A DNA stretch of 44,314 bases from Bacteroidales bacterium (lineage in GTDB: Bacteria; Bacteroidota; Bacteroidia; Bacteroidales; S143-33), in NCBI GenBank assembly GCA_027031265.1, contig JALVRO010000097.1, positions 1-44,314 of the forward strand. The letters are read 5' to 3'. This document shows positions 1 to 44,314 of this stretch, in pieces. Position 1 is the first letter of the stretch. The number at the start of each line of letters is the position of its first letter. The notes beneath the pieces are model-generated. The model had not been told where the DNA came from, searched no databases, and saw only the letters and a list, made by a program, of their open reading frames with translations. The position numbers and the translations under genes are program-made.

Positions 1-3000
1 AGATCTACACGAATATTCAGGTCGCTCTTAATGGTCTGTGGTCCAGCTCCTGTGTTTATCAAGATCTTAACTTCAGGTATTATATATCCTGCACCAAAGG
101 TAATAGCATCACTATGACGCTCACGTATCTGGTTATTGCTAAAGGACAGGAATATATCGCGTGTCTTCTTGTAGTCTAGCCTGAAGCTCATCTTATTCTT
201 AAATTGCATATCAAGCCCGATGAACGGCACAAAACGCTCGCTAATGGACACAGCGCCCATTTCATACAATGGTACAAAATCACCAGTTCCATCATAAACC
301 ACATTACTATATCCAAACTGCTCATAACTATCAAAATCAAAATTGGGATTAGACTGGAAATTATTAACCGTAAAAGTCGAAGCATAAGAATATGTAAGCG
401 TAATTTTCGTGGCTATCTTGTTAATCAGAGGTAAATTTTTCAATCCATCAAAACTTATACGCCAGTCTGGAAGTGGAATTGTAGGGAATGAAGTCAACTG
501 AATCTTTGTTGGGTCAAAGCCAGAATATGCTGCCAGCAAGGCTGGTATGAGCACATCCTGTGAAGTAGGTCCGTACCCGGAAGGGAAAAATTCCCCAGTA
601 GCTGAATCAAGCACAGGTTGTGGGTTATAATTAGGATCTAAGCTACGATGCTGGGCTGCCAGACGGTCTGCTATTATCTTCCTGTAATAAAGGAAGTTGT
701 CATAAGCATCTGACTGGAACGTAAGCGCATCATATTTTTCGAATGCCGTACGAATTGTGTTAATTGAAATAAAGAAATTACCATTGACCAGGCGCTGCAA
801 ACGGCGGAAATTACCATCAGGTAAGGCATAGCCATATTCTTCTGTGTTAAAGCTCTCGTTCCGCTGAAAATTTAGATCCACACGCACATTATTAAATGGC
901 TCGAGATTTATCTGTGCCCTGAGCTCCTGTCCCTGCATCATTCTCAGTGGTTTATTAAAGAGTGTGTCTGTCGTTATCCAGCCATGTGAAGCTGCATATT
1001 CTATAAAATCCGGGTCTTCCATGCCTGTAACGTACCGCCAACCTGGAGCCCACAGATCACCCTGGCGACTCTGACCAAATACCTGTGCCTTCGGCATAAA
1101 ACCATTAATCAGTGAGCCTGTGGACAGCTTGTAAGTCATAGAAGCTCTCCTGAGAAACATCATGGACTTGAGCATATAGTCTTTGACCACCACAAGCGGG
1201 TTCTCTGATGCCTTTTTCTTTCCATACACCCTGATTGTCACATTATTAAGCTGCTTATCAGGACGGATACGTATCTGGTTTTTGTCAATAACCTTAAAGG
1301 CAATAGACTGCGGCGTACCAGATGAGTCAATGACCTCGACCTTGACAATATCTGTTGTTTTTAGTTTGTGCACAATATAAAGCGAACGGCCAGCACGCAG
1401 GCGGCGGAATTTTTTCTGGTAAGTAAGGCGTTTCTCAGCCTGTGTTTGTGGCTTGCGGCCCTGTGGAGTAAAACGACTATCCACATCACGCAGGAATTTG
1501 ACCTTATTATACAGGGAAGCAAAGTTCAAGCTTGCATTTGCCTGGAACACAGATGAATTTTGAATCATATTACCAAAATCAATGGTATAAGCAGGTGTGG
1601 AATCTGTTGCAGGTACCTTTATTGGATCCTGTCCCAGACGCCAATCATACGTTGCTGTGTAATTAAGGTTAAGCGAAGTCCATCCCAGCAATGGCAGTTT
1701 GTTAATTGGTGTACGGTAGGAAATGCGTATGCGCTGTGTGTAAGAAGTATTACGGCCCAGATCGTCGAGATACATAAAAATCGTGTCCTGTGGATTATAA
1801 ATACGTCTATACCACAGGGAACGGTCAAATTCCCTCCAGCCCTGGGGCTCTACCCTTGCCTGCTCATTAGCCGACAGATCCAGGCGTAGGCCCTGTGATA
1901 GCTGGTAGGAGAGGTCATAATTCCGCCGCCACAGGAAATTTTTCTGGCTCATCACAGGGAGCACTATGTCAAACTGTGGGTTCAGGCTACGAGACTTGTA
2001 AATATTATATTGTCGATTAACCTCGGCCGAAAAATTCACACGTTTGGGCAGATAATAGAAATTAAAATCACGAATAAGACGGAACACAGGTTTGCGCATA
2101 AATTTGACTTTCTGGAAAGGCCTCACTACTGGCGCATTAGGATTATAGTTGTAAGCAAACGAAAGCATCAGGTCTTTCTGGTAATTAAACTCTGTGATTG
2201 GGTTACGCTGGTATATCTCGTTGTATGCAAAGGATGCTGTAAAATTAGAAATATGGTAAAACGGCTTGACACGTTTTCTGGGGCGCTGGCGTTTTTTACC
2301 TGGTTGTTGCTGTCCAGGTCTCTGCTGTTGTGTTTTCTGCTTTCCCTGTATACGTATATTTGTCACATTGAAGCTCTTGCGTCTAATATATGTTTGAGAA
2401 ATCAGTTTAAGATCCTCTTTCTCCTTGTCTGAGAGATTTGGGTTTGACAAAGCTGTACGTAGCTTTATGTCAGGGTCCAGTGGGTTATATTCAGGATTGG
2501 ATATACTCTCCGAATAGCCCCAGTAAACTGGAATAGACACACCGTATTTCTTGGGGAAAAATTTGCCGAACTGCAGACGAGTGCTCAGATCATACTGGAT
2601 AAGCTGGTCCTGGTAACGCTCGTTTACTCTCTGCTCTAGGCTACCAAAACCAGGCGTGTGTGTATAGGCTGCAAAGTTAACATTACCCAGGTCGGCTAAC
2701 GTAAGGTTTATTCTGGTTGTGGCAGCCCATCCTCCATTATTGTTAAAATCCTCCAGTCTTAGCTCATTGACCCATACTTCACAAGACTTGGGCAAGCCAT
2801 CATCTGGCAAAAGGTTATTTCTCGCACTGGGGTTACGTATGCCAATCATTATTACCTTGATATTACTCAGGTTGGGATTACCCAGCACTGTGATTTTCCG
2901 CTTGCCATCATACACAACGAATGGTGTGGTATAATTAACCATAGACCCTGGCTCGTGCATTACAATATTTCTCTTCTGCTTGGCCTGCAACAGTGTCTCA

Positions 3001-6000
3001 AAAGCCAGATCAAGCTCATTCTCTGCAGGCCAGACTATATATCTGGTTGGGTCGTCCTTGTCATCATCATTAGAATAATAAAATCCAGGAGGTGTGAGCT
3101 TGAGAGGAATCTCATACTCATAATAATTCTGTGTAAAATCAGATCCCAGGCGTATAAAGAGCGTTACGTCATCATCATGCAGCTGGTTTTCCTGTCCTTT
3201 AAGTGCCTCGGCATGCACATACATTTTAATGCGCTTATAACGGCGAACATCCATATCCACGAGCTTATACACTGCCTTGGCCTGACCATCCTCCAGATCT
3301 GTCACACGCAGGGACAGGGACTGCTCGTTGAGCTGACGCATCTGCTCATTATAAGGATCCTGTTCTCGCGTCACACCAGGTGGTAGAATGTAATTAACAG
3401 GCTCTTTCTGGCCACTCTCTTCTATATTAACCACAGAAATATCAAACGATGAATTATCAGCAGGCTCTGGACTGGTACTACCTTCTGCACCTTCTATAAG
3501 CTGGCCTTCATAAGCCCGCCATTCCTCACGAACGAGGTTAAACTCTGCAAAACGCAATACTACTGAATGCTGCCAGCCGCGTAAGAACATCCGCATAAAA
3601 CGGATTGATTTAAATCCACTAATATTACCATACACACCATCAGGCTTGCGCACAGGTACCTTGAACTGATACCAGGTCACCTCTCCATAATTACCATTTG
3701 GCAACTTGACACGGGAGCGTACCTTGTTGACAATATAATTCCTGCCTATCTGCATGTCCTGTGGCGAGAGATGTATATGATACTGGTAATAAGCCTCGTA
3801 ATTATCCAGGGTATTGTCGCGGTTAATATCCTCCATATCTGGCTGGAAACTAACAGCTTGATAAGCCAGATTATTTTCCTCTCCCAGCGGAGAGTTACCC
3901 TCTGTGCCATTGAAATGCTTGTAACGCTCAATTATACCAGCCTTTGTCTCGTCGTAACCTGGATCCAGGAAATATTTAAAATCATCATCTGACGGGTCTC
4001 CTGCAGCATTAAGATAAGCCTGAGAACTTGTGCCATATAGCTGGGCTATACGCTGGAGATAATGCTGATGAAATCTTTGCTCTGTCGAATCGAGCAGACC
4101 ATCAAAGCCAGCATCCTGTCTCTTTCGGGCTGCAGGGTTATTATCAAAATTCTGTGTGGTCATCTGCTCACGCGACACTATACCCCACTGTGTTGTGTCC
4201 ACTTTGGTAGGATCATCAGGATAAGGAATGCCATTCTCAAAGCTCTTGCGCCCATCACGTAGGATATCCTCTGAAATATCACCCAGATCAATGTACAGGT
4301 CACCGCCCGTTGCTGTGGAATCGTACACAAAAGGGTCCATTAACCAGAATTCAATAAACTCAATATTAGAACTCTCAAAATCAGTGACATACAAATCACG
4401 CATAATACCTGCCCAACGACTGGCTGGATTTTTTAACTGGCCATTCTGGTCAATACCAGCTGAGAGACCAGGATTGCCTTCCACATCAAAGTTATATGGA
4501 CCACGCTCCCTAGGGAAATATGCCAGGTTGAGCACTGTCAGACGTGCCGGTGTATTGTAAAAAGGCTGGCGGTTCGGATAAATCTCTGTCTCAAGCACAT
4601 CGCGCACCAGGTGATTGGAGATGCTATCCAAGTTAATATAGCTAGGCCTTGTCTGGCTACGACGGTCAGTAAAATCAGGGCTTACATCATACCATGCCAA
4701 TAGAGCTCTATTATACCCAGAGACCAGTGAAGTGACATTAGCTGCTTCGGGGAACATATCAGGCTGGTGCTGAGGAATGCTTGCCAACACCCAGGCTTGG
4801 GGTGCTTTCAGATCTATGTATGTCTGGCTGTCCTCAAAATCGTCTATAAAAGACACACCTTTTTTGTCCAGGATACGTGGATTACCAGGCACAAGATTAG
4901 CAAACTCAGCACTGAAATCAATGTGCGAAGGAGCCTTGGTCTGAATAAAAGGCAGCTTGTCTATGAGTCGTGTGAGGAAAGGTAGCTTGTGCGAAAAATT
5001 AACATTCCAGCCCCACAGGGTATTAGATACTGGCTCTGTACCAAATGGTGTCTTTATATCAACAGGTAGCTCTGTCAGATGCAAATAGGACAGACCCATA
5101 TTAAAATCTTTGGAAAACTGGTAATTCAGATGTGTGCCCATAAAATTCTGAGTGGTAAGCCCATATAAGTCCTGGCTCTCGAGAGTTATCTTGATTGGAA
5201 TGCCAGACATGAGTATAGACTTGTTGATAATGGTCACCTTGCCAATATTATAATCGACTGTGTAATCCACATTCTCCTGCAATTGGCGTCCACCCTGTGT
5301 CACCTTAACACTACCGCGAGGGATATTCATGGCATTGAGCATAATCTCTGAGCCTGAGCTCGAACGGTAACGGCCTTTGAGATAGAATTTGTTTTTAACA
5401 GCTATTTGCTGGGCAATGTATTGTGTGGAGTCATATAGTTCCTGATAAACATAACGATCAGCCACACGGGCATCCCCAATCTTTTCACGAAGAAAACTAC
5501 CGAAAGGTTCTAGTTCTGGAAAAATAACCAGGCCATGTTCTGGGTCTATTGTTACACCTTTGAGGAAATCAAAAAAGCCATCAGGGTGTGGGTTGTTCTG
5601 CTGGTCAGCTTTATCCAGATTCAGTACACGCAAAAGAGGCACATTTTTTATACTACCTTCTGGTAAATAATTAATCATATTACCTGTGCGGTCGTCATCA
5701 TAAAATACATCCAGTTGAAAATCCTCTGGTGAAATATTCCAGCTGTCAAGGGAATAAATATTCTTCATCATCAGATCCCACATAGGCACGTGTGGGTTGG
5801 ACGATGGACCACGCAAGAGTTTAACAATTAACACATCAGGCGCATTAACATCTGTAGAAAACTCACCCACTTTGTAAGTCTTACCGTTCATCGTATACTC
5901 ATAAGCCACAGCCAGCACTTCGCCGGGACGCAGAGTGAAATTCAGTGAAATGTATCCCAGATCATAGTTGACCGTATAATCTTTAGGGTCGAGCTTACGG

Positions 6001-7238
6001 GCACTCTCCAGTTTTATATAATCAGTTCCTTCGCGAAATCCCAGATTATTCAGCAGAGCCGAAACCTGTGTTATATCCCTTATCTGCGGATAATTATTAG
6101 TCAGATTCGAATACAAATCATTCAGATCATTGCTGGGATACTGCTCTCCTGGCGTCTGATGCACAAGAGATGAAGCATAAATATCAGGGTTAGCCTCGCC
6201 AAGGTCCTGGAAAGCTACAATATTACGGGCATTATCAAAGTCTGAAGTCTTATTGGTCACCCACACCTCTATCTTTGTAATTTTAACAGGTGAAGCAACC
6301 ACAGGGAGATTCTTTAGTGACTGCTCATAAAGGCCACGGAAATAATGATTCAAGAAAAAGTGCTTATCAGCCTCATAATCACTGGCCTTTATCTCAAACT
6401 CATTCATCACAGCTCCGCCCTTGACCTCAATGGTCTTGGCCTGACCCTTGCGATGAGAGAGCACGCTCTCGACAGTCAGACGGCCAAACTGCATAACAGC
6501 CTTAACACCAAAGAGTGTATTACTTCCCTGGATCAGACTATTGTCTGTGGTAAACATAACATTACCCAGCTCAAGACGCTGTAAGATCTCGTCCTCGTCA
6601 CCCGTATATTCAATTTTCTTCTGGTCCTGAAAGTCAAACATTGTGTTGGTATTGTAATTAATACCAACGTTGAGCTTATCCCCTATTTTACCATTGAGTC
6701 CGAGCTGTATATCCTGGTCAAACTTAAAAGTAGGGTAGCGACCCCGCAAATCTGGAGGCAAAGCAGGATTGTAAATCTTATTATACGCTATACCAAAAGT
6801 TAGTCCTATGGAGCCCGTAGGTCGCAGAGAAATAACATCCGAACCAAACAGTTCTTCTGCACCTTTGACTCCCACGCTTATATTTGGCGAGAGTATATTG
6901 CTCAGAAAAGTGGATTCTCCGCTTTTTTGTTCCTTGTTAAGTTCCTGTTTCCACATTGAAAAGAAAGCCTGCTTGTTCTGCTGCTTTATAAACTGGTTAA
7001 AATCCATTATCAGAGGCATACCAAAGCTGAGGGTATCAAATTTGTTCTGGAGAATAAAACCCAACCGTGGATCATACTCATAATCAAGGTTATAAAAAGG
7101 CTGTAACTGAGGTAATCCCAAGGATTTGGAAAAAGGGTTGGGTGAAAAATAATATGGAAAAATAGTATCCCTTTGAGCTAATAATGTGCTGAAAAAGATA
7201 AAAACAAAACTTATCCCCAGTAAGACTTTTTTTATCAT
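1..7238 (-). CDS. sprA: T9SS outer-membrane translocon / gliding protein SprA (Sov family); the C-terminal end runs off the window
   Basis: Absent from the ORF track because there is no in-window stop. My minus-strand translation from ATG 7238..7236 (MIKKVLLGISFVFIFFSTLLAQRDTIFPYYFSPNPF...) stays open for 2412 codons down to position 3. I spot-checked the frame near 7200, near 4000 (AYLNAAGDPSDDDFKYFLDP), near 2300 (QKTQQQRPGQQQPGKKRQRP) and near 600 (TGEFFPSGYGPTSQDVLIPA). It has a signal-peptide-like N-terminus and a size over 2400 aa. Stretches such as LELGNVMFTTDNSLIQGSNTLFGVKAVMQFGRLTVESV match SprA as I remember it. All short track ORFs at 188..7083 lie inside or antisense to it. Confidence 0.8.
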   Translation of the reverse strand, partial: MIKKVLLGISFVFIFFSTLLAQRDTIFPYYFSPNPFSKSLGLPQLQPFYNLDYEYDPRLGFILQNKFDTLSFGMPLIMDFNQFIKQQNKQAFFSMWKQELNKEQKSGESTFLSNILSPNISVGVKGAEELFGSDVISLRPTGSIGLTFGIAYNKIYNPALPPDLRGRYPTFKFDQDIQLGLNGKIGDKLNVGINYNTNTMFDFQDQKKIEYTGDEDEILQRLELGNVMFTTDNSLIQGSNTLFGVKAVMQFGRLTVESVLSHRKGQAKTIEVKGGAVMNEFEIKASDYEADKHFFLNHYFRGLYEQSLKNLPVVASPVKITKIEVWVTNKTSDFDNARNIVAFQDLGEANPDIYASSLVHQTPGEQYPSNDLNDLYSNLTNNYPQIRDITQVSALLNNLGFREGTDYIKLESARKLDPKDYTVNYDLGYISLNFTLRPGEVLAVAYEYTMNGKTYKVGEFSTDVNAPDVLIVKLLRGPSSNPHVPMWDLMMKNIYSLDSWNISPEDFQLDVFYDDDRTGNMINYLPEGSIKNVPLLRVLNLDKADQQNNPHPDGFFDFLKGVTIDPEHGLVIFPELEPFGSFLREKIGDARVADRYVYQELYDSTQYIAQQIAVKNKFYLKGRYRSSSGSEIMLNAMNIPRGSVKVTQGGRQLQENVDYTVDYNIGKVTIINKSILMSGIPIKITLESQDLYGLTTQNFMGTHLNYQFSKDFNMGLSYLHLTELPVDIKTPFGTEPVSNTLWGWNVNFSHKLPFLTRLIDKLPFIQTKAPSHIDFSAEFANLVPGNPRILDKKGVSFIDDFEDSQTYIDLKAPQAWVLASIPQHQPDMFPEAANVTSLVSGYNRALLAWYDVSPDFTDRRSQTRPSYINLDSISNHLVRDVLETEIYPNRQPFYNTPARLTVLNLAYFPRERGPYNFDVEGNPGLSAGIDQNGQLKNPASRWAGIMRDLYVTDFESSNIEFIEFWLMDPFVYDSTATGGDLYIDLGDISEDILRDGRKSFENGIPYPDDPTKVDTTQWGIVSREQMTTQNFDNNPAARKRQDAGFDGLLDSTEQRFHQHYLQRIAQLYGTSSQAYLNAAGDPSDDDFKYFLDPGYDETKAGIIERYKHFNGTEGNSPLGEENNLAYQAVSFQPDMEDINRDNTLDNYEAYYQYHIHLSPQDMQIGRNYIVNKVRSRVKLPNGNYGEVTWYQFKVPVRKPDGVYGNISGFKSIRFMRMFLRGWQHSVVLRFAEFNLVREEWRAYEGQLIEGAEGSTSPEPADNSSFDISVVNIEESGQKEPVNYILPPGVTREQDPYNEQMRQLNEQSLSLRVTDLEDGQAKAVYKLVDMDVRRYKRIKMYVHAEALKGQENQLHDDDVTLFIRLGSDFTQNYYEYEIPLKLTPPGFYYSNDDDKDDPTRYIVWPAENELDLAFETLLQAKQKRNIVMHEPGSMVNYTTPFVVYDGKRKITVLGNPNLSNIKVIMIGIRNPSARNNLLPDDGLPKSCEVWVNELRLEDFNNNGGWAATTRINLTLADLGNVNFAAYTHTPGFGSLEQRVNERYQDQLIQYDLSTRLQFGKFFPKKYGVSIPVYWGYSESISNPEYNPLDPDIKLRTALSNPNLSDKEKEDLKLISQTYIRRKSFNVTNIRIQGKQKTQQQRPGQQQPGKKRQRPRKRVKPFYHISNFTASFAYNEIYQRNPITEFNYQKDLMLSFAYNYNPNAPVVRPFQKVKFMRKPVFRLIRDFNFYYLPKRVNFSAEVNRQYNIYKSRSLNPQFDIVLPVMSQKNFLWRRNYDLSYQLSQGLRLDLSANEQARVEPQGWREFDRSLWYRRIYNPQDTIFMYLDDLGRNTSYTQRIRISYRTPINKLPLLGWTSLNLNYTATYDWRLGQDPIKVPATDSTPAYTIDFGNMIQNSSVFQANASLNFASLYNKVKFLRDVDSRFTPQGRKPQTQAEKRLTYQKKFRRLRAGRSLYIVHKLKTTDIVKVEVIDSSGTPQSIAFKVIDKNQIRIRPDKQLNNVTIRVYGKKKASENPLVVVKDYMLKSMMFLRRASMTYKLSTGSLINGFMPKAQVFGQSRQGDLWAPGWRYVTGMEDPDFIEYAASHGWITTDTLFNKPLRMMQGQELRAQINLEPFNNVRVDLNFQRNESFNTEEYGYALPDGNFRRLQRLVNGNFFISINTIRTAFEKYDALTFQSDAYDNFLYYRKIIADRLAAQHRSLDPNYNPQPVLDSATGEFFPSGYGPTSQDVLIPALLAAYSGFDPTKIQLTSFPTIPLPDWRISFDGLKNLPLINKIATKITLTYSYASTFTVNNFQSNPNFDFDSYEQFGYSNVVYDGTGDFVPLYEMGAVSISERFVPFIGLDMQFKNKMSFRLDYKKTRDIFLSFSNNQIRERHSDAITFGAGYIIPEVKILINTGAGPQTIKSDLNIRVD

Positions 7239-7260
7239 TTGCCACCTGTGTTTTTTGTGG

Positions 7261-7839
7261 TTAAGTAAGGTATTTGAACGATTCTTTTATTATGTATTCT
7301 ATACTTGCCTGTGGATTGGTTTTTAGGACTTTGGCCACAGCTTTTTCCACAGCCTTACGGCTAAAGCCCAGCACTACCAGAGCCTCAATAGCCTCATTTC
7401 TATTCGAACCACTACCCACAACCACTGCTTCCTGGCTGCGTGAATCAATCTTATCTTTCAGGTCAACAATAATCCTCTGCGCTGTCTTCAGGCCGATGCC
7501 TTTAACACTCTTTATTAGCTGTACATCTCCTGTCACAATAGCTGTGCGAACCTCATCAGGACTAAGGGACGAAAGCATCAGTCGGGCCGTTGCCGCTCCT
7601 ATTCCACTGACCGATATCAACTGACGGAAAATATCCCTTTCGTCCTTTGTTGCAAATCCATATAAAGTAAAACTATCCTCTCTGATTACCTGGTGAACGA
7701 ATAATTTAACATCTTTCTTGTCTTTGACCTGCTCAAATGTAAAAAGACTGATGTTCATATAATAACCCACGCCTGCTACATCTACAATTGCATAAGTAGG
7801 ACTTATCTCGACCAGAGAGCCCTTTAAGTATTCAATCAT
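7261..7839 (-). CDS. ruvA: Holliday junction branch migration complex subunit RuvA
   Basis: 192 aa. MIEYLKGSL...YGF N-terminal OB domain and two helix-hairpin-helix motifs (ISVSGIGAATARLMLS, SVKGIGLKTAQRII). The start overlaps the upstream peptidase stop (ATGA), and sprA begins 22 nt downstream. Confidence 0.95.
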   Translation of the reverse strand: MIEYLKGSLVEISPTYAIVDVAGVGYYMNISLFTFEQVKDKKDVKLFVHQVIREDSFTLYGFATKDERDIFRQLISVSGIGAATARLMLSSLSPDEVRTAIVTGDVQLIKSVKGIGLKTAQRIIVDLKDKIDSRSQEAVVVGSGSNRNEAIEALVVLGFSRKAVEKAVAKVLKTNPQASIEYIIKESFKYLT

Positions 7840-9656
7840 AGTTTAATTAATTTAAATTTTTGATAAAAACTATCCGATACTAACACAATGATATAAATCC
7901 CACTAGACAGATCCTCAAGACTTACTTCCTTCTCATATCCTGGAAAACCTCCGCTCACCTGCTTAACACGCCGGCCTGATAAATCACAAATATAAACAGA
8001 TTTCACAAGTTCTGGATGCAAGGTAAAAATTGTTATAAAATCACTTGCAGGATTAGGATAAATCTTAGATTGAGTAAAATCCATACCACCATACACCTGC
8101 GCCTGTGCTGGTATCCACATCTGAGGATCAAAGATTACATTCTTGACGAATTCCTGCACAGTCACTTCTACTACCTGGTCCAGTGCAGTGTCATTAACAA
8201 CGATAAGGGTATCTTCCCCACTGAGGGTCCGTATCTCCAGAGGCAAACGGAGCTCAAAAATATCCACATCATTAGACACAGGCTCTTGATGAATATTTAA
8301 CACAACCTTCTCCCCATGCTGTGAATACTCAATATCATAATGAGGATAACCTGTACCATAAAGCCAATCATCAAAAATGCCAGACAGGTCACATGCACAT
8401 GCTTGCTCCAGATGGCTCTGCAACGAAGGTGTCCTGGCATATCCAAAAGCCAGAGTTGTATCACGCAAATAACCTCTCAGCCCAGCAAAGAAAGCCGAAT
8501 CACCTATTGTCCAGCGGAGCAAATGCAGAAACAGGGCACCTTTCATATAAGTATAAGTGTAGCTAAAAATGCGATTCACATCTGTTGTGTCCTCCACATA
8601 AACCGAACCATAAGGATATTTAAAGACCCTTGCTCTTGCCCTCTCCAGCCAATCCAGGAAGGTATAAGAAGCTATACCTGCCTCGGCTGTCAGACCTTCT
8701 AGATAAGTAGCAAAAGCCTCATTCAAGTAAATATCATGCCACGAACCACAGGTAATATAATCACCAAACCACTGATGTGCTAATTCATGTGCCAATAGGG
8801 ACTGTCCAAAACCTCCAACGAAAGTCATGGTCTGATGCTCCATGCCACCGCCCCAGCCAAACTCAGCATGACCATATTTCTCCCTGTAAAACGGATAAAC
8901 CATAAACTGGTCTGAATAAAACTCCAGACAACGGGCAGCATGTGGTGTCTGCTCGCGGGCTGTCTGATAATGTTCCGGATAGACCATGTTCATTATGGGT
9001 ATCTTGAGACTATCACCAATGTATGCTGTGTCATAATATGTGCGGTAATTAGTTACTGCAAAGGCTACCAGATATGTGGCAATAGGATAATGAGTACGCC
9101 ATCGCATGGTCCTGACAGTGTCAATCACAGTATCCTGGACTAGCAAACCATTAGACGCTGCCCTGTAAGCACTATCACAATGCACAACGACCTCCAGTGA
9201 ATCAATTTTATCACCCAGGTTGTTCTTAGTTGGGAACCAATCTTTTGCACCATAAGGCTCAGAAAGAGTCCACATCACTGGCACGCTATCAGCATGTGTG
9301 CCTGTCGTAAAGCTGCCCATGCCTGCCTTAGGAGGCTCTCCGTGATAAAAAATCCTGATCGAATCTACAACCTGTGGCAATGCATGTAACCTAATGGTTA
9401 TCACATCATTAACATGTGAAAACTCTACAACAGATCCATGGTATAAAATGGAGTCTACCTTGAGACTATCGCTCAGGTCAATACTCAAGACGGAATCTGC
9501 ATTTTTAAAATAATAATCAACTTTTCCTATGATATTTCTCACATTTGGATTTACTGTAAAATCTAATCTTTGAAAAATCAAATTATACTTAAAATTTTGG
9601 CTAAATAAAATGAAAGAATAACTTAGCAGCGTCAATAAAAAAAATGTTTTTTTCAT
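7836..9656 (-). CDS. Secreted M1-family zinc aminopeptidase with a T9SS C-terminal sorting domain
   Basis: 606 aa. Signal peptide MKKTFFLLTLLSYSFILFSQ, GGMEHQ exopeptidase-like motif, zinc motif HELAHQWFGD plus NEAFATYLE, and a C-terminal ~80 aa KIYPNPASDFITI...GIYIIVL...KLIKL typical of T9SS CTDs. Confidence 0.9.
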   Translation of the reverse strand: MKKTFFLLTLLSYSFILFSQNFKYNLIFQRLDFTVNPNVRNIIGKVDYYFKNADSVLSIDLSDSLKVDSILYHGSVVEFSHVNDVITIRLHALPQVVDSIRIFYHGEPPKAGMGSFTTGTHADSVPVMWTLSEPYGAKDWFPTKNNLGDKIDSLEVVVHCDSAYRAASNGLLVQDTVIDTVRTMRWRTHYPIATYLVAFAVTNYRTYYDTAYIGDSLKIPIMNMVYPEHYQTAREQTPHAARCLEFYSDQFMVYPFYREKYGHAEFGWGGGMEHQTMTFVGGFGQSLLAHELAHQWFGDYITCGSWHDIYLNEAFATYLEGLTAEAGIASYTFLDWLERARARVFKYPYGSVYVEDTTDVNRIFSYTYTYMKGALFLHLLRWTIGDSAFFAGLRGYLRDTTLAFGYARTPSLQSHLEQACACDLSGIFDDWLYGTGYPHYDIEYSQHGEKVVLNIHQEPVSNDVDIFELRLPLEIRTLSGEDTLIVVNDTALDQVVEVTVQEFVKNVIFDPQMWIPAQAQVYGGMDFTQSKIYPNPASDFITIFTLHPELVKSVYICDLSGRRVKQVSGGFPGYEKEVSLEDLSSGIYIIVLVSDSFYQKFKLIKL

Positions 9657-9679
9657 AACAAACTTATATTTAAAATTTT

Positions 9680-10123
9680 ATGTCAAACCAGCTTGATAAA
9701 AACATAATCGAATTTATAAAAAAACAACAAGTTTTATCCCTGTCAACGTCTGTAAATAATCGTCCACACTCATGTAATTGTTTCTATGCCTATGATTCCC
9801 GTAATAATTGGCTAATCTGCACATCAGAATATGAAACAAAACATATTCAGGACTTAAAGTTAAACAATTACGTCAGTGGAACAATATACAGAGTAAAAAA
9901 ATTATCCGGCGTAGTAGCTGGAATACAATTTGATGGTTACATGCGTGAAGCCAAACAAGAGGAATTCCAGCGCGCAAAAAAAGTTTTTTATTCGCGATAT
10001 CCGCATCTGATAGGCAATAAAGCTCCTTTGTGGATCATTGACCTCAGTTATATTAAATTTACACACAACAAACTTCTTGGTTTTGGCAAAAAAATTGTCT
10101 GGGAAAAAGAAAACACACACTAG
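9680..10123 (+). CDS. PNPOx-like FMN-binding split-barrel protein, YhbP/UPF0306-like
   Basis: 147 aa. The C-terminal [17 protein letters not shown] closely resembles E. coli YhbP (IKFTDNTLGFGKKMIW) as I recall it. Its stop lies 2 nt before the thyA ATG. Confidence 0.65.
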
Positions 10124-10125
10124 CT

Positions 10126-10926
10126 ATGCAACAATATCTTGACTTGCTTCGCTATACTCTCGAAAACGGCGTCAAAAAAGAAGACCGTACAGGTGTAGGG
10201 ACAATCAGCACCTTTGGCCATCAGATGCGTTTTGACCTCTCAAAAGGTTTTCCCCTGCTCACCACCAAGAAGCTACACGTCAAATCTATTTTTTACGAAC
10301 TACTGTGGTTTATCCGTGGTGAAACCAATATTAAGTGGCTCAATGACCACGGAGTACACATCTGGGACCCATGGGCTGACGAAAATGGTGAATTAGGCAG
10401 AATCTATGGCTATCAATGGCGTGGATGGACAGCCGAGAACGGCAAGCGTATTGACCAGCTCAGGCAAGCTATAGAAACCATTCGCCACAACCCCACATCA
10501 CGCCGCATAATCGTTAGCGCATGGAACGTTGGAGACATGGACAAGATGGCTCTGCCTCCATGCCATATTCTTTATCAATTCTATGTCGACCCTGTAAACA
10601 AAAAACTCTCACTCCAGCTATACCAGCGCAGCGCTGACCTGTTTATTGGTGTACCTTTTAACATTGCTTCTTATTCCCTGCTGCTAATGATGGTAGCACA
10701 GGTGACAGGCTATACTCCGGGTGAGTTTATCCACACACTCGGCGACACACATATCTATCTGAACCACATAGACCAGGTAAAACTGCAGCTTACGCGCACT
10801 CCCAGACCTCTGCCACGTATCCGTCTAAACCCCGATGTTAAGTGTCTCTTTGACTTCCGCTATGAAGACATCACAATAGAAGGCTATGCCCCATGGCCAC
10901 ATATCAAAGGTGAGGTTGCCGTCTGA
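10126..10926 (+). CDS. thyA: Thymidylate synthase (ThyA type)
   Basis: 266 aa. [26 protein letters not shown], catalytic Cys in [27 protein letters not shown]. Confidence 0.97.
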
Positions 10927-10980
10927 AAGATATAGCCGCCCCGACATCATGCTATATGCATGTGTACCGTCCCATAGCAA

Positions 10981-11547
10981 TCAGTCGTGGGCGGCTTCTT
11001 TTTTACTTCGTCTCAGCTGCCTGAGCCACAAATACCACATTAACAAAATCACAGAATAAACAATGTACTTGAAAATCAAGTGATGGTTAATGTCCAGATA
11101 ACGTGGACAACAGTATTGCGTTATGGCCAGGCCGCTTATCCTCAAAATATTTAACATCAAAAATACCAGCGTGCCAATAATCATTATTCCCCATTTGCGG
11201 CTCTTTCCTGATGGGTAGGCCAGAATGAATCCCAAAAAAAGTCCCAAAGTGTTCCGTCCCAGACATCCTCGGTCCAGGAGCACACCCTCATGCCCTTCAA
11301 TCCAAATTATTTTCCCCAGAGTATGTGCCTTGAACCCGATAAAATCGAGCAAAAACTCTGTTGTCCTGAGCTGTATAAGTGTCAGATAATAAATGCCTTC
11401 TTCGTACACATAATCTACAATCCAAAAATCTCTTAAAAATTTAAAAAACAACACCCACAGAATGTACAAAATCAAAATATTAATCAAAAATTTACCCCAA
11501 ATTGGTATTTTTGTCAGTCGCTCAGACACAGTATTAAATATCCGCAT
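10981..11547 (-). CDS. xrtF: Exosortase-family integral membrane transpeptidase, XrtF-like
   Basis: ~188 aa polytopic membrane protein with the exosortase Cys/Arg/His arrangement (DRGCLGRNT, LNILRISG, INHHLIF). The track ORF begins at TTG 11577; the first ATG is at 11547, which I use. Confidence 0.65.
   Translation of the reverse strand: MRIFNTVSERLTKIPIWGKFLINILILYILWVLFFKFLRDFWIVDYVYEEGIYYLTLIQLRTTEFLLDFIGFKAHTLGKIIWIEGHEGVLLDRGCLGRNTLGLFLGFILAYPSGKSRKWGIMIIGTLVFLMLNILRISGLAITQYCCPRYLDINHHLIFKYIVYSVILLMWYLWLRQLRRSKKEAAHD
11506..11513 (+). promoter_or_regulatory. Candidate -7 box for dtd, located inside the xrtF coding region
   Basis: TATTTTTG 46 nt upstream of the dtd ATG 11560. The xrtF/dtd spacer is only 12 nt, so any dtd promoter must sit inside xrtF. 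Confidence 0.3.
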
Positions 11548-11559
11548 AAAAACTTGATT

Positions 11560-12012
11560 ATGAGAGCAGTTATACAACGCGTCAACTACGCATCAGTACA
11601 CATTGAAGATAAGATATTTTCACAAATAAGCAAAGGCTTACTCGTGCTTGTGGGAATAGAACATCATGATACAGACCAGGACTGCCAGTGGATGGCACAC
11701 AAAATAGCCAATTTACGGATTTTTCCAGACGAACAGGGCAAGATGAACCTCTCTGTCAAAAATGTGCATGGCCAGGTTCTGGTCGTCAGCCAGTTTACTC
11801 TTCATGCCAGCACAAAGAAAGGTTTTCGTCCCTCATACACACATGCCGCCAAGCCAGATATTGCCATACCTTTATACAACAAATTCGTCACCTACCTCGA
11901 AAAAGAACTGGACAAAAAAGTCCCAACAGGACAATTCGGAGCTTATATGCGCATCTCCCTCGAAAACGACGGACCCGTGACCATAATTATTGATACAAAG
12001 AACAAGGAATAA
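11560..12012 (+). CDS. dtd: D-aminoacyl-tRNA deacylase
   Basis: MRAVIQRV start (the track start 11554 is TTG; the ATG is at 11560), SQFTL, and C-terminal NDGPVTIIID motif. ~150 aa. Confidence 0.95.
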   Translation: MRAVIQRVNYASVHIEDKIFSQISKGLLVLVGIEHHDTDQDCQWMAHKIANLRIFPDEQGKMNLSVKNVHGQVLVVSQFTLHASTKKGFRPSYTHAAKPDIAIPLYNKFVTYLEKELDKKVPTGQFGAYMRISLENDGPVTIIIDTKNKE

Positions 12013-12051
12013 TAGATATAGAAGAATAATGCAACAAACAAAATTAGACAT

Positions 12052-12084
12052 AAAGAGAGGCTGCCATAATGGCAGCCTCTCTTT
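12052..12084. terminator. Bidirectional intrinsic-terminator hairpin between convergent dtd and the small membrane gene
   Basis: aaagagaggctgcca / taa / tggcagcctctcttt: a perfect 15-bp stem with a 3-nt loop and A/T-rich flanks on both sides. Confidence 0.7.
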
Positions 12085-12106
12085 CGAAATAACAATAGCA
12101 GGACTA

Positions 12107-12418
12107 TTAAGCTTCTTTCTTACCAAGTGCTGCGAAACCGCAGATAGCTACGATAAGACCTACAATAATGCTGTTCCACATTGCACCCTGGCCAGAGAGT
12201 AAACTAGAAATGAATGCCGAGATAAACAGCCATACACCTGCCAGACCACTGAGCCAGCCCTGCCATTTCTTATTATCAGAAATCATCCAGAAGCCAATGA
12301 TAGCTACGAGAAGACCTACTATAATGTAGTCCCACATGAATGCCTTTGCAGACATTTTTACAAAGCCCAGTACAAACTGTAGCAAACCGAGAAGGCCTAC
12401 AACCCAACCTTTCCACAT
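12107..12418 (-). CDS. Small 4-TM membrane protein built from an internal tandem duplication (2 x ~51 aa)
   Basis: The two halves align: WKGWVVGLLGLLQFVLGF...MWDYIIVGLLVAIIGF against WQGWLSGLAGVWLFISAF...MWNSIIVGLIVAICGF. Hydrophobic periodicity fits two TM hairpins. I recognise no family. Confidence 0.55.
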   Translation of the reverse strand: MWKGWVVGLLGLLQFVLGFVKMSAKAFMWDYIIVGLLVAIIGFWMISDNKKWQGWLSGLAGVWLFISAFISSLLSGQGAMWNSIIVGLIVAICGFAALGKKEA

Positions 12419-12619
12419 AATTCTAAATTTTTAGGTTTGATTTTCAATTCCACCCTTATTTAGCCAAACTATGTGCCACAAACCGTAACACACTAAACTT
12501 CAACCATCTATACAAAACATTCATTAATCCAAACTCCAGTTTCTGGGCAATCCCGTTGCTCATGAAATCTTTAAAATAATAAAAATCAAATTCTTAATCT
12601 GTGAAATAATACTTCACAA

Positions 12620-14024
12620 TTATTGTCTAAACTTTTTCACATCAATCTTGTACTTTTGGATCAGATTATAGAGCTGGCGACGGTTGTAATGAGTAATCTC
12701 TGCAGCTCTGGCAATGTTACCTTTGGCTTCTAGCAAGACATTTATCAAAAAGCTATATTCCAGATTACTGTCAATTTTGCTATAATACTTTTTCTTGAGC
12801 AGTTGTAATTCTTCCTTAGTACGGGGTATGTTCTTGAGTTTTAGTTTGCTCTTGTTTACCTTATTAATGAAATCCACAGGCAGGCTATCCAACGTTAATG
12901 TACTATCATGTGCAAAGAGCATTGAATGAATAACTATATTCTCCAACTCGCGCACATTGCCTGGCCAGTCATATTGCTGGAAAAGACGAATGACCTCAGG
13001 GCTGACCTTATCAACTTTCTTTCCCACGTCAGCCTGATGCTTCTCGAGAAAATGCTTAACCAACAGCGGTACATCATCTTTTCTTTCCCTCAATGGAGGA
13101 ATTTTTATTCTAACGACCTTGAGCCGGTAATACAGGTCTTCGCGGAAATTACCCCTGGCCACTTCTTCCTCCAGATTACGGTTTGTAGCAGCTATGAATC
13201 GCACATCTGTCTTTATAGTCTTTGTTCCTCCCACACGTGTAAACTCCTGTGTTTCGAGCACGCGCAAAAGTTTCACCTGCATACTCTTGGGTAGCTCGCC
13301 TATTTCGTCCAGGAATAATGTGCCCTTGTCTGCCAGCTCGAACTTGCCTTTTTTCATTGCCACAGCACCTGTAAAGGCTCCTTTCTCATGGCCGAACAGC
13401 TCGCTTTCGATAAGTTGCTCCGCAATTAATACTCACGAAGGGCTTGTCAGCTCTGTCGCTTAGACGGTAGATAGTCCTGGCAAAAACTTCTTTTCCTGTG
13501 CCGCTCTCCCCCTCCAATAGCACTGTGACCTTAGTAGGAGCTACCTGTTTGAGCGCCTCGAGTAATTTTTTCATTTTGGTATTAATAGTAATAATCTCAC
13601 TGGTTCCTTCGTATTTTTGTAGCTTTTGTTTAAGTGTACGGTTTTCTTGAAGAACGTTGTTGTATTCAAGGGCTTTTTCTATGACTCTGGAGAGATGCTC
13701 TATATTAATAGGTTTCTGTATATAGTCATAGGCTCCCTGTTTGATTGTCTCTATAGCATTCTCTATGGAACCATAAGCAGTAAGCACAATAATGGGGAGT
13801 GTGGGATTTGTTCTTTTTATCTTCTGGATCAGCGTGTTTCCATCCATCTGTGGCATGCGTATATCCGTGATTACCAGATTCACAGGCTCAGATTCTAAAA
13901 TTTCCAAGGCTTTGCGGCCGCTGTTGGCTGTTCGCACATTGTATTTGTCCCGGAAATTTATCTTCAAAATATTTGTTATCCTCACTTCGTCGTCTACTAT
14001 AAGTATTGTTGGTTTAGCACTCAT
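12620..14024 (-). pseudogene. Sigma-54-dependent (NtrC-family) response regulator, interrupted by a frameshift inside the AAA+ domain
   Basis: ORF 13386..14024 encodes a REC domain (ILIVDDE, LVITDIRMP) plus Walker A GESGTGKE and ...FVSINCGA, then goes out of frame to a stop. ORF 12620..13363, in the next frame, reads back to [46 protein letters not shown] (GAFTGA, Walker B), and continues through GNVRELEN and a C-terminal Fis-type HTH ([23 protein letters not shown]). The junction is at about 13415..13421. Confidence 0.8.
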
Positions 14025-16122
14025 CTGGATTATGTTTTTTGGGTATTTTTATCACGAAACGTTTATAATATAAATGATTAAGCAATAGTATCTCTCCATC
14101 CATAGCCTTAGCAAGATTTTGTGATATTGCCAGACCAAGACCCGTGCCCTGCACCTTTGTAGTATAGAAAGGCTCAAAAATTTTCTCTCTTATCTGTGAG
14201 TCAATATCCTGTCCATTATCATGAATTACAAAGACGTAGCTATCCTCTGTGTCCTTGAGCAGGACCAGCAAGCGTCCTCTAAAACTATCTTTCTGCCGCA
14301 TCTTCTCGTCGATTGCATCCAGTGCGTTGTTTATCAAGTTGATAAAAATTTGGAGTAATAGGCCTTGGTCCAGTACAATCTGCTCTGTATTGACTTTATT
14401 AACCACTCTGTAGTCCACGCTCTCTGCCTTTGGATGATTAGCTATATAACTGTCCAACTTGCCTGCAAAATCAGAAACCGAGAAACATTCATAAACTGGA
14501 GATGGAGAGCGGGAAAATTGTAAAAGGTCATTGAGGATATTATTCAACCGCCGGGTCTCCTCTAAGATATATTTTTTGAGATCCTGCTGCTGGTCTGGTT
14601 CGAGTTCTTTGGACAATAGCGTTTGCGCAGCTACTGAGATAGTATTAAGAGGATTACGTATTTCATGTGCTATAGTCGAAGTCATGCGTCCTATAGTAGC
14701 CAGCTGCTCTATCTGGGCTTTTCGTTTTTCCTGGAACTTTATTAGACCAATAAGCTTATTACGTGAATATAGGCTTGACAGTTCGTTGACTAAAATCTTT
14801 ATTATCCTGATCTCCTCGAATGTGTAATTCTTTTCATTTTTCTTTTCACAAAGGATTATAAGAGCATCAACTTTGTTATTGTAAAACACTGGAAAAATAA
14901 GAGATGCTTTAACCTCTATAAGAAAATCATAACATTGTTTATCCACCACCTGTGGATCAAGACTATAAAATTCTATAACCCCTTTTAGTCTCTCCAGCAG
15001 ACTTGCCAGGAAACAATCAGTATTTAGCTTTAGCTTGTATCTATTCCTACAGTCTACAAAATGTGATTTTTTCTTAACCAGAATCACAACCTCCTGTGTG
15101 TCAAAATTCTGAACAACGAACTCAGAAATTTTAAATAACAATGTCTGATTATTATAAATCTTATATAGTTCATCGACAAATGCAATTGTGTGCTGCCTGA
15201 GCAATTCTATATTCCTATACAAAATCCTATCAATAAACTGCTGGATGCGAAACTTCAAAGGATAAATAAGCACAATAACAGAAAAGATCAACACAACTTC
15301 TATCCAGAAAGTTTTGATATTAAAGCTAATCCTCATCACATCAATCATCTCTCTAATCACCAGAAAATAGAATGTAGCTACAATACTCGACAATGCTATA
15401 TAGGCAAGACTTTCCTTGACAACAAACTCTGTACTGAATAGCTTATCCGATATTATCAAAAAATAAAAGAACCAGGGCGAGAGATAAAACAAAACCAGAT
15501 AAAACAAAGAACTAACACTACTGTGGCGACTAAAAATCAGAAGATAAAACAACACAATAAAAACAACCATACCTCCTGTAAAATAGACCAACTTAGCTCT
15601 CTCGCCCACTGATTTGGCTAATAACAGTTTTTGCACCAATTTTACCAGTGCCAGCTCATAAAAAACAACAGACAGACCCAGAAGTGCATAAAACTTCCAA
15701 CCTCTGACCAGATAAACATGATAAAAAAAGGCGCCATTGAGTTCCTGAATCGGATAAGCCTTTATCACAAAAACAGGCCCATCAATGGACAAAATAATCA
15801 GAGGAGAGAGGAGGATAATCAATATAGTCAAATCATTCAACTCTGGCTTTCGCACATAAGGCAAATAACAATCAATTATCACCAATAGCAGAGAGGGCAA
15901 TACAAATATTAAACTAAAAGCTGTCTGGTAATTCTGCACAATATGTGCTGACCCTGATTGGTTAAGAAGCAAAAACTCACTAAAATTCCAGAACACAAAC
16001 AGGAAAGCAAAAACAGAAAACCAACGCTTATCGCATGTTTTTTTCTCTGCCAGCAAACTAAGCAAAAAAATACTGGCATTTATCGTAAATGTGATAATTA
16101 CAGGTATAGACAGGACATTCAT
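14014..16122 (-). CDS. Sensor histidine kinase with a large polytopic N-terminal membrane sensor region
   Basis: 702 aa. About 8-10 hydrophobic helices in the first ~300 aa, a central GAF-like region, H-box STIAHEIRNPLN, N-box INLINNALDA, and G-boxes HDNGQDI and GTGLGLAISQ. Its stop overlaps the response-regulator start by 11 nt. Confidence 0.9.
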   Translation of the reverse strand: MNVLSIPVIITFTINASIFLLSLLAEKKTCDKRWFSVFAFLFVFWNFSEFLLLNQSGSAHIVQNYQTAFSLIFVLPSLLLVIIDCYLPYVRKPELNDLTILIILLSPLIILSIDGPVFVIKAYPIQELNGAFFYHVYLVRGWKFYALLGLSVVFYELALVKLVQKLLLAKSVGERAKLVYFTGGMVVFIVLFYLLIFSRHSSVSSLFYLVLFYLSPWFFYFLIISDKLFSTEFVVKESLAYIALSSIVATFYFLVIREMIDVMRISFNIKTFWIEVVLIFSVIVLIYPLKFRIQQFIDRILYRNIELLRQHTIAFVDELYKIYNNQTLLFKISEFVVQNFDTQEVVILVKKKSHFVDCRNRYKLKLNTDCFLASLLERLKGVIEFYSLDPQVVDKQCYDFLIEVKASLIFPVFYNNKVDALIILCEKKNEKNYTFEEIRIIKILVNELSSLYSRNKLIGLIKFQEKRKAQIEQLATIGRMTSTIAHEIRNPLNTISVAAQTLLSKELEPDQQQDLKKYILEETRRLNNILNDLLQFSRSPSPVYECFSVSDFAGKLDSYIANHPKAESVDYRVVNKVNTEQIVLDQGLLLQIFINLINNALDAIDEKMRQKDSFRGRLLVLLKDTEDSYVFVIHDNGQDIDSQIREKIFEPFYTTKVQGTGLGLAISQNLAKAMDGEILLLNHLYYKRFVIKIPKKHNPDEC

Positions 16123-16237
16123 CTCTCCCCTCTGCTAAATTCTTATACTAAAGTAAAGGTTTATTTGTGAAATAAACAATAGCTCTTCCAATTCTAATGC
16201 AATTAGGCTGCCCCAATAGTCAACATGCTAATAAATA

Positions 16238-16268
16238 AAAGAGGCTGCCCTCTTTGGACAGCCTCTTT
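16238..16268 (-). terminator. Intrinsic terminator ending the tsaC-pdxA-rhomboid-rhomboid transcription unit
   Basis: A 10-bp perfect stem aaagaggctg / cagcctcttt with an 11-nt loop, 14 nt after the rhomboid stop. On the minus strand it is followed by a T-rich tail (ttt tatttat). Confidence 0.65.
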
Positions 16269-16281
16269 ATTGTCAGTATCA

Positions 16282-17148
16282 TTAAAAGTCACGGGAATGA
16301 CGCTTGAGAAACTCCCTCTCCCTGCGCGTTAGACTGTTATAACCTTTACGTGATATTTTTTCTAGTATTCTATCCAGCTCCTGCTTTATTTCATGCCGGC
16401 GCTCATTCCACTCATAATCCTGTGGCCGGTAATCATTTTTATGCACCTTCATCCGCCCTTTTCGACGGAAACTAATATTTGTGAGAAACAGGGTTATATC
16501 CTTTCCCTGCTTGTACTTGAGAGCAAACCACACACCAAATAATGCCCCACCCAGATGTGATAAGTGACCACCTGGATTGTCCACTGTGAGCATAGACAGA
16601 TCATAGAGCACATACAAAGCACCTATCAACCAGAGCGGCACAGGTAAAATACCAAAAAGCATTACAATCTGCGTCGGCTTATAAACAGATACTGCCAGCA
16701 CAATGGCCGATACTGCTGCCGAAGCACCCAGCAGCACACTGGCATACCTATAAGGCGCAAAAACTGGGAATAGATTAAAGCCTGCTACATAAAACAACGC
16801 GCCCATCAAACCTCCAAGTAAATACACGCGCCACAACTCCTTCTGGCCAAAACTCATCACAAACATCAATCCCAGAAAATAAAGCCACAGCATATTTGCC
16901 AGCAGGTGCCAGAACCCTTCGTGCATAAACATATACGTCACCACTGTCCAGGGCTTGATCAGGATCTTCAATGGATTTGCTGGCAGGCTAAAGAAACGAA
17001 CAACTGCATCTGCCGCTCCCTGTGCGCCAAATAAGAATGCAAACAGTTTAATAATAGCAATGACAATAAAGACTGCCACATTGACAGTCAGAAGCTTATA
17101 TAAAACATTCATTCTCTTCCAGGTAAACTTAATATTATCCATAAGCAT
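16282..17148 (-). CDS. Rhomboid-family intramembrane serine protease with a charged C-terminal cytoplasmic tail
   Basis: HEGFWHLLANMLWLY, Ser motif LGASAAVSA (GxSA rather than GxSG), His motif HLSHLGGALFG. The ~70-aa tail ends ELDRILEKISRKGYNSLTRREREFLKRHSRDF. The track start 17202 overlaps the upstream gene; I use the first ATG that clears that gene's stop, at 17148 (MLMDNIKF). Confidence 0.8.
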   Translation of the reverse strand: MLMDNIKFTWKRMNVLYKLLTVNVAVFIVIAIIKLFAFLFGAQGAADAVVRFFSLPANPLKILIKPWTVVTYMFMHEGFWHLLANMLWLYFLGLMFVMSFGQKELWRVYLLGGLMGALFYVAGFNLFPVFAPYRYASVLLGASAAVSAIVLAVSVYKPTQIVMLFGILPVPLWLIGALYVLYDLSMLTVDNPGGHLSHLGGALFGVWFALKYKQGKDITLFLTNISFRRKGRMKVHKNDYRPQDYEWNERRHEIKQELDRILEKISRKGYNSLTRREREFLKRHSRDF

Positions 17149-17153
17149 TTGAT

Positions 17154-17969
17154 TTACTGCATTGTCCAGCCGCCATAACGTGGTCGTCCGCGGCGGTCCC
17201 AATACTTTATCAAAATATAGCCAAAAATCATACCGCCCAGATGTGCAAAGTGAGCGATATTATCACCTGGAATATTTGAAATACCATTGATTAATTCAAG
17301 CAATCCATAGCCTATCACAAAGTATTTTGCCTTGATGGGAACAGGGATAAAAATGATAAACAATGGCACATCAGGAAAGAGCATACCAAAGGCGAGCAAC
17401 AATCCAAATATAGCACCAGAGGCACCAACAATCGGTATATTCACTTTTGACTCAATGGCCTGACGGATAACTGGTATTACCTGCTGGGCAAACTGCGTGC
17501 TGTGAGGCACCAGTTCCCATTGCGACAGCAAAGCGCTTACCGCACGTGGATTGAAATATTGTGGATATTTTGAATAAAAACGCATAAAATGATCCAGGTC
17601 TGGGTAAGAAAGAAAAGCTTGTGCTGCTACAACAAAACGATGTATTTCGTACCATGATACTGCTGTGTGCAGGAAGGCTGCTCCAAAGCCTGTAATCAGA
17701 TAATAAACCAGAAAACGTTTAGGCCCCCACAACCGTTCCAGCACCGTCCCAAAGAGCCACAAAGCATACATATTAAACAGCAAATGGATAAAATTCGCAT
17801 GCATAAACATGTGGGTAACCACCTGGTAAAGACGGAAATATGGAGATGAAGGATAATGCAGTCCCATTATATTGATCAGATCAATACCAAAGGGCGACAG
17901 TATCCATGCCAGCACAAGCATGGCTGTGTTAATAATAAGCAAGTCCCGTACGACTGGGGTCATTCTCAT
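17154..17969 (-). CDS. Rhomboid-family intramembrane serine protease
   Basis: 271 aa. THMFMHANFIHLLFNMYALW, catalytic GASGAIFGLL, HFAHLGGMIFG. It carries a ~75-aa soluble insertion between the HxxxN helix region and the Ser helix. Confidence 0.85.
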   Translation of the reverse strand: MRMTPVVRDLLIINTAMLVLAWILSPFGIDLINIMGLHYPSSPYFRLYQVVTHMFMHANFIHLLFNMYALWLFGTVLERLWGPKRFLVYYLITGFGAAFLHTAVSWYEIHRFVVAAQAFLSYPDLDHFMRFYSKYPQYFNPRAVSALLSQWELVPHSTQFAQQVIPVIRQAIESKVNIPIVGASGAIFGLLLAFGMLFPDVPLFIIFIPVPIKAKYFVIGYGLLELINGISNIPGDNIAHFAHLGGMIFGYILIKYWDRRGRPRYGGWTMQ

Positions 17970-17981
17970 GATTGTACAACT

Positions 17982-19487
17982 TTATGTTAGGTCAGAATAA
18001 TCCTTGAAATTCTCACGATGGCGACGGAATGGAAACCTTCTTCCTTGCTGGTTCTGGCGGTTTTCCCTACTACGATTGTTAGATTTTTTGTCATTGTCCT
18101 GACCATTGGCAGATTCTGCTGGTTGTGTGTCTTCCTGTTCATTCCCACTAATCTGGAGAGGCTCGTCTATGTGGGTCTCGATGGTCTCGTCTGTGACAAT
18201 ATCCTCATGTTGAGGCAGGGAAGCATCCAGTTCCAACTCTTCATCAACTGTCCCAACCTCTGTTTGTATTTGTTGCGATAGTTTCTGCTCCTGTTGCTCT
18301 TGTTTATCTTCCACTGGCTGTGGGGATTGCTTTGCTTCTTTGACCTGGTCAGCCTTGTCTTCCTCCTGCATACTCTCTACTTCCTGTATTTCTGATGGCT
18401 TAGCTGGCTTGAGTGTATGCATAAGATCCTCCATATTCTGCTTTTCCAGAGGCTTTGCCTCACCCAGCATCTGTCTGTTCTTGTAAATTGTTCGCGCGAC
18501 AAACAAGGCATTAACAAAAGAATTGTGATCAGCTTTATTCAGGCCAGCTATATCATAAGCCACACCGTGATCAGGAGAGGTGCGTATTATTGGCAACCCA
18601 GCAGTGTAATTAACACCCTGACCCCGACTGAGAACCTTGAAAGGAATTAAGCCCTGGTCATGATACATAGCCAGTACACCGTCAAAATTCTTGTAATTTT
18701 CCGAAGCAAAGAACCCATCTGCAGCATAAGGACCCAAGACATTAATGCCCTCTTCCTTGGCTTTTTCTATAGCTGGTATAATGATTTTTTGCTCTTCGTC
18801 ACCTATAAGTCCTTCATCACCAGCGTGTGGATTGAGAGAGAGCACTGCTATTAACGGTCCATCAATGGCAAAGTCTGTCTTGAGGCTTTTGTTAAACAAG
18901 CGAATCTTTGAGAGGATCTTCTCCTCTGTCAGCTCACCTGCCACATCACGCAATGGCACATGGTCTGTTACCACTGCGACACGCAAATCCTCATGTACCA
19001 TAAGCATCAGTACATCATCCACGCCAAACTCCTTGGCCAGATACCATGTGTGACCTTTGAACTGGAAATTATCACTATAAATAGCTGGCTTGCTAATAGG
19101 AGCTGTGACCAGTATATCTATCTTCCCTTCTTTCAGGTCACGTACCGCAGCCTGAAGTGCTGTCAAGGCAGCCTCTCCTGCTATCTCTGTGGCCTGGCCA
19201 AGCTCCACACGCACTTTATTACTGACGCAATTAATGATATTTACCGCTTTCCTGTCTGCACGCTCAGGTGCTTTGATATGGTTAAGCGTGACCTGTGGTA
19301 TCTTTAGCATTTTTTTGTAATAGGCTGCGACCTTGGGCGAGCCATAAATTATGGGTGTAAAAAACTCCAGCATTCGATGGTCGCGAAACGCCTTGAGGAT
19401 TATTTCATAGCTGATACCATTTATATCACCATGTGTGATACCAACTCTGATTTTCTGAATTTTTATGTCTGGTTTTTCGATTTCCAT
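17982..19487 (-). CDS. pdxA: 4-hydroxythreonine-4-phosphate dehydrogenase PdxA with a ~155-aa low-complexity C-terminal extension
   Basis: The PdxA core covers about aa 1-345 (GITHGDINGISYEII, LNPHAGDEGLIG, RTSPDHGVAYDIAG). An E/Q/D-rich tail follows, ending in an Arg-rich stretch (NRSRENRQNQQGRRFPFRRHRENF). Confidence 0.9.
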   Translation of the reverse strand: MEIEKPDIKIQKIRVGITHGDINGISYEIILKAFRDHRMLEFFTPIIYGSPKVAAYYKKMLKIPQVTLNHIKAPERADRKAVNIINCVSNKVRVELGQATEIAGEAALTALQAAVRDLKEGKIDILVTAPISKPAIYSDNFQFKGHTWYLAKEFGVDDVLMLMVHEDLRVAVVTDHVPLRDVAGELTEEKILSKIRLFNKSLKTDFAIDGPLIAVLSLNPHAGDEGLIGDEEQKIIIPAIEKAKEEGINVLGPYAADGFFASENYKNFDGVLAMYHDQGLIPFKVLSRGQGVNYTAGLPIIRTSPDHGVAYDIAGLNKADHNSFVNALFVARTIYKNRQMLGEAKPLEKQNMEDLMHTLKPAKPSEIQEVESMQEEDKADQVKEAKQSPQPVEDKQEQQEQKLSQQIQTEVGTVDEELELDASLPQHEDIVTDETIETHIDEPLQISGNEQEDTQPAESANGQDNDKKSNNRSRENRQNQQGRRFPFRRHRENFKDYSDLT

Positions 19488-19495
19488 AGTGCTGA

Positions 19496-20065
19496 TTATT
19501 TTCTGATTACAATAACTTCATTGTTTTTTCCCAGTTTAATAACTGACGAAGGACGTGCACGGCGTGTGTCATTCTGTCGCCAGCGCACTATATAGTCAAC
19601 AGCGTTTTTGATTTCATCAGATATTTCACTGAAATTAGCCGGGCTTGGTCGGCCAGAAACATTTGCAGAAGTGGAAACTATTGGCCTGCCCAGGGCACGT
19701 ATCAAATCTCGGCAAAAATCATCCCTAACCACGCGCACACCTATAGTCCCATCCTCAGAGATAAGATTTTTTGCCAGGTTCCTTGCTCCTGGATAAATAA
19801 TTGTCAATGGACGATTGGTTACCCTTATCAGTTCCCATGCCATAGAGGGTACATAAGCATATTCCTTCAGACGGCTGGTGTCATCCACAAGGATTAGCAT
19901 GCTCTTGGTATTACTGCGTTTCTTTATCTCATAAATACGCTGGACAGCTTGCTCATTCGTTGCATCACATCCCAGACCCCAGATAGTGTCTGTGGGATAT
20001 AGTATTACGCCCCCATTCTTGAGTACTTCTACTGCTTTTTGTATATCTTTTTCGTATGGTTTCAT
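19496..20065 (-). CDS. tsaC: L-threonylcarbamoyladenylate synthase (YrdC/TsaC type, single domain)
   Basis: 189 aa. GGVILYPTDTIWGLGCDA, PLTIIY, IVSTSANVSG. The stop is 8 nt before the pdxA start. Confidence 0.85.
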   Translation of the reverse strand: MKPYEKDIQKAVEVLKNGGVILYPTDTIWGLGCDATNEQAVQRIYEIKKRSNTKSMLILVDDTSRLKEYAYVPSMAWELIRVTNRPLTIIYPGARNLAKNLISEDGTIGVRVVRDDFCRDLIRALGRPIVSTSANVSGRPSPANFSEISDEIKNAVDYIVRWRQNDTRRARPSSVIKLGKNNEVIVIRK

Positions 20066-20117
20066 AGTACAGACTTAGTCATTTTCAGATGCAAAGTTAA
20101 CAAAAAGAAATGAAGTT

Positions 20118-20125
20118 TATTTTTG
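20118..20125 (+). promoter_or_regulatory. Candidate -7 box for gene 20169..20804
   Basis: TATTTTTG 43 nt upstream of the ATG. A reverse-strand TAACTTTG (20092..20099) faces tsaC. Confidence 0.3.
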
Positions 20126-20168
20126 TGCTTGTATTTTTTTAAATTAGCAGTAAAAAAAACAGGACATC

Positions 20169-20804
20169 ATGCGCAAATTCTGGTTAATCATTCTTTCCAT
20201 CTCATTGTTCTTTCCACTTACAGCACAGAAATACGTTTTTGACAACAAAGCTGTGTATCAAGGTGTTGGACTTTTCCAGAACAAACCACAGTCTGGTAAG
20301 TTCGTCCTTTATTGGAGCAGCGACAAACAAATCATTGGTCTGGAAATATTTGACCGTGAAGGAACATTTGTATCAATGACAATCTTTGACCCACAAAAAA
20401 ACCGCCTTATAGGCCTGGATGAAAGAGAAAAAACTGGATTCATTGTGCCTTATAATCAATACGCTACAAACCCTGTTAACAAGGACCTGCTGGATAGCAC
20501 ACATTACAAAGGCACCAGCCAGATAAATAATAAACCTTGCAGCAAGTACCAGTATACTTTCTCCAATGGTCAGACAACCACCCTGTGTATAAGCCAGGAT
20601 CAGTTTAACTCCGCCCTTCTCAAAATCCTCAAAAAGACAGGATATAATTTCATGCGCCTTCCTTATGGCTTTAAGGGAGTTATTTCAAGCTATACCCTTA
20701 ACAACAGCAAAGGAGTACAAATAGCACATCTGGAACTCACAGAACTGACACAGGGCAAATTACACGCATTTGACATGGGTAAATACAAGCTGCAGAGATT
20801 CTAA
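20169..20804 (+). CDS. Secreted hypothetical protein
   Basis: 211 aa. Signal peptide MRKFWLIILSISLFFPLTAQ and a clean ATG. No motif I can assign. Confidence 0.55.
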   Translation: MRKFWLIILSISLFFPLTAQKYVFDNKAVYQGVGLFQNKPQSGKFVLYWSSDKQIIGLEIFDREGTFVSMTIFDPQKNRLIGLDEREKTGFIVPYNQYATNPVNKDLLDSTHYKGTSQINNKPCSKYQYTFSNGQTTTLCISQDQFNSALLKILKKTGYNFMRLPYGFKGVISSYTLNNSKGVQIAHLELTELTQGKLHAFDMGKYKLQRF

Positions 20805-20917
20805 TACCAACCCTTAATCAAGTGCAAGCAGGCAGAAAAGCAACTTGCATTTGAAATTAATTTTAGGCTATTTCTGTTTAAGTATTTGATGTAACATAAT
20901 CCAAAAAAGAGGTTACT

Positions 20918-20935
20918 GGGGAGTTTAAACTCCCC
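20918..20935. terminator. Palindromic hairpin between convergent genes (20169..20804 and GH97)
   Basis: ggggagt ttaa actcccc, flanked by A/T-rich sequence. A second weaker hairpin (tgcaag...cttgcattt) sits at about 20820..20850. Confidence 0.45.
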
Positions 20936-20989
20936 AATAATTTATATGTGTTGAAGCCGTAGCTGTAGATGTAAATTGAGTCAGCTGGG

Positions 20990-22900
20990 CTATTTAGCTG
21001 GTATAAGTATTGCTGCAAAGCCACCGCCCCACTGCAGGTAAATATCCAATTTATCTCCTCTGGTCACTACCTGCTTCGCATATTCATAATGCGTAGGTTT
21101 GGACTCCGAATCTGGAGCATCTGCGATATACTCCATCTCATACTTCTGCCCTTCAGGTAGAAAATCAAACTTTACTGTATAAGGACGCGGACTCTCCCCA
21201 TTCATCACACCTATGTACCAGTTCTGACCATTACGACGAGCAACAGCTGCCATATCACCAGCCTTTCCATCCAGAGGAACGGTCTGGTCCCACACTGTCG
21301 GTATCCTGGAAATAAACTCAGTAGACTGACGGTTTTTCAGATAATTAGTCGGGCTATCGGCCAGCATCTGCAACGGACTGTAATAGACCACATACATCGC
21401 TATCTGATGAGCACGTGTGCCCATGACTCGCGGATGTTTCCAGCTTATAACAAACTGTTCTTTTGTTGTATTAAGCATTCCACCAGGCGTGTAATCCATT
21501 GGTCCCACCACATTACGGGTAAAAGGCAAAGTTACATTATGCGTAGGTGTAATGGATTTACTCCACTTATTATTCTCTGCACCACGCACACCTTCGTATG
21601 ACAGCACATTGGGATAAGCACGCCGCAGTCCTGCTGGTGAGAATGAACCATGAAAATCAACAACCAGGTGACGCTTGGCAGCTTCCCGTGCCACACGCTC
21701 GTAGAAATTAACCATTTTCTGGTCTGCTCGTTGCATAAAGTCCACCTTTATGCCAGCCGCACCCCATGCTGCAAAGCTATCAAGTACCTGCTCCATATTT
21801 TCGTCCAGAGGACCCCAGAGAGTCCACAGTATAATGCCCACATTTTTCTTGCGGCCGTAATCAATCAAATATTTAACATCCATCCCTGGGCGAAAATGCA
21901 ATAGGTCCCATGTTGTGCGCGACCATCCCTCATCAAAAATGACATATTCAAGCCCAAACTGCGAGGCAAAGTCAATGTAAAACTTGTATGTCTCAGTGTT
22001 AATACCCGGATCAAAATCAACTCCTTCCAGCTGGCGGGCATTCCACCAATCCCAGGCCACCTTCCCTGGCTTTACCCATGAAAAATCCATAGGCTCAGGC
22101 GCAGGACTGGACAGTTCCCAGACCAGATTTTTAGCAATCAAATCTTTCTCCTGTGGAGCTAACATAAAAAGCCGCCAGGGAAAAGAACGCTTGCCCACTG
22201 TAGCTGCTATATATGGAGCCTCCTTGACTATCACCTGGTTACGGTCTGAACGAATCTTGGCTGATTTGGGCTCCAATGGTACATGGGGGAATACGCCTTT
22301 TATTAGCCCATTCTCAACCCGTACAAACATGTGTGGATAATCATGTAAATCTGCTTCTGCCACAAGGATACTTACTCCCGATGAGCGAACCAGAACCGGT
22401 ATATACGCAAAATCCCCATCCTTTAGTTCACTAATTTTCACATGCTTATAAATGCGTTCCTGGTGTGAAATAAACCCTTTATCCTGCGGAAAAAAGATCT
22501 CATCATCAGGCGAAAAATACATGTCCAGCCCCTCATTATAAACCTTCAGCGAATCTGGTCTGTCTGCCTTCCACCTGTATGCAAAACCATTGTTATATAG
22601 CTCCATCTCGAGAGAAAAACCCTTGTTCAGAAACAGCACAAGTCCATAAGAGTTATTACTCTTGACTTTCACATCTTTTTTCACTTTCCAGTCATTATGT
22701 CCTGATTTATTGACAATAATATCCACATTCTGTGCTGTCAAAACACGCTGATTTTTGTAAAACAGCTGCCAGCTTATCTGGCCATCCACCGTTATGATTA
22801 CTTTGTAATCACCATTAGGCGAGAAAACAGAATAGCTGCCTGCCCATGATGAGTTTGTCCAAATCAACAGGGTAAGCACAAAAAGAAGTAAACGTCTCAT
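20990..22900 (-). CDS. Glycoside hydrolase family 97 (SusB-like alpha-glucosidase or related)
   Basis: 636 aa. Signal peptide, and a TIM-barrel core with GIKVDFMQRADQKMVNFYE and LSYEGVRGAENNKW that match GH97 as I remember it. Confidence 0.8.
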   Translation of the reverse strand: MRRLLLFVLTLLIWTNSSWAGSYSVFSPNGDYKVIITVDGQISWQLFYKNQRVLTAQNVDIIVNKSGHNDWKVKKDVKVKSNNSYGLVLFLNKGFSLEMELYNNGFAYRWKADRPDSLKVYNEGLDMYFSPDDEIFFPQDKGFISHQERIYKHVKISELKDGDFAYIPVLVRSSGVSILVAEADLHDYPHMFVRVENGLIKGVFPHVPLEPKSAKIRSDRNQVIVKEAPYIAATVGKRSFPWRLFMLAPQEKDLIAKNLVWELSSPAPEPMDFSWVKPGKVAWDWWNARQLEGVDFDPGINTETYKFYIDFASQFGLEYVIFDEGWSRTTWDLLHFRPGMDVKYLIDYGRKKNVGIILWTLWGPLDENMEQVLDSFAAWGAAGIKVDFMQRADQKMVNFYERVAREAAKRHLVVDFHGSFSPAGLRRAYPNVLSYEGVRGAENNKWSKSITPTHNVTLPFTRNVVGPMDYTPGGMLNTTKEQFVISWKHPRVMGTRAHQIAMYVVYYSPLQMLADSPTNYLKNRQSTEFISRIPTVWDQTVPLDGKAGDMAAVARRNGQNWYIGVMNGESPRPYTVKFDFLPEGQKYEMEYIADAPDSESKPTHYEYAKQVVTRGDKLDIYLQWGGGFAAILIPAK

Positions 22901-22917
22901 AAGTATGGGATTAAAAT

Positions 22918-24126
22918 TTATTTTATTTCCAGATAATTATCCGGATAAAGAAAGTCCTCATAAGGATAGCGAGTGACATGTATCTTGCGCACCTCTTGAT
23001 AAAGCAAATGCCTGAGCTCATCGAGTCCCTCCCTTTCCCTGGCAGAGATAAACACTGCCTTGGTATTGCCACGGGCAAGATAGGTCTGCTTCCAGTCTTC
23101 TATTGTAAAATTTTTCCTGGTCTTGGGCGTGAGGTCAAATTCATCTTTTTCCTCGTAACGGTACAGGTCTATCTTGTTAAACACCAGAATTATTGGTTTA
23201 TCTGCGGCCTTCAGATCCTGCAGGGTCTTATTAACCACATGGATATGATCCTCAAATTCAGGATGTGAAATATCCACTACATGCAGCAACAGGTCTGCTT
23301 CCCTTACCTCATCCAGTGTTGACTTGAATGACTCGACCAGATGTGTAGGTAGTTTCCGTATAAAACCAACAGTATCAGACAAGAGGAAAGGTAGATTCCC
23401 AATAACAACCTTACGTGTGGTGGTGTCCAGTGTTGCGAATAATTTATTCTCAGCAAAGACACCAGCCTTTGTCAGGGCATTCATCAGCGTGGACTTTCCC
23501 ACATTAGTATAACCAATCAATGCCACACGTACCAGCTTACCGCGACTCTTACGCTGGACAGCTTTTTGATTTTCATATTTTTTCAATGATCGACGCAGCC
23601 GTGCCATGTGTTCCCTGATGCGGCGGCGGTCTGTCTCCAGTTCTTTCTCACCAGGGCCACGCAATCCAATACCACCACGCTGACGCTCAAGGTGTTTCCA
23701 CATACCACGCAGGCGGGGCAACAAATATTCATATTGTGCAAGCTCTACCTGTGCCTTTGCTACGGCTGTCTTAGCCCGCATGGCAAAGATATCCAGAATA
23801 AGGCGGGTACGGTCAATGACTTTTACCTTGAGCATATTCTCCAGGCGTGACTGCTGCGCTGGCGAGAGATCATCATCAAAAATAACGAGATTCACCTTAT
23901 GAGTGCGGATAAAATCCTGAATCTCCTGCAGTTTTCCCAGTCCAACATAAGTACTGGGGTTCGGGCGCTCCAAACGTTGCTTGAAGCGCCCGGTAACACT
24001 GGCACCTGCTGTATATGCTAGAAATTCAAGCTCATCGAGATATTCATCAACCTTGTCCTCGGGGTCTTTTTTCAAAGACACACCGACTAAAACTGCTTTT
24101 TCCAGTGCTTGCCTGACTTTGTCCAT
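22918..24126 (-). CDS. hflX: GTPase HflX
   Basis: HflX N-domain (LEFLAYTAGA, IFDDDLSPAQQSRLE), G1 GYTNVGKST, G3 DTVGF, G4 NKID. The track start 24183 is a non-conserved extension; I use MDKVRQALEKAVLVGV at ATG 24126. Confidence 0.93.
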   Translation of the reverse strand: MDKVRQALEKAVLVGVSLKKDPEDKVDEYLDELEFLAYTAGASVTGRFKQRLERPNPSTYVGLGKLQEIQDFIRTHKVNLVIFDDDLSPAQQSRLENMLKVKVIDRTRLILDIFAMRAKTAVAKAQVELAQYEYLLPRLRGMWKHLERQRGGIGLRGPGEKELETDRRRIREHMARLRRSLKKYENQKAVQRKSRGKLVRVALIGYTNVGKSTLMNALTKAGVFAENKLFATLDTTTRKVVIGNLPFLLSDTVGFIRKLPTHLVESFKSTLDEVREADLLLHVVDISHPEFEDHIHVVNKTLQDLKAADKPIILVFNKIDLYRYEEKDEFDLTPKTRKNFTIEDWKQTYLARGNTKAVFISAREREGLDELRHLLYQEVRKIHVTRYPYEDFLYPDNYLEIK

Positions 24127-24179
24127 ATAAATTTTTACTGTTTCATACAGAGCAAAAATACTAAAAACCAGCGCTATTC

Positions 24180-25358
24180 TCAATACTTACGCACAAGGAA
24201 ATATTTATTATCAACAAGTGCCTGCCATATAACATCTTTGAGAGTCTCACCAGCAGCCAGAATCATATCCAGATTGTGTGGAAATGGCACAGGCTTATTG
24301 TCCATCAGATCACGTGTGCGATCCGAACAAGCCCGCTCATCACCACCAACCGAGGCATAAGCATTAAAGAAACGGTGCTCTGCTGAGATAGGCACTGAAT
24401 TAACAATCTGGCCAGTGTGGGTATCATAGTATTGCAGTTCGCCAATGATTGTTGCTACTTTTATCTGCTGAAACTCCCTGACCCGGCATGAGACAGTCGA
24501 ATACTTAGGTATTTTTATAGGATGGCCATTAGAATCCAGCATTACATTGCCATTGGCATCGCGCTTAATATAATAACCTGTTTTTATTTTTCTGGATTCT
24601 GTGTAATTTTTCTCCACCTCCTTGTCAGCAGTTATATTAGCTGCTTTTAGCACCACATAAACAATAATAGAATAATCACCATTACGTGCGTCCCTATTAT
24701 GGTAGATTATCCACTGGGAATTAAGTTTATCCAATGGGAAGTTTACCAGATTCTGCAGATAATCATCAGGTAATCTGTAGATTGTCCTATTTACAGGCTT
24801 TAGCAGGACATAGGTTGTTCCTTTCTCCAGACACTGTGCCATGAGATTATCCACATCCAGGTAAGCCGGATTATAAAACTTAGCCTTACGGAATTCTTCA
24901 TAAGCCTTACGGCAAGCATATCTATTACCCTCCTTCATCAGTCTTTTGCCCATAGCATAATGATACTGGGCAGCCCTGTTCTTAGCTTCTATAATAGAGG
25001 GGTCATAGTCCACATGGTCAAACTTTACAGTATGATTACCAATGCTCACAGGAGTGACAGTCTCGACCAGGTCCTGGCGTTTTTTCAGCTTAATGTATAG
25101 ATTGTAAATCTCATCCCAGTTTCCAGGCTGGCCTTCCTGCTTGAGGAACTTTATTCTTTCCATATCCCGTTCCACAGCCCTGGGATAAGCTATGCCCAAA
25201 ATTTTAGCCTGTTTTTCATTATTGGGATTACGCTGGAGTTTCTTAACTGCAATATTAACTGCTTCGTCATATTGACCCGTGCGTAATAATTTCTCTGTGC
25301 TCTTACAGGAAGTAAACACAAGCACTAAAACAATAAGAAAATAGAAAACTTTCTTCAT
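24180..25358 (-). CDS. Lipoprotein of unknown function (helical or TPR-like N-terminal part)
   Basis: 392 aa. Lipobox LVLVFTSC after a signal peptide. No family recognised. Confidence 0.6.
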   Translation of the reverse strand: MKKVFYFLIVLVLVFTSCKSTEKLLRTGQYDEAVNIAVKKLQRNPNNEKQAKILGIAYPRAVERDMERIKFLKQEGQPGNWDEIYNLYIKLKKRQDLVETVTPVSIGNHTVKFDHVDYDPSIIEAKNRAAQYHYAMGKRLMKEGNRYACRKAYEEFRKAKFYNPAYLDVDNLMAQCLEKGTTYVLLKPVNRTIYRLPDDYLQNLVNFPLDKLNSQWIIYHNRDARNGDYSIIVYVVLKAANITADKEVEKNYTESRKIKTGYYIKRDANGNVMLDSNGHPIKIPKYSTVSCRVREFQQIKVATIIGELQYYDTHTGQIVNSVPISAEHRFFNAYASVGGDERACSDRTRDLMDNKPVPFPHNLDMILAAGETLKDVIWQALVDNKYFLVRKY

Positions 25359-25384
25359 GGTTAATCAGATTTGATATTTTTTTG

Positions 25385-25392
25385 TAAATTTG
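25385..25392 (+). promoter_or_regulatory. Candidate -7 box for pepE
   Basis: TAAATTTG 47 nt upstream of ATG 25440. Confidence 0.3.
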
Positions 25393-25439
25393 GTTAATTT
25401 TACCTCTAAATACAAACTAAATTTATAAAACACGTTGTT

Positions 25440-26159
25440 ATGATGAGACTTTTGTTGATAAGTAATTCTACCAATGCTGGAGAAGAATATCTTGAGCACT
25501 CATTACCTAAAATTAAAAAGTTTCTCGGAAATTTTCAGCCACAAAATGCAATATTTATACCTTATGCAGCAGTCACTTTCAGCTTTGACCAATACGAACA
25601 AAAGGTCGACGAACGCCTTGAGGCCATTGGTCTGAAAGTAAAATCCATTCATCATTACCCTGATCCCAGTGATGCTGTCCAGCATGCTGATTTGATTATT
25701 ATTGGAGGAGGGAATACTTTTCATTTACTCAAGCTCATGCAGGATAATAATATTATTGAGCCAATACAGCAGAAAGTGATGGAAGGCACACCATACATTG
25801 GCTGGAGCGCAGGTAGCAATGTGGCCTGCCCTACTATTAAGACAACCAATGACATGCCTATCGTCGAACCCGTGTCTTTCAATGCCCTCAGTCTGGTTCA
25901 TTTTCAGATTAATCCACATTATCTAGATGCAAACCCCGAAGGTCATGCTGGCGAGACACGTGAGCAGCGTATTGAGGAGTTTATCGAGGTTAACCGCAAT
26001 GTTTATGTTATTGGACTAAGGGAAGGCACAGCATTGGTTATCGAAGATCACAAGATAGAGCTAATCGGAGAGCGGCCGGCCCGCGTGTTCCACTTTGGTA
26101 AAGAACCTGTTGAGCTCGGACCCAAAGACGACTTATCTTTTCTTAATCTGGATTTCTGA
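25440..26159 (+). CDS. pepE: Dipeptidase E (peptidase S51)
   Basis: 239 aa. IIGGGNTFHLL, nucleophile context YIGWSAGSNV, FQINPHY. Confidence 0.88.
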   Translation: MMRLLLISNSTNAGEEYLEHSLPKIKKFLGNFQPQNAIFIPYAAVTFSFDQYEQKVDERLEAIGLKVKSIHHYPDPSDAVQHADLIIIGGGNTFHLLKLMQDNNIIEPIQQKVMEGTPYIGWSAGSNVACPTIKTTNDMPIVEPVSFNALSLVHFQINPHYLDANPEGHAGETREQRIEEFIEVNRNVYVIGLREGTALVIEDHKIELIGERPARVFHFGKEPVELGPKDDLSFLNLDF

Positions 26160-26256
26160 ATTTTGTGCCAAATCGATTTTAAAAGATAAGGATATAATCT
26201 TTCAAACACATACCTCGAGGAAGTATGTCCTGCTGATAAGCCTGTCCAAAACTAGA

Positions 26257-26273
26257 GCGGGGCATAGCCCCGC
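26257..26273. terminator. GC-rich hairpin between convergent pepE and the small membrane gene
   Basis: gcggggc ata gccccgc (7-bp all-G/C stem) in an otherwise AT-rich spacer. There is no clear U-tract. Confidence 0.4.
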
Positions 26274-26339
26274 CCTGGTTCCGCTAACTCACAAAAGGCC
26301 TTTTCCCTGAAATTCTATCTCTTAGTCCAAACCAGACTC

Positions 26340-26669
26340 TTACTTATATCTAGGTTCCCAGACTCTGGACCTAAGCACCAGCGCAGAAAAAACTGTGTAA
26401 ATAATCACAGCTATCATTATTATCAGAAACCTTATGTATGGCTCTCCGCTGTGTACTCTCTCCATAGCAATCTGCACTGTTGTATAAATCCACGAAACAG
26501 TGGCAAGGTAAAGTACATACTCCATTACTCTCAATGCCCATCTATGCTTGACTAAAAACAACAGAGGAATGAACAAGACCAGGTACGACCAGGGATCAAG
26601 ATGATGACGGCTCAGATGTGCCCAGAACAAGATGTAAGACAAAACTACAACAATAATTCTCCAGACCAT
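26340..26669 (-). CDS. Small 3-4 TM membrane protein, unknown function
   Basis: 109 aa, strongly hydrophobic. ATG start with a CAAAACTA (reverse TAnnTTTG) box 17 nt upstream. Confidence 0.5.
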   Translation of the reverse strand: MVWRIIVVVLSYILFWAHLSRHHLDPWSYLVLFIPLLFLVKHRWALRVMEYVLYLATVSWIYTTVQIAMERVHSGEPYIRFLIIMIAVIIYTVFSALVLRSRVWEPRYK

Positions 26670-26686
26670 AGCAAAGGTTTTTCTTT

Positions 26687-26715
26687 CAAAACTAGAAAAA
26701 TTATTACTTGCAAAA
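26687..26715 (-). promoter_or_regulatory. Candidate promoter for the small membrane gene 26340..26669
   Basis: On the minus strand, TTTG (26715..26712), a 17-nt spacer, then TAGTTTTG (26694..26687), 17 nt before the ATG. The spacer is slightly short of consensus. Confidence 0.3.
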
Positions 26716-26951
26716 TTTTATCTCTCCATGCTTTATAGCAGGTTTCTCTCCACTCAGGGGCATCAGATACACAAAAACCAAGCACACAGTAAATTAACAA
26801 CATTTTTTAAACTGCAATACATGAAAAAGCCTAATTTAAAATATCATCAGGGCAACCCCTGTCCGGGGCAGCAAAACGGCTATATGTTTAAATTTGAACA
26901 AATTCTAAACACTGAAGGTTAAATTGTTTTTTAACAAAACACAGGAAATAT

Positions 26952-26959
26952 TATTTTTG
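26952..26959 (+). promoter_or_regulatory. Candidate -7 box for tyrS
   Basis: TATTTTTG (TAnnTTTG) 27 nt upstream of ATG 26987. No well-spaced -33 TTTG. Confidence 0.3.
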
Positions 26960-26986
26960 CATTTAAACCTGTGAAAAAATAAGACT

Positions 26987-28276
26987 ATGAGTGTAATAGA
27001 CGAGCTACGCTGGCGTGGACTTCTAAAAGACACAACACCTGGCACAGAAGAATACCTAAAAGAACATAAAGTTACAGCATATCTGGGCATTGACCCCACT
27101 GCTGACTCAATGCATGTGGGACATTTAGCTACTTTGATCATAATGAAGCACCTTCAAAATTATGGCCACCGTCCTATTATCGTGATTGGTGGAGCCACTG
27201 GTATGGTAGGCGACCCTTCTGGTAAAGACGAAGAACGCCCCTTGCTGGACGAGCAGACCATACGCCATAATGAAGAAGCACTAAAAAAACAGGTTGCCCG
27301 CTTTCTTGATTTTGATGAGTCCAGATCCAATGGAGCAATAATGGTTAACAATTACGACTGGACAAAAGACTATACTCTTCTGGCCTTTCTTCGTGATATT
27401 GGTAAGCATATCACTGTCAATTACATGATGGCCAAAGAATCTGTCAAAAAACGTATGGAAAAAGGTATCTCATACACTGAGTTCACATATCAACTTCTTC
27501 AAGGCTATGACTTCCTATATTTATATGAAAACTACAACTGCCAGCTACAGGTAGGAGGATCTGACCAATGGGGTAATATCACCACAGGTATAGAGCTGAT
27601 TCGTCGTAAGCTAGGACATGACAAACAGGCTTTTGGCCTGGTTATACCACTTATTACGCGGGCTGATGGTAGGAAATTCGGCAAGTCTGAGAAGGGAATG
27701 AATGTATGGCTTGATCCCAAGCGTACTTCTCCATACCAGTTTTATCAGTTCTGGATAAATACTTCCGATGTTGACGCAGAGAAGTATATCAAAGTCTTCA
27801 CATTCTTGACAGAAGACGAGGTCAATCAGCTTATTGAAGAGCACCGCAAAGCTCCTCATCTGCGCATTCTACAGCGTCGTCTGGCCGAGGAGATGACACG
27901 CATGGTTCATGGTGAAGAAGAGTTGCAGAAAGCTATAGAAGCTTCTGCTATCTTATTTGGCAAAGGCACAAAAGAAACACTTCAACGTCTGGATGAGCAA
28001 ACATTTCTGGCTGTTTTCGACGGAGTTCCCCAGTTTGAGATAAACCGCCAGGAACTGGAGCAGGGAATTGATGTGGTAAGCCTGCTGGGAGAGAAAACTA
28101 AAGTTTTTGCATCCAAAGGTGAAGTTCGCCGTATGATTAAAGAAGGAGGCCTGAACATTAACCAGGAAAAAGTCACAGCCCAGGATAGAATCGTTAACAC
28201 ATCTGACCTGTTGAATGATAAATACATCCTTATCCGCAAGGGTAAGAAAAGATACTTTATCATTGTGGCAAAATAA
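26987..28276 (+). CDS. tyrS: Tyrosine--tRNA ligase
   Basis: 429 aa. HIGH motif MHVGHL, KMSKS-type KFGKS, and a C-terminal S4-like domain. Confidence 0.97.
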   Translation: MSVIDELRWRGLLKDTTPGTEEYLKEHKVTAYLGIDPTADSMHVGHLATLIIMKHLQNYGHRPIIVIGGATGMVGDPSGKDEERPLLDEQTIRHNEEALKKQVARFLDFDESRSNGAIMVNNYDWTKDYTLLAFLRDIGKHITVNYMMAKESVKKRMEKGISYTEFTYQLLQGYDFLYLYENYNCQLQVGGSDQWGNITTGIELIRRKLGHDKQAFGLVIPLITRADGRKFGKSEKGMNVWLDPKRTSPYQFYQFWINTSDVDAEKYIKVFTFLTEDEVNQLIEEHRKAPHLRILQRRLAEEMTRMVHGEEELQKAIEASAILFGKGTKETLQRLDEQTFLAVFDGVPQFEINRQELEQGIDVVSLLGEKTKVFASKGEVRRMIKEGGLNINQEKVTAQDRIVNTSDLLNDKYILIRKGKKRYFIIVAK

Positions 28277-28316
28277 TTACAGCTCTTTAGCCAATAATTT
28301 CTATAATTTCACTTCT

Positions 28317-28458
28317 AGCCAGAGGCTATCCCAAAAGTAAGATTAACCGCAATAAACACAACGAAAACACAAGGTTAGGATATTGTTAATCAGCGAAATA
28401 TGTGTTTTCAGAGTCAGCAGATTTTAATAATTTTTGAGTTTTTAACCAGCCTCTGGCT
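28317..28458 (+). other. Nested inverted-repeat element in the tyrS 3' spacer (candidate structured RNA or compound terminator)
   Basis: Outer perfect 11-bp arms agccagaggct (28317..28327) and agcctctggct (28448..28458), followed by tttg. Inner perfect 9-bp arms gaaaacaca (28363..28371) and tgtgttttc (28401..28409). Confidence 0.4.
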
Positions 28459-28474
28459 TTTGTATGTTATATGC

Positions 28475-29047
28475 TTAAAAAATCCAGTCTTTCAACACAC
28501 CCATCACCACAATAGCCAATGCAAAATAAACCACACCCAGGAAGAAGCATAACACTAACTTACCTGCACTCAAGGATTTACTAACATAGTTATCCAGTAC
28601 CAGACCATCTATTATTAACCAGAAAAGAAGCACAACAAATAATACTTTGCTGTGAAAGGAAGCATAATACAAATAAGCCGTTACCAGGCCCAGGGCAAAT
28701 ATTAACCATTTTTTATTCTCAATAGCCCTGAAGAAAAAAGCACCACCCAGTGCCAGCACTACCATATCCCTATAAAAATTCATATCAACCAGCAGCTTAT
28801 CGTACATAACCCATACAAAAAACACCACAGAAACTAACCAGGCAAAATAAATCCACAACCAGCTGACACTACCAATTTGGCGATCCATTAAAAAAGCAAA
28901 AAAAGCAACCCAGAACACATTGAAAACCACCGCAAAAACAAAGAACACAGCTATACCAAACAGGTTCAATGAGCTTGCAAAATACAACCAGAACGCCGCC
29001 AGTATAAAAATAATAGATACAAGGAGCGGCGAATAAAAATATTTCAT
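28475..29047 (-). CDS. Polytopic (~6 TM) membrane protein, unknown function
   Basis: Highly hydrophobic and Phe/Val/Trp-rich. I use MKYFYSPLL at ATG 29047, 10 nt after the upstream stop, rather than the overlapping track start 29077. Confidence 0.55.
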   Translation of the reverse strand: MKYFYSPLLVSIIFILAAFWLYFASSLNLFGIAVFFVFAVVFNVFWVAFFAFLMDRQIGSVSWLWIYFAWLVSVVFFVWVMYDKLLVDMNFYRDMVVLALGGAFFFRAIENKKWLIFALGLVTAYLYYASFHSKVLFVVLLFWLIIDGLVLDNYVSKSLSAGKLVLCFFLGVVYFALAIVVMGVLKDWIF

Positions 29048-29057
29048 CACACCTCTA

Positions 29058-30149
29058 CTAAGCCTGCTGCTCATCATAGAATGATTTGACCATATCGATC
29101 AATTTATCAACCTCAAACGAGGAAAGCTCTGCACATGGCGGAAGTGAAATTATACGGCGGCTAAAATCCTGGCTCACAGGATATTGTTTGTAATACAAAG
29201 GATTCGACTTGTCCAGCTTGTTGAGCACATAAGGGTAATAAACATTCAAATGAAGTCCATGTTCATCAAGATACTTTATCATCTGCTCCCGTCTGTCTGA
29301 CAAAAAGCTAAGCACATAATAATTGGGTTCACATCCCTGGCGCGGCACCAGAAAATTAACTTCTGGCAAACGCTCTGTTATCTTGTGAGCGATTTTCTGT
29401 CTGCGGTATACCAGGTCGCGCAAATAACGCATTTTGACCAGCAAAAACGAAGCCTGTATCTCACTCATTCTACTGATGAATGTCTTACGGGCTATTTGTG
29501 TGTCAAAGTGTTCGGAATGACGCATCTTTTTTAGTAATTCATGCAAATCTTTATCATCAGTGGCAATAGCGCCAGAATCACCAAAACCACCAAGGGTAGT
29601 AGTAGGATAAAAGCTAAAAACTCCCATACGTCCGAAAGTACCAACATGCCTGCCATTGAAAAAAGTACCAATAGCCTGCCACGCATTCTCTATCACAATC
29701 AAACCATGAGCACGTGCAAAATCATTTATTTGCTTCATGTCCTCACAATATCCATGGAAGTGAAACGGCACAATAGCACGTGTAAAAGGAGTAATGCTTC
29801 TCTCAAGCAACGAGTAATCCATCATACCTGTGTGAGGGTCTATATCCACAAATATTGGGCGCGCTCCAGACCTGGTAATTGCGTATAAATGAGCAGCAGG
29901 AGCAAAATTCGTGGTAACCACCTCATCACCCGGACCAATGTCACATGCCATTAACGCCATTGTCAAGGCATCAGCACCTGATCCCAGTGCTACAACATAT
30001 TTAGCCCCAGTATAATGAGCAAAAACCTGCTCAAACTGATCAAGCAATTTCCCCTCCAGGTAAAGTCCTGAGTCCAGCACCTTCTCTATAGCAGCAAGAT
30101 ACTCAGGTTTATAACGAAAAAACTCTCTTTCCAGATGAAAAAATTTCAT
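29058..30149 (-). CDS. DegT/DnrJ/EryC1-family homolog lacking the PLP-binding Lys and the pyridine-N Asp (predicted non-aminotransferase)
   Basis: Aligns residue for residue with the in-window paralog: VIENAWQAIG against VIEDCAQAHF, and FSFYPTTTLGGFGDSGAIATDD against FSFYPGKNLGAYGDAGGIGTND. Start taken at MKFFHLEREFF (ATG 30149). Confidence 0.8.
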   Translation of the reverse strand: MKFFHLEREFFRYKPEYLAAIEKVLDSGLYLEGKLLDQFEQVFAHYTGAKYVVALGSGADALTMALMACDIGPGDEVVTTNFAPAAHLYAITRSGARPIFVDIDPHTGMMDYSLLERSITPFTRAIVPFHFHGYCEDMKQINDFARAHGLIVIENAWQAIGTFFNGRHVGTFGRMGVFSFYPTTTLGGFGDSGAIATDDKDLHELLKKMRHSEHFDTQIARKTFISRMSEIQASFLLVKMRYLRDLVYRRQKIAHKITERLPEVNFLVPRQGCEPNYYVLSFLSDRREQMIKYLDEHGLHLNVYYPYVLNKLDKSNPLYYKQYPVSQDFSRRIISLPPCAELSSFEVDKLIDMVKSFYDEQQA

Positions 30150-30220
30150 ATCATCAGGCTTTTGTTTGAAAAACAAACTTAGCAATAAAGTAAAAATTTT
30201 CTGTAAAAAACTTTTTAAAA

Positions 30221-30886
30221 CTATCTACGACGGGTGTAATCATTTTCATACTTACGTACCATACCTACCAGAGAAACGAACCTGTCCCTGTCAATTTTTC
30301 GAAATCCCTGGACACCATCGAAGAATAGTAAATACCTGACATGTGGAAGGTAATGTTTTATATCAGCATTATCAATGTCAGCAAAGCTCATCCCCAGGTC
30401 ACGAGGATTGACACTACTGCGTATAGAATTAAGAAATTGCTTTGTCTTGGAGAGACTGTTTATTGATTTGAGCACAATAATATCGACAAAATTTTTAGCA
30501 ATTCGCATAGAGAGGCTAAAGTCTTTCTCATCGTCATAAATAGAAATTTTGAGCTGGCCCATTACCTGACCAGGCCACTGTTTGTTGGCTTTTAGCTCCA
30601 ATATATAATCAACATCTTTACCTTCAATTTGCCCCTGGATAACCTGCAAATCGTCTATCCAGTAGGCATTAGCATCAAAGGGGAAAATTTCAAGAATCTC
30701 ATGTGCAAAAACATCTTTCAGACTAAGCCCCAACCATTTATCTGGATAAATCTGTCTAACCTGTCGATACAAAAGAAGCAAATCTTCGCACGCAACAGAA
30801 TTATTAACCAGAAACACACCATCTGCCCCCAGGTCAAAAAACTCCCCTATAAGACTTATGGCCTGGCCATGACCATCTATCTCCAC
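30221..30886 (-). CDS. Hypothetical protein (GTG start; possible alpha/beta-barrel-like fold, unassigned)
   Basis: 221 aa from GTG 30886. The 23 in-frame sense codons upstream (LKKRIKGREIETTAEHIHLVIPF) contain no ATG, GTG or TTG. GADGVFLVNN faintly resembles BtpA/SgcQ-type barrels, but I cannot assign a family. Confidence 0.45.
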   Translation of the reverse strand: MEIDGHGQAISLIGEFFDLGADGVFLVNNSVACEDLLLLYRQVRQIYPDKWLGLSLKDVFAHEILEIFPFDANAYWIDDLQVIQGQIEGKDVDYILELKANKQWPGQVMGQLKISIYDDEKDFSLSMRIAKNFVDIIVLKSINSLSKTKQFLNSIRSSVNPRDLGMSFADIDNADIKHYLPHVRYLLFFDGVQGFRKIDRDRFVSLVGMVRKYENDYTRRR

Positions 30887-31108
30887 AAAAGGTATGACCA
30901 GATGTATATGTTCTGCTGTAGTTTCTATTTCCCTACCCTTTATCCTTTTCTTTAATCATACAAAATACATTCCTATATTTGCCATAAAAACAAGAATTAA
31001 TGCGGGCAGTATGAAAGTAGTATAACTAGAATTTCAAATTTCAATCTATACTTGACCTCAATCTTATAATTTTTCACAAAATTTATTTAAAGATTGTTAG
31101 AAAAAATT

Positions 31109-31116
31109 TATATTTG
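31109..31116 (+). promoter_or_regulatory. Candidate -7 box for the 740-aa gene / pab cluster
   Basis: TATATTTG 47 nt upstream of ATG 31164. An identical TATATTTG occurs at 30974..30981. Confidence 0.3.
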
Positions 31117-31163
31117 CTAAGAAGTCAACACATTAGCTAAATCCACATAGAAACCAAATTATT

Positions 31164-33386
31164 ATGGAAAATTTCTGGTCAGATTTAATCAGGAAAAGCG
31201 GAGGCGAGTACAATGCCAGATTTGAGTTTGATAATATTTGTCACCAGCTGCTGGGTTATCATTACCCAGGACGTAAACTTATCAATGCCAATAAGATAGA
31301 CACTATCACAAATACTGAAAACCTCTTGCTTGTTTACCTACCTAAATTTTTCTTTGATGTGCTAACAAATTCCCGTAAGAGTCAGATACGCAAAGCATTT
31401 AATCATACCCTGGAGACTATCAAAGACAAAGACTTAAAAATCTTTAAATGGATACTTTGCACACCATATAAATTTAACGAGGAAGACCTGAAATGGTGGA
31501 GCCAATGGAAATACAAAAATTTTGACCTTCACAATATCGAAATAGAACTACTCGACGGCGATAACCTCCTGGAACTAATAAAAAAATATAATCTCACTGA
31601 TTCACAAGCACAACAAACCCAACCTGCCGGTCAAGAGAAATCTACAATAGAGTCCAGCACAGACACAGATCTGGACTTTGACTTTGAGTTTCCTGCGGAA
31701 CACTCTTTACAATCTACATCTGCTGAAAATGACCATGACGAGACACCCTCATCTGGCCAGAGAGAAGCACACATCTCACACTCAGCTTCTTCAGATACCA
31801 TACAGGTAGAAGAAAAACCTGAACAGGAACAAGCGCAGCCTTCAGCTTATGAACCATTGTCTGAGCTACAGCCAGAATTAGAAACACAAAAACAGCAAAA
31901 AACCACAACCATAGAAAAAGAACAATCACAGGAGGCTGACGTTGACCAGAAATCCCCAAAAAAAGAACAGCAACCAGTGATTAAACTCGAAAAATACCCA
32001 AAGATAAAAAACGAATATCTCAGTATACTTGCCTCCATCGATAAACTACACAACGAAGAAAAAGAACAATTCAAAAAACTCCGTTCTATCAGTGACTTTG
32101 ATTACCGTAGGTTCAAACAAGAGCCTGACCTGGATGAAGTCAAAGGATACAAAACCCTGGACCTCTATTTCAAGGCAAAAACCTTTGAAGTAGACCAGAA
32201 ATATGACCTTGCTTTATTCTTTTACGAACTACTGGATAAACGTAAGCAAGACCTCAAAAATCGCTTTAAAAACAAAGCCCAGGAAGTCGAAAAATCATAC
32301 AGGGAAGTAGAACGGCAGCTCGATTTTGAAAAAAAAATTCTTCTGGGAGACCTGCTTCTGGTAAAAGACAAAAAACTCGAAGCACTCGAACACTACGAAC
32401 AAGCTCTACGACTGAAAAACAAGAACCTCGAAGCAAAAGTAAAATACAACGAGCTGCTGGGCGATATGCTTATGGAGTCGGGTCTCTACAATGAAGCTCA
32501 AAAAGCATACTCCGAAGCCCTGGGAAAAATCACAAATAGATTCAAAGAACGCAAAAATATCCTGCAGAAAAAAAGAAGTCTCGCCAAAACAATGAGCATT
32601 GCAGCAAGCAGAGTGCCGCTCATTTCACAGACTGGGCTGCTCATTGCACGTCTCAAGGAAATTCACAATAACCTGAAGCTTATCAATGCTAAAGAATACA
32701 TGCGGCTTAACAGATTTCTGATTGTTTCTGGCATTATCCTGGGTATAGTAGTGTTTGGACTTGTAATTAACAATGCTCTGAAAAACGTGCCTGGAGCTGT
32801 TGCCAGATCTGATGCCCTCATGAGCCAGGTATGGGATCTGAGTCAGGCCGCACTTATAAAAGGCGACAATTACATGGACAAATTCCGGCGCTATGGTTAT
32901 ACGCGTGTGCATGTTCTGGACAGCGCCAAACGTGCTTATAAAAGAGCTTTTTCTTATAACCGCATCAATCCTATTGCTCTGAAAAAATACAATATTGCCA
33001 AGAACTATCTGGACCAGTATATCAAACTTGCTAAGCGCAGACTCACAGAAAATCCTGGAAGATATTTCCGCCCTGTCAAGCCAATGAGCGAAGGCCTCCA
33101 ACTGGTTAAATACATGTATGACCCGCAGCGGCCAGGACTGTTTAAATTTGGCTATATTGATAAAAACCACAATCTTGTTATTCCGCCGCTGTTTGATTTT
33201 GACTACAATCGTCGCATGAAACCCGGTCGCGAGAGCTTCCATCAAGGACATGCTTATGTGTGCATTGTGGTTAACCCTGGCGACACAGCCTATTTCCAGA
33301 TCAACCGTTATGGCCGCCGTAGTTCTAAAATTTATTGGGTAGGGCCAAAACATCGTTACATTATCACGAAACAAAAAAGCAGATAA
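31164..33386 (+). CDS. Large multidomain single-pass membrane protein: degenerate Mrr-like N-domain, acidic/Gln-rich linker, TPR/coiled coil, TM helix, extracytoplasmic WG-repeat region
   Basis: 740 aa. The N-terminal ~150 aa follow an Mrr_cat-like pattern (RFEFDNICHQLLGYHY ... IDTIT ... LLLVYLPK ... IFKWILCTPYKFNEED ... IELLDGDNLLELIKKY). Low-complexity aa ~150-270. TPR-like YEQALRLKNKNLEAKVKYNELLGDMLMESGLYNEAQKAYSEAL. TM helix FLIVSGIILGIVVFGLVINNAL (nt ~32714..32779). WG-repeat signature FKFGYIDKNHNLVIPPLFDFDY (nt ~33141..33206). Confidence 0.7.
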   Translation: MENFWSDLIRKSGGEYNARFEFDNICHQLLGYHYPGRKLINANKIDTITNTENLLLVYLPKFFFDVLTNSRKSQIRKAFNHTLETIKDKDLKIFKWILCTPYKFNEEDLKWWSQWKYKNFDLHNIEIELLDGDNLLELIKKYNLTDSQAQQTQPAGQEKSTIESSTDTDLDFDFEFPAEHSLQSTSAENDHDETPSSGQREAHISHSASSDTIQVEEKPEQEQAQPSAYEPLSELQPELETQKQQKTTTIEKEQSQEADVDQKSPKKEQQPVIKLEKYPKIKNEYLSILASIDKLHNEEKEQFKKLRSISDFDYRRFKQEPDLDEVKGYKTLDLYFKAKTFEVDQKYDLALFFYELLDKRKQDLKNRFKNKAQEVEKSYREVERQLDFEKKILLGDLLLVKDKKLEALEHYEQALRLKNKNLEAKVKYNELLGDMLMESGLYNEAQKAYSEALGKITNRFKERKNILQKKRSLAKTMSIAASRVPLISQTGLLIARLKEIHNNLKLINAKEYMRLNRFLIVSGIILGIVVFGLVINNALKNVPGAVARSDALMSQVWDLSQAALIKGDNYMDKFRRYGYTRVHVLDSAKRAYKRAFSYNRINPIALKKYNIAKNYLDQYIKLAKRRLTENPGRYFRPVKPMSEGLQLVKYMYDPQRPGLFKFGYIDKNHNLVIPPLFDFDYNRRMKPGRESFHQGHAYVCIVVNPGDTAYFQINRYGRRSSKIYWVGPKHRYIITKQKSR

Positions 33387-33946
33387 TGAACATTTTACTA
33401 GTGGACAACCAGGATTCATTTACTTACAACATTGTCGATAGCTTGCGCAAGATTGGTGTGCGGGAGCTGGATGTAGATCCATCTCCCGCACGTGATGTTC
33501 TGGCCAGGGCTGACAAGATTATTTTTTCGCCTGGTCCCGGACTACCTGGAGATTTTCCTATAATGCACAAGATATTAGAATACTGGCATGACAAAAAGCC
33601 TATTCTTGGTATATGCCTGGGCTATCAGGCCATTGCTAAATTTTTCGGTGCCCGTCTCCAGAAGCTAAAGACACCTATTCATGGTCAGGGGCACGAGGTT
33701 ATTATCAAGCGTGAGAATTTGTTGTTCAAGGGATTGCCTGAGCGGTTCCGTGTTGGTCTTTACCACTCCTGGGCTGTCAACAAGAGAAGTATCAGCCGTC
33801 CATTAAGGATAGACGCTATTTCTGAGCATGGTGTGGTGATGGCGATATCCCACCGCAGTCTGCCTATTTTAGGTGTGCAATTTCACCCTGAATCTTATAT
33901 TTCTGAATACGGCCTAGATTTGTTGAAAAACTTTGTAATGCTATGA
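33386..33946 (+). CDS. pabA: Aminodeoxychorismate/anthranilate synthase glutamine amidotransferase component II
   Basis: MNILLVDNQDSFTYNIV start, overlapping the upstream stop as TAATG. The track start 33335 is a spurious extension. Triad context ILGICLGYQAI and GVQFHPES. Confidence 0.85.
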   Translation: MNILLVDNQDSFTYNIVDSLRKIGVRELDVDPSPARDVLARADKIIFSPGPGLPGDFPIMHKILEYWHDKKPILGICLGYQAIAKFFGARLQKLKTPIHGQGHEVIIKRENLLFKGLPERFRVGLYHSWAVNKRSISRPLRIDAISEHGVVMAISHRSLPILGVQFHPESYISEYGLDLLKNFVML

Positions 33947-34920
33947 CAATAGAGCAGTTCATAGGCACCATGACAGATCTGTTGCGCAAGAACAAGCCAA
34001 TATTTTTTATGATTGATTTTGACCTGGAGTATCCTTTTGTGTGTGAGATGGATCAGGCCGCTGCAAAGGGTATTTTTTTTGAAGTAGAGGGGTTAAAGAA
34101 TCATGATTTGCAGCCCTTAGTGGTTAAAGATTTCGCCTTCCGTTCAAACCCCATTGATTTCCAAACATATAAACACAGCTTTGATCTGGTAATGGAAAAC
34201 ATTTACCATGGCAATACATATTTGCTTAACCTGACCTTCCCAACACAGGTAGAGGCTAACTTTAGTCTGAGAAAGATTTTTTCCAGTGTCAAAGCCAGAT
34301 ATAAACTACTTATAAAGGACGATTTTGTGCTTTTTTCTCCAGAATCTTTCATTCGTATAAAAGGTAAACGAGTGTATACATATCCCATGAAAGGCACAAT
34401 TGATGCCAGTGTGCCTGATGCAAAAAACAGGATTCTTTCGGACAAAAAAGAGCTTTTTGAACATTACACAGTTGTGGATCTATTGCGTAATGATCTGGCT
34501 ATGATGTCCACACACGTTGAGGTAAAAAGGTTCCGTTATATTGACCTGGTTCACACCCACAAAGGGGACATTCTGCAGGTGAGTTCAGAAATCGAAGGTA
34601 TCTTACCCGACAACTGGCGCGATACTTTTGCCGAGCATCTTGTGCAGATGCTGCCAGCTGGCTCTATCAGCGGAGCACCCAAGAAAAAGACTGTCGAAAT
34701 CATACACCAGGCAGAGATAGACAAAAGAGGTTTTTACACTGGAATTTTTGGTATTCATCTGGCAGGACAAATCATAACAGCAGTGAATATACGTTTTATC
34801 GAAAAACAAGGGCAAAATTTTATTTTTCGTAGCGGTGGCGGTATTACTGCTTTTAGTGATGCACAAAAAGAATATAATGAGCTAATACAGAAAGTCTATG
34901 TCCCAATACCGATTGGTTGA
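33943..34920 (+). CDS. pabB: Aminodeoxychorismate synthase component I (short, chorismate-binding domain only)
   Basis: 325 aa. ERFRYIDLV-like region (VKRFRYIDLVHTH), PAGSISGAPKKKT, FYTGIFG. ATGA overlap with pabA. Confidence 0.8.
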   Translation: MTIEQFIGTMTDLLRKNKPIFFMIDFDLEYPFVCEMDQAAAKGIFFEVEGLKNHDLQPLVVKDFAFRSNPIDFQTYKHSFDLVMENIYHGNTYLLNLTFPTQVEANFSLRKIFSSVKARYKLLIKDDFVLFSPESFIRIKGKRVYTYPMKGTIDASVPDAKNRILSDKKELFEHYTVVDLLRNDLAMMSTHVEVKRFRYIDLVHTHKGDILQVSSEIEGILPDNWRDTFAEHLVQMLPAGSISGAPKKKTVEIIHQAEIDKRGFYTGIFGIHLAGQIITAVNIRFIEKQGQNFIFRSGGGITAFSDAQKEYNELIQKVYVPIPIG

Positions 34921-35500
34921 AACAATACGTGTGCTGGACAGCAGACTCCAAAACTTACCGTACCACCAGAGGCGGCTAGAGTACTCGTTCCTGCATTTTT
35001 ATCCACAACACACACCTTTTAAACTCTCAGAACTTATCACCGTTCCACAGACTTATGTCAAAGGCCTTGTCAAAGCACGTTTCCTGTACAATGCCAGTTC
35101 CTTTGCCCTAGAATTTCATCATTACACTCCCAAAAAAATAAACTGCCTCAGACTCGTCCGGGCAGACTGGATTGACTATAGCTTCAAATACACAGACCGG
35201 TCGCAGTTTGAGGCCCTGCTTCGGGATACCAAAGGATGCAATGAAGTCTTAATCGTCAAAAATGGCCAGGTTACAGACACCTCGTTTTCAAATATTGTGT
35301 TTTTCGATGGCAAAAAATGGCTAACACCCACTACCTACCTGCTAGCTGGCACGTTCCGCCAGTATCTACTGGATACAGGCAAAATTACACAGGCACCTAT
35401 CAGGCCCGGAGACTTGAGGTATTTCACACACTTTAAACTCATAAATGCCCTGTTGGCATGGGACATGGAACCTTTGCCAATTGACAAAATCATTGTATAA
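34898..35500 (+). CDS. pabC: Aminodeoxychorismate lyase-like class IV aminotransferase-fold protein
   Basis: 200 aa. N-terminal LVETIRVLDSRLQNLPYHQRRL is typical of short Bacteroidota ADC-lyase-like proteins. It overlaps the pabB end by 23 nt. Confidence 0.65.
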   Translation: MSQYRLVETIRVLDSRLQNLPYHQRRLEYSFLHFYPQHTPFKLSELITVPQTYVKGLVKARFLYNASSFALEFHHYTPKKINCLRLVRADWIDYSFKYTDRSQFEALLRDTKGCNEVLIVKNGQVTDTSFSNIVFFDGKKWLTPTTYLLAGTFRQYLLDTGKITQAPIRPGDLRYFTHFKLINALLAWDMEPLPIDKIIV

Positions 35501-35583
35501 AAAACTTGTTGTAACCAAGGCATGATTCAAAGGACAGATGCAAATTTACAATTCTGACATTTCAGGATTAAGATCTCATTAAT

Positions 35584-35619
35584 ATCATAGCAGGGTGCCA
35601 TAGGCACGCCTGCTATGAT
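35584..35619. terminator. Long hairpin between convergent pabC and lpxA
   Basis: atcatagcagg gtgcc ata ggcac (g) cctgctatgat: 16 bp with one bulge. A second hairpin (ccttac...gtaagg) at about 35629..35668 lies directly after the lpxA stop. Confidence 0.5.
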
Positions 35620-35690
35620 TCTCAAATCACCTTACCTTTGTGAAAGATAAGACTTGAAAGTAAGGGAAAGGTTTCTATATGAACCATTTC

Positions 35691-36485
35691 CTATCCTTTC
35701 ACAGCCAAAGGACTTTTGATCAAGCCTCTTTGTGTCGAACGCAAAAAATTCAACACTTCTTCCCGCTCAGGCGATGGAGGAAAATTTTTCTCTATCTCCT
35801 CTATAGCATGCTTGAGGTTATATCCTTTGAGGAAAACATAACGGTACATATCCTCTATCATTCTAATCTGCTCATTGGTAAAGCCACGACGACGGAGTCC
35901 CACAGAGTTAACACCCTCGTAAACGACTGGCTCACGGCCAACACGGGAATAGGGAGGTACATCCTTGCGCAGGAGTGCACCGCCCTGTATCATGGCATGC
36001 TTACCAATACGGACAAACTGGTGTACAGCAGCTGTACCTCCGACTATAGCCCAATCATCGACTTCTACCTCACCAGCAAGCTGCACCCCATTAACCAGGA
36101 TAACGTTGTCGTGTATGATACAGTCATGAGCAATGTGTACATAGCCCATTATAAGGCAATTTTTCCCTATCTTTGTGGTACCTTTAGAAACTGTACCACG
36201 ATGCAGGCTTGTCATTTCGCGTATAATGGTATTATCGCCAATCTCAAGTGTTGACTTTTCTCCTTTAAATTTAAGGTCTTGTGGTTCGGCAGATACCACA
36301 GCCCCAGGAAAAATTTTGACATTGTTGCCGATTCTGGCTCCATCAAATATTGTAACATTCGGGCCTATCCAGCAATTATCACCTATTACCACATCAGGAT
36401 AAATTGTTGTGAATGCTTCAACTGTAACATTAGTCCCTAATTTTGCGTCTGGGTGTACATTAGCTAATGGATGAATTTTTGCCAT
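35691..36485 (-). CDS. lpxA: Acyl-ACP--UDP-N-acetylglucosamine O-acyltransferase
   Basis: MAKIHPLANVHPDAKLG start at ATG 36485 (the track start 36491 is TTG). Hexapeptide repeats and a helical C-terminal domain. It lies 2 nt after the lpxC-fabZ stop. Confidence 0.92.
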   Translation of the reverse strand: MAKIHPLANVHPDAKLGTNVTVEAFTTIYPDVVIGDNCWIGPNVTIFDGARIGNNVKIFPGAVVSAEPQDLKFKGEKSTLEIGDNTIIREMTSLHRGTVSKGTTKIGKNCLIMGYVHIAHDCIIHDNVILVNGVQLAGEVEVDDWAIVGGTAAVHQFVRIGKHAMIQGGALLRKDVPPYSRVGREPVVYEGVNSVGLRRRGFTNEQIRMIEDMYRYVFLKGYNLKHAIEEIEKNFPPSPEREEVLNFLRSTQRGLIKSPLAVKG

Positions 36486-36487
36486 AA

Positions 36488-37900
36488 TCAACGGTTTTTT
36501 ACTATTTGAGCTGTAAGCACGCCTTCGACTGCCAATTCGTTACCAACATAAGCACGACCCTGCATAACGACTATACCACGCCTGATTGGTTCGAGCAGTT
36601 GCAGATGCATTATAAGGGTATCGCCAGGGATGACCTTGCGTTTGAACTTAACTTTATCTATTTTAAGGAAATAGCTGGAATAACGCTGTGGATCATCAAC
36701 ATTATTAAGCACAAGCAGTCCTCCTGTCTGTGCCATGGCCTCAATCATCAGCACACCTGGCATTATTGGTTCGTGTGGAAAATGTCCACGGAAAAAATAT
36801 TGGTCATAGGTAATATTCTTAATACCAACTATTTGGGTCTCATCCATATAAACGACTTTATCCACCAAAAGAAAAGGATGATCGTGTGGCAGAAAGGTCT
36901 TTATCTTGTTTATATCCATTATAGGCTCTGCATTCAAATCAAAATCTGGCAAAACACCTTTCAGTTTACGGCGTTTTATCTCCTGGCGTATTTTCTTAGC
37001 AAACTCGACATTTGTTGTGTGGCCAGGCCTTGTTGCCAGGATTTTACCTCTTATAGGCATTCCCACCAGAGCCAGGTCTCCGATCAAATCCAGTAGTTTG
37101 TGACGTGCTGGCTCATTATTAAACAAAAGAATCTCTTCGTTGAGCACTCCACGGTCTTTAGTTAGCTTGATCTTGGGCTTACCCATTTTTTCAGCCAGGG
37201 CATCCAGGCGCTCCTGTGTGACATCTTTCTCGAGTATAATCAGAGCATTTTCAAGAGTACCTCCCTGGATAAGGTTGTTATTAAACAAATATTCCACCTC
37301 GCTGAGCAAAATAAAGGTCTTAGCTGGAGCTATCTGGTCTGCGAATTCATCAAGGTTATTGAGAGTAGCATACTGATGGCCTATGACAGCAGTCTTGTAT
37401 TCGATCATTACATGGACAGATAAATCATCATCGGGGAAGGTAACGATTTCAGCGCCACGCTCCTCATCGGTAAAATCAATAGTATTTTTGATAATAAAAT
37501 ACTGCTTATAGTCGTCCTGCTCAACTGTTCCGACCTTGCGTATTCCCTCAACGTAGTATTTAGCGCTACCATCGAGTATAGGTACTTCAGGTCCATTAAT
37601 TTCGATCAAAGCATTATCTATTTTCATCCCATAAAGAGAGGCCATGAGATGCTCTATAGTACCGACGCGAACGCCGTCTTTTTCTATTGTAGTGCTGCGA
37701 CGTGTATCCACCACATTCTCTGCCACAGCATCTATAACAGGCTGACCTTCAAGGTCTATGCGCTTGAATTTTATTCCATGACCTTCTTCTGCTGGCTTTA
37801 TTGTAATCTTAGACTTTATTCCTGTGTGCACACCAATCCCTTCAAAGGAAATCTCGCCTGCAAGGGTTCTTTGTTTTTCTTTTTTCTTGTGCATAAGCAT
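36488..37900 (-). CDS. lpxC/fabZ: Bifunctional UDP-3-O-acyl-GlcNAc deacetylase / 3-hydroxyacyl-ACP dehydratase (LpxC-FabZ fusion)
   Basis: 470 aa. LpxC part: GIGVHTG, ARHKLLDLIGDLALVG. FabZ part: LPHDHPFLLVDKV, FFRGHFPHEPIMPGVLMIEAMAQ. This fusion is a Bacteroidota hallmark. Confidence 0.95.
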   Translation of the reverse strand: MLMHKKKEKQRTLAGEISFEGIGVHTGIKSKITIKPAEEGHGIKFKRIDLEGQPVIDAVAENVVDTRRSTTIEKDGVRVGTIEHLMASLYGMKIDNALIEINGPEVPILDGSAKYYVEGIRKVGTVEQDDYKQYFIIKNTIDFTDEERGAEIVTFPDDDLSVHVMIEYKTAVIGHQYATLNNLDEFADQIAPAKTFILLSEVEYLFNNNLIQGGTLENALIILEKDVTQERLDALAEKMGKPKIKLTKDRGVLNEEILLFNNEPARHKLLDLIGDLALVGMPIRGKILATRPGHTTNVEFAKKIRQEIKRRKLKGVLPDFDLNAEPIMDINKIKTFLPHDHPFLLVDKVVYMDETQIVGIKNITYDQYFFRGHFPHEPIMPGVLMIEAMAQTGGLLVLNNVDDPQRYSSYFLKIDKVKFKRKVIPGDTLIMHLQLLEPIRRGIVVMQGRAYVGNELAVEGVLTAQIVKNR

Positions 37901-37905
37901 GAGTT

Positions 37906-39018
37906 TTAAGAATTGTAACCGTAAAATTCTTTTATTTTCTGAACCACGTATCTGATTTGTTCTTCTGTAAGCTCAGGATACATAGGCAGAGAGAGAATCT
38001 GCGACTGATAAGCCAAGCCTACGGGGAAATCTTCTGGTTTGTGGTTCAGACGAGCATAAGCTGGTTGTAGTGGTAATATTTTTGGATAATGAATAGCAAC
38101 TGCAATATCATTCTGCTTGAGAAAATCCATTAACTCATCTCTTTGCTGAGCCCTGACTTCGTATACATGGAAAATATGAAATGCATTTGGTCTGACCTTG
38201 GGTGTGGTTATCTCCCGGATATCTTTGAGCAACTCATTATAAAGCATAGCATTTTTGTAGCGCTTCTCGTTCCACTGCTGAATATACTTGAGCTTAACGT
38301 TAAGAATAGCTGCTTGCATTCCATCGAGGCGACTGTTAACGCCCTCTATTAAATGATGATGTTTTTTGAGCGCACCATGACGGGCAAACATTTTCATCTG
38401 CAGGTAAAGGTCCTCATCGTTAGTACCTATACCTCCTGCATCACCATAAGCTCCAAGGTTTTTACCCGGATAAAAACTAAATGTAGCCACATCACCAAAA
38501 GTGCCGACAAATTTATCATTAAAGGTAGCAAAATGTGCCTGCGCACAGTCTTCTATAACATAAAGATTGTGGCGGCGTGCTATTTCAACAATTTTCTCAA
38601 TATTAGCAGGTTGTCCGTATAGATGCACAGGTATAATAGCCTTTGTCCTTTCTGTAATTTTCTCTTCTATCAGGTCTGGGTTAATGTTATAATAATCAGG
38701 CTCTATGTCCACAAATACAGGTGTTGCGCCAGTGAGGCTAATTGTCTCGGCTGTTGATATCCATGTATTGCACACAGTGATAACTTCATCACCTTGCCCT
38801 ATCCCTAAGGCTTTGAGTACTATAAAAATGGCATCTGTTCCATTAGCCACACCAAGGAAGTATTTAAAACCATATTTCTCTGCATAATTTTTCTCGAACT
38901 GCTCGACATACTTACCACCGATAAAGGCAGTATCCCGGATAACAGAGGCAATAGCATTATCAATTTCGGATTTAATATTCTGATATTGAGCGTATAAATC
39001 AACAAAAGGTACTTTCAT
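37906..39018 (-). CDS. DegT/WbpE-like PLP-dependent sugar aminotransferase (3-keto-sugar aminotransferase type)
   Basis: MKVPFVDLYAQY start (ATG 39018; an alternative ATG is at 39039). GTDAI, IEDCAQAH, catalytic Lys in FSFYPGKNLG, and ARHGALKKHHHLIEGVNSRLDGMQAAIL, which closely parallels WbpE ARHGQDRRYHHIRVGVNSRLDTLQAAIL as I recall it. Confidence 0.85.
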   Translation of the reverse strand: MKVPFVDLYAQYQNIKSEIDNAIASVIRDTAFIGGKYVEQFEKNYAEKYGFKYFLGVANGTDAIFIVLKALGIGQGDEVITVCNTWISTAETISLTGATPVFVDIEPDYYNINPDLIEEKITERTKAIIPVHLYGQPANIEKIVEIARRHNLYVIEDCAQAHFATFNDKFVGTFGDVATFSFYPGKNLGAYGDAGGIGTNDEDLYLQMKMFARHGALKKHHHLIEGVNSRLDGMQAAILNVKLKYIQQWNEKRYKNAMLYNELLKDIREITTPKVRPNAFHIFHVYEVRAQQRDELMDFLKQNDIAVAIHYPKILPLQPAYARLNHKPEDFPVGLAYQSQILSLPMYPELTEEQIRYVVQKIKEFYGYNS

Positions 39019-39046
39019 ATTCTCTGAATTTTTTAGCATTTTTTGT

Positions 39047-39541
39047 TTACAAGTCACGAATCTTATGTGCAGGGTTACCTGCATAAATACCAGGTTCTGT
39101 AATATCTTTGGTAACCACTGATCCTGCACCAATTACCACGTTATCACAGATATGCACAGGCAGGATTGTAGCGTTTGTCCCTATAGAAACATTATTACCA
39201 ATTACTGTTTCTTTCCACAAAGAACGGTCACCTCCTGCAGGGCCGCCTTTCTGGAATTTATCATTAATGAACATTGCTCCGTGCGAGATAAAGCAATTAT
39301 CACCAATGGTCACCAGTTCACAAATAAATGCGTGGGATTGTATTTTACAATTCTTTCCAATGGTGACATCCTTCTGTATTTCAACAAACGGTCCAATGAA
39401 AGTATTATCACCTATCTTGCAACCATAAAGGTTAACAGGCTCTACAATACGCACATTCTCACCAAACTCAACGTCCACAATACCGATGGACATTAGCTTT
39501 GGCTGTTGGCCTTTCCATGTATATTTTTTCTCCTGTGCCAT
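39047..39541 (-). CDS. Left-handed beta-helix (hexapeptide-repeat) sugar N-acetyl/acyltransferase
   Basis: 164 aa with imperfect hexapeptide repeats throughout (IGDNTFIGPFVEIQKDVTIGKNCKIQSHAFI..., VIGNNVSIGTNATILPVHICDNVVIGAGSVV). The donor and acceptor cannot be read from the sequence. Confidence 0.75.
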   Translation of the reverse strand: MAQEKKYTWKGQQPKLMSIGIVDVEFGENVRIVEPVNLYGCKIGDNTFIGPFVEIQKDVTIGKNCKIQSHAFICELVTIGDNCFISHGAMFINDKFQKGGPAGGDRSLWKETVIGNNVSIGTNATILPVHICDNVVIGAGSVVTKDITEPGIYAGNPAHKIRDL

Positions 39542-39546
39542 AATTG

Positions 39547-40635
39547 TTAATGATTATTGTTATTAGCATGACCTAGTTTACATTTCTTTGGCTGGAAGCG
39601 CAGGAACACTTCTTTACCAGTCTCCATACTCTCATAAAGAGCAGTAATCAGCTCCAGGCTCTTGCGGCCTTCGAGACCATCTACCAGGGAGCGCGTGTTG
39701 TTCAGAATAGCATGTACCACATCTTCATAATAACGCTTGTGGCCAAAACCATAAACATTGGGAGGATTCTCATTAAACTGCGAACGGATAATATCATCTT
39801 CTGGTAGAGGCTCAGTAAACTCCCAGTGCTCTATACGGTTAACAGCAAATCCGCCTATCACAACAGAGCCTTTTTCTCCAAGTACAGAGATAGAGCCTTC
39901 CATATCCTTAGGACGAGCAGCTGTTGTGGCCTCTATTATACCCAGGGCACCATTCTTAAATGTAACAACAGCAGTAGCTGTATCCTCTGCTTCAATGTCC
40001 ACCAGTGCTGTAATACCCTTAGCAAAGACACTAACCACAGGCCCCATCATCCACTGCAATAGGTCCACATGATGGCTAGCCTGGTTGGCCAACACACCAC
40101 CATCCAGGGCCCAAGTTCCACGCCATGATGCTAGATTGTAGTAATTCTGGTCGCGCATCCAACGAACACGGATAGTGCCCATTACCAGCTTGCCAAAGCG
40201 GCCCTTGTCAATAGCTTCTTTGAGTTTTTGCACAGGAAGATTAAAGCGGTTTTGCTTAACGACAAATAATTTACAGTTGTTTCTATCACATGCTTCTATC
40301 ATTGCGTCGGCATCGTCTAGTGTCAATGCCATGGGTTTTTCGACAATGATGTGCTTGCCATATTTGGAAAGGTTTATAGTGTGACGGGCATGATTACCAC
40401 TCTCGGTGAGGACAGACACAACGTCAATATCTTCTTTTTGCATCATCTCATCCATGTCTGTGTAATAAGGCACATTGTATTTTTCTCCAAAAGAGCGTGC
40501 TTTTTCCTCCACAATATCACATACAGCAACGAGATGTGCATTTTTTATCTGACCAGTACCGAGCAGTTCTGCGTGTTTTTTTGCGATACGTCCACAACCG
40601 ACAAGAGCAAAATTTAAAGCTTTATCAGATGACAT
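39547..40635 (-). CDS. Gfo/Idh/MocA-family NAD(P)-dependent sugar oxidoreductase
   Basis: 362 aa. Rossmann N-terminus FALVGCGRIAKKH, family motif IIVEKPMALT, and a C-terminal alpha/beta domain with GGVLANQASHHVDLLQWMMG. Confidence 0.85.
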   Translation of the reverse strand: MSSDKALNFALVGCGRIAKKHAELLGTGQIKNAHLVAVCDIVEEKARSFGEKYNVPYYTDMDEMMQKEDIDVVSVLTESGNHARHTINLSKYGKHIIVEKPMALTLDDADAMIEACDRNNCKLFVVKQNRFNLPVQKLKEAIDKGRFGKLVMGTIRVRWMRDQNYYNLASWRGTWALDGGVLANQASHHVDLLQWMMGPVVSVFAKGITALVDIEAEDTATAVVTFKNGALGIIEATTAARPKDMEGSISVLGEKGSVVIGGFAVNRIEHWEFTEPLPEDDIIRSQFNENPPNVYGFGHKRYYEDVVHAILNNTRSLVDGLEGRKSLELITALYESMETGKEVFLRFQPKKCKLGHANNNNH

Positions 40636-40636
40636 T

Positions 40637-41671
40637 TTATCTGTTTTTTAGATTTTCGATTTCACGTTTCAGCTGATTGATATCTTCGACGAGTTTATAT
40701 AAACGTTTCGATACAATAAGGTTCTTGAGAAAGTCTTTGTGAGGAACGGCCGGTATACCTCCAATAATCTGATTATCTGCTATGTCTCCAGTAATAGCAG
40801 ATTTTGCCACAATCTTAACATTATTACCCACACGAAGATGTCCAGCAAATCCAGTCTGGCCACCTATCATGCAAAAATCACCAATTTTTGTAGTACCAGC
40901 CAGTCCTGCCTGTGCTGCAATAACAGTATGTTTACCGATCTCCACATTATGTGCAATTTGCACAAGATTATCGAGCTTCACACCCTTTCGAATAATAGTT
41001 GATCCCATTGTAGCACGGTCAATCGTACAATTAGCACCTATTTCCACATCGTCTTCTATAATCACATTACCAATCTGTGCTATTTTTTTAAACGAACCAT
41101 CCTCTCTCTGGGCAAAGCCAAAGCCATCACTACCAATGACTGTACCAGCATGTATTATACAATTACGGCCAATAACGGTATCTGAATAAATTTTCACCCC
41201 AGGATAAATAACAGAGCCAGCGCCTATCTTGACATTCTCACCGATAAACACATTTGGATAGATCTGTACATCATCCTCTATAACGGCATTCTTCGAAATG
41301 TATGAGAAAACTCCGATATAAACACCCCGGCCAATTTTAGCCTTTCTATGCACAAAGGAAGGACGCTCACGTCCACGTCTTTTTTGCTTAGACCGCTGGT
41401 AAAATTCCAGCAAAACAGCCAGGGACTCATAAGCATTATCCACAATAATCAATGTAGGCTTAACATTCCGGTCAGGCACAAGATACCGGCTAATCAATAC
41501 TATTGATGCCTCAGTAGTATCAAGGTATTTTGAATATTTTGGATTAGCCAGGAAAGTAAGTGTACCAGGGCGTGCCTCTTCTATTTTAGAAAATTCGCTT
41601 ACAGTAACGTCTGGATCGCCCTTTATTTCTCCATTAACAATAGATGCTAAAGCCTGCGCAGTATATTCCAT
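40637..41671 (-). CDS. lpxD: UDP-3-O-acylglucosamine N-acyltransferase
   Basis: 344 aa. N-terminal uridine-binding domain (LASIVNGEIKGDPDVTVS...LTFLANPKY), a long hexapeptide-repeat core, and a C-terminal coiled helix. Confidence 0.92.
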   Translation of the reverse strand: MEYTAQALASIVNGEIKGDPDVTVSEFSKIEEARPGTLTFLANPKYSKYLDTTEASIVLISRYLVPDRNVKPTLIIVDNAYESLAVLLEFYQRSKQKRRGRERPSFVHRKAKIGRGVYIGVFSYISKNAVIEDDVQIYPNVFIGENVKIGAGSVIYPGVKIYSDTVIGRNCIIHAGTVIGSDGFGFAQREDGSFKKIAQIGNVIIEDDVEIGANCTIDRATMGSTIIRKGVKLDNLVQIAHNVEIGKHTVIAAQAGLAGTTKIGDFCMIGGQTGFAGHLRVGNNVKIVAKSAITGDIADNQIIGGIPAVPHKDFLKNLIVSKRLYKLVEDINQLKREIENLKNR

Positions 41672-41692
41672 GAGTAAAATTTTTTAACACAG

Positions 41693-41723
41693 CAAATTTA
41701 TAACAGATATGTTTTCTAACAAA
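41693..41723 (-). promoter_or_regulatory. Candidate Bacteroidota sigma-A promoter for the lpxD operon
   Basis: On the minus strand, TTTG (41723..41720), a 19-nt spacer, then TAAATTTG (41700..41693). This matches the TTTG-N19-21-TAnnTTTG consensus. The box ends 21 nt before the lpxD ATG. Confidence 0.45.
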
Positions 41724-41774
41724 TTGTAATGCTATTATTTAGCATAAACACAAAGTAAAACCTTATATATCAAC

Positions 41775-41809
41775 AAATTGGCTATCCACCGATGGTGGAT
41801 AGCCAATTT
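41775..41809 (-). terminator. Intrinsic terminator immediately after the pepA stop
   Basis: aaattggctatccacc / gat / ggtggatagccaattt: a perfect 16-bp stem starting 6 nt after the stop at 41815. On the minus strand the stem itself ends in ttt and is followed directly by gttgat. Confidence 0.7.
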
Positions 41810-41814
41810 AAAAT

Positions 41815-43245
41815 TTATAGTTCCTCCAAAAAGCGTGTCAAAAGTCTAACACCTATACCTGTTGCACCTTTACCAAAATAGACTTTATTATCCGTCAAAT
41901 GTGCATTTGGCGCTATATCCAGGTGTATCCACGGATAATCAGTGAAATTCTCAAGGAATTTAGCAGCTGTGATAAGACCAGCATTTGTCCCACCAATATT
42001 CTTGAGATCTGCGATATCCGAACGCAGCATTTCCCCATATTCATCCCACAGAGGGAAACGAACCAGGCGTTCATACACACGAAAACCTGTGTCCAATAAT
42101 TTCTGCGCTACCTGCTCGTCTGTCTTGGCAAACATAGCCGAAGCATAAGGTCCTACAGCTCGAGCAGCAGAACCTGTGAGGGTCGCCAGATCAATAACTA
42201 GCTGAGGCTCATAACGCTGTGCATAGCTCAAGGCATCGGCTAGTATAAGGCGGCCTTCGGCATCTGTATTACGAATTTCCACTGTCATGCCATTGTGCAT
42301 GGTTAGTACCTCACCCGGAGCATAAGAACGGTCGCTAATAGCGTTATCTGTAGAAGGCACAAGACCAACGACATACAAAGGAAGTTTCAGCTTTGCTACG
42401 GCATACAAAGTTCCAATAACTGCTGCTGCACCTGCCATATCAGTTTTCATGTCCTCAATATAACCCGTAGGTTTGAGGTTCAATCCACCGCTGTCAAAAA
42501 CAATTCCTTTTCCTACCAGTACAATAGGTTTCTCATTTTTAGCATTATCCGGCTTATATGTAAGAATTGAGAAAGTTGGCTCGTATTTACTACCGCGGTT
42601 AACGGCCATCAGACCACCCATACGCAAGGATTCGATCTGTTTGCGATGGAGAACCTCCACGTCAAAACCTGCTTCCTCAGCCAAGGCTTGTATTCTTTCG
42701 GGCAGGTTCTCTGAATTGAGTGCAGGATAAGGCTCATTAACCAGATCACGCACTATAGCCACTGCCTCACTCAGATACACTAATTGCTCAAGCTCATCTT
42801 TCTCAATGCGCTCATCCTCTATTTCTATAGTCGTCAGGGTATTTCGTTTTTTATCCACATCCTTTGTGAAGTACTTGAGATACTGGTAATTAGCCAGAAG
42901 CAGTCCCTCGACAAAAGCCAGAACAACATCTTTGTCCAGTTCCATGGCTTTAACCTGGATAGCCTCGATTTTTTCATCATTAATCCGGGAACAAATTGAC
43001 CTAGCATTTTTGCGGGCCTTGTCCATCAACTTCATAAGGTCATCCTCCCCGGGGAAAAATGAGAGGATTATGTACTTACCAAAATATTTATTAAAGGTAA
43101 TGTTGTGCTTATCTTGAGCCAGGCGCTCACGGGCATAATGTATCTCAGTCTCAGACAGCCCCAGGTCTCTCAAGTCATGTGACCTGGGCAGGAGATAAAC
43201 CACGCTTTTCTTATAATCGAGTGATTCTATCTTGTTCAGTTCCAT
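41815..43245 (-). CDS. pepA: Leucyl aminopeptidase (M17)
   Basis: 476 aa. VGKGIVFDSGGLNLKP, NTDAEGRLILADAL, DLATLTG. Confidence 0.9.
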   Translation of the reverse strand: MELNKIESLDYKKSVVYLLPRSHDLRDLGLSETEIHYARERLAQDKHNITFNKYFGKYIILSFFPGEDDLMKLMDKARKNARSICSRINDEKIEAIQVKAMELDKDVVLAFVEGLLLANYQYLKYFTKDVDKKRNTLTTIEIEDERIEKDELEQLVYLSEAVAIVRDLVNEPYPALNSENLPERIQALAEEAGFDVEVLHRKQIESLRMGGLMAVNRGSKYEPTFSILTYKPDNAKNEKPIVLVGKGIVFDSGGLNLKPTGYIEDMKTDMAGAAAVIGTLYAVAKLKLPLYVVGLVPSTDNAISDRSYAPGEVLTMHNGMTVEIRNTDAEGRLILADALSYAQRYEPQLVIDLATLTGSAARAVGPYASAMFAKTDEQVAQKLLDTGFRVYERLVRFPLWDEYGEMLRSDIADLKNIGGTNAGLITAAKFLENFTDYPWIHLDIAPNAHLTDNKVYFGKGATGIGVRLLTRFLEEL

Positions 43246-43375
43246 AGCCCCAATGTTTTGAAGTTTTTCCCAAAGATAAAGAAATTTATCTTTTAATTAA
43301 TGGGCTGCTATTACAGGTTAATAATCAACAACTTACAAACCCAATATACAATCATTTTCTCAGCCACATATCGAG

Positions 43376-44314
43376 TTAAATAAACTCATATCCTATGTCA
43401 CGTCTAAAATACTTTCCATCAAACTCGATCTTTTCCACATCTTTATAAACTTTTTCCAAGGCCTGTGTTAGCGTCTTACCCAGTGCAGTAAGAGCCATGA
43501 CACGTCCACCGCTTGTCACTATTCCTTTATCTGTAGCCTTTGTACCGGCATGGAAAACAATGCTATTCTCCACTCTATCCAATCCTGTGATCAGCTTTCC
43601 CTTTTCATATTTACCAGGATATCCACCAGAAGCCAAGACCACAGTAGCGGCAGGCATCGGGTCAATATCAATCTCCAGTTCATGAATCCGCTCATGAGCC
43701 GTAGCCTCGATAATATCGAGAAAATCGGTTTTAATGCGAGGCATTACAGCCTGGGTCTCTGGATCACCCATTCTCACATTATACTCCAGGACAAAAGGCT
43801 CTCCCTCCACCATCATCAGGCCAAAATACAGAAAGCCACGATAAAACAGACCTTCACGTCTCAATCCAGCCATGGTTGGGCGAATTATGCGGTCCTCTAC
43901 TTTGTGCATAAATGATTCATCAGCCCACGGCATGGGCGATACAGCGCCCATGCCGCCAGTATTAGGGCCAGTATCGCCCTCGCCTACACGTTTATAATCC
44001 TTGGATGTTGGCAAAATCTTATAATTCTTACCATCTGTAATAATGAATACAGACAGCTCTGTTCCTTTCAAAAATTGCTCAATGACCACGGTCTCTCCTG
44101 CCTGCCCAAAGCGTCCTTCGAACATTTTTTTGAGCTCAGCCCTGGCCTGCTGCAAATCATTGACTATGACCACACCCTTACCTGCAGCCAGTCCACTGGC
44201 TTTCAAAACATAAGGAGGCTCTAATGTAGCAAGAAAATCATAAGCCTCCTGCTGCTGGGAAGCAGTAAAACTGCGATAAGGAGCTGTAGGAATAGCGTAT
44301 TTGTGCATAAAAGC
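43376..44314 (-). CDS. purD: Phosphoribosylamine--glycine ligase; the N-terminal ~110 aa lie outside the window
   Basis: The frame is open to the window edge (..AFMHKYAIPTAPYRSFT parallels E. coli DFLARHKIPTAEYQNFT), so the Met at 44308 is internal. GLAAGKGV, GDTGPNTGGMGA, FLYFGLM. Confidence 0.93.
   Translation of the reverse strand, partial: AFMHKYAIPTAPYRSFTASQQQEAYDFLATLEPPYVLKASGLAAGKGVVIVNDLQQARAELKKMFEGRFGQAGETVVIEQFLKGTELSVFIITDGKNYKILPTSKDYKRVGEGDTGPNTGGMGAVSPMPWADESFMHKVEDRIIRPTMAGLRREGLFYRGFLYFGLMMVEGEPFVLEYNVRMGDPETQAVMPRIKTDFLDIIEATAHERIHELEIDIDPMPAATVVLASGGYPGKYEKGKLITGLDRVENSIVFHAGTKATDKGIVTSGGRVMALTALGKTLTQALEKVYKDVEKIEFDGKYFRRDIGYEFI

Follow-up and report, generated by a model that had tools for sequence, protein, structure and literature searches.

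A predicted Wlb/Wbp-type diacetamido-sugar cassette within the lipid A operon of a narrow Bacteroidales clade

Three-gene pathways that install an acetylated amine at C3 of a nucleotide sugar include WlbA/WlbB/WlbC of Bordetella and WbpB/WbpD/WbpE of Pseudomonas aeruginosa, which carry out the steps from UDP-GlcNAcA to UDP-GlcNAc3NAcA of the ManNAc3NAcA pathway, and the wlbA-B-C genes follow each other in the order dehydrogenase, acetyltransferase and aminotransferase. In Methanococcus maripaludis, MMP0352/MMP0351/MMP0350 convert UDP-GlcNAc into UDP-GlcNAc3NAc before C6 oxidation. The GnnA/GnnB pair, for which we know of no dedicated N-acetyltransferase, turns UDP-GlcNAc into UDP-GlcNAc3N in Acidithiobacillus ferrooxidans, Campylobacter jejuni, Leptospira and Capnocytophaga. 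In Capnocytophaga canimorsus, the lipid A backbone is a GlcN3N-GlcN hybrid, as the original prediction made from the DNA described here had stated, gnnA and gnnB are dispersed and there are two lpxA genes, lpxA and lpxA' (PMC3342949). The Wbp product of Porphyromonas serves as the sugar linking type IX cargo to LPS (PMC4031482, PMC7468200, PMC13086638), and the acetyltransferase of P. gingivalis is a classical WbpD-like enzyme (PMC4031482).

The locus that we compared to these systems lies in a 44-kb stretch of Bacteroidales DNA (44,314 nucleotides, hereafter the window), in which six tightly packed minus-strand genes bring together early lipid A genes and a trio of amino-sugar genes:

40637-41671, minus strand: lpxD, UDP-3-O-acylglucosamine N-acyltransferase (NF002060 and Pfam LpxD N-terminal domain)
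39547-40635, minus strand: WlbA-type Gfo/Idh/MocA sugar-nucleotide 3-dehydrogenase, 362 aa (GFO_IDH_MocA N and C domains, PDB matches)
39047-39541, minus strand: small left-handed beta-helix (LbH) acyltransferase, 164 aa, predicted 3-N-acetyltransferase of an amino-sugar nucleotide (Hexapep only)
37906-39018, minus strand: DegT-family PLP aminotransferase of the C3-aminotransferase group, 370 aa (DegT_DnrJ_EryC1)
36488-37900, minus strand: lpxC-fabZ fusion, UDP-3-O-acyl-GlcNAc deacetylase and 3-hydroxyacyl-ACP dehydratase (NF009667)
35691-36491 (TTG start) or 36485 (ATG start), minus strand: lpxA, acyl-ACP:UDP-GlcNAc O-acyltransferase (NF003657)

LpxD, LpxC/FabZ and LpxA were called from scores above the NCBIfam cut-offs (406 bits to NF002060 for a cut-off of 207, 661 bits to NF009667 for 465 and 335 bits to NF003657 for 226, respectively), all six open reading frames were confirmed at the stated positions, and NCBIfam and Pfam agreed with the families named in the original prediction. 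The near-absence of spacers that it had described was also found: from lpxD to lpxC-fabZ, these are 1, 5, 28 and 5 nt in order, while the lpxC-fabZ/lpxA junction is a 4-nt overlap with the TTG start or a 2-nt gap with the ATG start. The upstream neighbor of the operon is pepA, encoding a leucyl aminopeptidase.

A synteny survey of 80 related Bacteroidota species showed that lpxD, lpxC-fabZ and lpxA are directly adjacent in 78 of them, as the original prediction had stated, so that "inserted" is a fair word for the trio; in the window the three genes share one strand, with lpxC fused to fabZ, and their order is the same in all of the 80 related loci that are complete. The insertion was detected in two of the 80 species (L001 and L002), which belong to the window's own narrow clade. 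It is neither ubiquitous nor already characterized; the original prediction had listed an insertion that is both among the outcomes that would refute its proposal. Further clade members (L085, L086 and L092) display the identical six-gene order with differing downstream flanks, spacers are also tight in L001, L085 and L092, and the LbH gene sits between the oxidoreductase and aminotransferase genes in every clade member. When the trio was compared with that of L001, pN was 0.05-0.08 and pS 0.66-0.74, a constraint equal to that acting on the lpx genes or greater, and strong purifying selection acts on all six genes within the clade. The six-gene arrangement has outlasted a divergence that saturates synonymous sites, while the downstream flanks were rearranged.

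Candidate transcription signals lie on both sides of the block:

41774..41810, minus strand: 17-bp hairpin just past pepA (fold -26.1 kcal/mol, z = -8.3), likely a terminator insulating the operon from upstream transcription
41693..41723, minus strand: Bacteroidetes-type promoter consensus TTTG-N19-TAAATTTG (exact pattern match), putative promoter
35584..35659, minus strand: two adjacent stem-loops 3' of lpxA (fold -42.6 kcal/mol over 116 nt, z = -7.0), likely a terminator region

The putative lpxD promoter is an exact match to TTTG-N19-TAnnTTTG, with 21 nt between its end and the lpxD ATG; the pattern has three exact matches in the 44-kb window for a shuffle mean of 2.2, so that the count alone does not exceed chance expectation. 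As originally predicted, it stands alone: the pattern scan of the window gave no other full consensus within the block, where one other minus-strand TAnnTTTG occurs at 38508-38515, inside the aminotransferase gene. Strong hairpins were likewise confined to the flanks, since a 50-nt sliding fold across 35400-42000 ranked the flanking pair as the two most stable (-26.6 kcal/mol downstream of lpxA and -26.1 kcal/mol upstream) and the best hairpin internal to the block reached -21.0 kcal/mol. Judging from these sequence signals, the lpxD promoter probably now drives the trio along with the first lipid A genes.

The oxidoreductase matched PDB 3q2k and 3q2i, which are WlbA bound to NADH and UDP-GlcNAcA, with E = 2e-93 and 8e-91, and Foldseek placed the same two structures first and second (identity 42-43%, TM 0.77-0.83); with the UDP-GlcNAcA 3-dehydrogenases of Bordetella and Chromobacterium it shares 42-43% identity. 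The EKP and HH-D motifs do not vary, and homologs at 72-79% identity occur across phyla, some of them named UDP-N-acetyl-2-amino-2-deoxyglucuronate dehydrogenase by JGI. The protein scored 316 bits to WlbA versus approximately 35 bits to PDB 7bvj, which we take to be GnnA of A. ferrooxidans, so that GnnA orthology is not borne out. It also scored 124 bits (E = 1e-35) to the archaeal UDP-GlcNAc 3-dehydrogenase model, far under the 450-bit cut-off, and is thus not a member of that model. By its sequence, this Gfo/Idh/MocA protein is a WlbA-type enzyme, homologous to the NAD-dependent C3 dehydrogenases WlbA/WbpB, and not a GnnA-like one.

The aminotransferase (Pfam DegT, 382 bits) is on record in the protein collection as the same 370-aa product. 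Its PDB matches were led by 7b0d (377 bits), QdtB (319), DesV (290) and WbpE (280, E = 2e-82), all top matches being C3 aminotransferases, while C4-type enzymes scored 90-195 bits. The Asp (VIEDCAQA) and the PLP Lys (FSFYPGKNLG) are both present, in line with the intact WbpE-like enzyme of the original prediction and with a DegT-family C3 aminotransferase of the WbpE/WlbC kind.

The LbH protein consists of hexapeptide repeats, and Pfam revealed no LpxA or LpxD accessory domains in it. Its best PDB relatives are 3-amino-sugar N-acetyltransferases (7s43, FdtD 4mzu, QdtC 3fs8 and WlbB 3mqg); the subfamily has no close relative in the PDB, the nearest solved structure being 7s43 (E = 5e-15). Homology to WlbB/WbpD is full-length but distant (E = 1e-9, or 5e-13 with a profile), and the protein is nearer to the dTDP-3-amino-sugar N-acetyltransferases. 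Since it is only distantly related to the characterized WlbB/WbpD, its acetyl specificity rests on context: homologs at 63-83% identity sit between oxidoreductase and DegT genes in glycan loci, and we predict that it is a 3-N-acetyltransferase of an amino-sugar nucleotide. In L082, this LbH family (77% identical) is paired with another type of oxidoreductase, indicating that what stays constant in the cassette is the acetyltransferase step.

In loci beyond the clade, the order oxidoreductase-LbH-DegT is always found amid glycan-assembly genes (L081-L084 and L087-L091), where it neighbors genes for GT1/GT2/GT4 transferases, Wzx, Wzy_C, Bac_transf, Wzi and WecA-like proteins, with PglB/STT3 nearby in the Nautilia locus. 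It is the dominant gene order among 80 metagenomic cassette loci, none of which has lpx genes within 8 kb, and most cassettes, like that of the window, have a WlbA-type partner oxidoreductase. Of the cassette contexts, 10 were read gene by gene: no 6-dehydrogenase lies within 10 kb in any of them, and an Epimerase_2 gene is present in one (L087). The annotated open reading frames of the 44-kb window include no UDP-GlcNAc 6-dehydrogenase (WbpA, which makes the uronic acid substrate) and no 2-epimerase (WbpI, for the manno form), both of which may be encoded elsewhere in the genome, and no glycosyltransferase; vimA, vimE and wbpS were not seen in the window either. SprA/Sov (2409 bits) and a cargo protein that carries a sorting domain are encoded in the window, revealing a type IX secretion system in this organism.

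We consider it likely that the trio is a complete Wlb/Wbp-type cassette for UDP-2,3-diacetamido-2,3-dideoxy-glucose or its uronic acid, co-transcribed with the early lipid A genes. The WlbA-like NAD dehydrogenase would oxidize C3 of UDP-GlcNAc or UDP-GlcNAcA, the DegT enzyme would transaminate the 3-keto sugar, and the small beta-helix enzyme would N-acetylate the new 3-amine from a presumed acetyl donor. The product would be a donor for a surface glycan, such as the LPS core or O-chain, or possibly the LPS-linked anchor of type IX cargo; since P. gingivalis uses a classical WbpD-like acetyltransferase, this last role is one possibility only. As WbpA, WbpI and glycosyltransferase genes were not found in the window, the substrate may be either the GlcNAc or the GlcNAcA form, and more than one acceptor would fit. 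The ancestor of one narrow uncultured Bacteroidales lineage would have gained this widespread mobile cassette between lpxD and lpxC-fabZ, and two branches that draw on UDP-GlcNAc, both ending in an outer-membrane glycolipid, would then be expressed together.

A diacetamido-sugar pathway that shares its transcription with lipid A synthesis was one of two readings offered by the original prediction and fits all the evidence. The other was that the oxidoreductase and aminotransferase make UDP-GlcNAc3N as GnnA/GnnB do and that LpxA acylates it, giving an amide-linked GlcN3N (or hybrid) lipid A, with the LbH enzyme acting as a valve or as an alternative N-acyl donor. UDP-GlcNAc3N(A) is indeed an obligatory intermediate of the trio, the genes lie amid lipid A genes, and hybrid GlcN3N-GlcN lipid A is known in Bacteroidota from Capnocytophaga (PMC3342949). 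The clade also carries T95S and N97H in LpxA, at positions that do not vary among 76 other LpxA sequences, and F198L and K212Q in LpxC, at columns invariant in other Bacteroidota; the LpxA catalytic residues are unchanged. However, the oxidoreductase resembles WlbA and not the presumed GnnA structure, and the acetyltransferase that would cap the amine, instead of leaving it free as in GnnA/GnnB systems, is retained by every clade member under strong purifying selection. This acetyltransferase has none of the domains by which LpxA and LpxD use acyl-ACP, and, being 63-83% identical to the copies found in ordinary glycan loci, it should work in the operon as they do in those loci. A comparison of LpxA with the GlcNAc3N-selective Leptospira enzyme revealed no special affinity (166 bits, versus 179 for E. 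coli and 276 for Bacteroides fragilis, whose LpxA 4r36 is the closest solved structure), pointing to an ordinary Bacteroidales LpxA, and the operon has a single lpxA where C. canimorsus has lpxA and lpxA' (PMC3342949). If the dehydrogenase uses UDP-GlcNAcA like WlbA, the amine intermediate would moreover be a uronic acid, an unlikely LpxA substrate. That polysaccharide loci are the normal home of the cassette, which had been set out beforehand as an argument against GlcN3N lipid A, also held in the contexts and metagenomic loci above. Altogether, we regard this second reading as very unlikely and set it aside on sequence grounds. We give similarly little credence to a chemically functional position, in which the cassette product or its 3-amino intermediate would enter lipid A or the inner core itself, for example as a hybrid GlcN3N backbone with the acetyltransferase tuning the supply of amine to LpxA, or as a 3-N-acetylated, under-acylated lipid A, the LpxA and LpxC changes then being adaptations to an altered substrate.

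It is somewhat less improbable, but still unlikely, that the cassette functions in glycan synthesis while its position has no regulatory meaning, having landed in a permissive spacer and being expressed from its own weak promoters or by incidental transcription. The lpxD to lpxC-fabZ spacer varies in relatives from 17 to approximately 400 nt (approximately 1 kb in L053) and can thus tolerate insertions, an internal -7-like motif exists at 38508-38515, and promoter prediction is weak in Bacteroidota. Against this, the spacers of this block measure 1-28 nt, with comparable packing in three other clade members, the block has neither a full internal promoter consensus nor a strong hairpin, and the arrangement survived saturated synonymous divergence despite rearranged flanks; since the essential lpxC-fabZ and lpxA lie downstream of the insert, transcription must pass through it or restart. 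It is also very unlikely that the cassette modifies another nucleotide sugar, or that the LbH enzyme transfers another short acyl group (e.g., formyl-like or hydroxybutyryl), such that the product is not a 2,3-diacetamido sugar. The low identity of the LbH protein to WlbB speaks for it, as does the fact that the best solved relatives of this protein and of the aminotransferase (7s43, FdtD, QdtC and QdtB) act on dTDP-3-amino-3,6-dideoxyhexoses, but the partner oxidoreductase is WlbA-type, and in established dTDP-3-amino-6-deoxy pathways a 4,6-dehydratase and a 3,4-ketoisomerase take the place of a Gfo/Idh/MocA 3-dehydrogenase.

The gene position is unusual. If the diacetamido-sugar reading is correct, the chemistry is ordinary and the lipid A made here is probably not of a novel type; only if the improbable incorporation into lipid A were true would the present view of lipid A chemistry change. 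Few gene arrangements in Bacteroidota are as rigid as the lpxD, lpxC-fabZ, lpxA block, and its stable interruption in this clade shows that an essential operon can absorb a glycan-precursor module. It also suggests that lipid A synthesis is co-expressed with the making of a distal LPS or surface-glycan component, the two competing for UDP-GlcNAc. Were this sugar to anchor type IX cargo, the supply of anchors would be coupled to growth of the outer membrane. The survey also brings out a very widespread and strikingly conserved oxidoreductase-LbH-aminotransferase cassette.

Compared with known systems, the archaeal MMP0352/MMP0351/MMP0350 enzymes have the same three activities and act directly on UDP-GlcNAc, but lineage and glycan differ and the oxidoreductase is below the archaeal model cut-off. 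The GnnA/GnnB systems share C3 oxidation, transamination and the link to lipid A, whereas here a WlbA-type oxidoreductase is accompanied by a conserved N-acetyltransferase capping the amine that LpxA would need. Wbp/Vim of Porphyromonas gingivalis and Tannerella forsythia (A-LPS, type IX linking sugar) belongs to the same order, Bacteroidales, with type IX secretion in both cases; the P. gingivalis wbp genes are, however, dispersed and include a WbpD/WlbB-like acetyltransferase, while the genes here are clustered with another LbH type. Wlb and Wbp of Bordetella and P. aeruginosa offer the same triad of Gfo/Idh/MocA 3-dehydrogenase, LbH N-acetyltransferase and DegT C3-aminotransferase, in the wlbA-B-C order for Wlb. 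In the clade described here, the acetyltransferase represents another LbH subfamily with shorter members (150-165 aa), matching WlbB at only E = 1e-9, wbpA and wbpI were not found in the vicinity, the enzymes may act on UDP-GlcNAc instead of the uronic acid, and the cassette resides between lpxD and lpxC-fabZ in a lipid A operon, rather than in a polysaccharide or O-antigen locus as its homologs elsewhere do.

The six minus-strand ORFs of the block were found where the original prediction had placed them, in the order lpxD, oxidoreductase, β-helix (LbH) acyltransferase, aminotransferase, lpxC-fabZ and lpxA, with successive spacers of 1, 5, 28 and 5 nt and then a 4-nt overlap. NCBIfam/Pfam searches gave 406 bits for lpxD, 661 bits for lpxC-fabZ and 335 bits for lpxA, each exceeding its curated cut-off, and assigned the three middle genes (the trio, or cassette) to Gfo/Idh/MocA, to hexapeptide repeats only and to DegT/DnrJ/EryC1, respectively. 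Because a scan for sigma-70 promoters and intrinsic terminators was uninformative, with counts at chance level, and is unsuited to Bacteroidota, we used a TTTG/TAnnTTTG search and a sliding fold instead. The Bacteroidetes promoter consensus TTTG-N19-TAnnTTTG has three copies across the 44-kb window, including:

41693-41723, minus strand: promoter consensus match, 21 nt ahead of the lpxD start

Within the block, only one further −7-like motif was seen, midway through the aminotransferase gene. A 50-nt sliding fold of positions 35,400-42,000 ranked the two hairpins flanking the block on top (−26.6 and −26.1 kcal/mol, with z-scores of −7.0 and −8.3), and the strongest hairpin internal to the block reached −21.0 kcal/mol. 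An Rfam scan of the whole window gave no match. It is reasonable to infer from this layout that the block is co-transcribed.

The oxidoreductase matched PDB entries 3q2k and 3q2i with E-values of 2e-93 and 8e-91, and both were also the top Foldseek matches of its AlphaFold model (pLDDT 75; 42-43% identity); it matched 7bvj, which we take to be A. ferrooxidans GnnA, with 35 bits only. Homologues that are 72-79% identical occur in Nautilia, Aliarcobacter butzleri and Cloacimonadota, some of them labelled by JGI as UDP-N-acetyl-2-amino-2-deoxyglucuronate dehydrogenase. The aminotransferase keeps both the PLP Asp and Lys and scored 280-377 bits against C3 aminotransferases (7b0d, QdtB, DesV, WlaRG and WbpE), versus 90-195 bits against C4 enzymes. 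The window also encodes a second member of this family:

29058-30185, minus strand: DegT-family paralogue that shares 32% identity with the aminotransferase of the operon

In this paralogue, Asn replaces the PLP-binding Asp (VIENAWQA) and Thr replaces the Schiff-base Lys (FSFYPTTTLG), which makes a canonical aminotransferase activity improbable; the ORFs on either side of the gene (28475-29077 and 30221-30886) had no family match.

The LbH protein consists of hexapeptide repeats only, without the C-terminal domain of LpxA or the N-terminal domain of LpxD. Since its AlphaFold model was poor (pLDDT 66) and Foldseek gave only meaningless β-helix matches (E > 0.07), we set the fold evidence aside and relied on single-sequence and profile matches, in which its best solved relatives were all 3-amino-sugar N-acetyltransferases: 7s43, 7s3u, FdtD (4mzu), QdtC and WlbB (5e-13 over the full length). 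The similarity to these solved relatives is weak, and homologues that are 73-87% identical were found in Bacteroidota, Verrucomicrobiota, Calditrichota and others. Judged by these comparisons, the protein belongs to a short, highly conserved and new subfamily of putative LbH acetyltransferases without a close solved relative in the PDB.

Homologues of the cassette showed where it usually resides. In every context read outside the narrow uncultured lineage that carries the insertion (loci L081-L084, L087 with two copies, and L088-L091), the genes stand in the order oxidoreductase, LbH, DegT and have glycosyltransferases, Wzx flippases, Wzy, initiating phosphotransferases and Wzi as neighbours. 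When metagenomes were searched with the LbH alignment, 80 more loci came up, in which the same order dominates and none of which (0/80) has lpxD, lpxC or lpxA within 8 kb of the cassette. The trio's homologues therefore sit in polysaccharide loci, a finding that the original prediction had named as refuting a role in lipid A. The LbH protein is paired with at least three oxidoreductase types (L082 4492-7281, L081 8997-11586, L087 8923-11615 and 15541-18306): the WlbA type found in the window (60-79% identical to the window's in other cassettes), a second WlbA-like subtype in L081 (about 40% identical) and, in L082, a different kind of 335 aa with 3c1a and 7bvj as best PDB matches. With its partners varying in this way, the acetyltransferase is the constant element of the cassette. 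L087, a single Bacteroidota contig, carries two cassettes 5 kb apart. In Nautilia lithotrophica (L090 10001-12621 and 14685-16835), the cassette shares its locus with a PglB/STT3 oligosaccharyltransferase, so that N-linked protein glycans may be where the sugar ends up in this organism.

The position between lpxD and lpxC-fabZ is rare. A search with LpxC-FabZ in a single genome of each species gave 80 loci, all from Bacteroidota MAGs (LpxC-FabZ identity of 52-89%), in which we then located all six proteins by tblastn. In 78 of these loci, lpxD, lpxC-fabZ and lpxA were adjacent or the locus was cut at a contig end; the trio was present only in L001 (LpxC-FabZ 89% identical) and L002 (79%). Protein look-ups added L085, L086 and L092, where the same six genes stand behind pepA with other downstream neighbours. 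The recurrence of the six-gene order in these five independent assemblies rules out an assembly artefact. Between the window and L001, pN was 0.05-0.08 and pS 0.66-0.74 for the trio, compared with 0.07-0.11 and about 0.75-0.77 for the lpx genes, and synonymous sites were saturated between the window and L085 or L002. The insertion is therefore old, has been passed on vertically inside one narrow lineage and is under constraint as strong as that on the neighbouring essential genes. Recent horizontal transfer was rejected because GC content is flat over the block and the divergence of the trio keeps pace with that of the lpx genes.

The survey also returned other variants. In another Bacteroidales MAG (L053 8998-10001), about 1 kb containing only a 111-aa ORF separates lpxD from lpxC-fabZ, and the junction used by the insertion therefore varies in relatives. 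In four loci from Flavobacteriales and Vicingaceae (L036, L062, L066 and L080), another LpxD-like gene (31-34% identical, at about 13.4-14.4 kb) follows about 1.2 kb downstream of lpxA; the window's clade does not have it.

Two readings of the trio had been put forward in the original prediction. According to one, GnnA/GnnB-like chemistry would feed LpxA and yield a GlcN3N lipid A. Capnocytophaga canimorsus does make a GlcN3N-GlcN backbone, but its gnnA and gnnB genes are dispersed and its operon has two lpxA genes (PMC3342949), whereas that of the window has one. The window's LpxA has the Bacteroides fragilis enzyme as its closest solved relative (276 bits), scores lower against the GlcNAc3N-selective Leptospira LpxA (166 bits) than against E. 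coli LpxA (179 bits), and has unaltered catalytic and sugar-binding residues. The insertion clade does show changes in its lipid A enzymes: LpxA (35691-36491) has T95S and N97H where 76 other Bacteroidota sequences show no variation, N97 aligning with E. coli H99, and LpxC-FabZ (36488-37900) has F198L, K212Q and T409S at positions that are likewise invariant among about 76 other Bacteroidota, LpxD having no such change. As many invariant-column changes occur in only 3-4% of single non-clade sequences. These substitutions are unexplained, and since the clade is more divergent than any other group compared, we do not count them as support for a GlcN3N lipid A. Literature searches on 7BVJ, 7B0D and LpxA His99 returned nothing usable. 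Given the 35-bit match to 7bvj, the LpxA scores and the usual glycan loci, this reading is not supported and we regard it as very unlikely.

The family matches and the usual glycan loci instead favour the other reading, a diacetamido-sugar pathway transcriptionally fused to lipid A synthesis, and a Wlb/Wbp-type pathway for a surface glycan is the best-supported function of the trio. C3 oxidation, transamination and N-acetylation would convert UDP-GlcNAc or UDP-GlcNAcA into UDP-2,3-diacetamido-2,3-dideoxy-glucose or its glucuronic acid form, destined for a surface glycan. WlbA acts on the uronic acid; no 6-dehydrogenase was found in the window, nor within 10 kb in ten contexts read gene by gene, and there is an archaeal precedent for a non-uronic order. 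With the lpxD promoter upstream of it, the cassette is probably expressed in concert with the genes for early lipid A synthesis, and UDP-GlcNAc would be consumed by both branches.

Elsewhere, the window carries:

3-7238, minus strand: SprA/Sov, the type IX secretion translocon (TIGR04189, 2409 bits), running off the window start
7836-9656, minus strand: aminopeptidase-N-like cargo with a C-terminal T9SS type A sorting domain
9659-9687, minus strand: promoter consensus, one of the window's three exact matches, immediately upstream of the aminopeptidase-N-like gene
10981-11577, minus strand: exosortase-like gene, best match XrtX, below cut-off
12620-14024 and 14014-16122, minus strand: sigma-54 two-component pair resembling the PEP-CTERM regulators PrsK/PrsR, near the exosortase-like gene
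16282-17202 and 17154-17969, minus strand: two adjacent overlapping ORFs with weak rhomboid or rhombosortase similarity
17982-19487, minus strand: 501-aa ORF matching PdxA over residues 15-339
31164-33386, plus strand: protein of 740 aa without a family match, its long central part being of low complexity and rich in Glu, Gln, Lys and Ser

The truncated SprA/Sov gene explains the absence of listed ORFs in the first 7 kb. The PrsR-like response regulator is split into a receiver (13386-14024) and an AAA+/HTH part (12620-13363), which suggests a frameshift or pseudogene, and the PdxA ORF, with about 160 C-terminal residues outside the match, could be a fusion or have a mis-called stop.

In Porphyromonas, the Wbp product is the linking sugar of type IX cargo (PMC4031482, PMC7468200, PMC13086638), and with SprA/Sov and a cargo protein encoded in the window, the cassette sugar might similarly be an LPS-borne linking sugar for such cargo. 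We hold this idea to be rather unlikely, because the P. gingivalis acetyltransferase is WbpD-like, in contrast to the short LbH subfamily of the window. The chemistry of the trio is that of a known pathway; its location, within an operon that is among the phylum's most conserved, is new.
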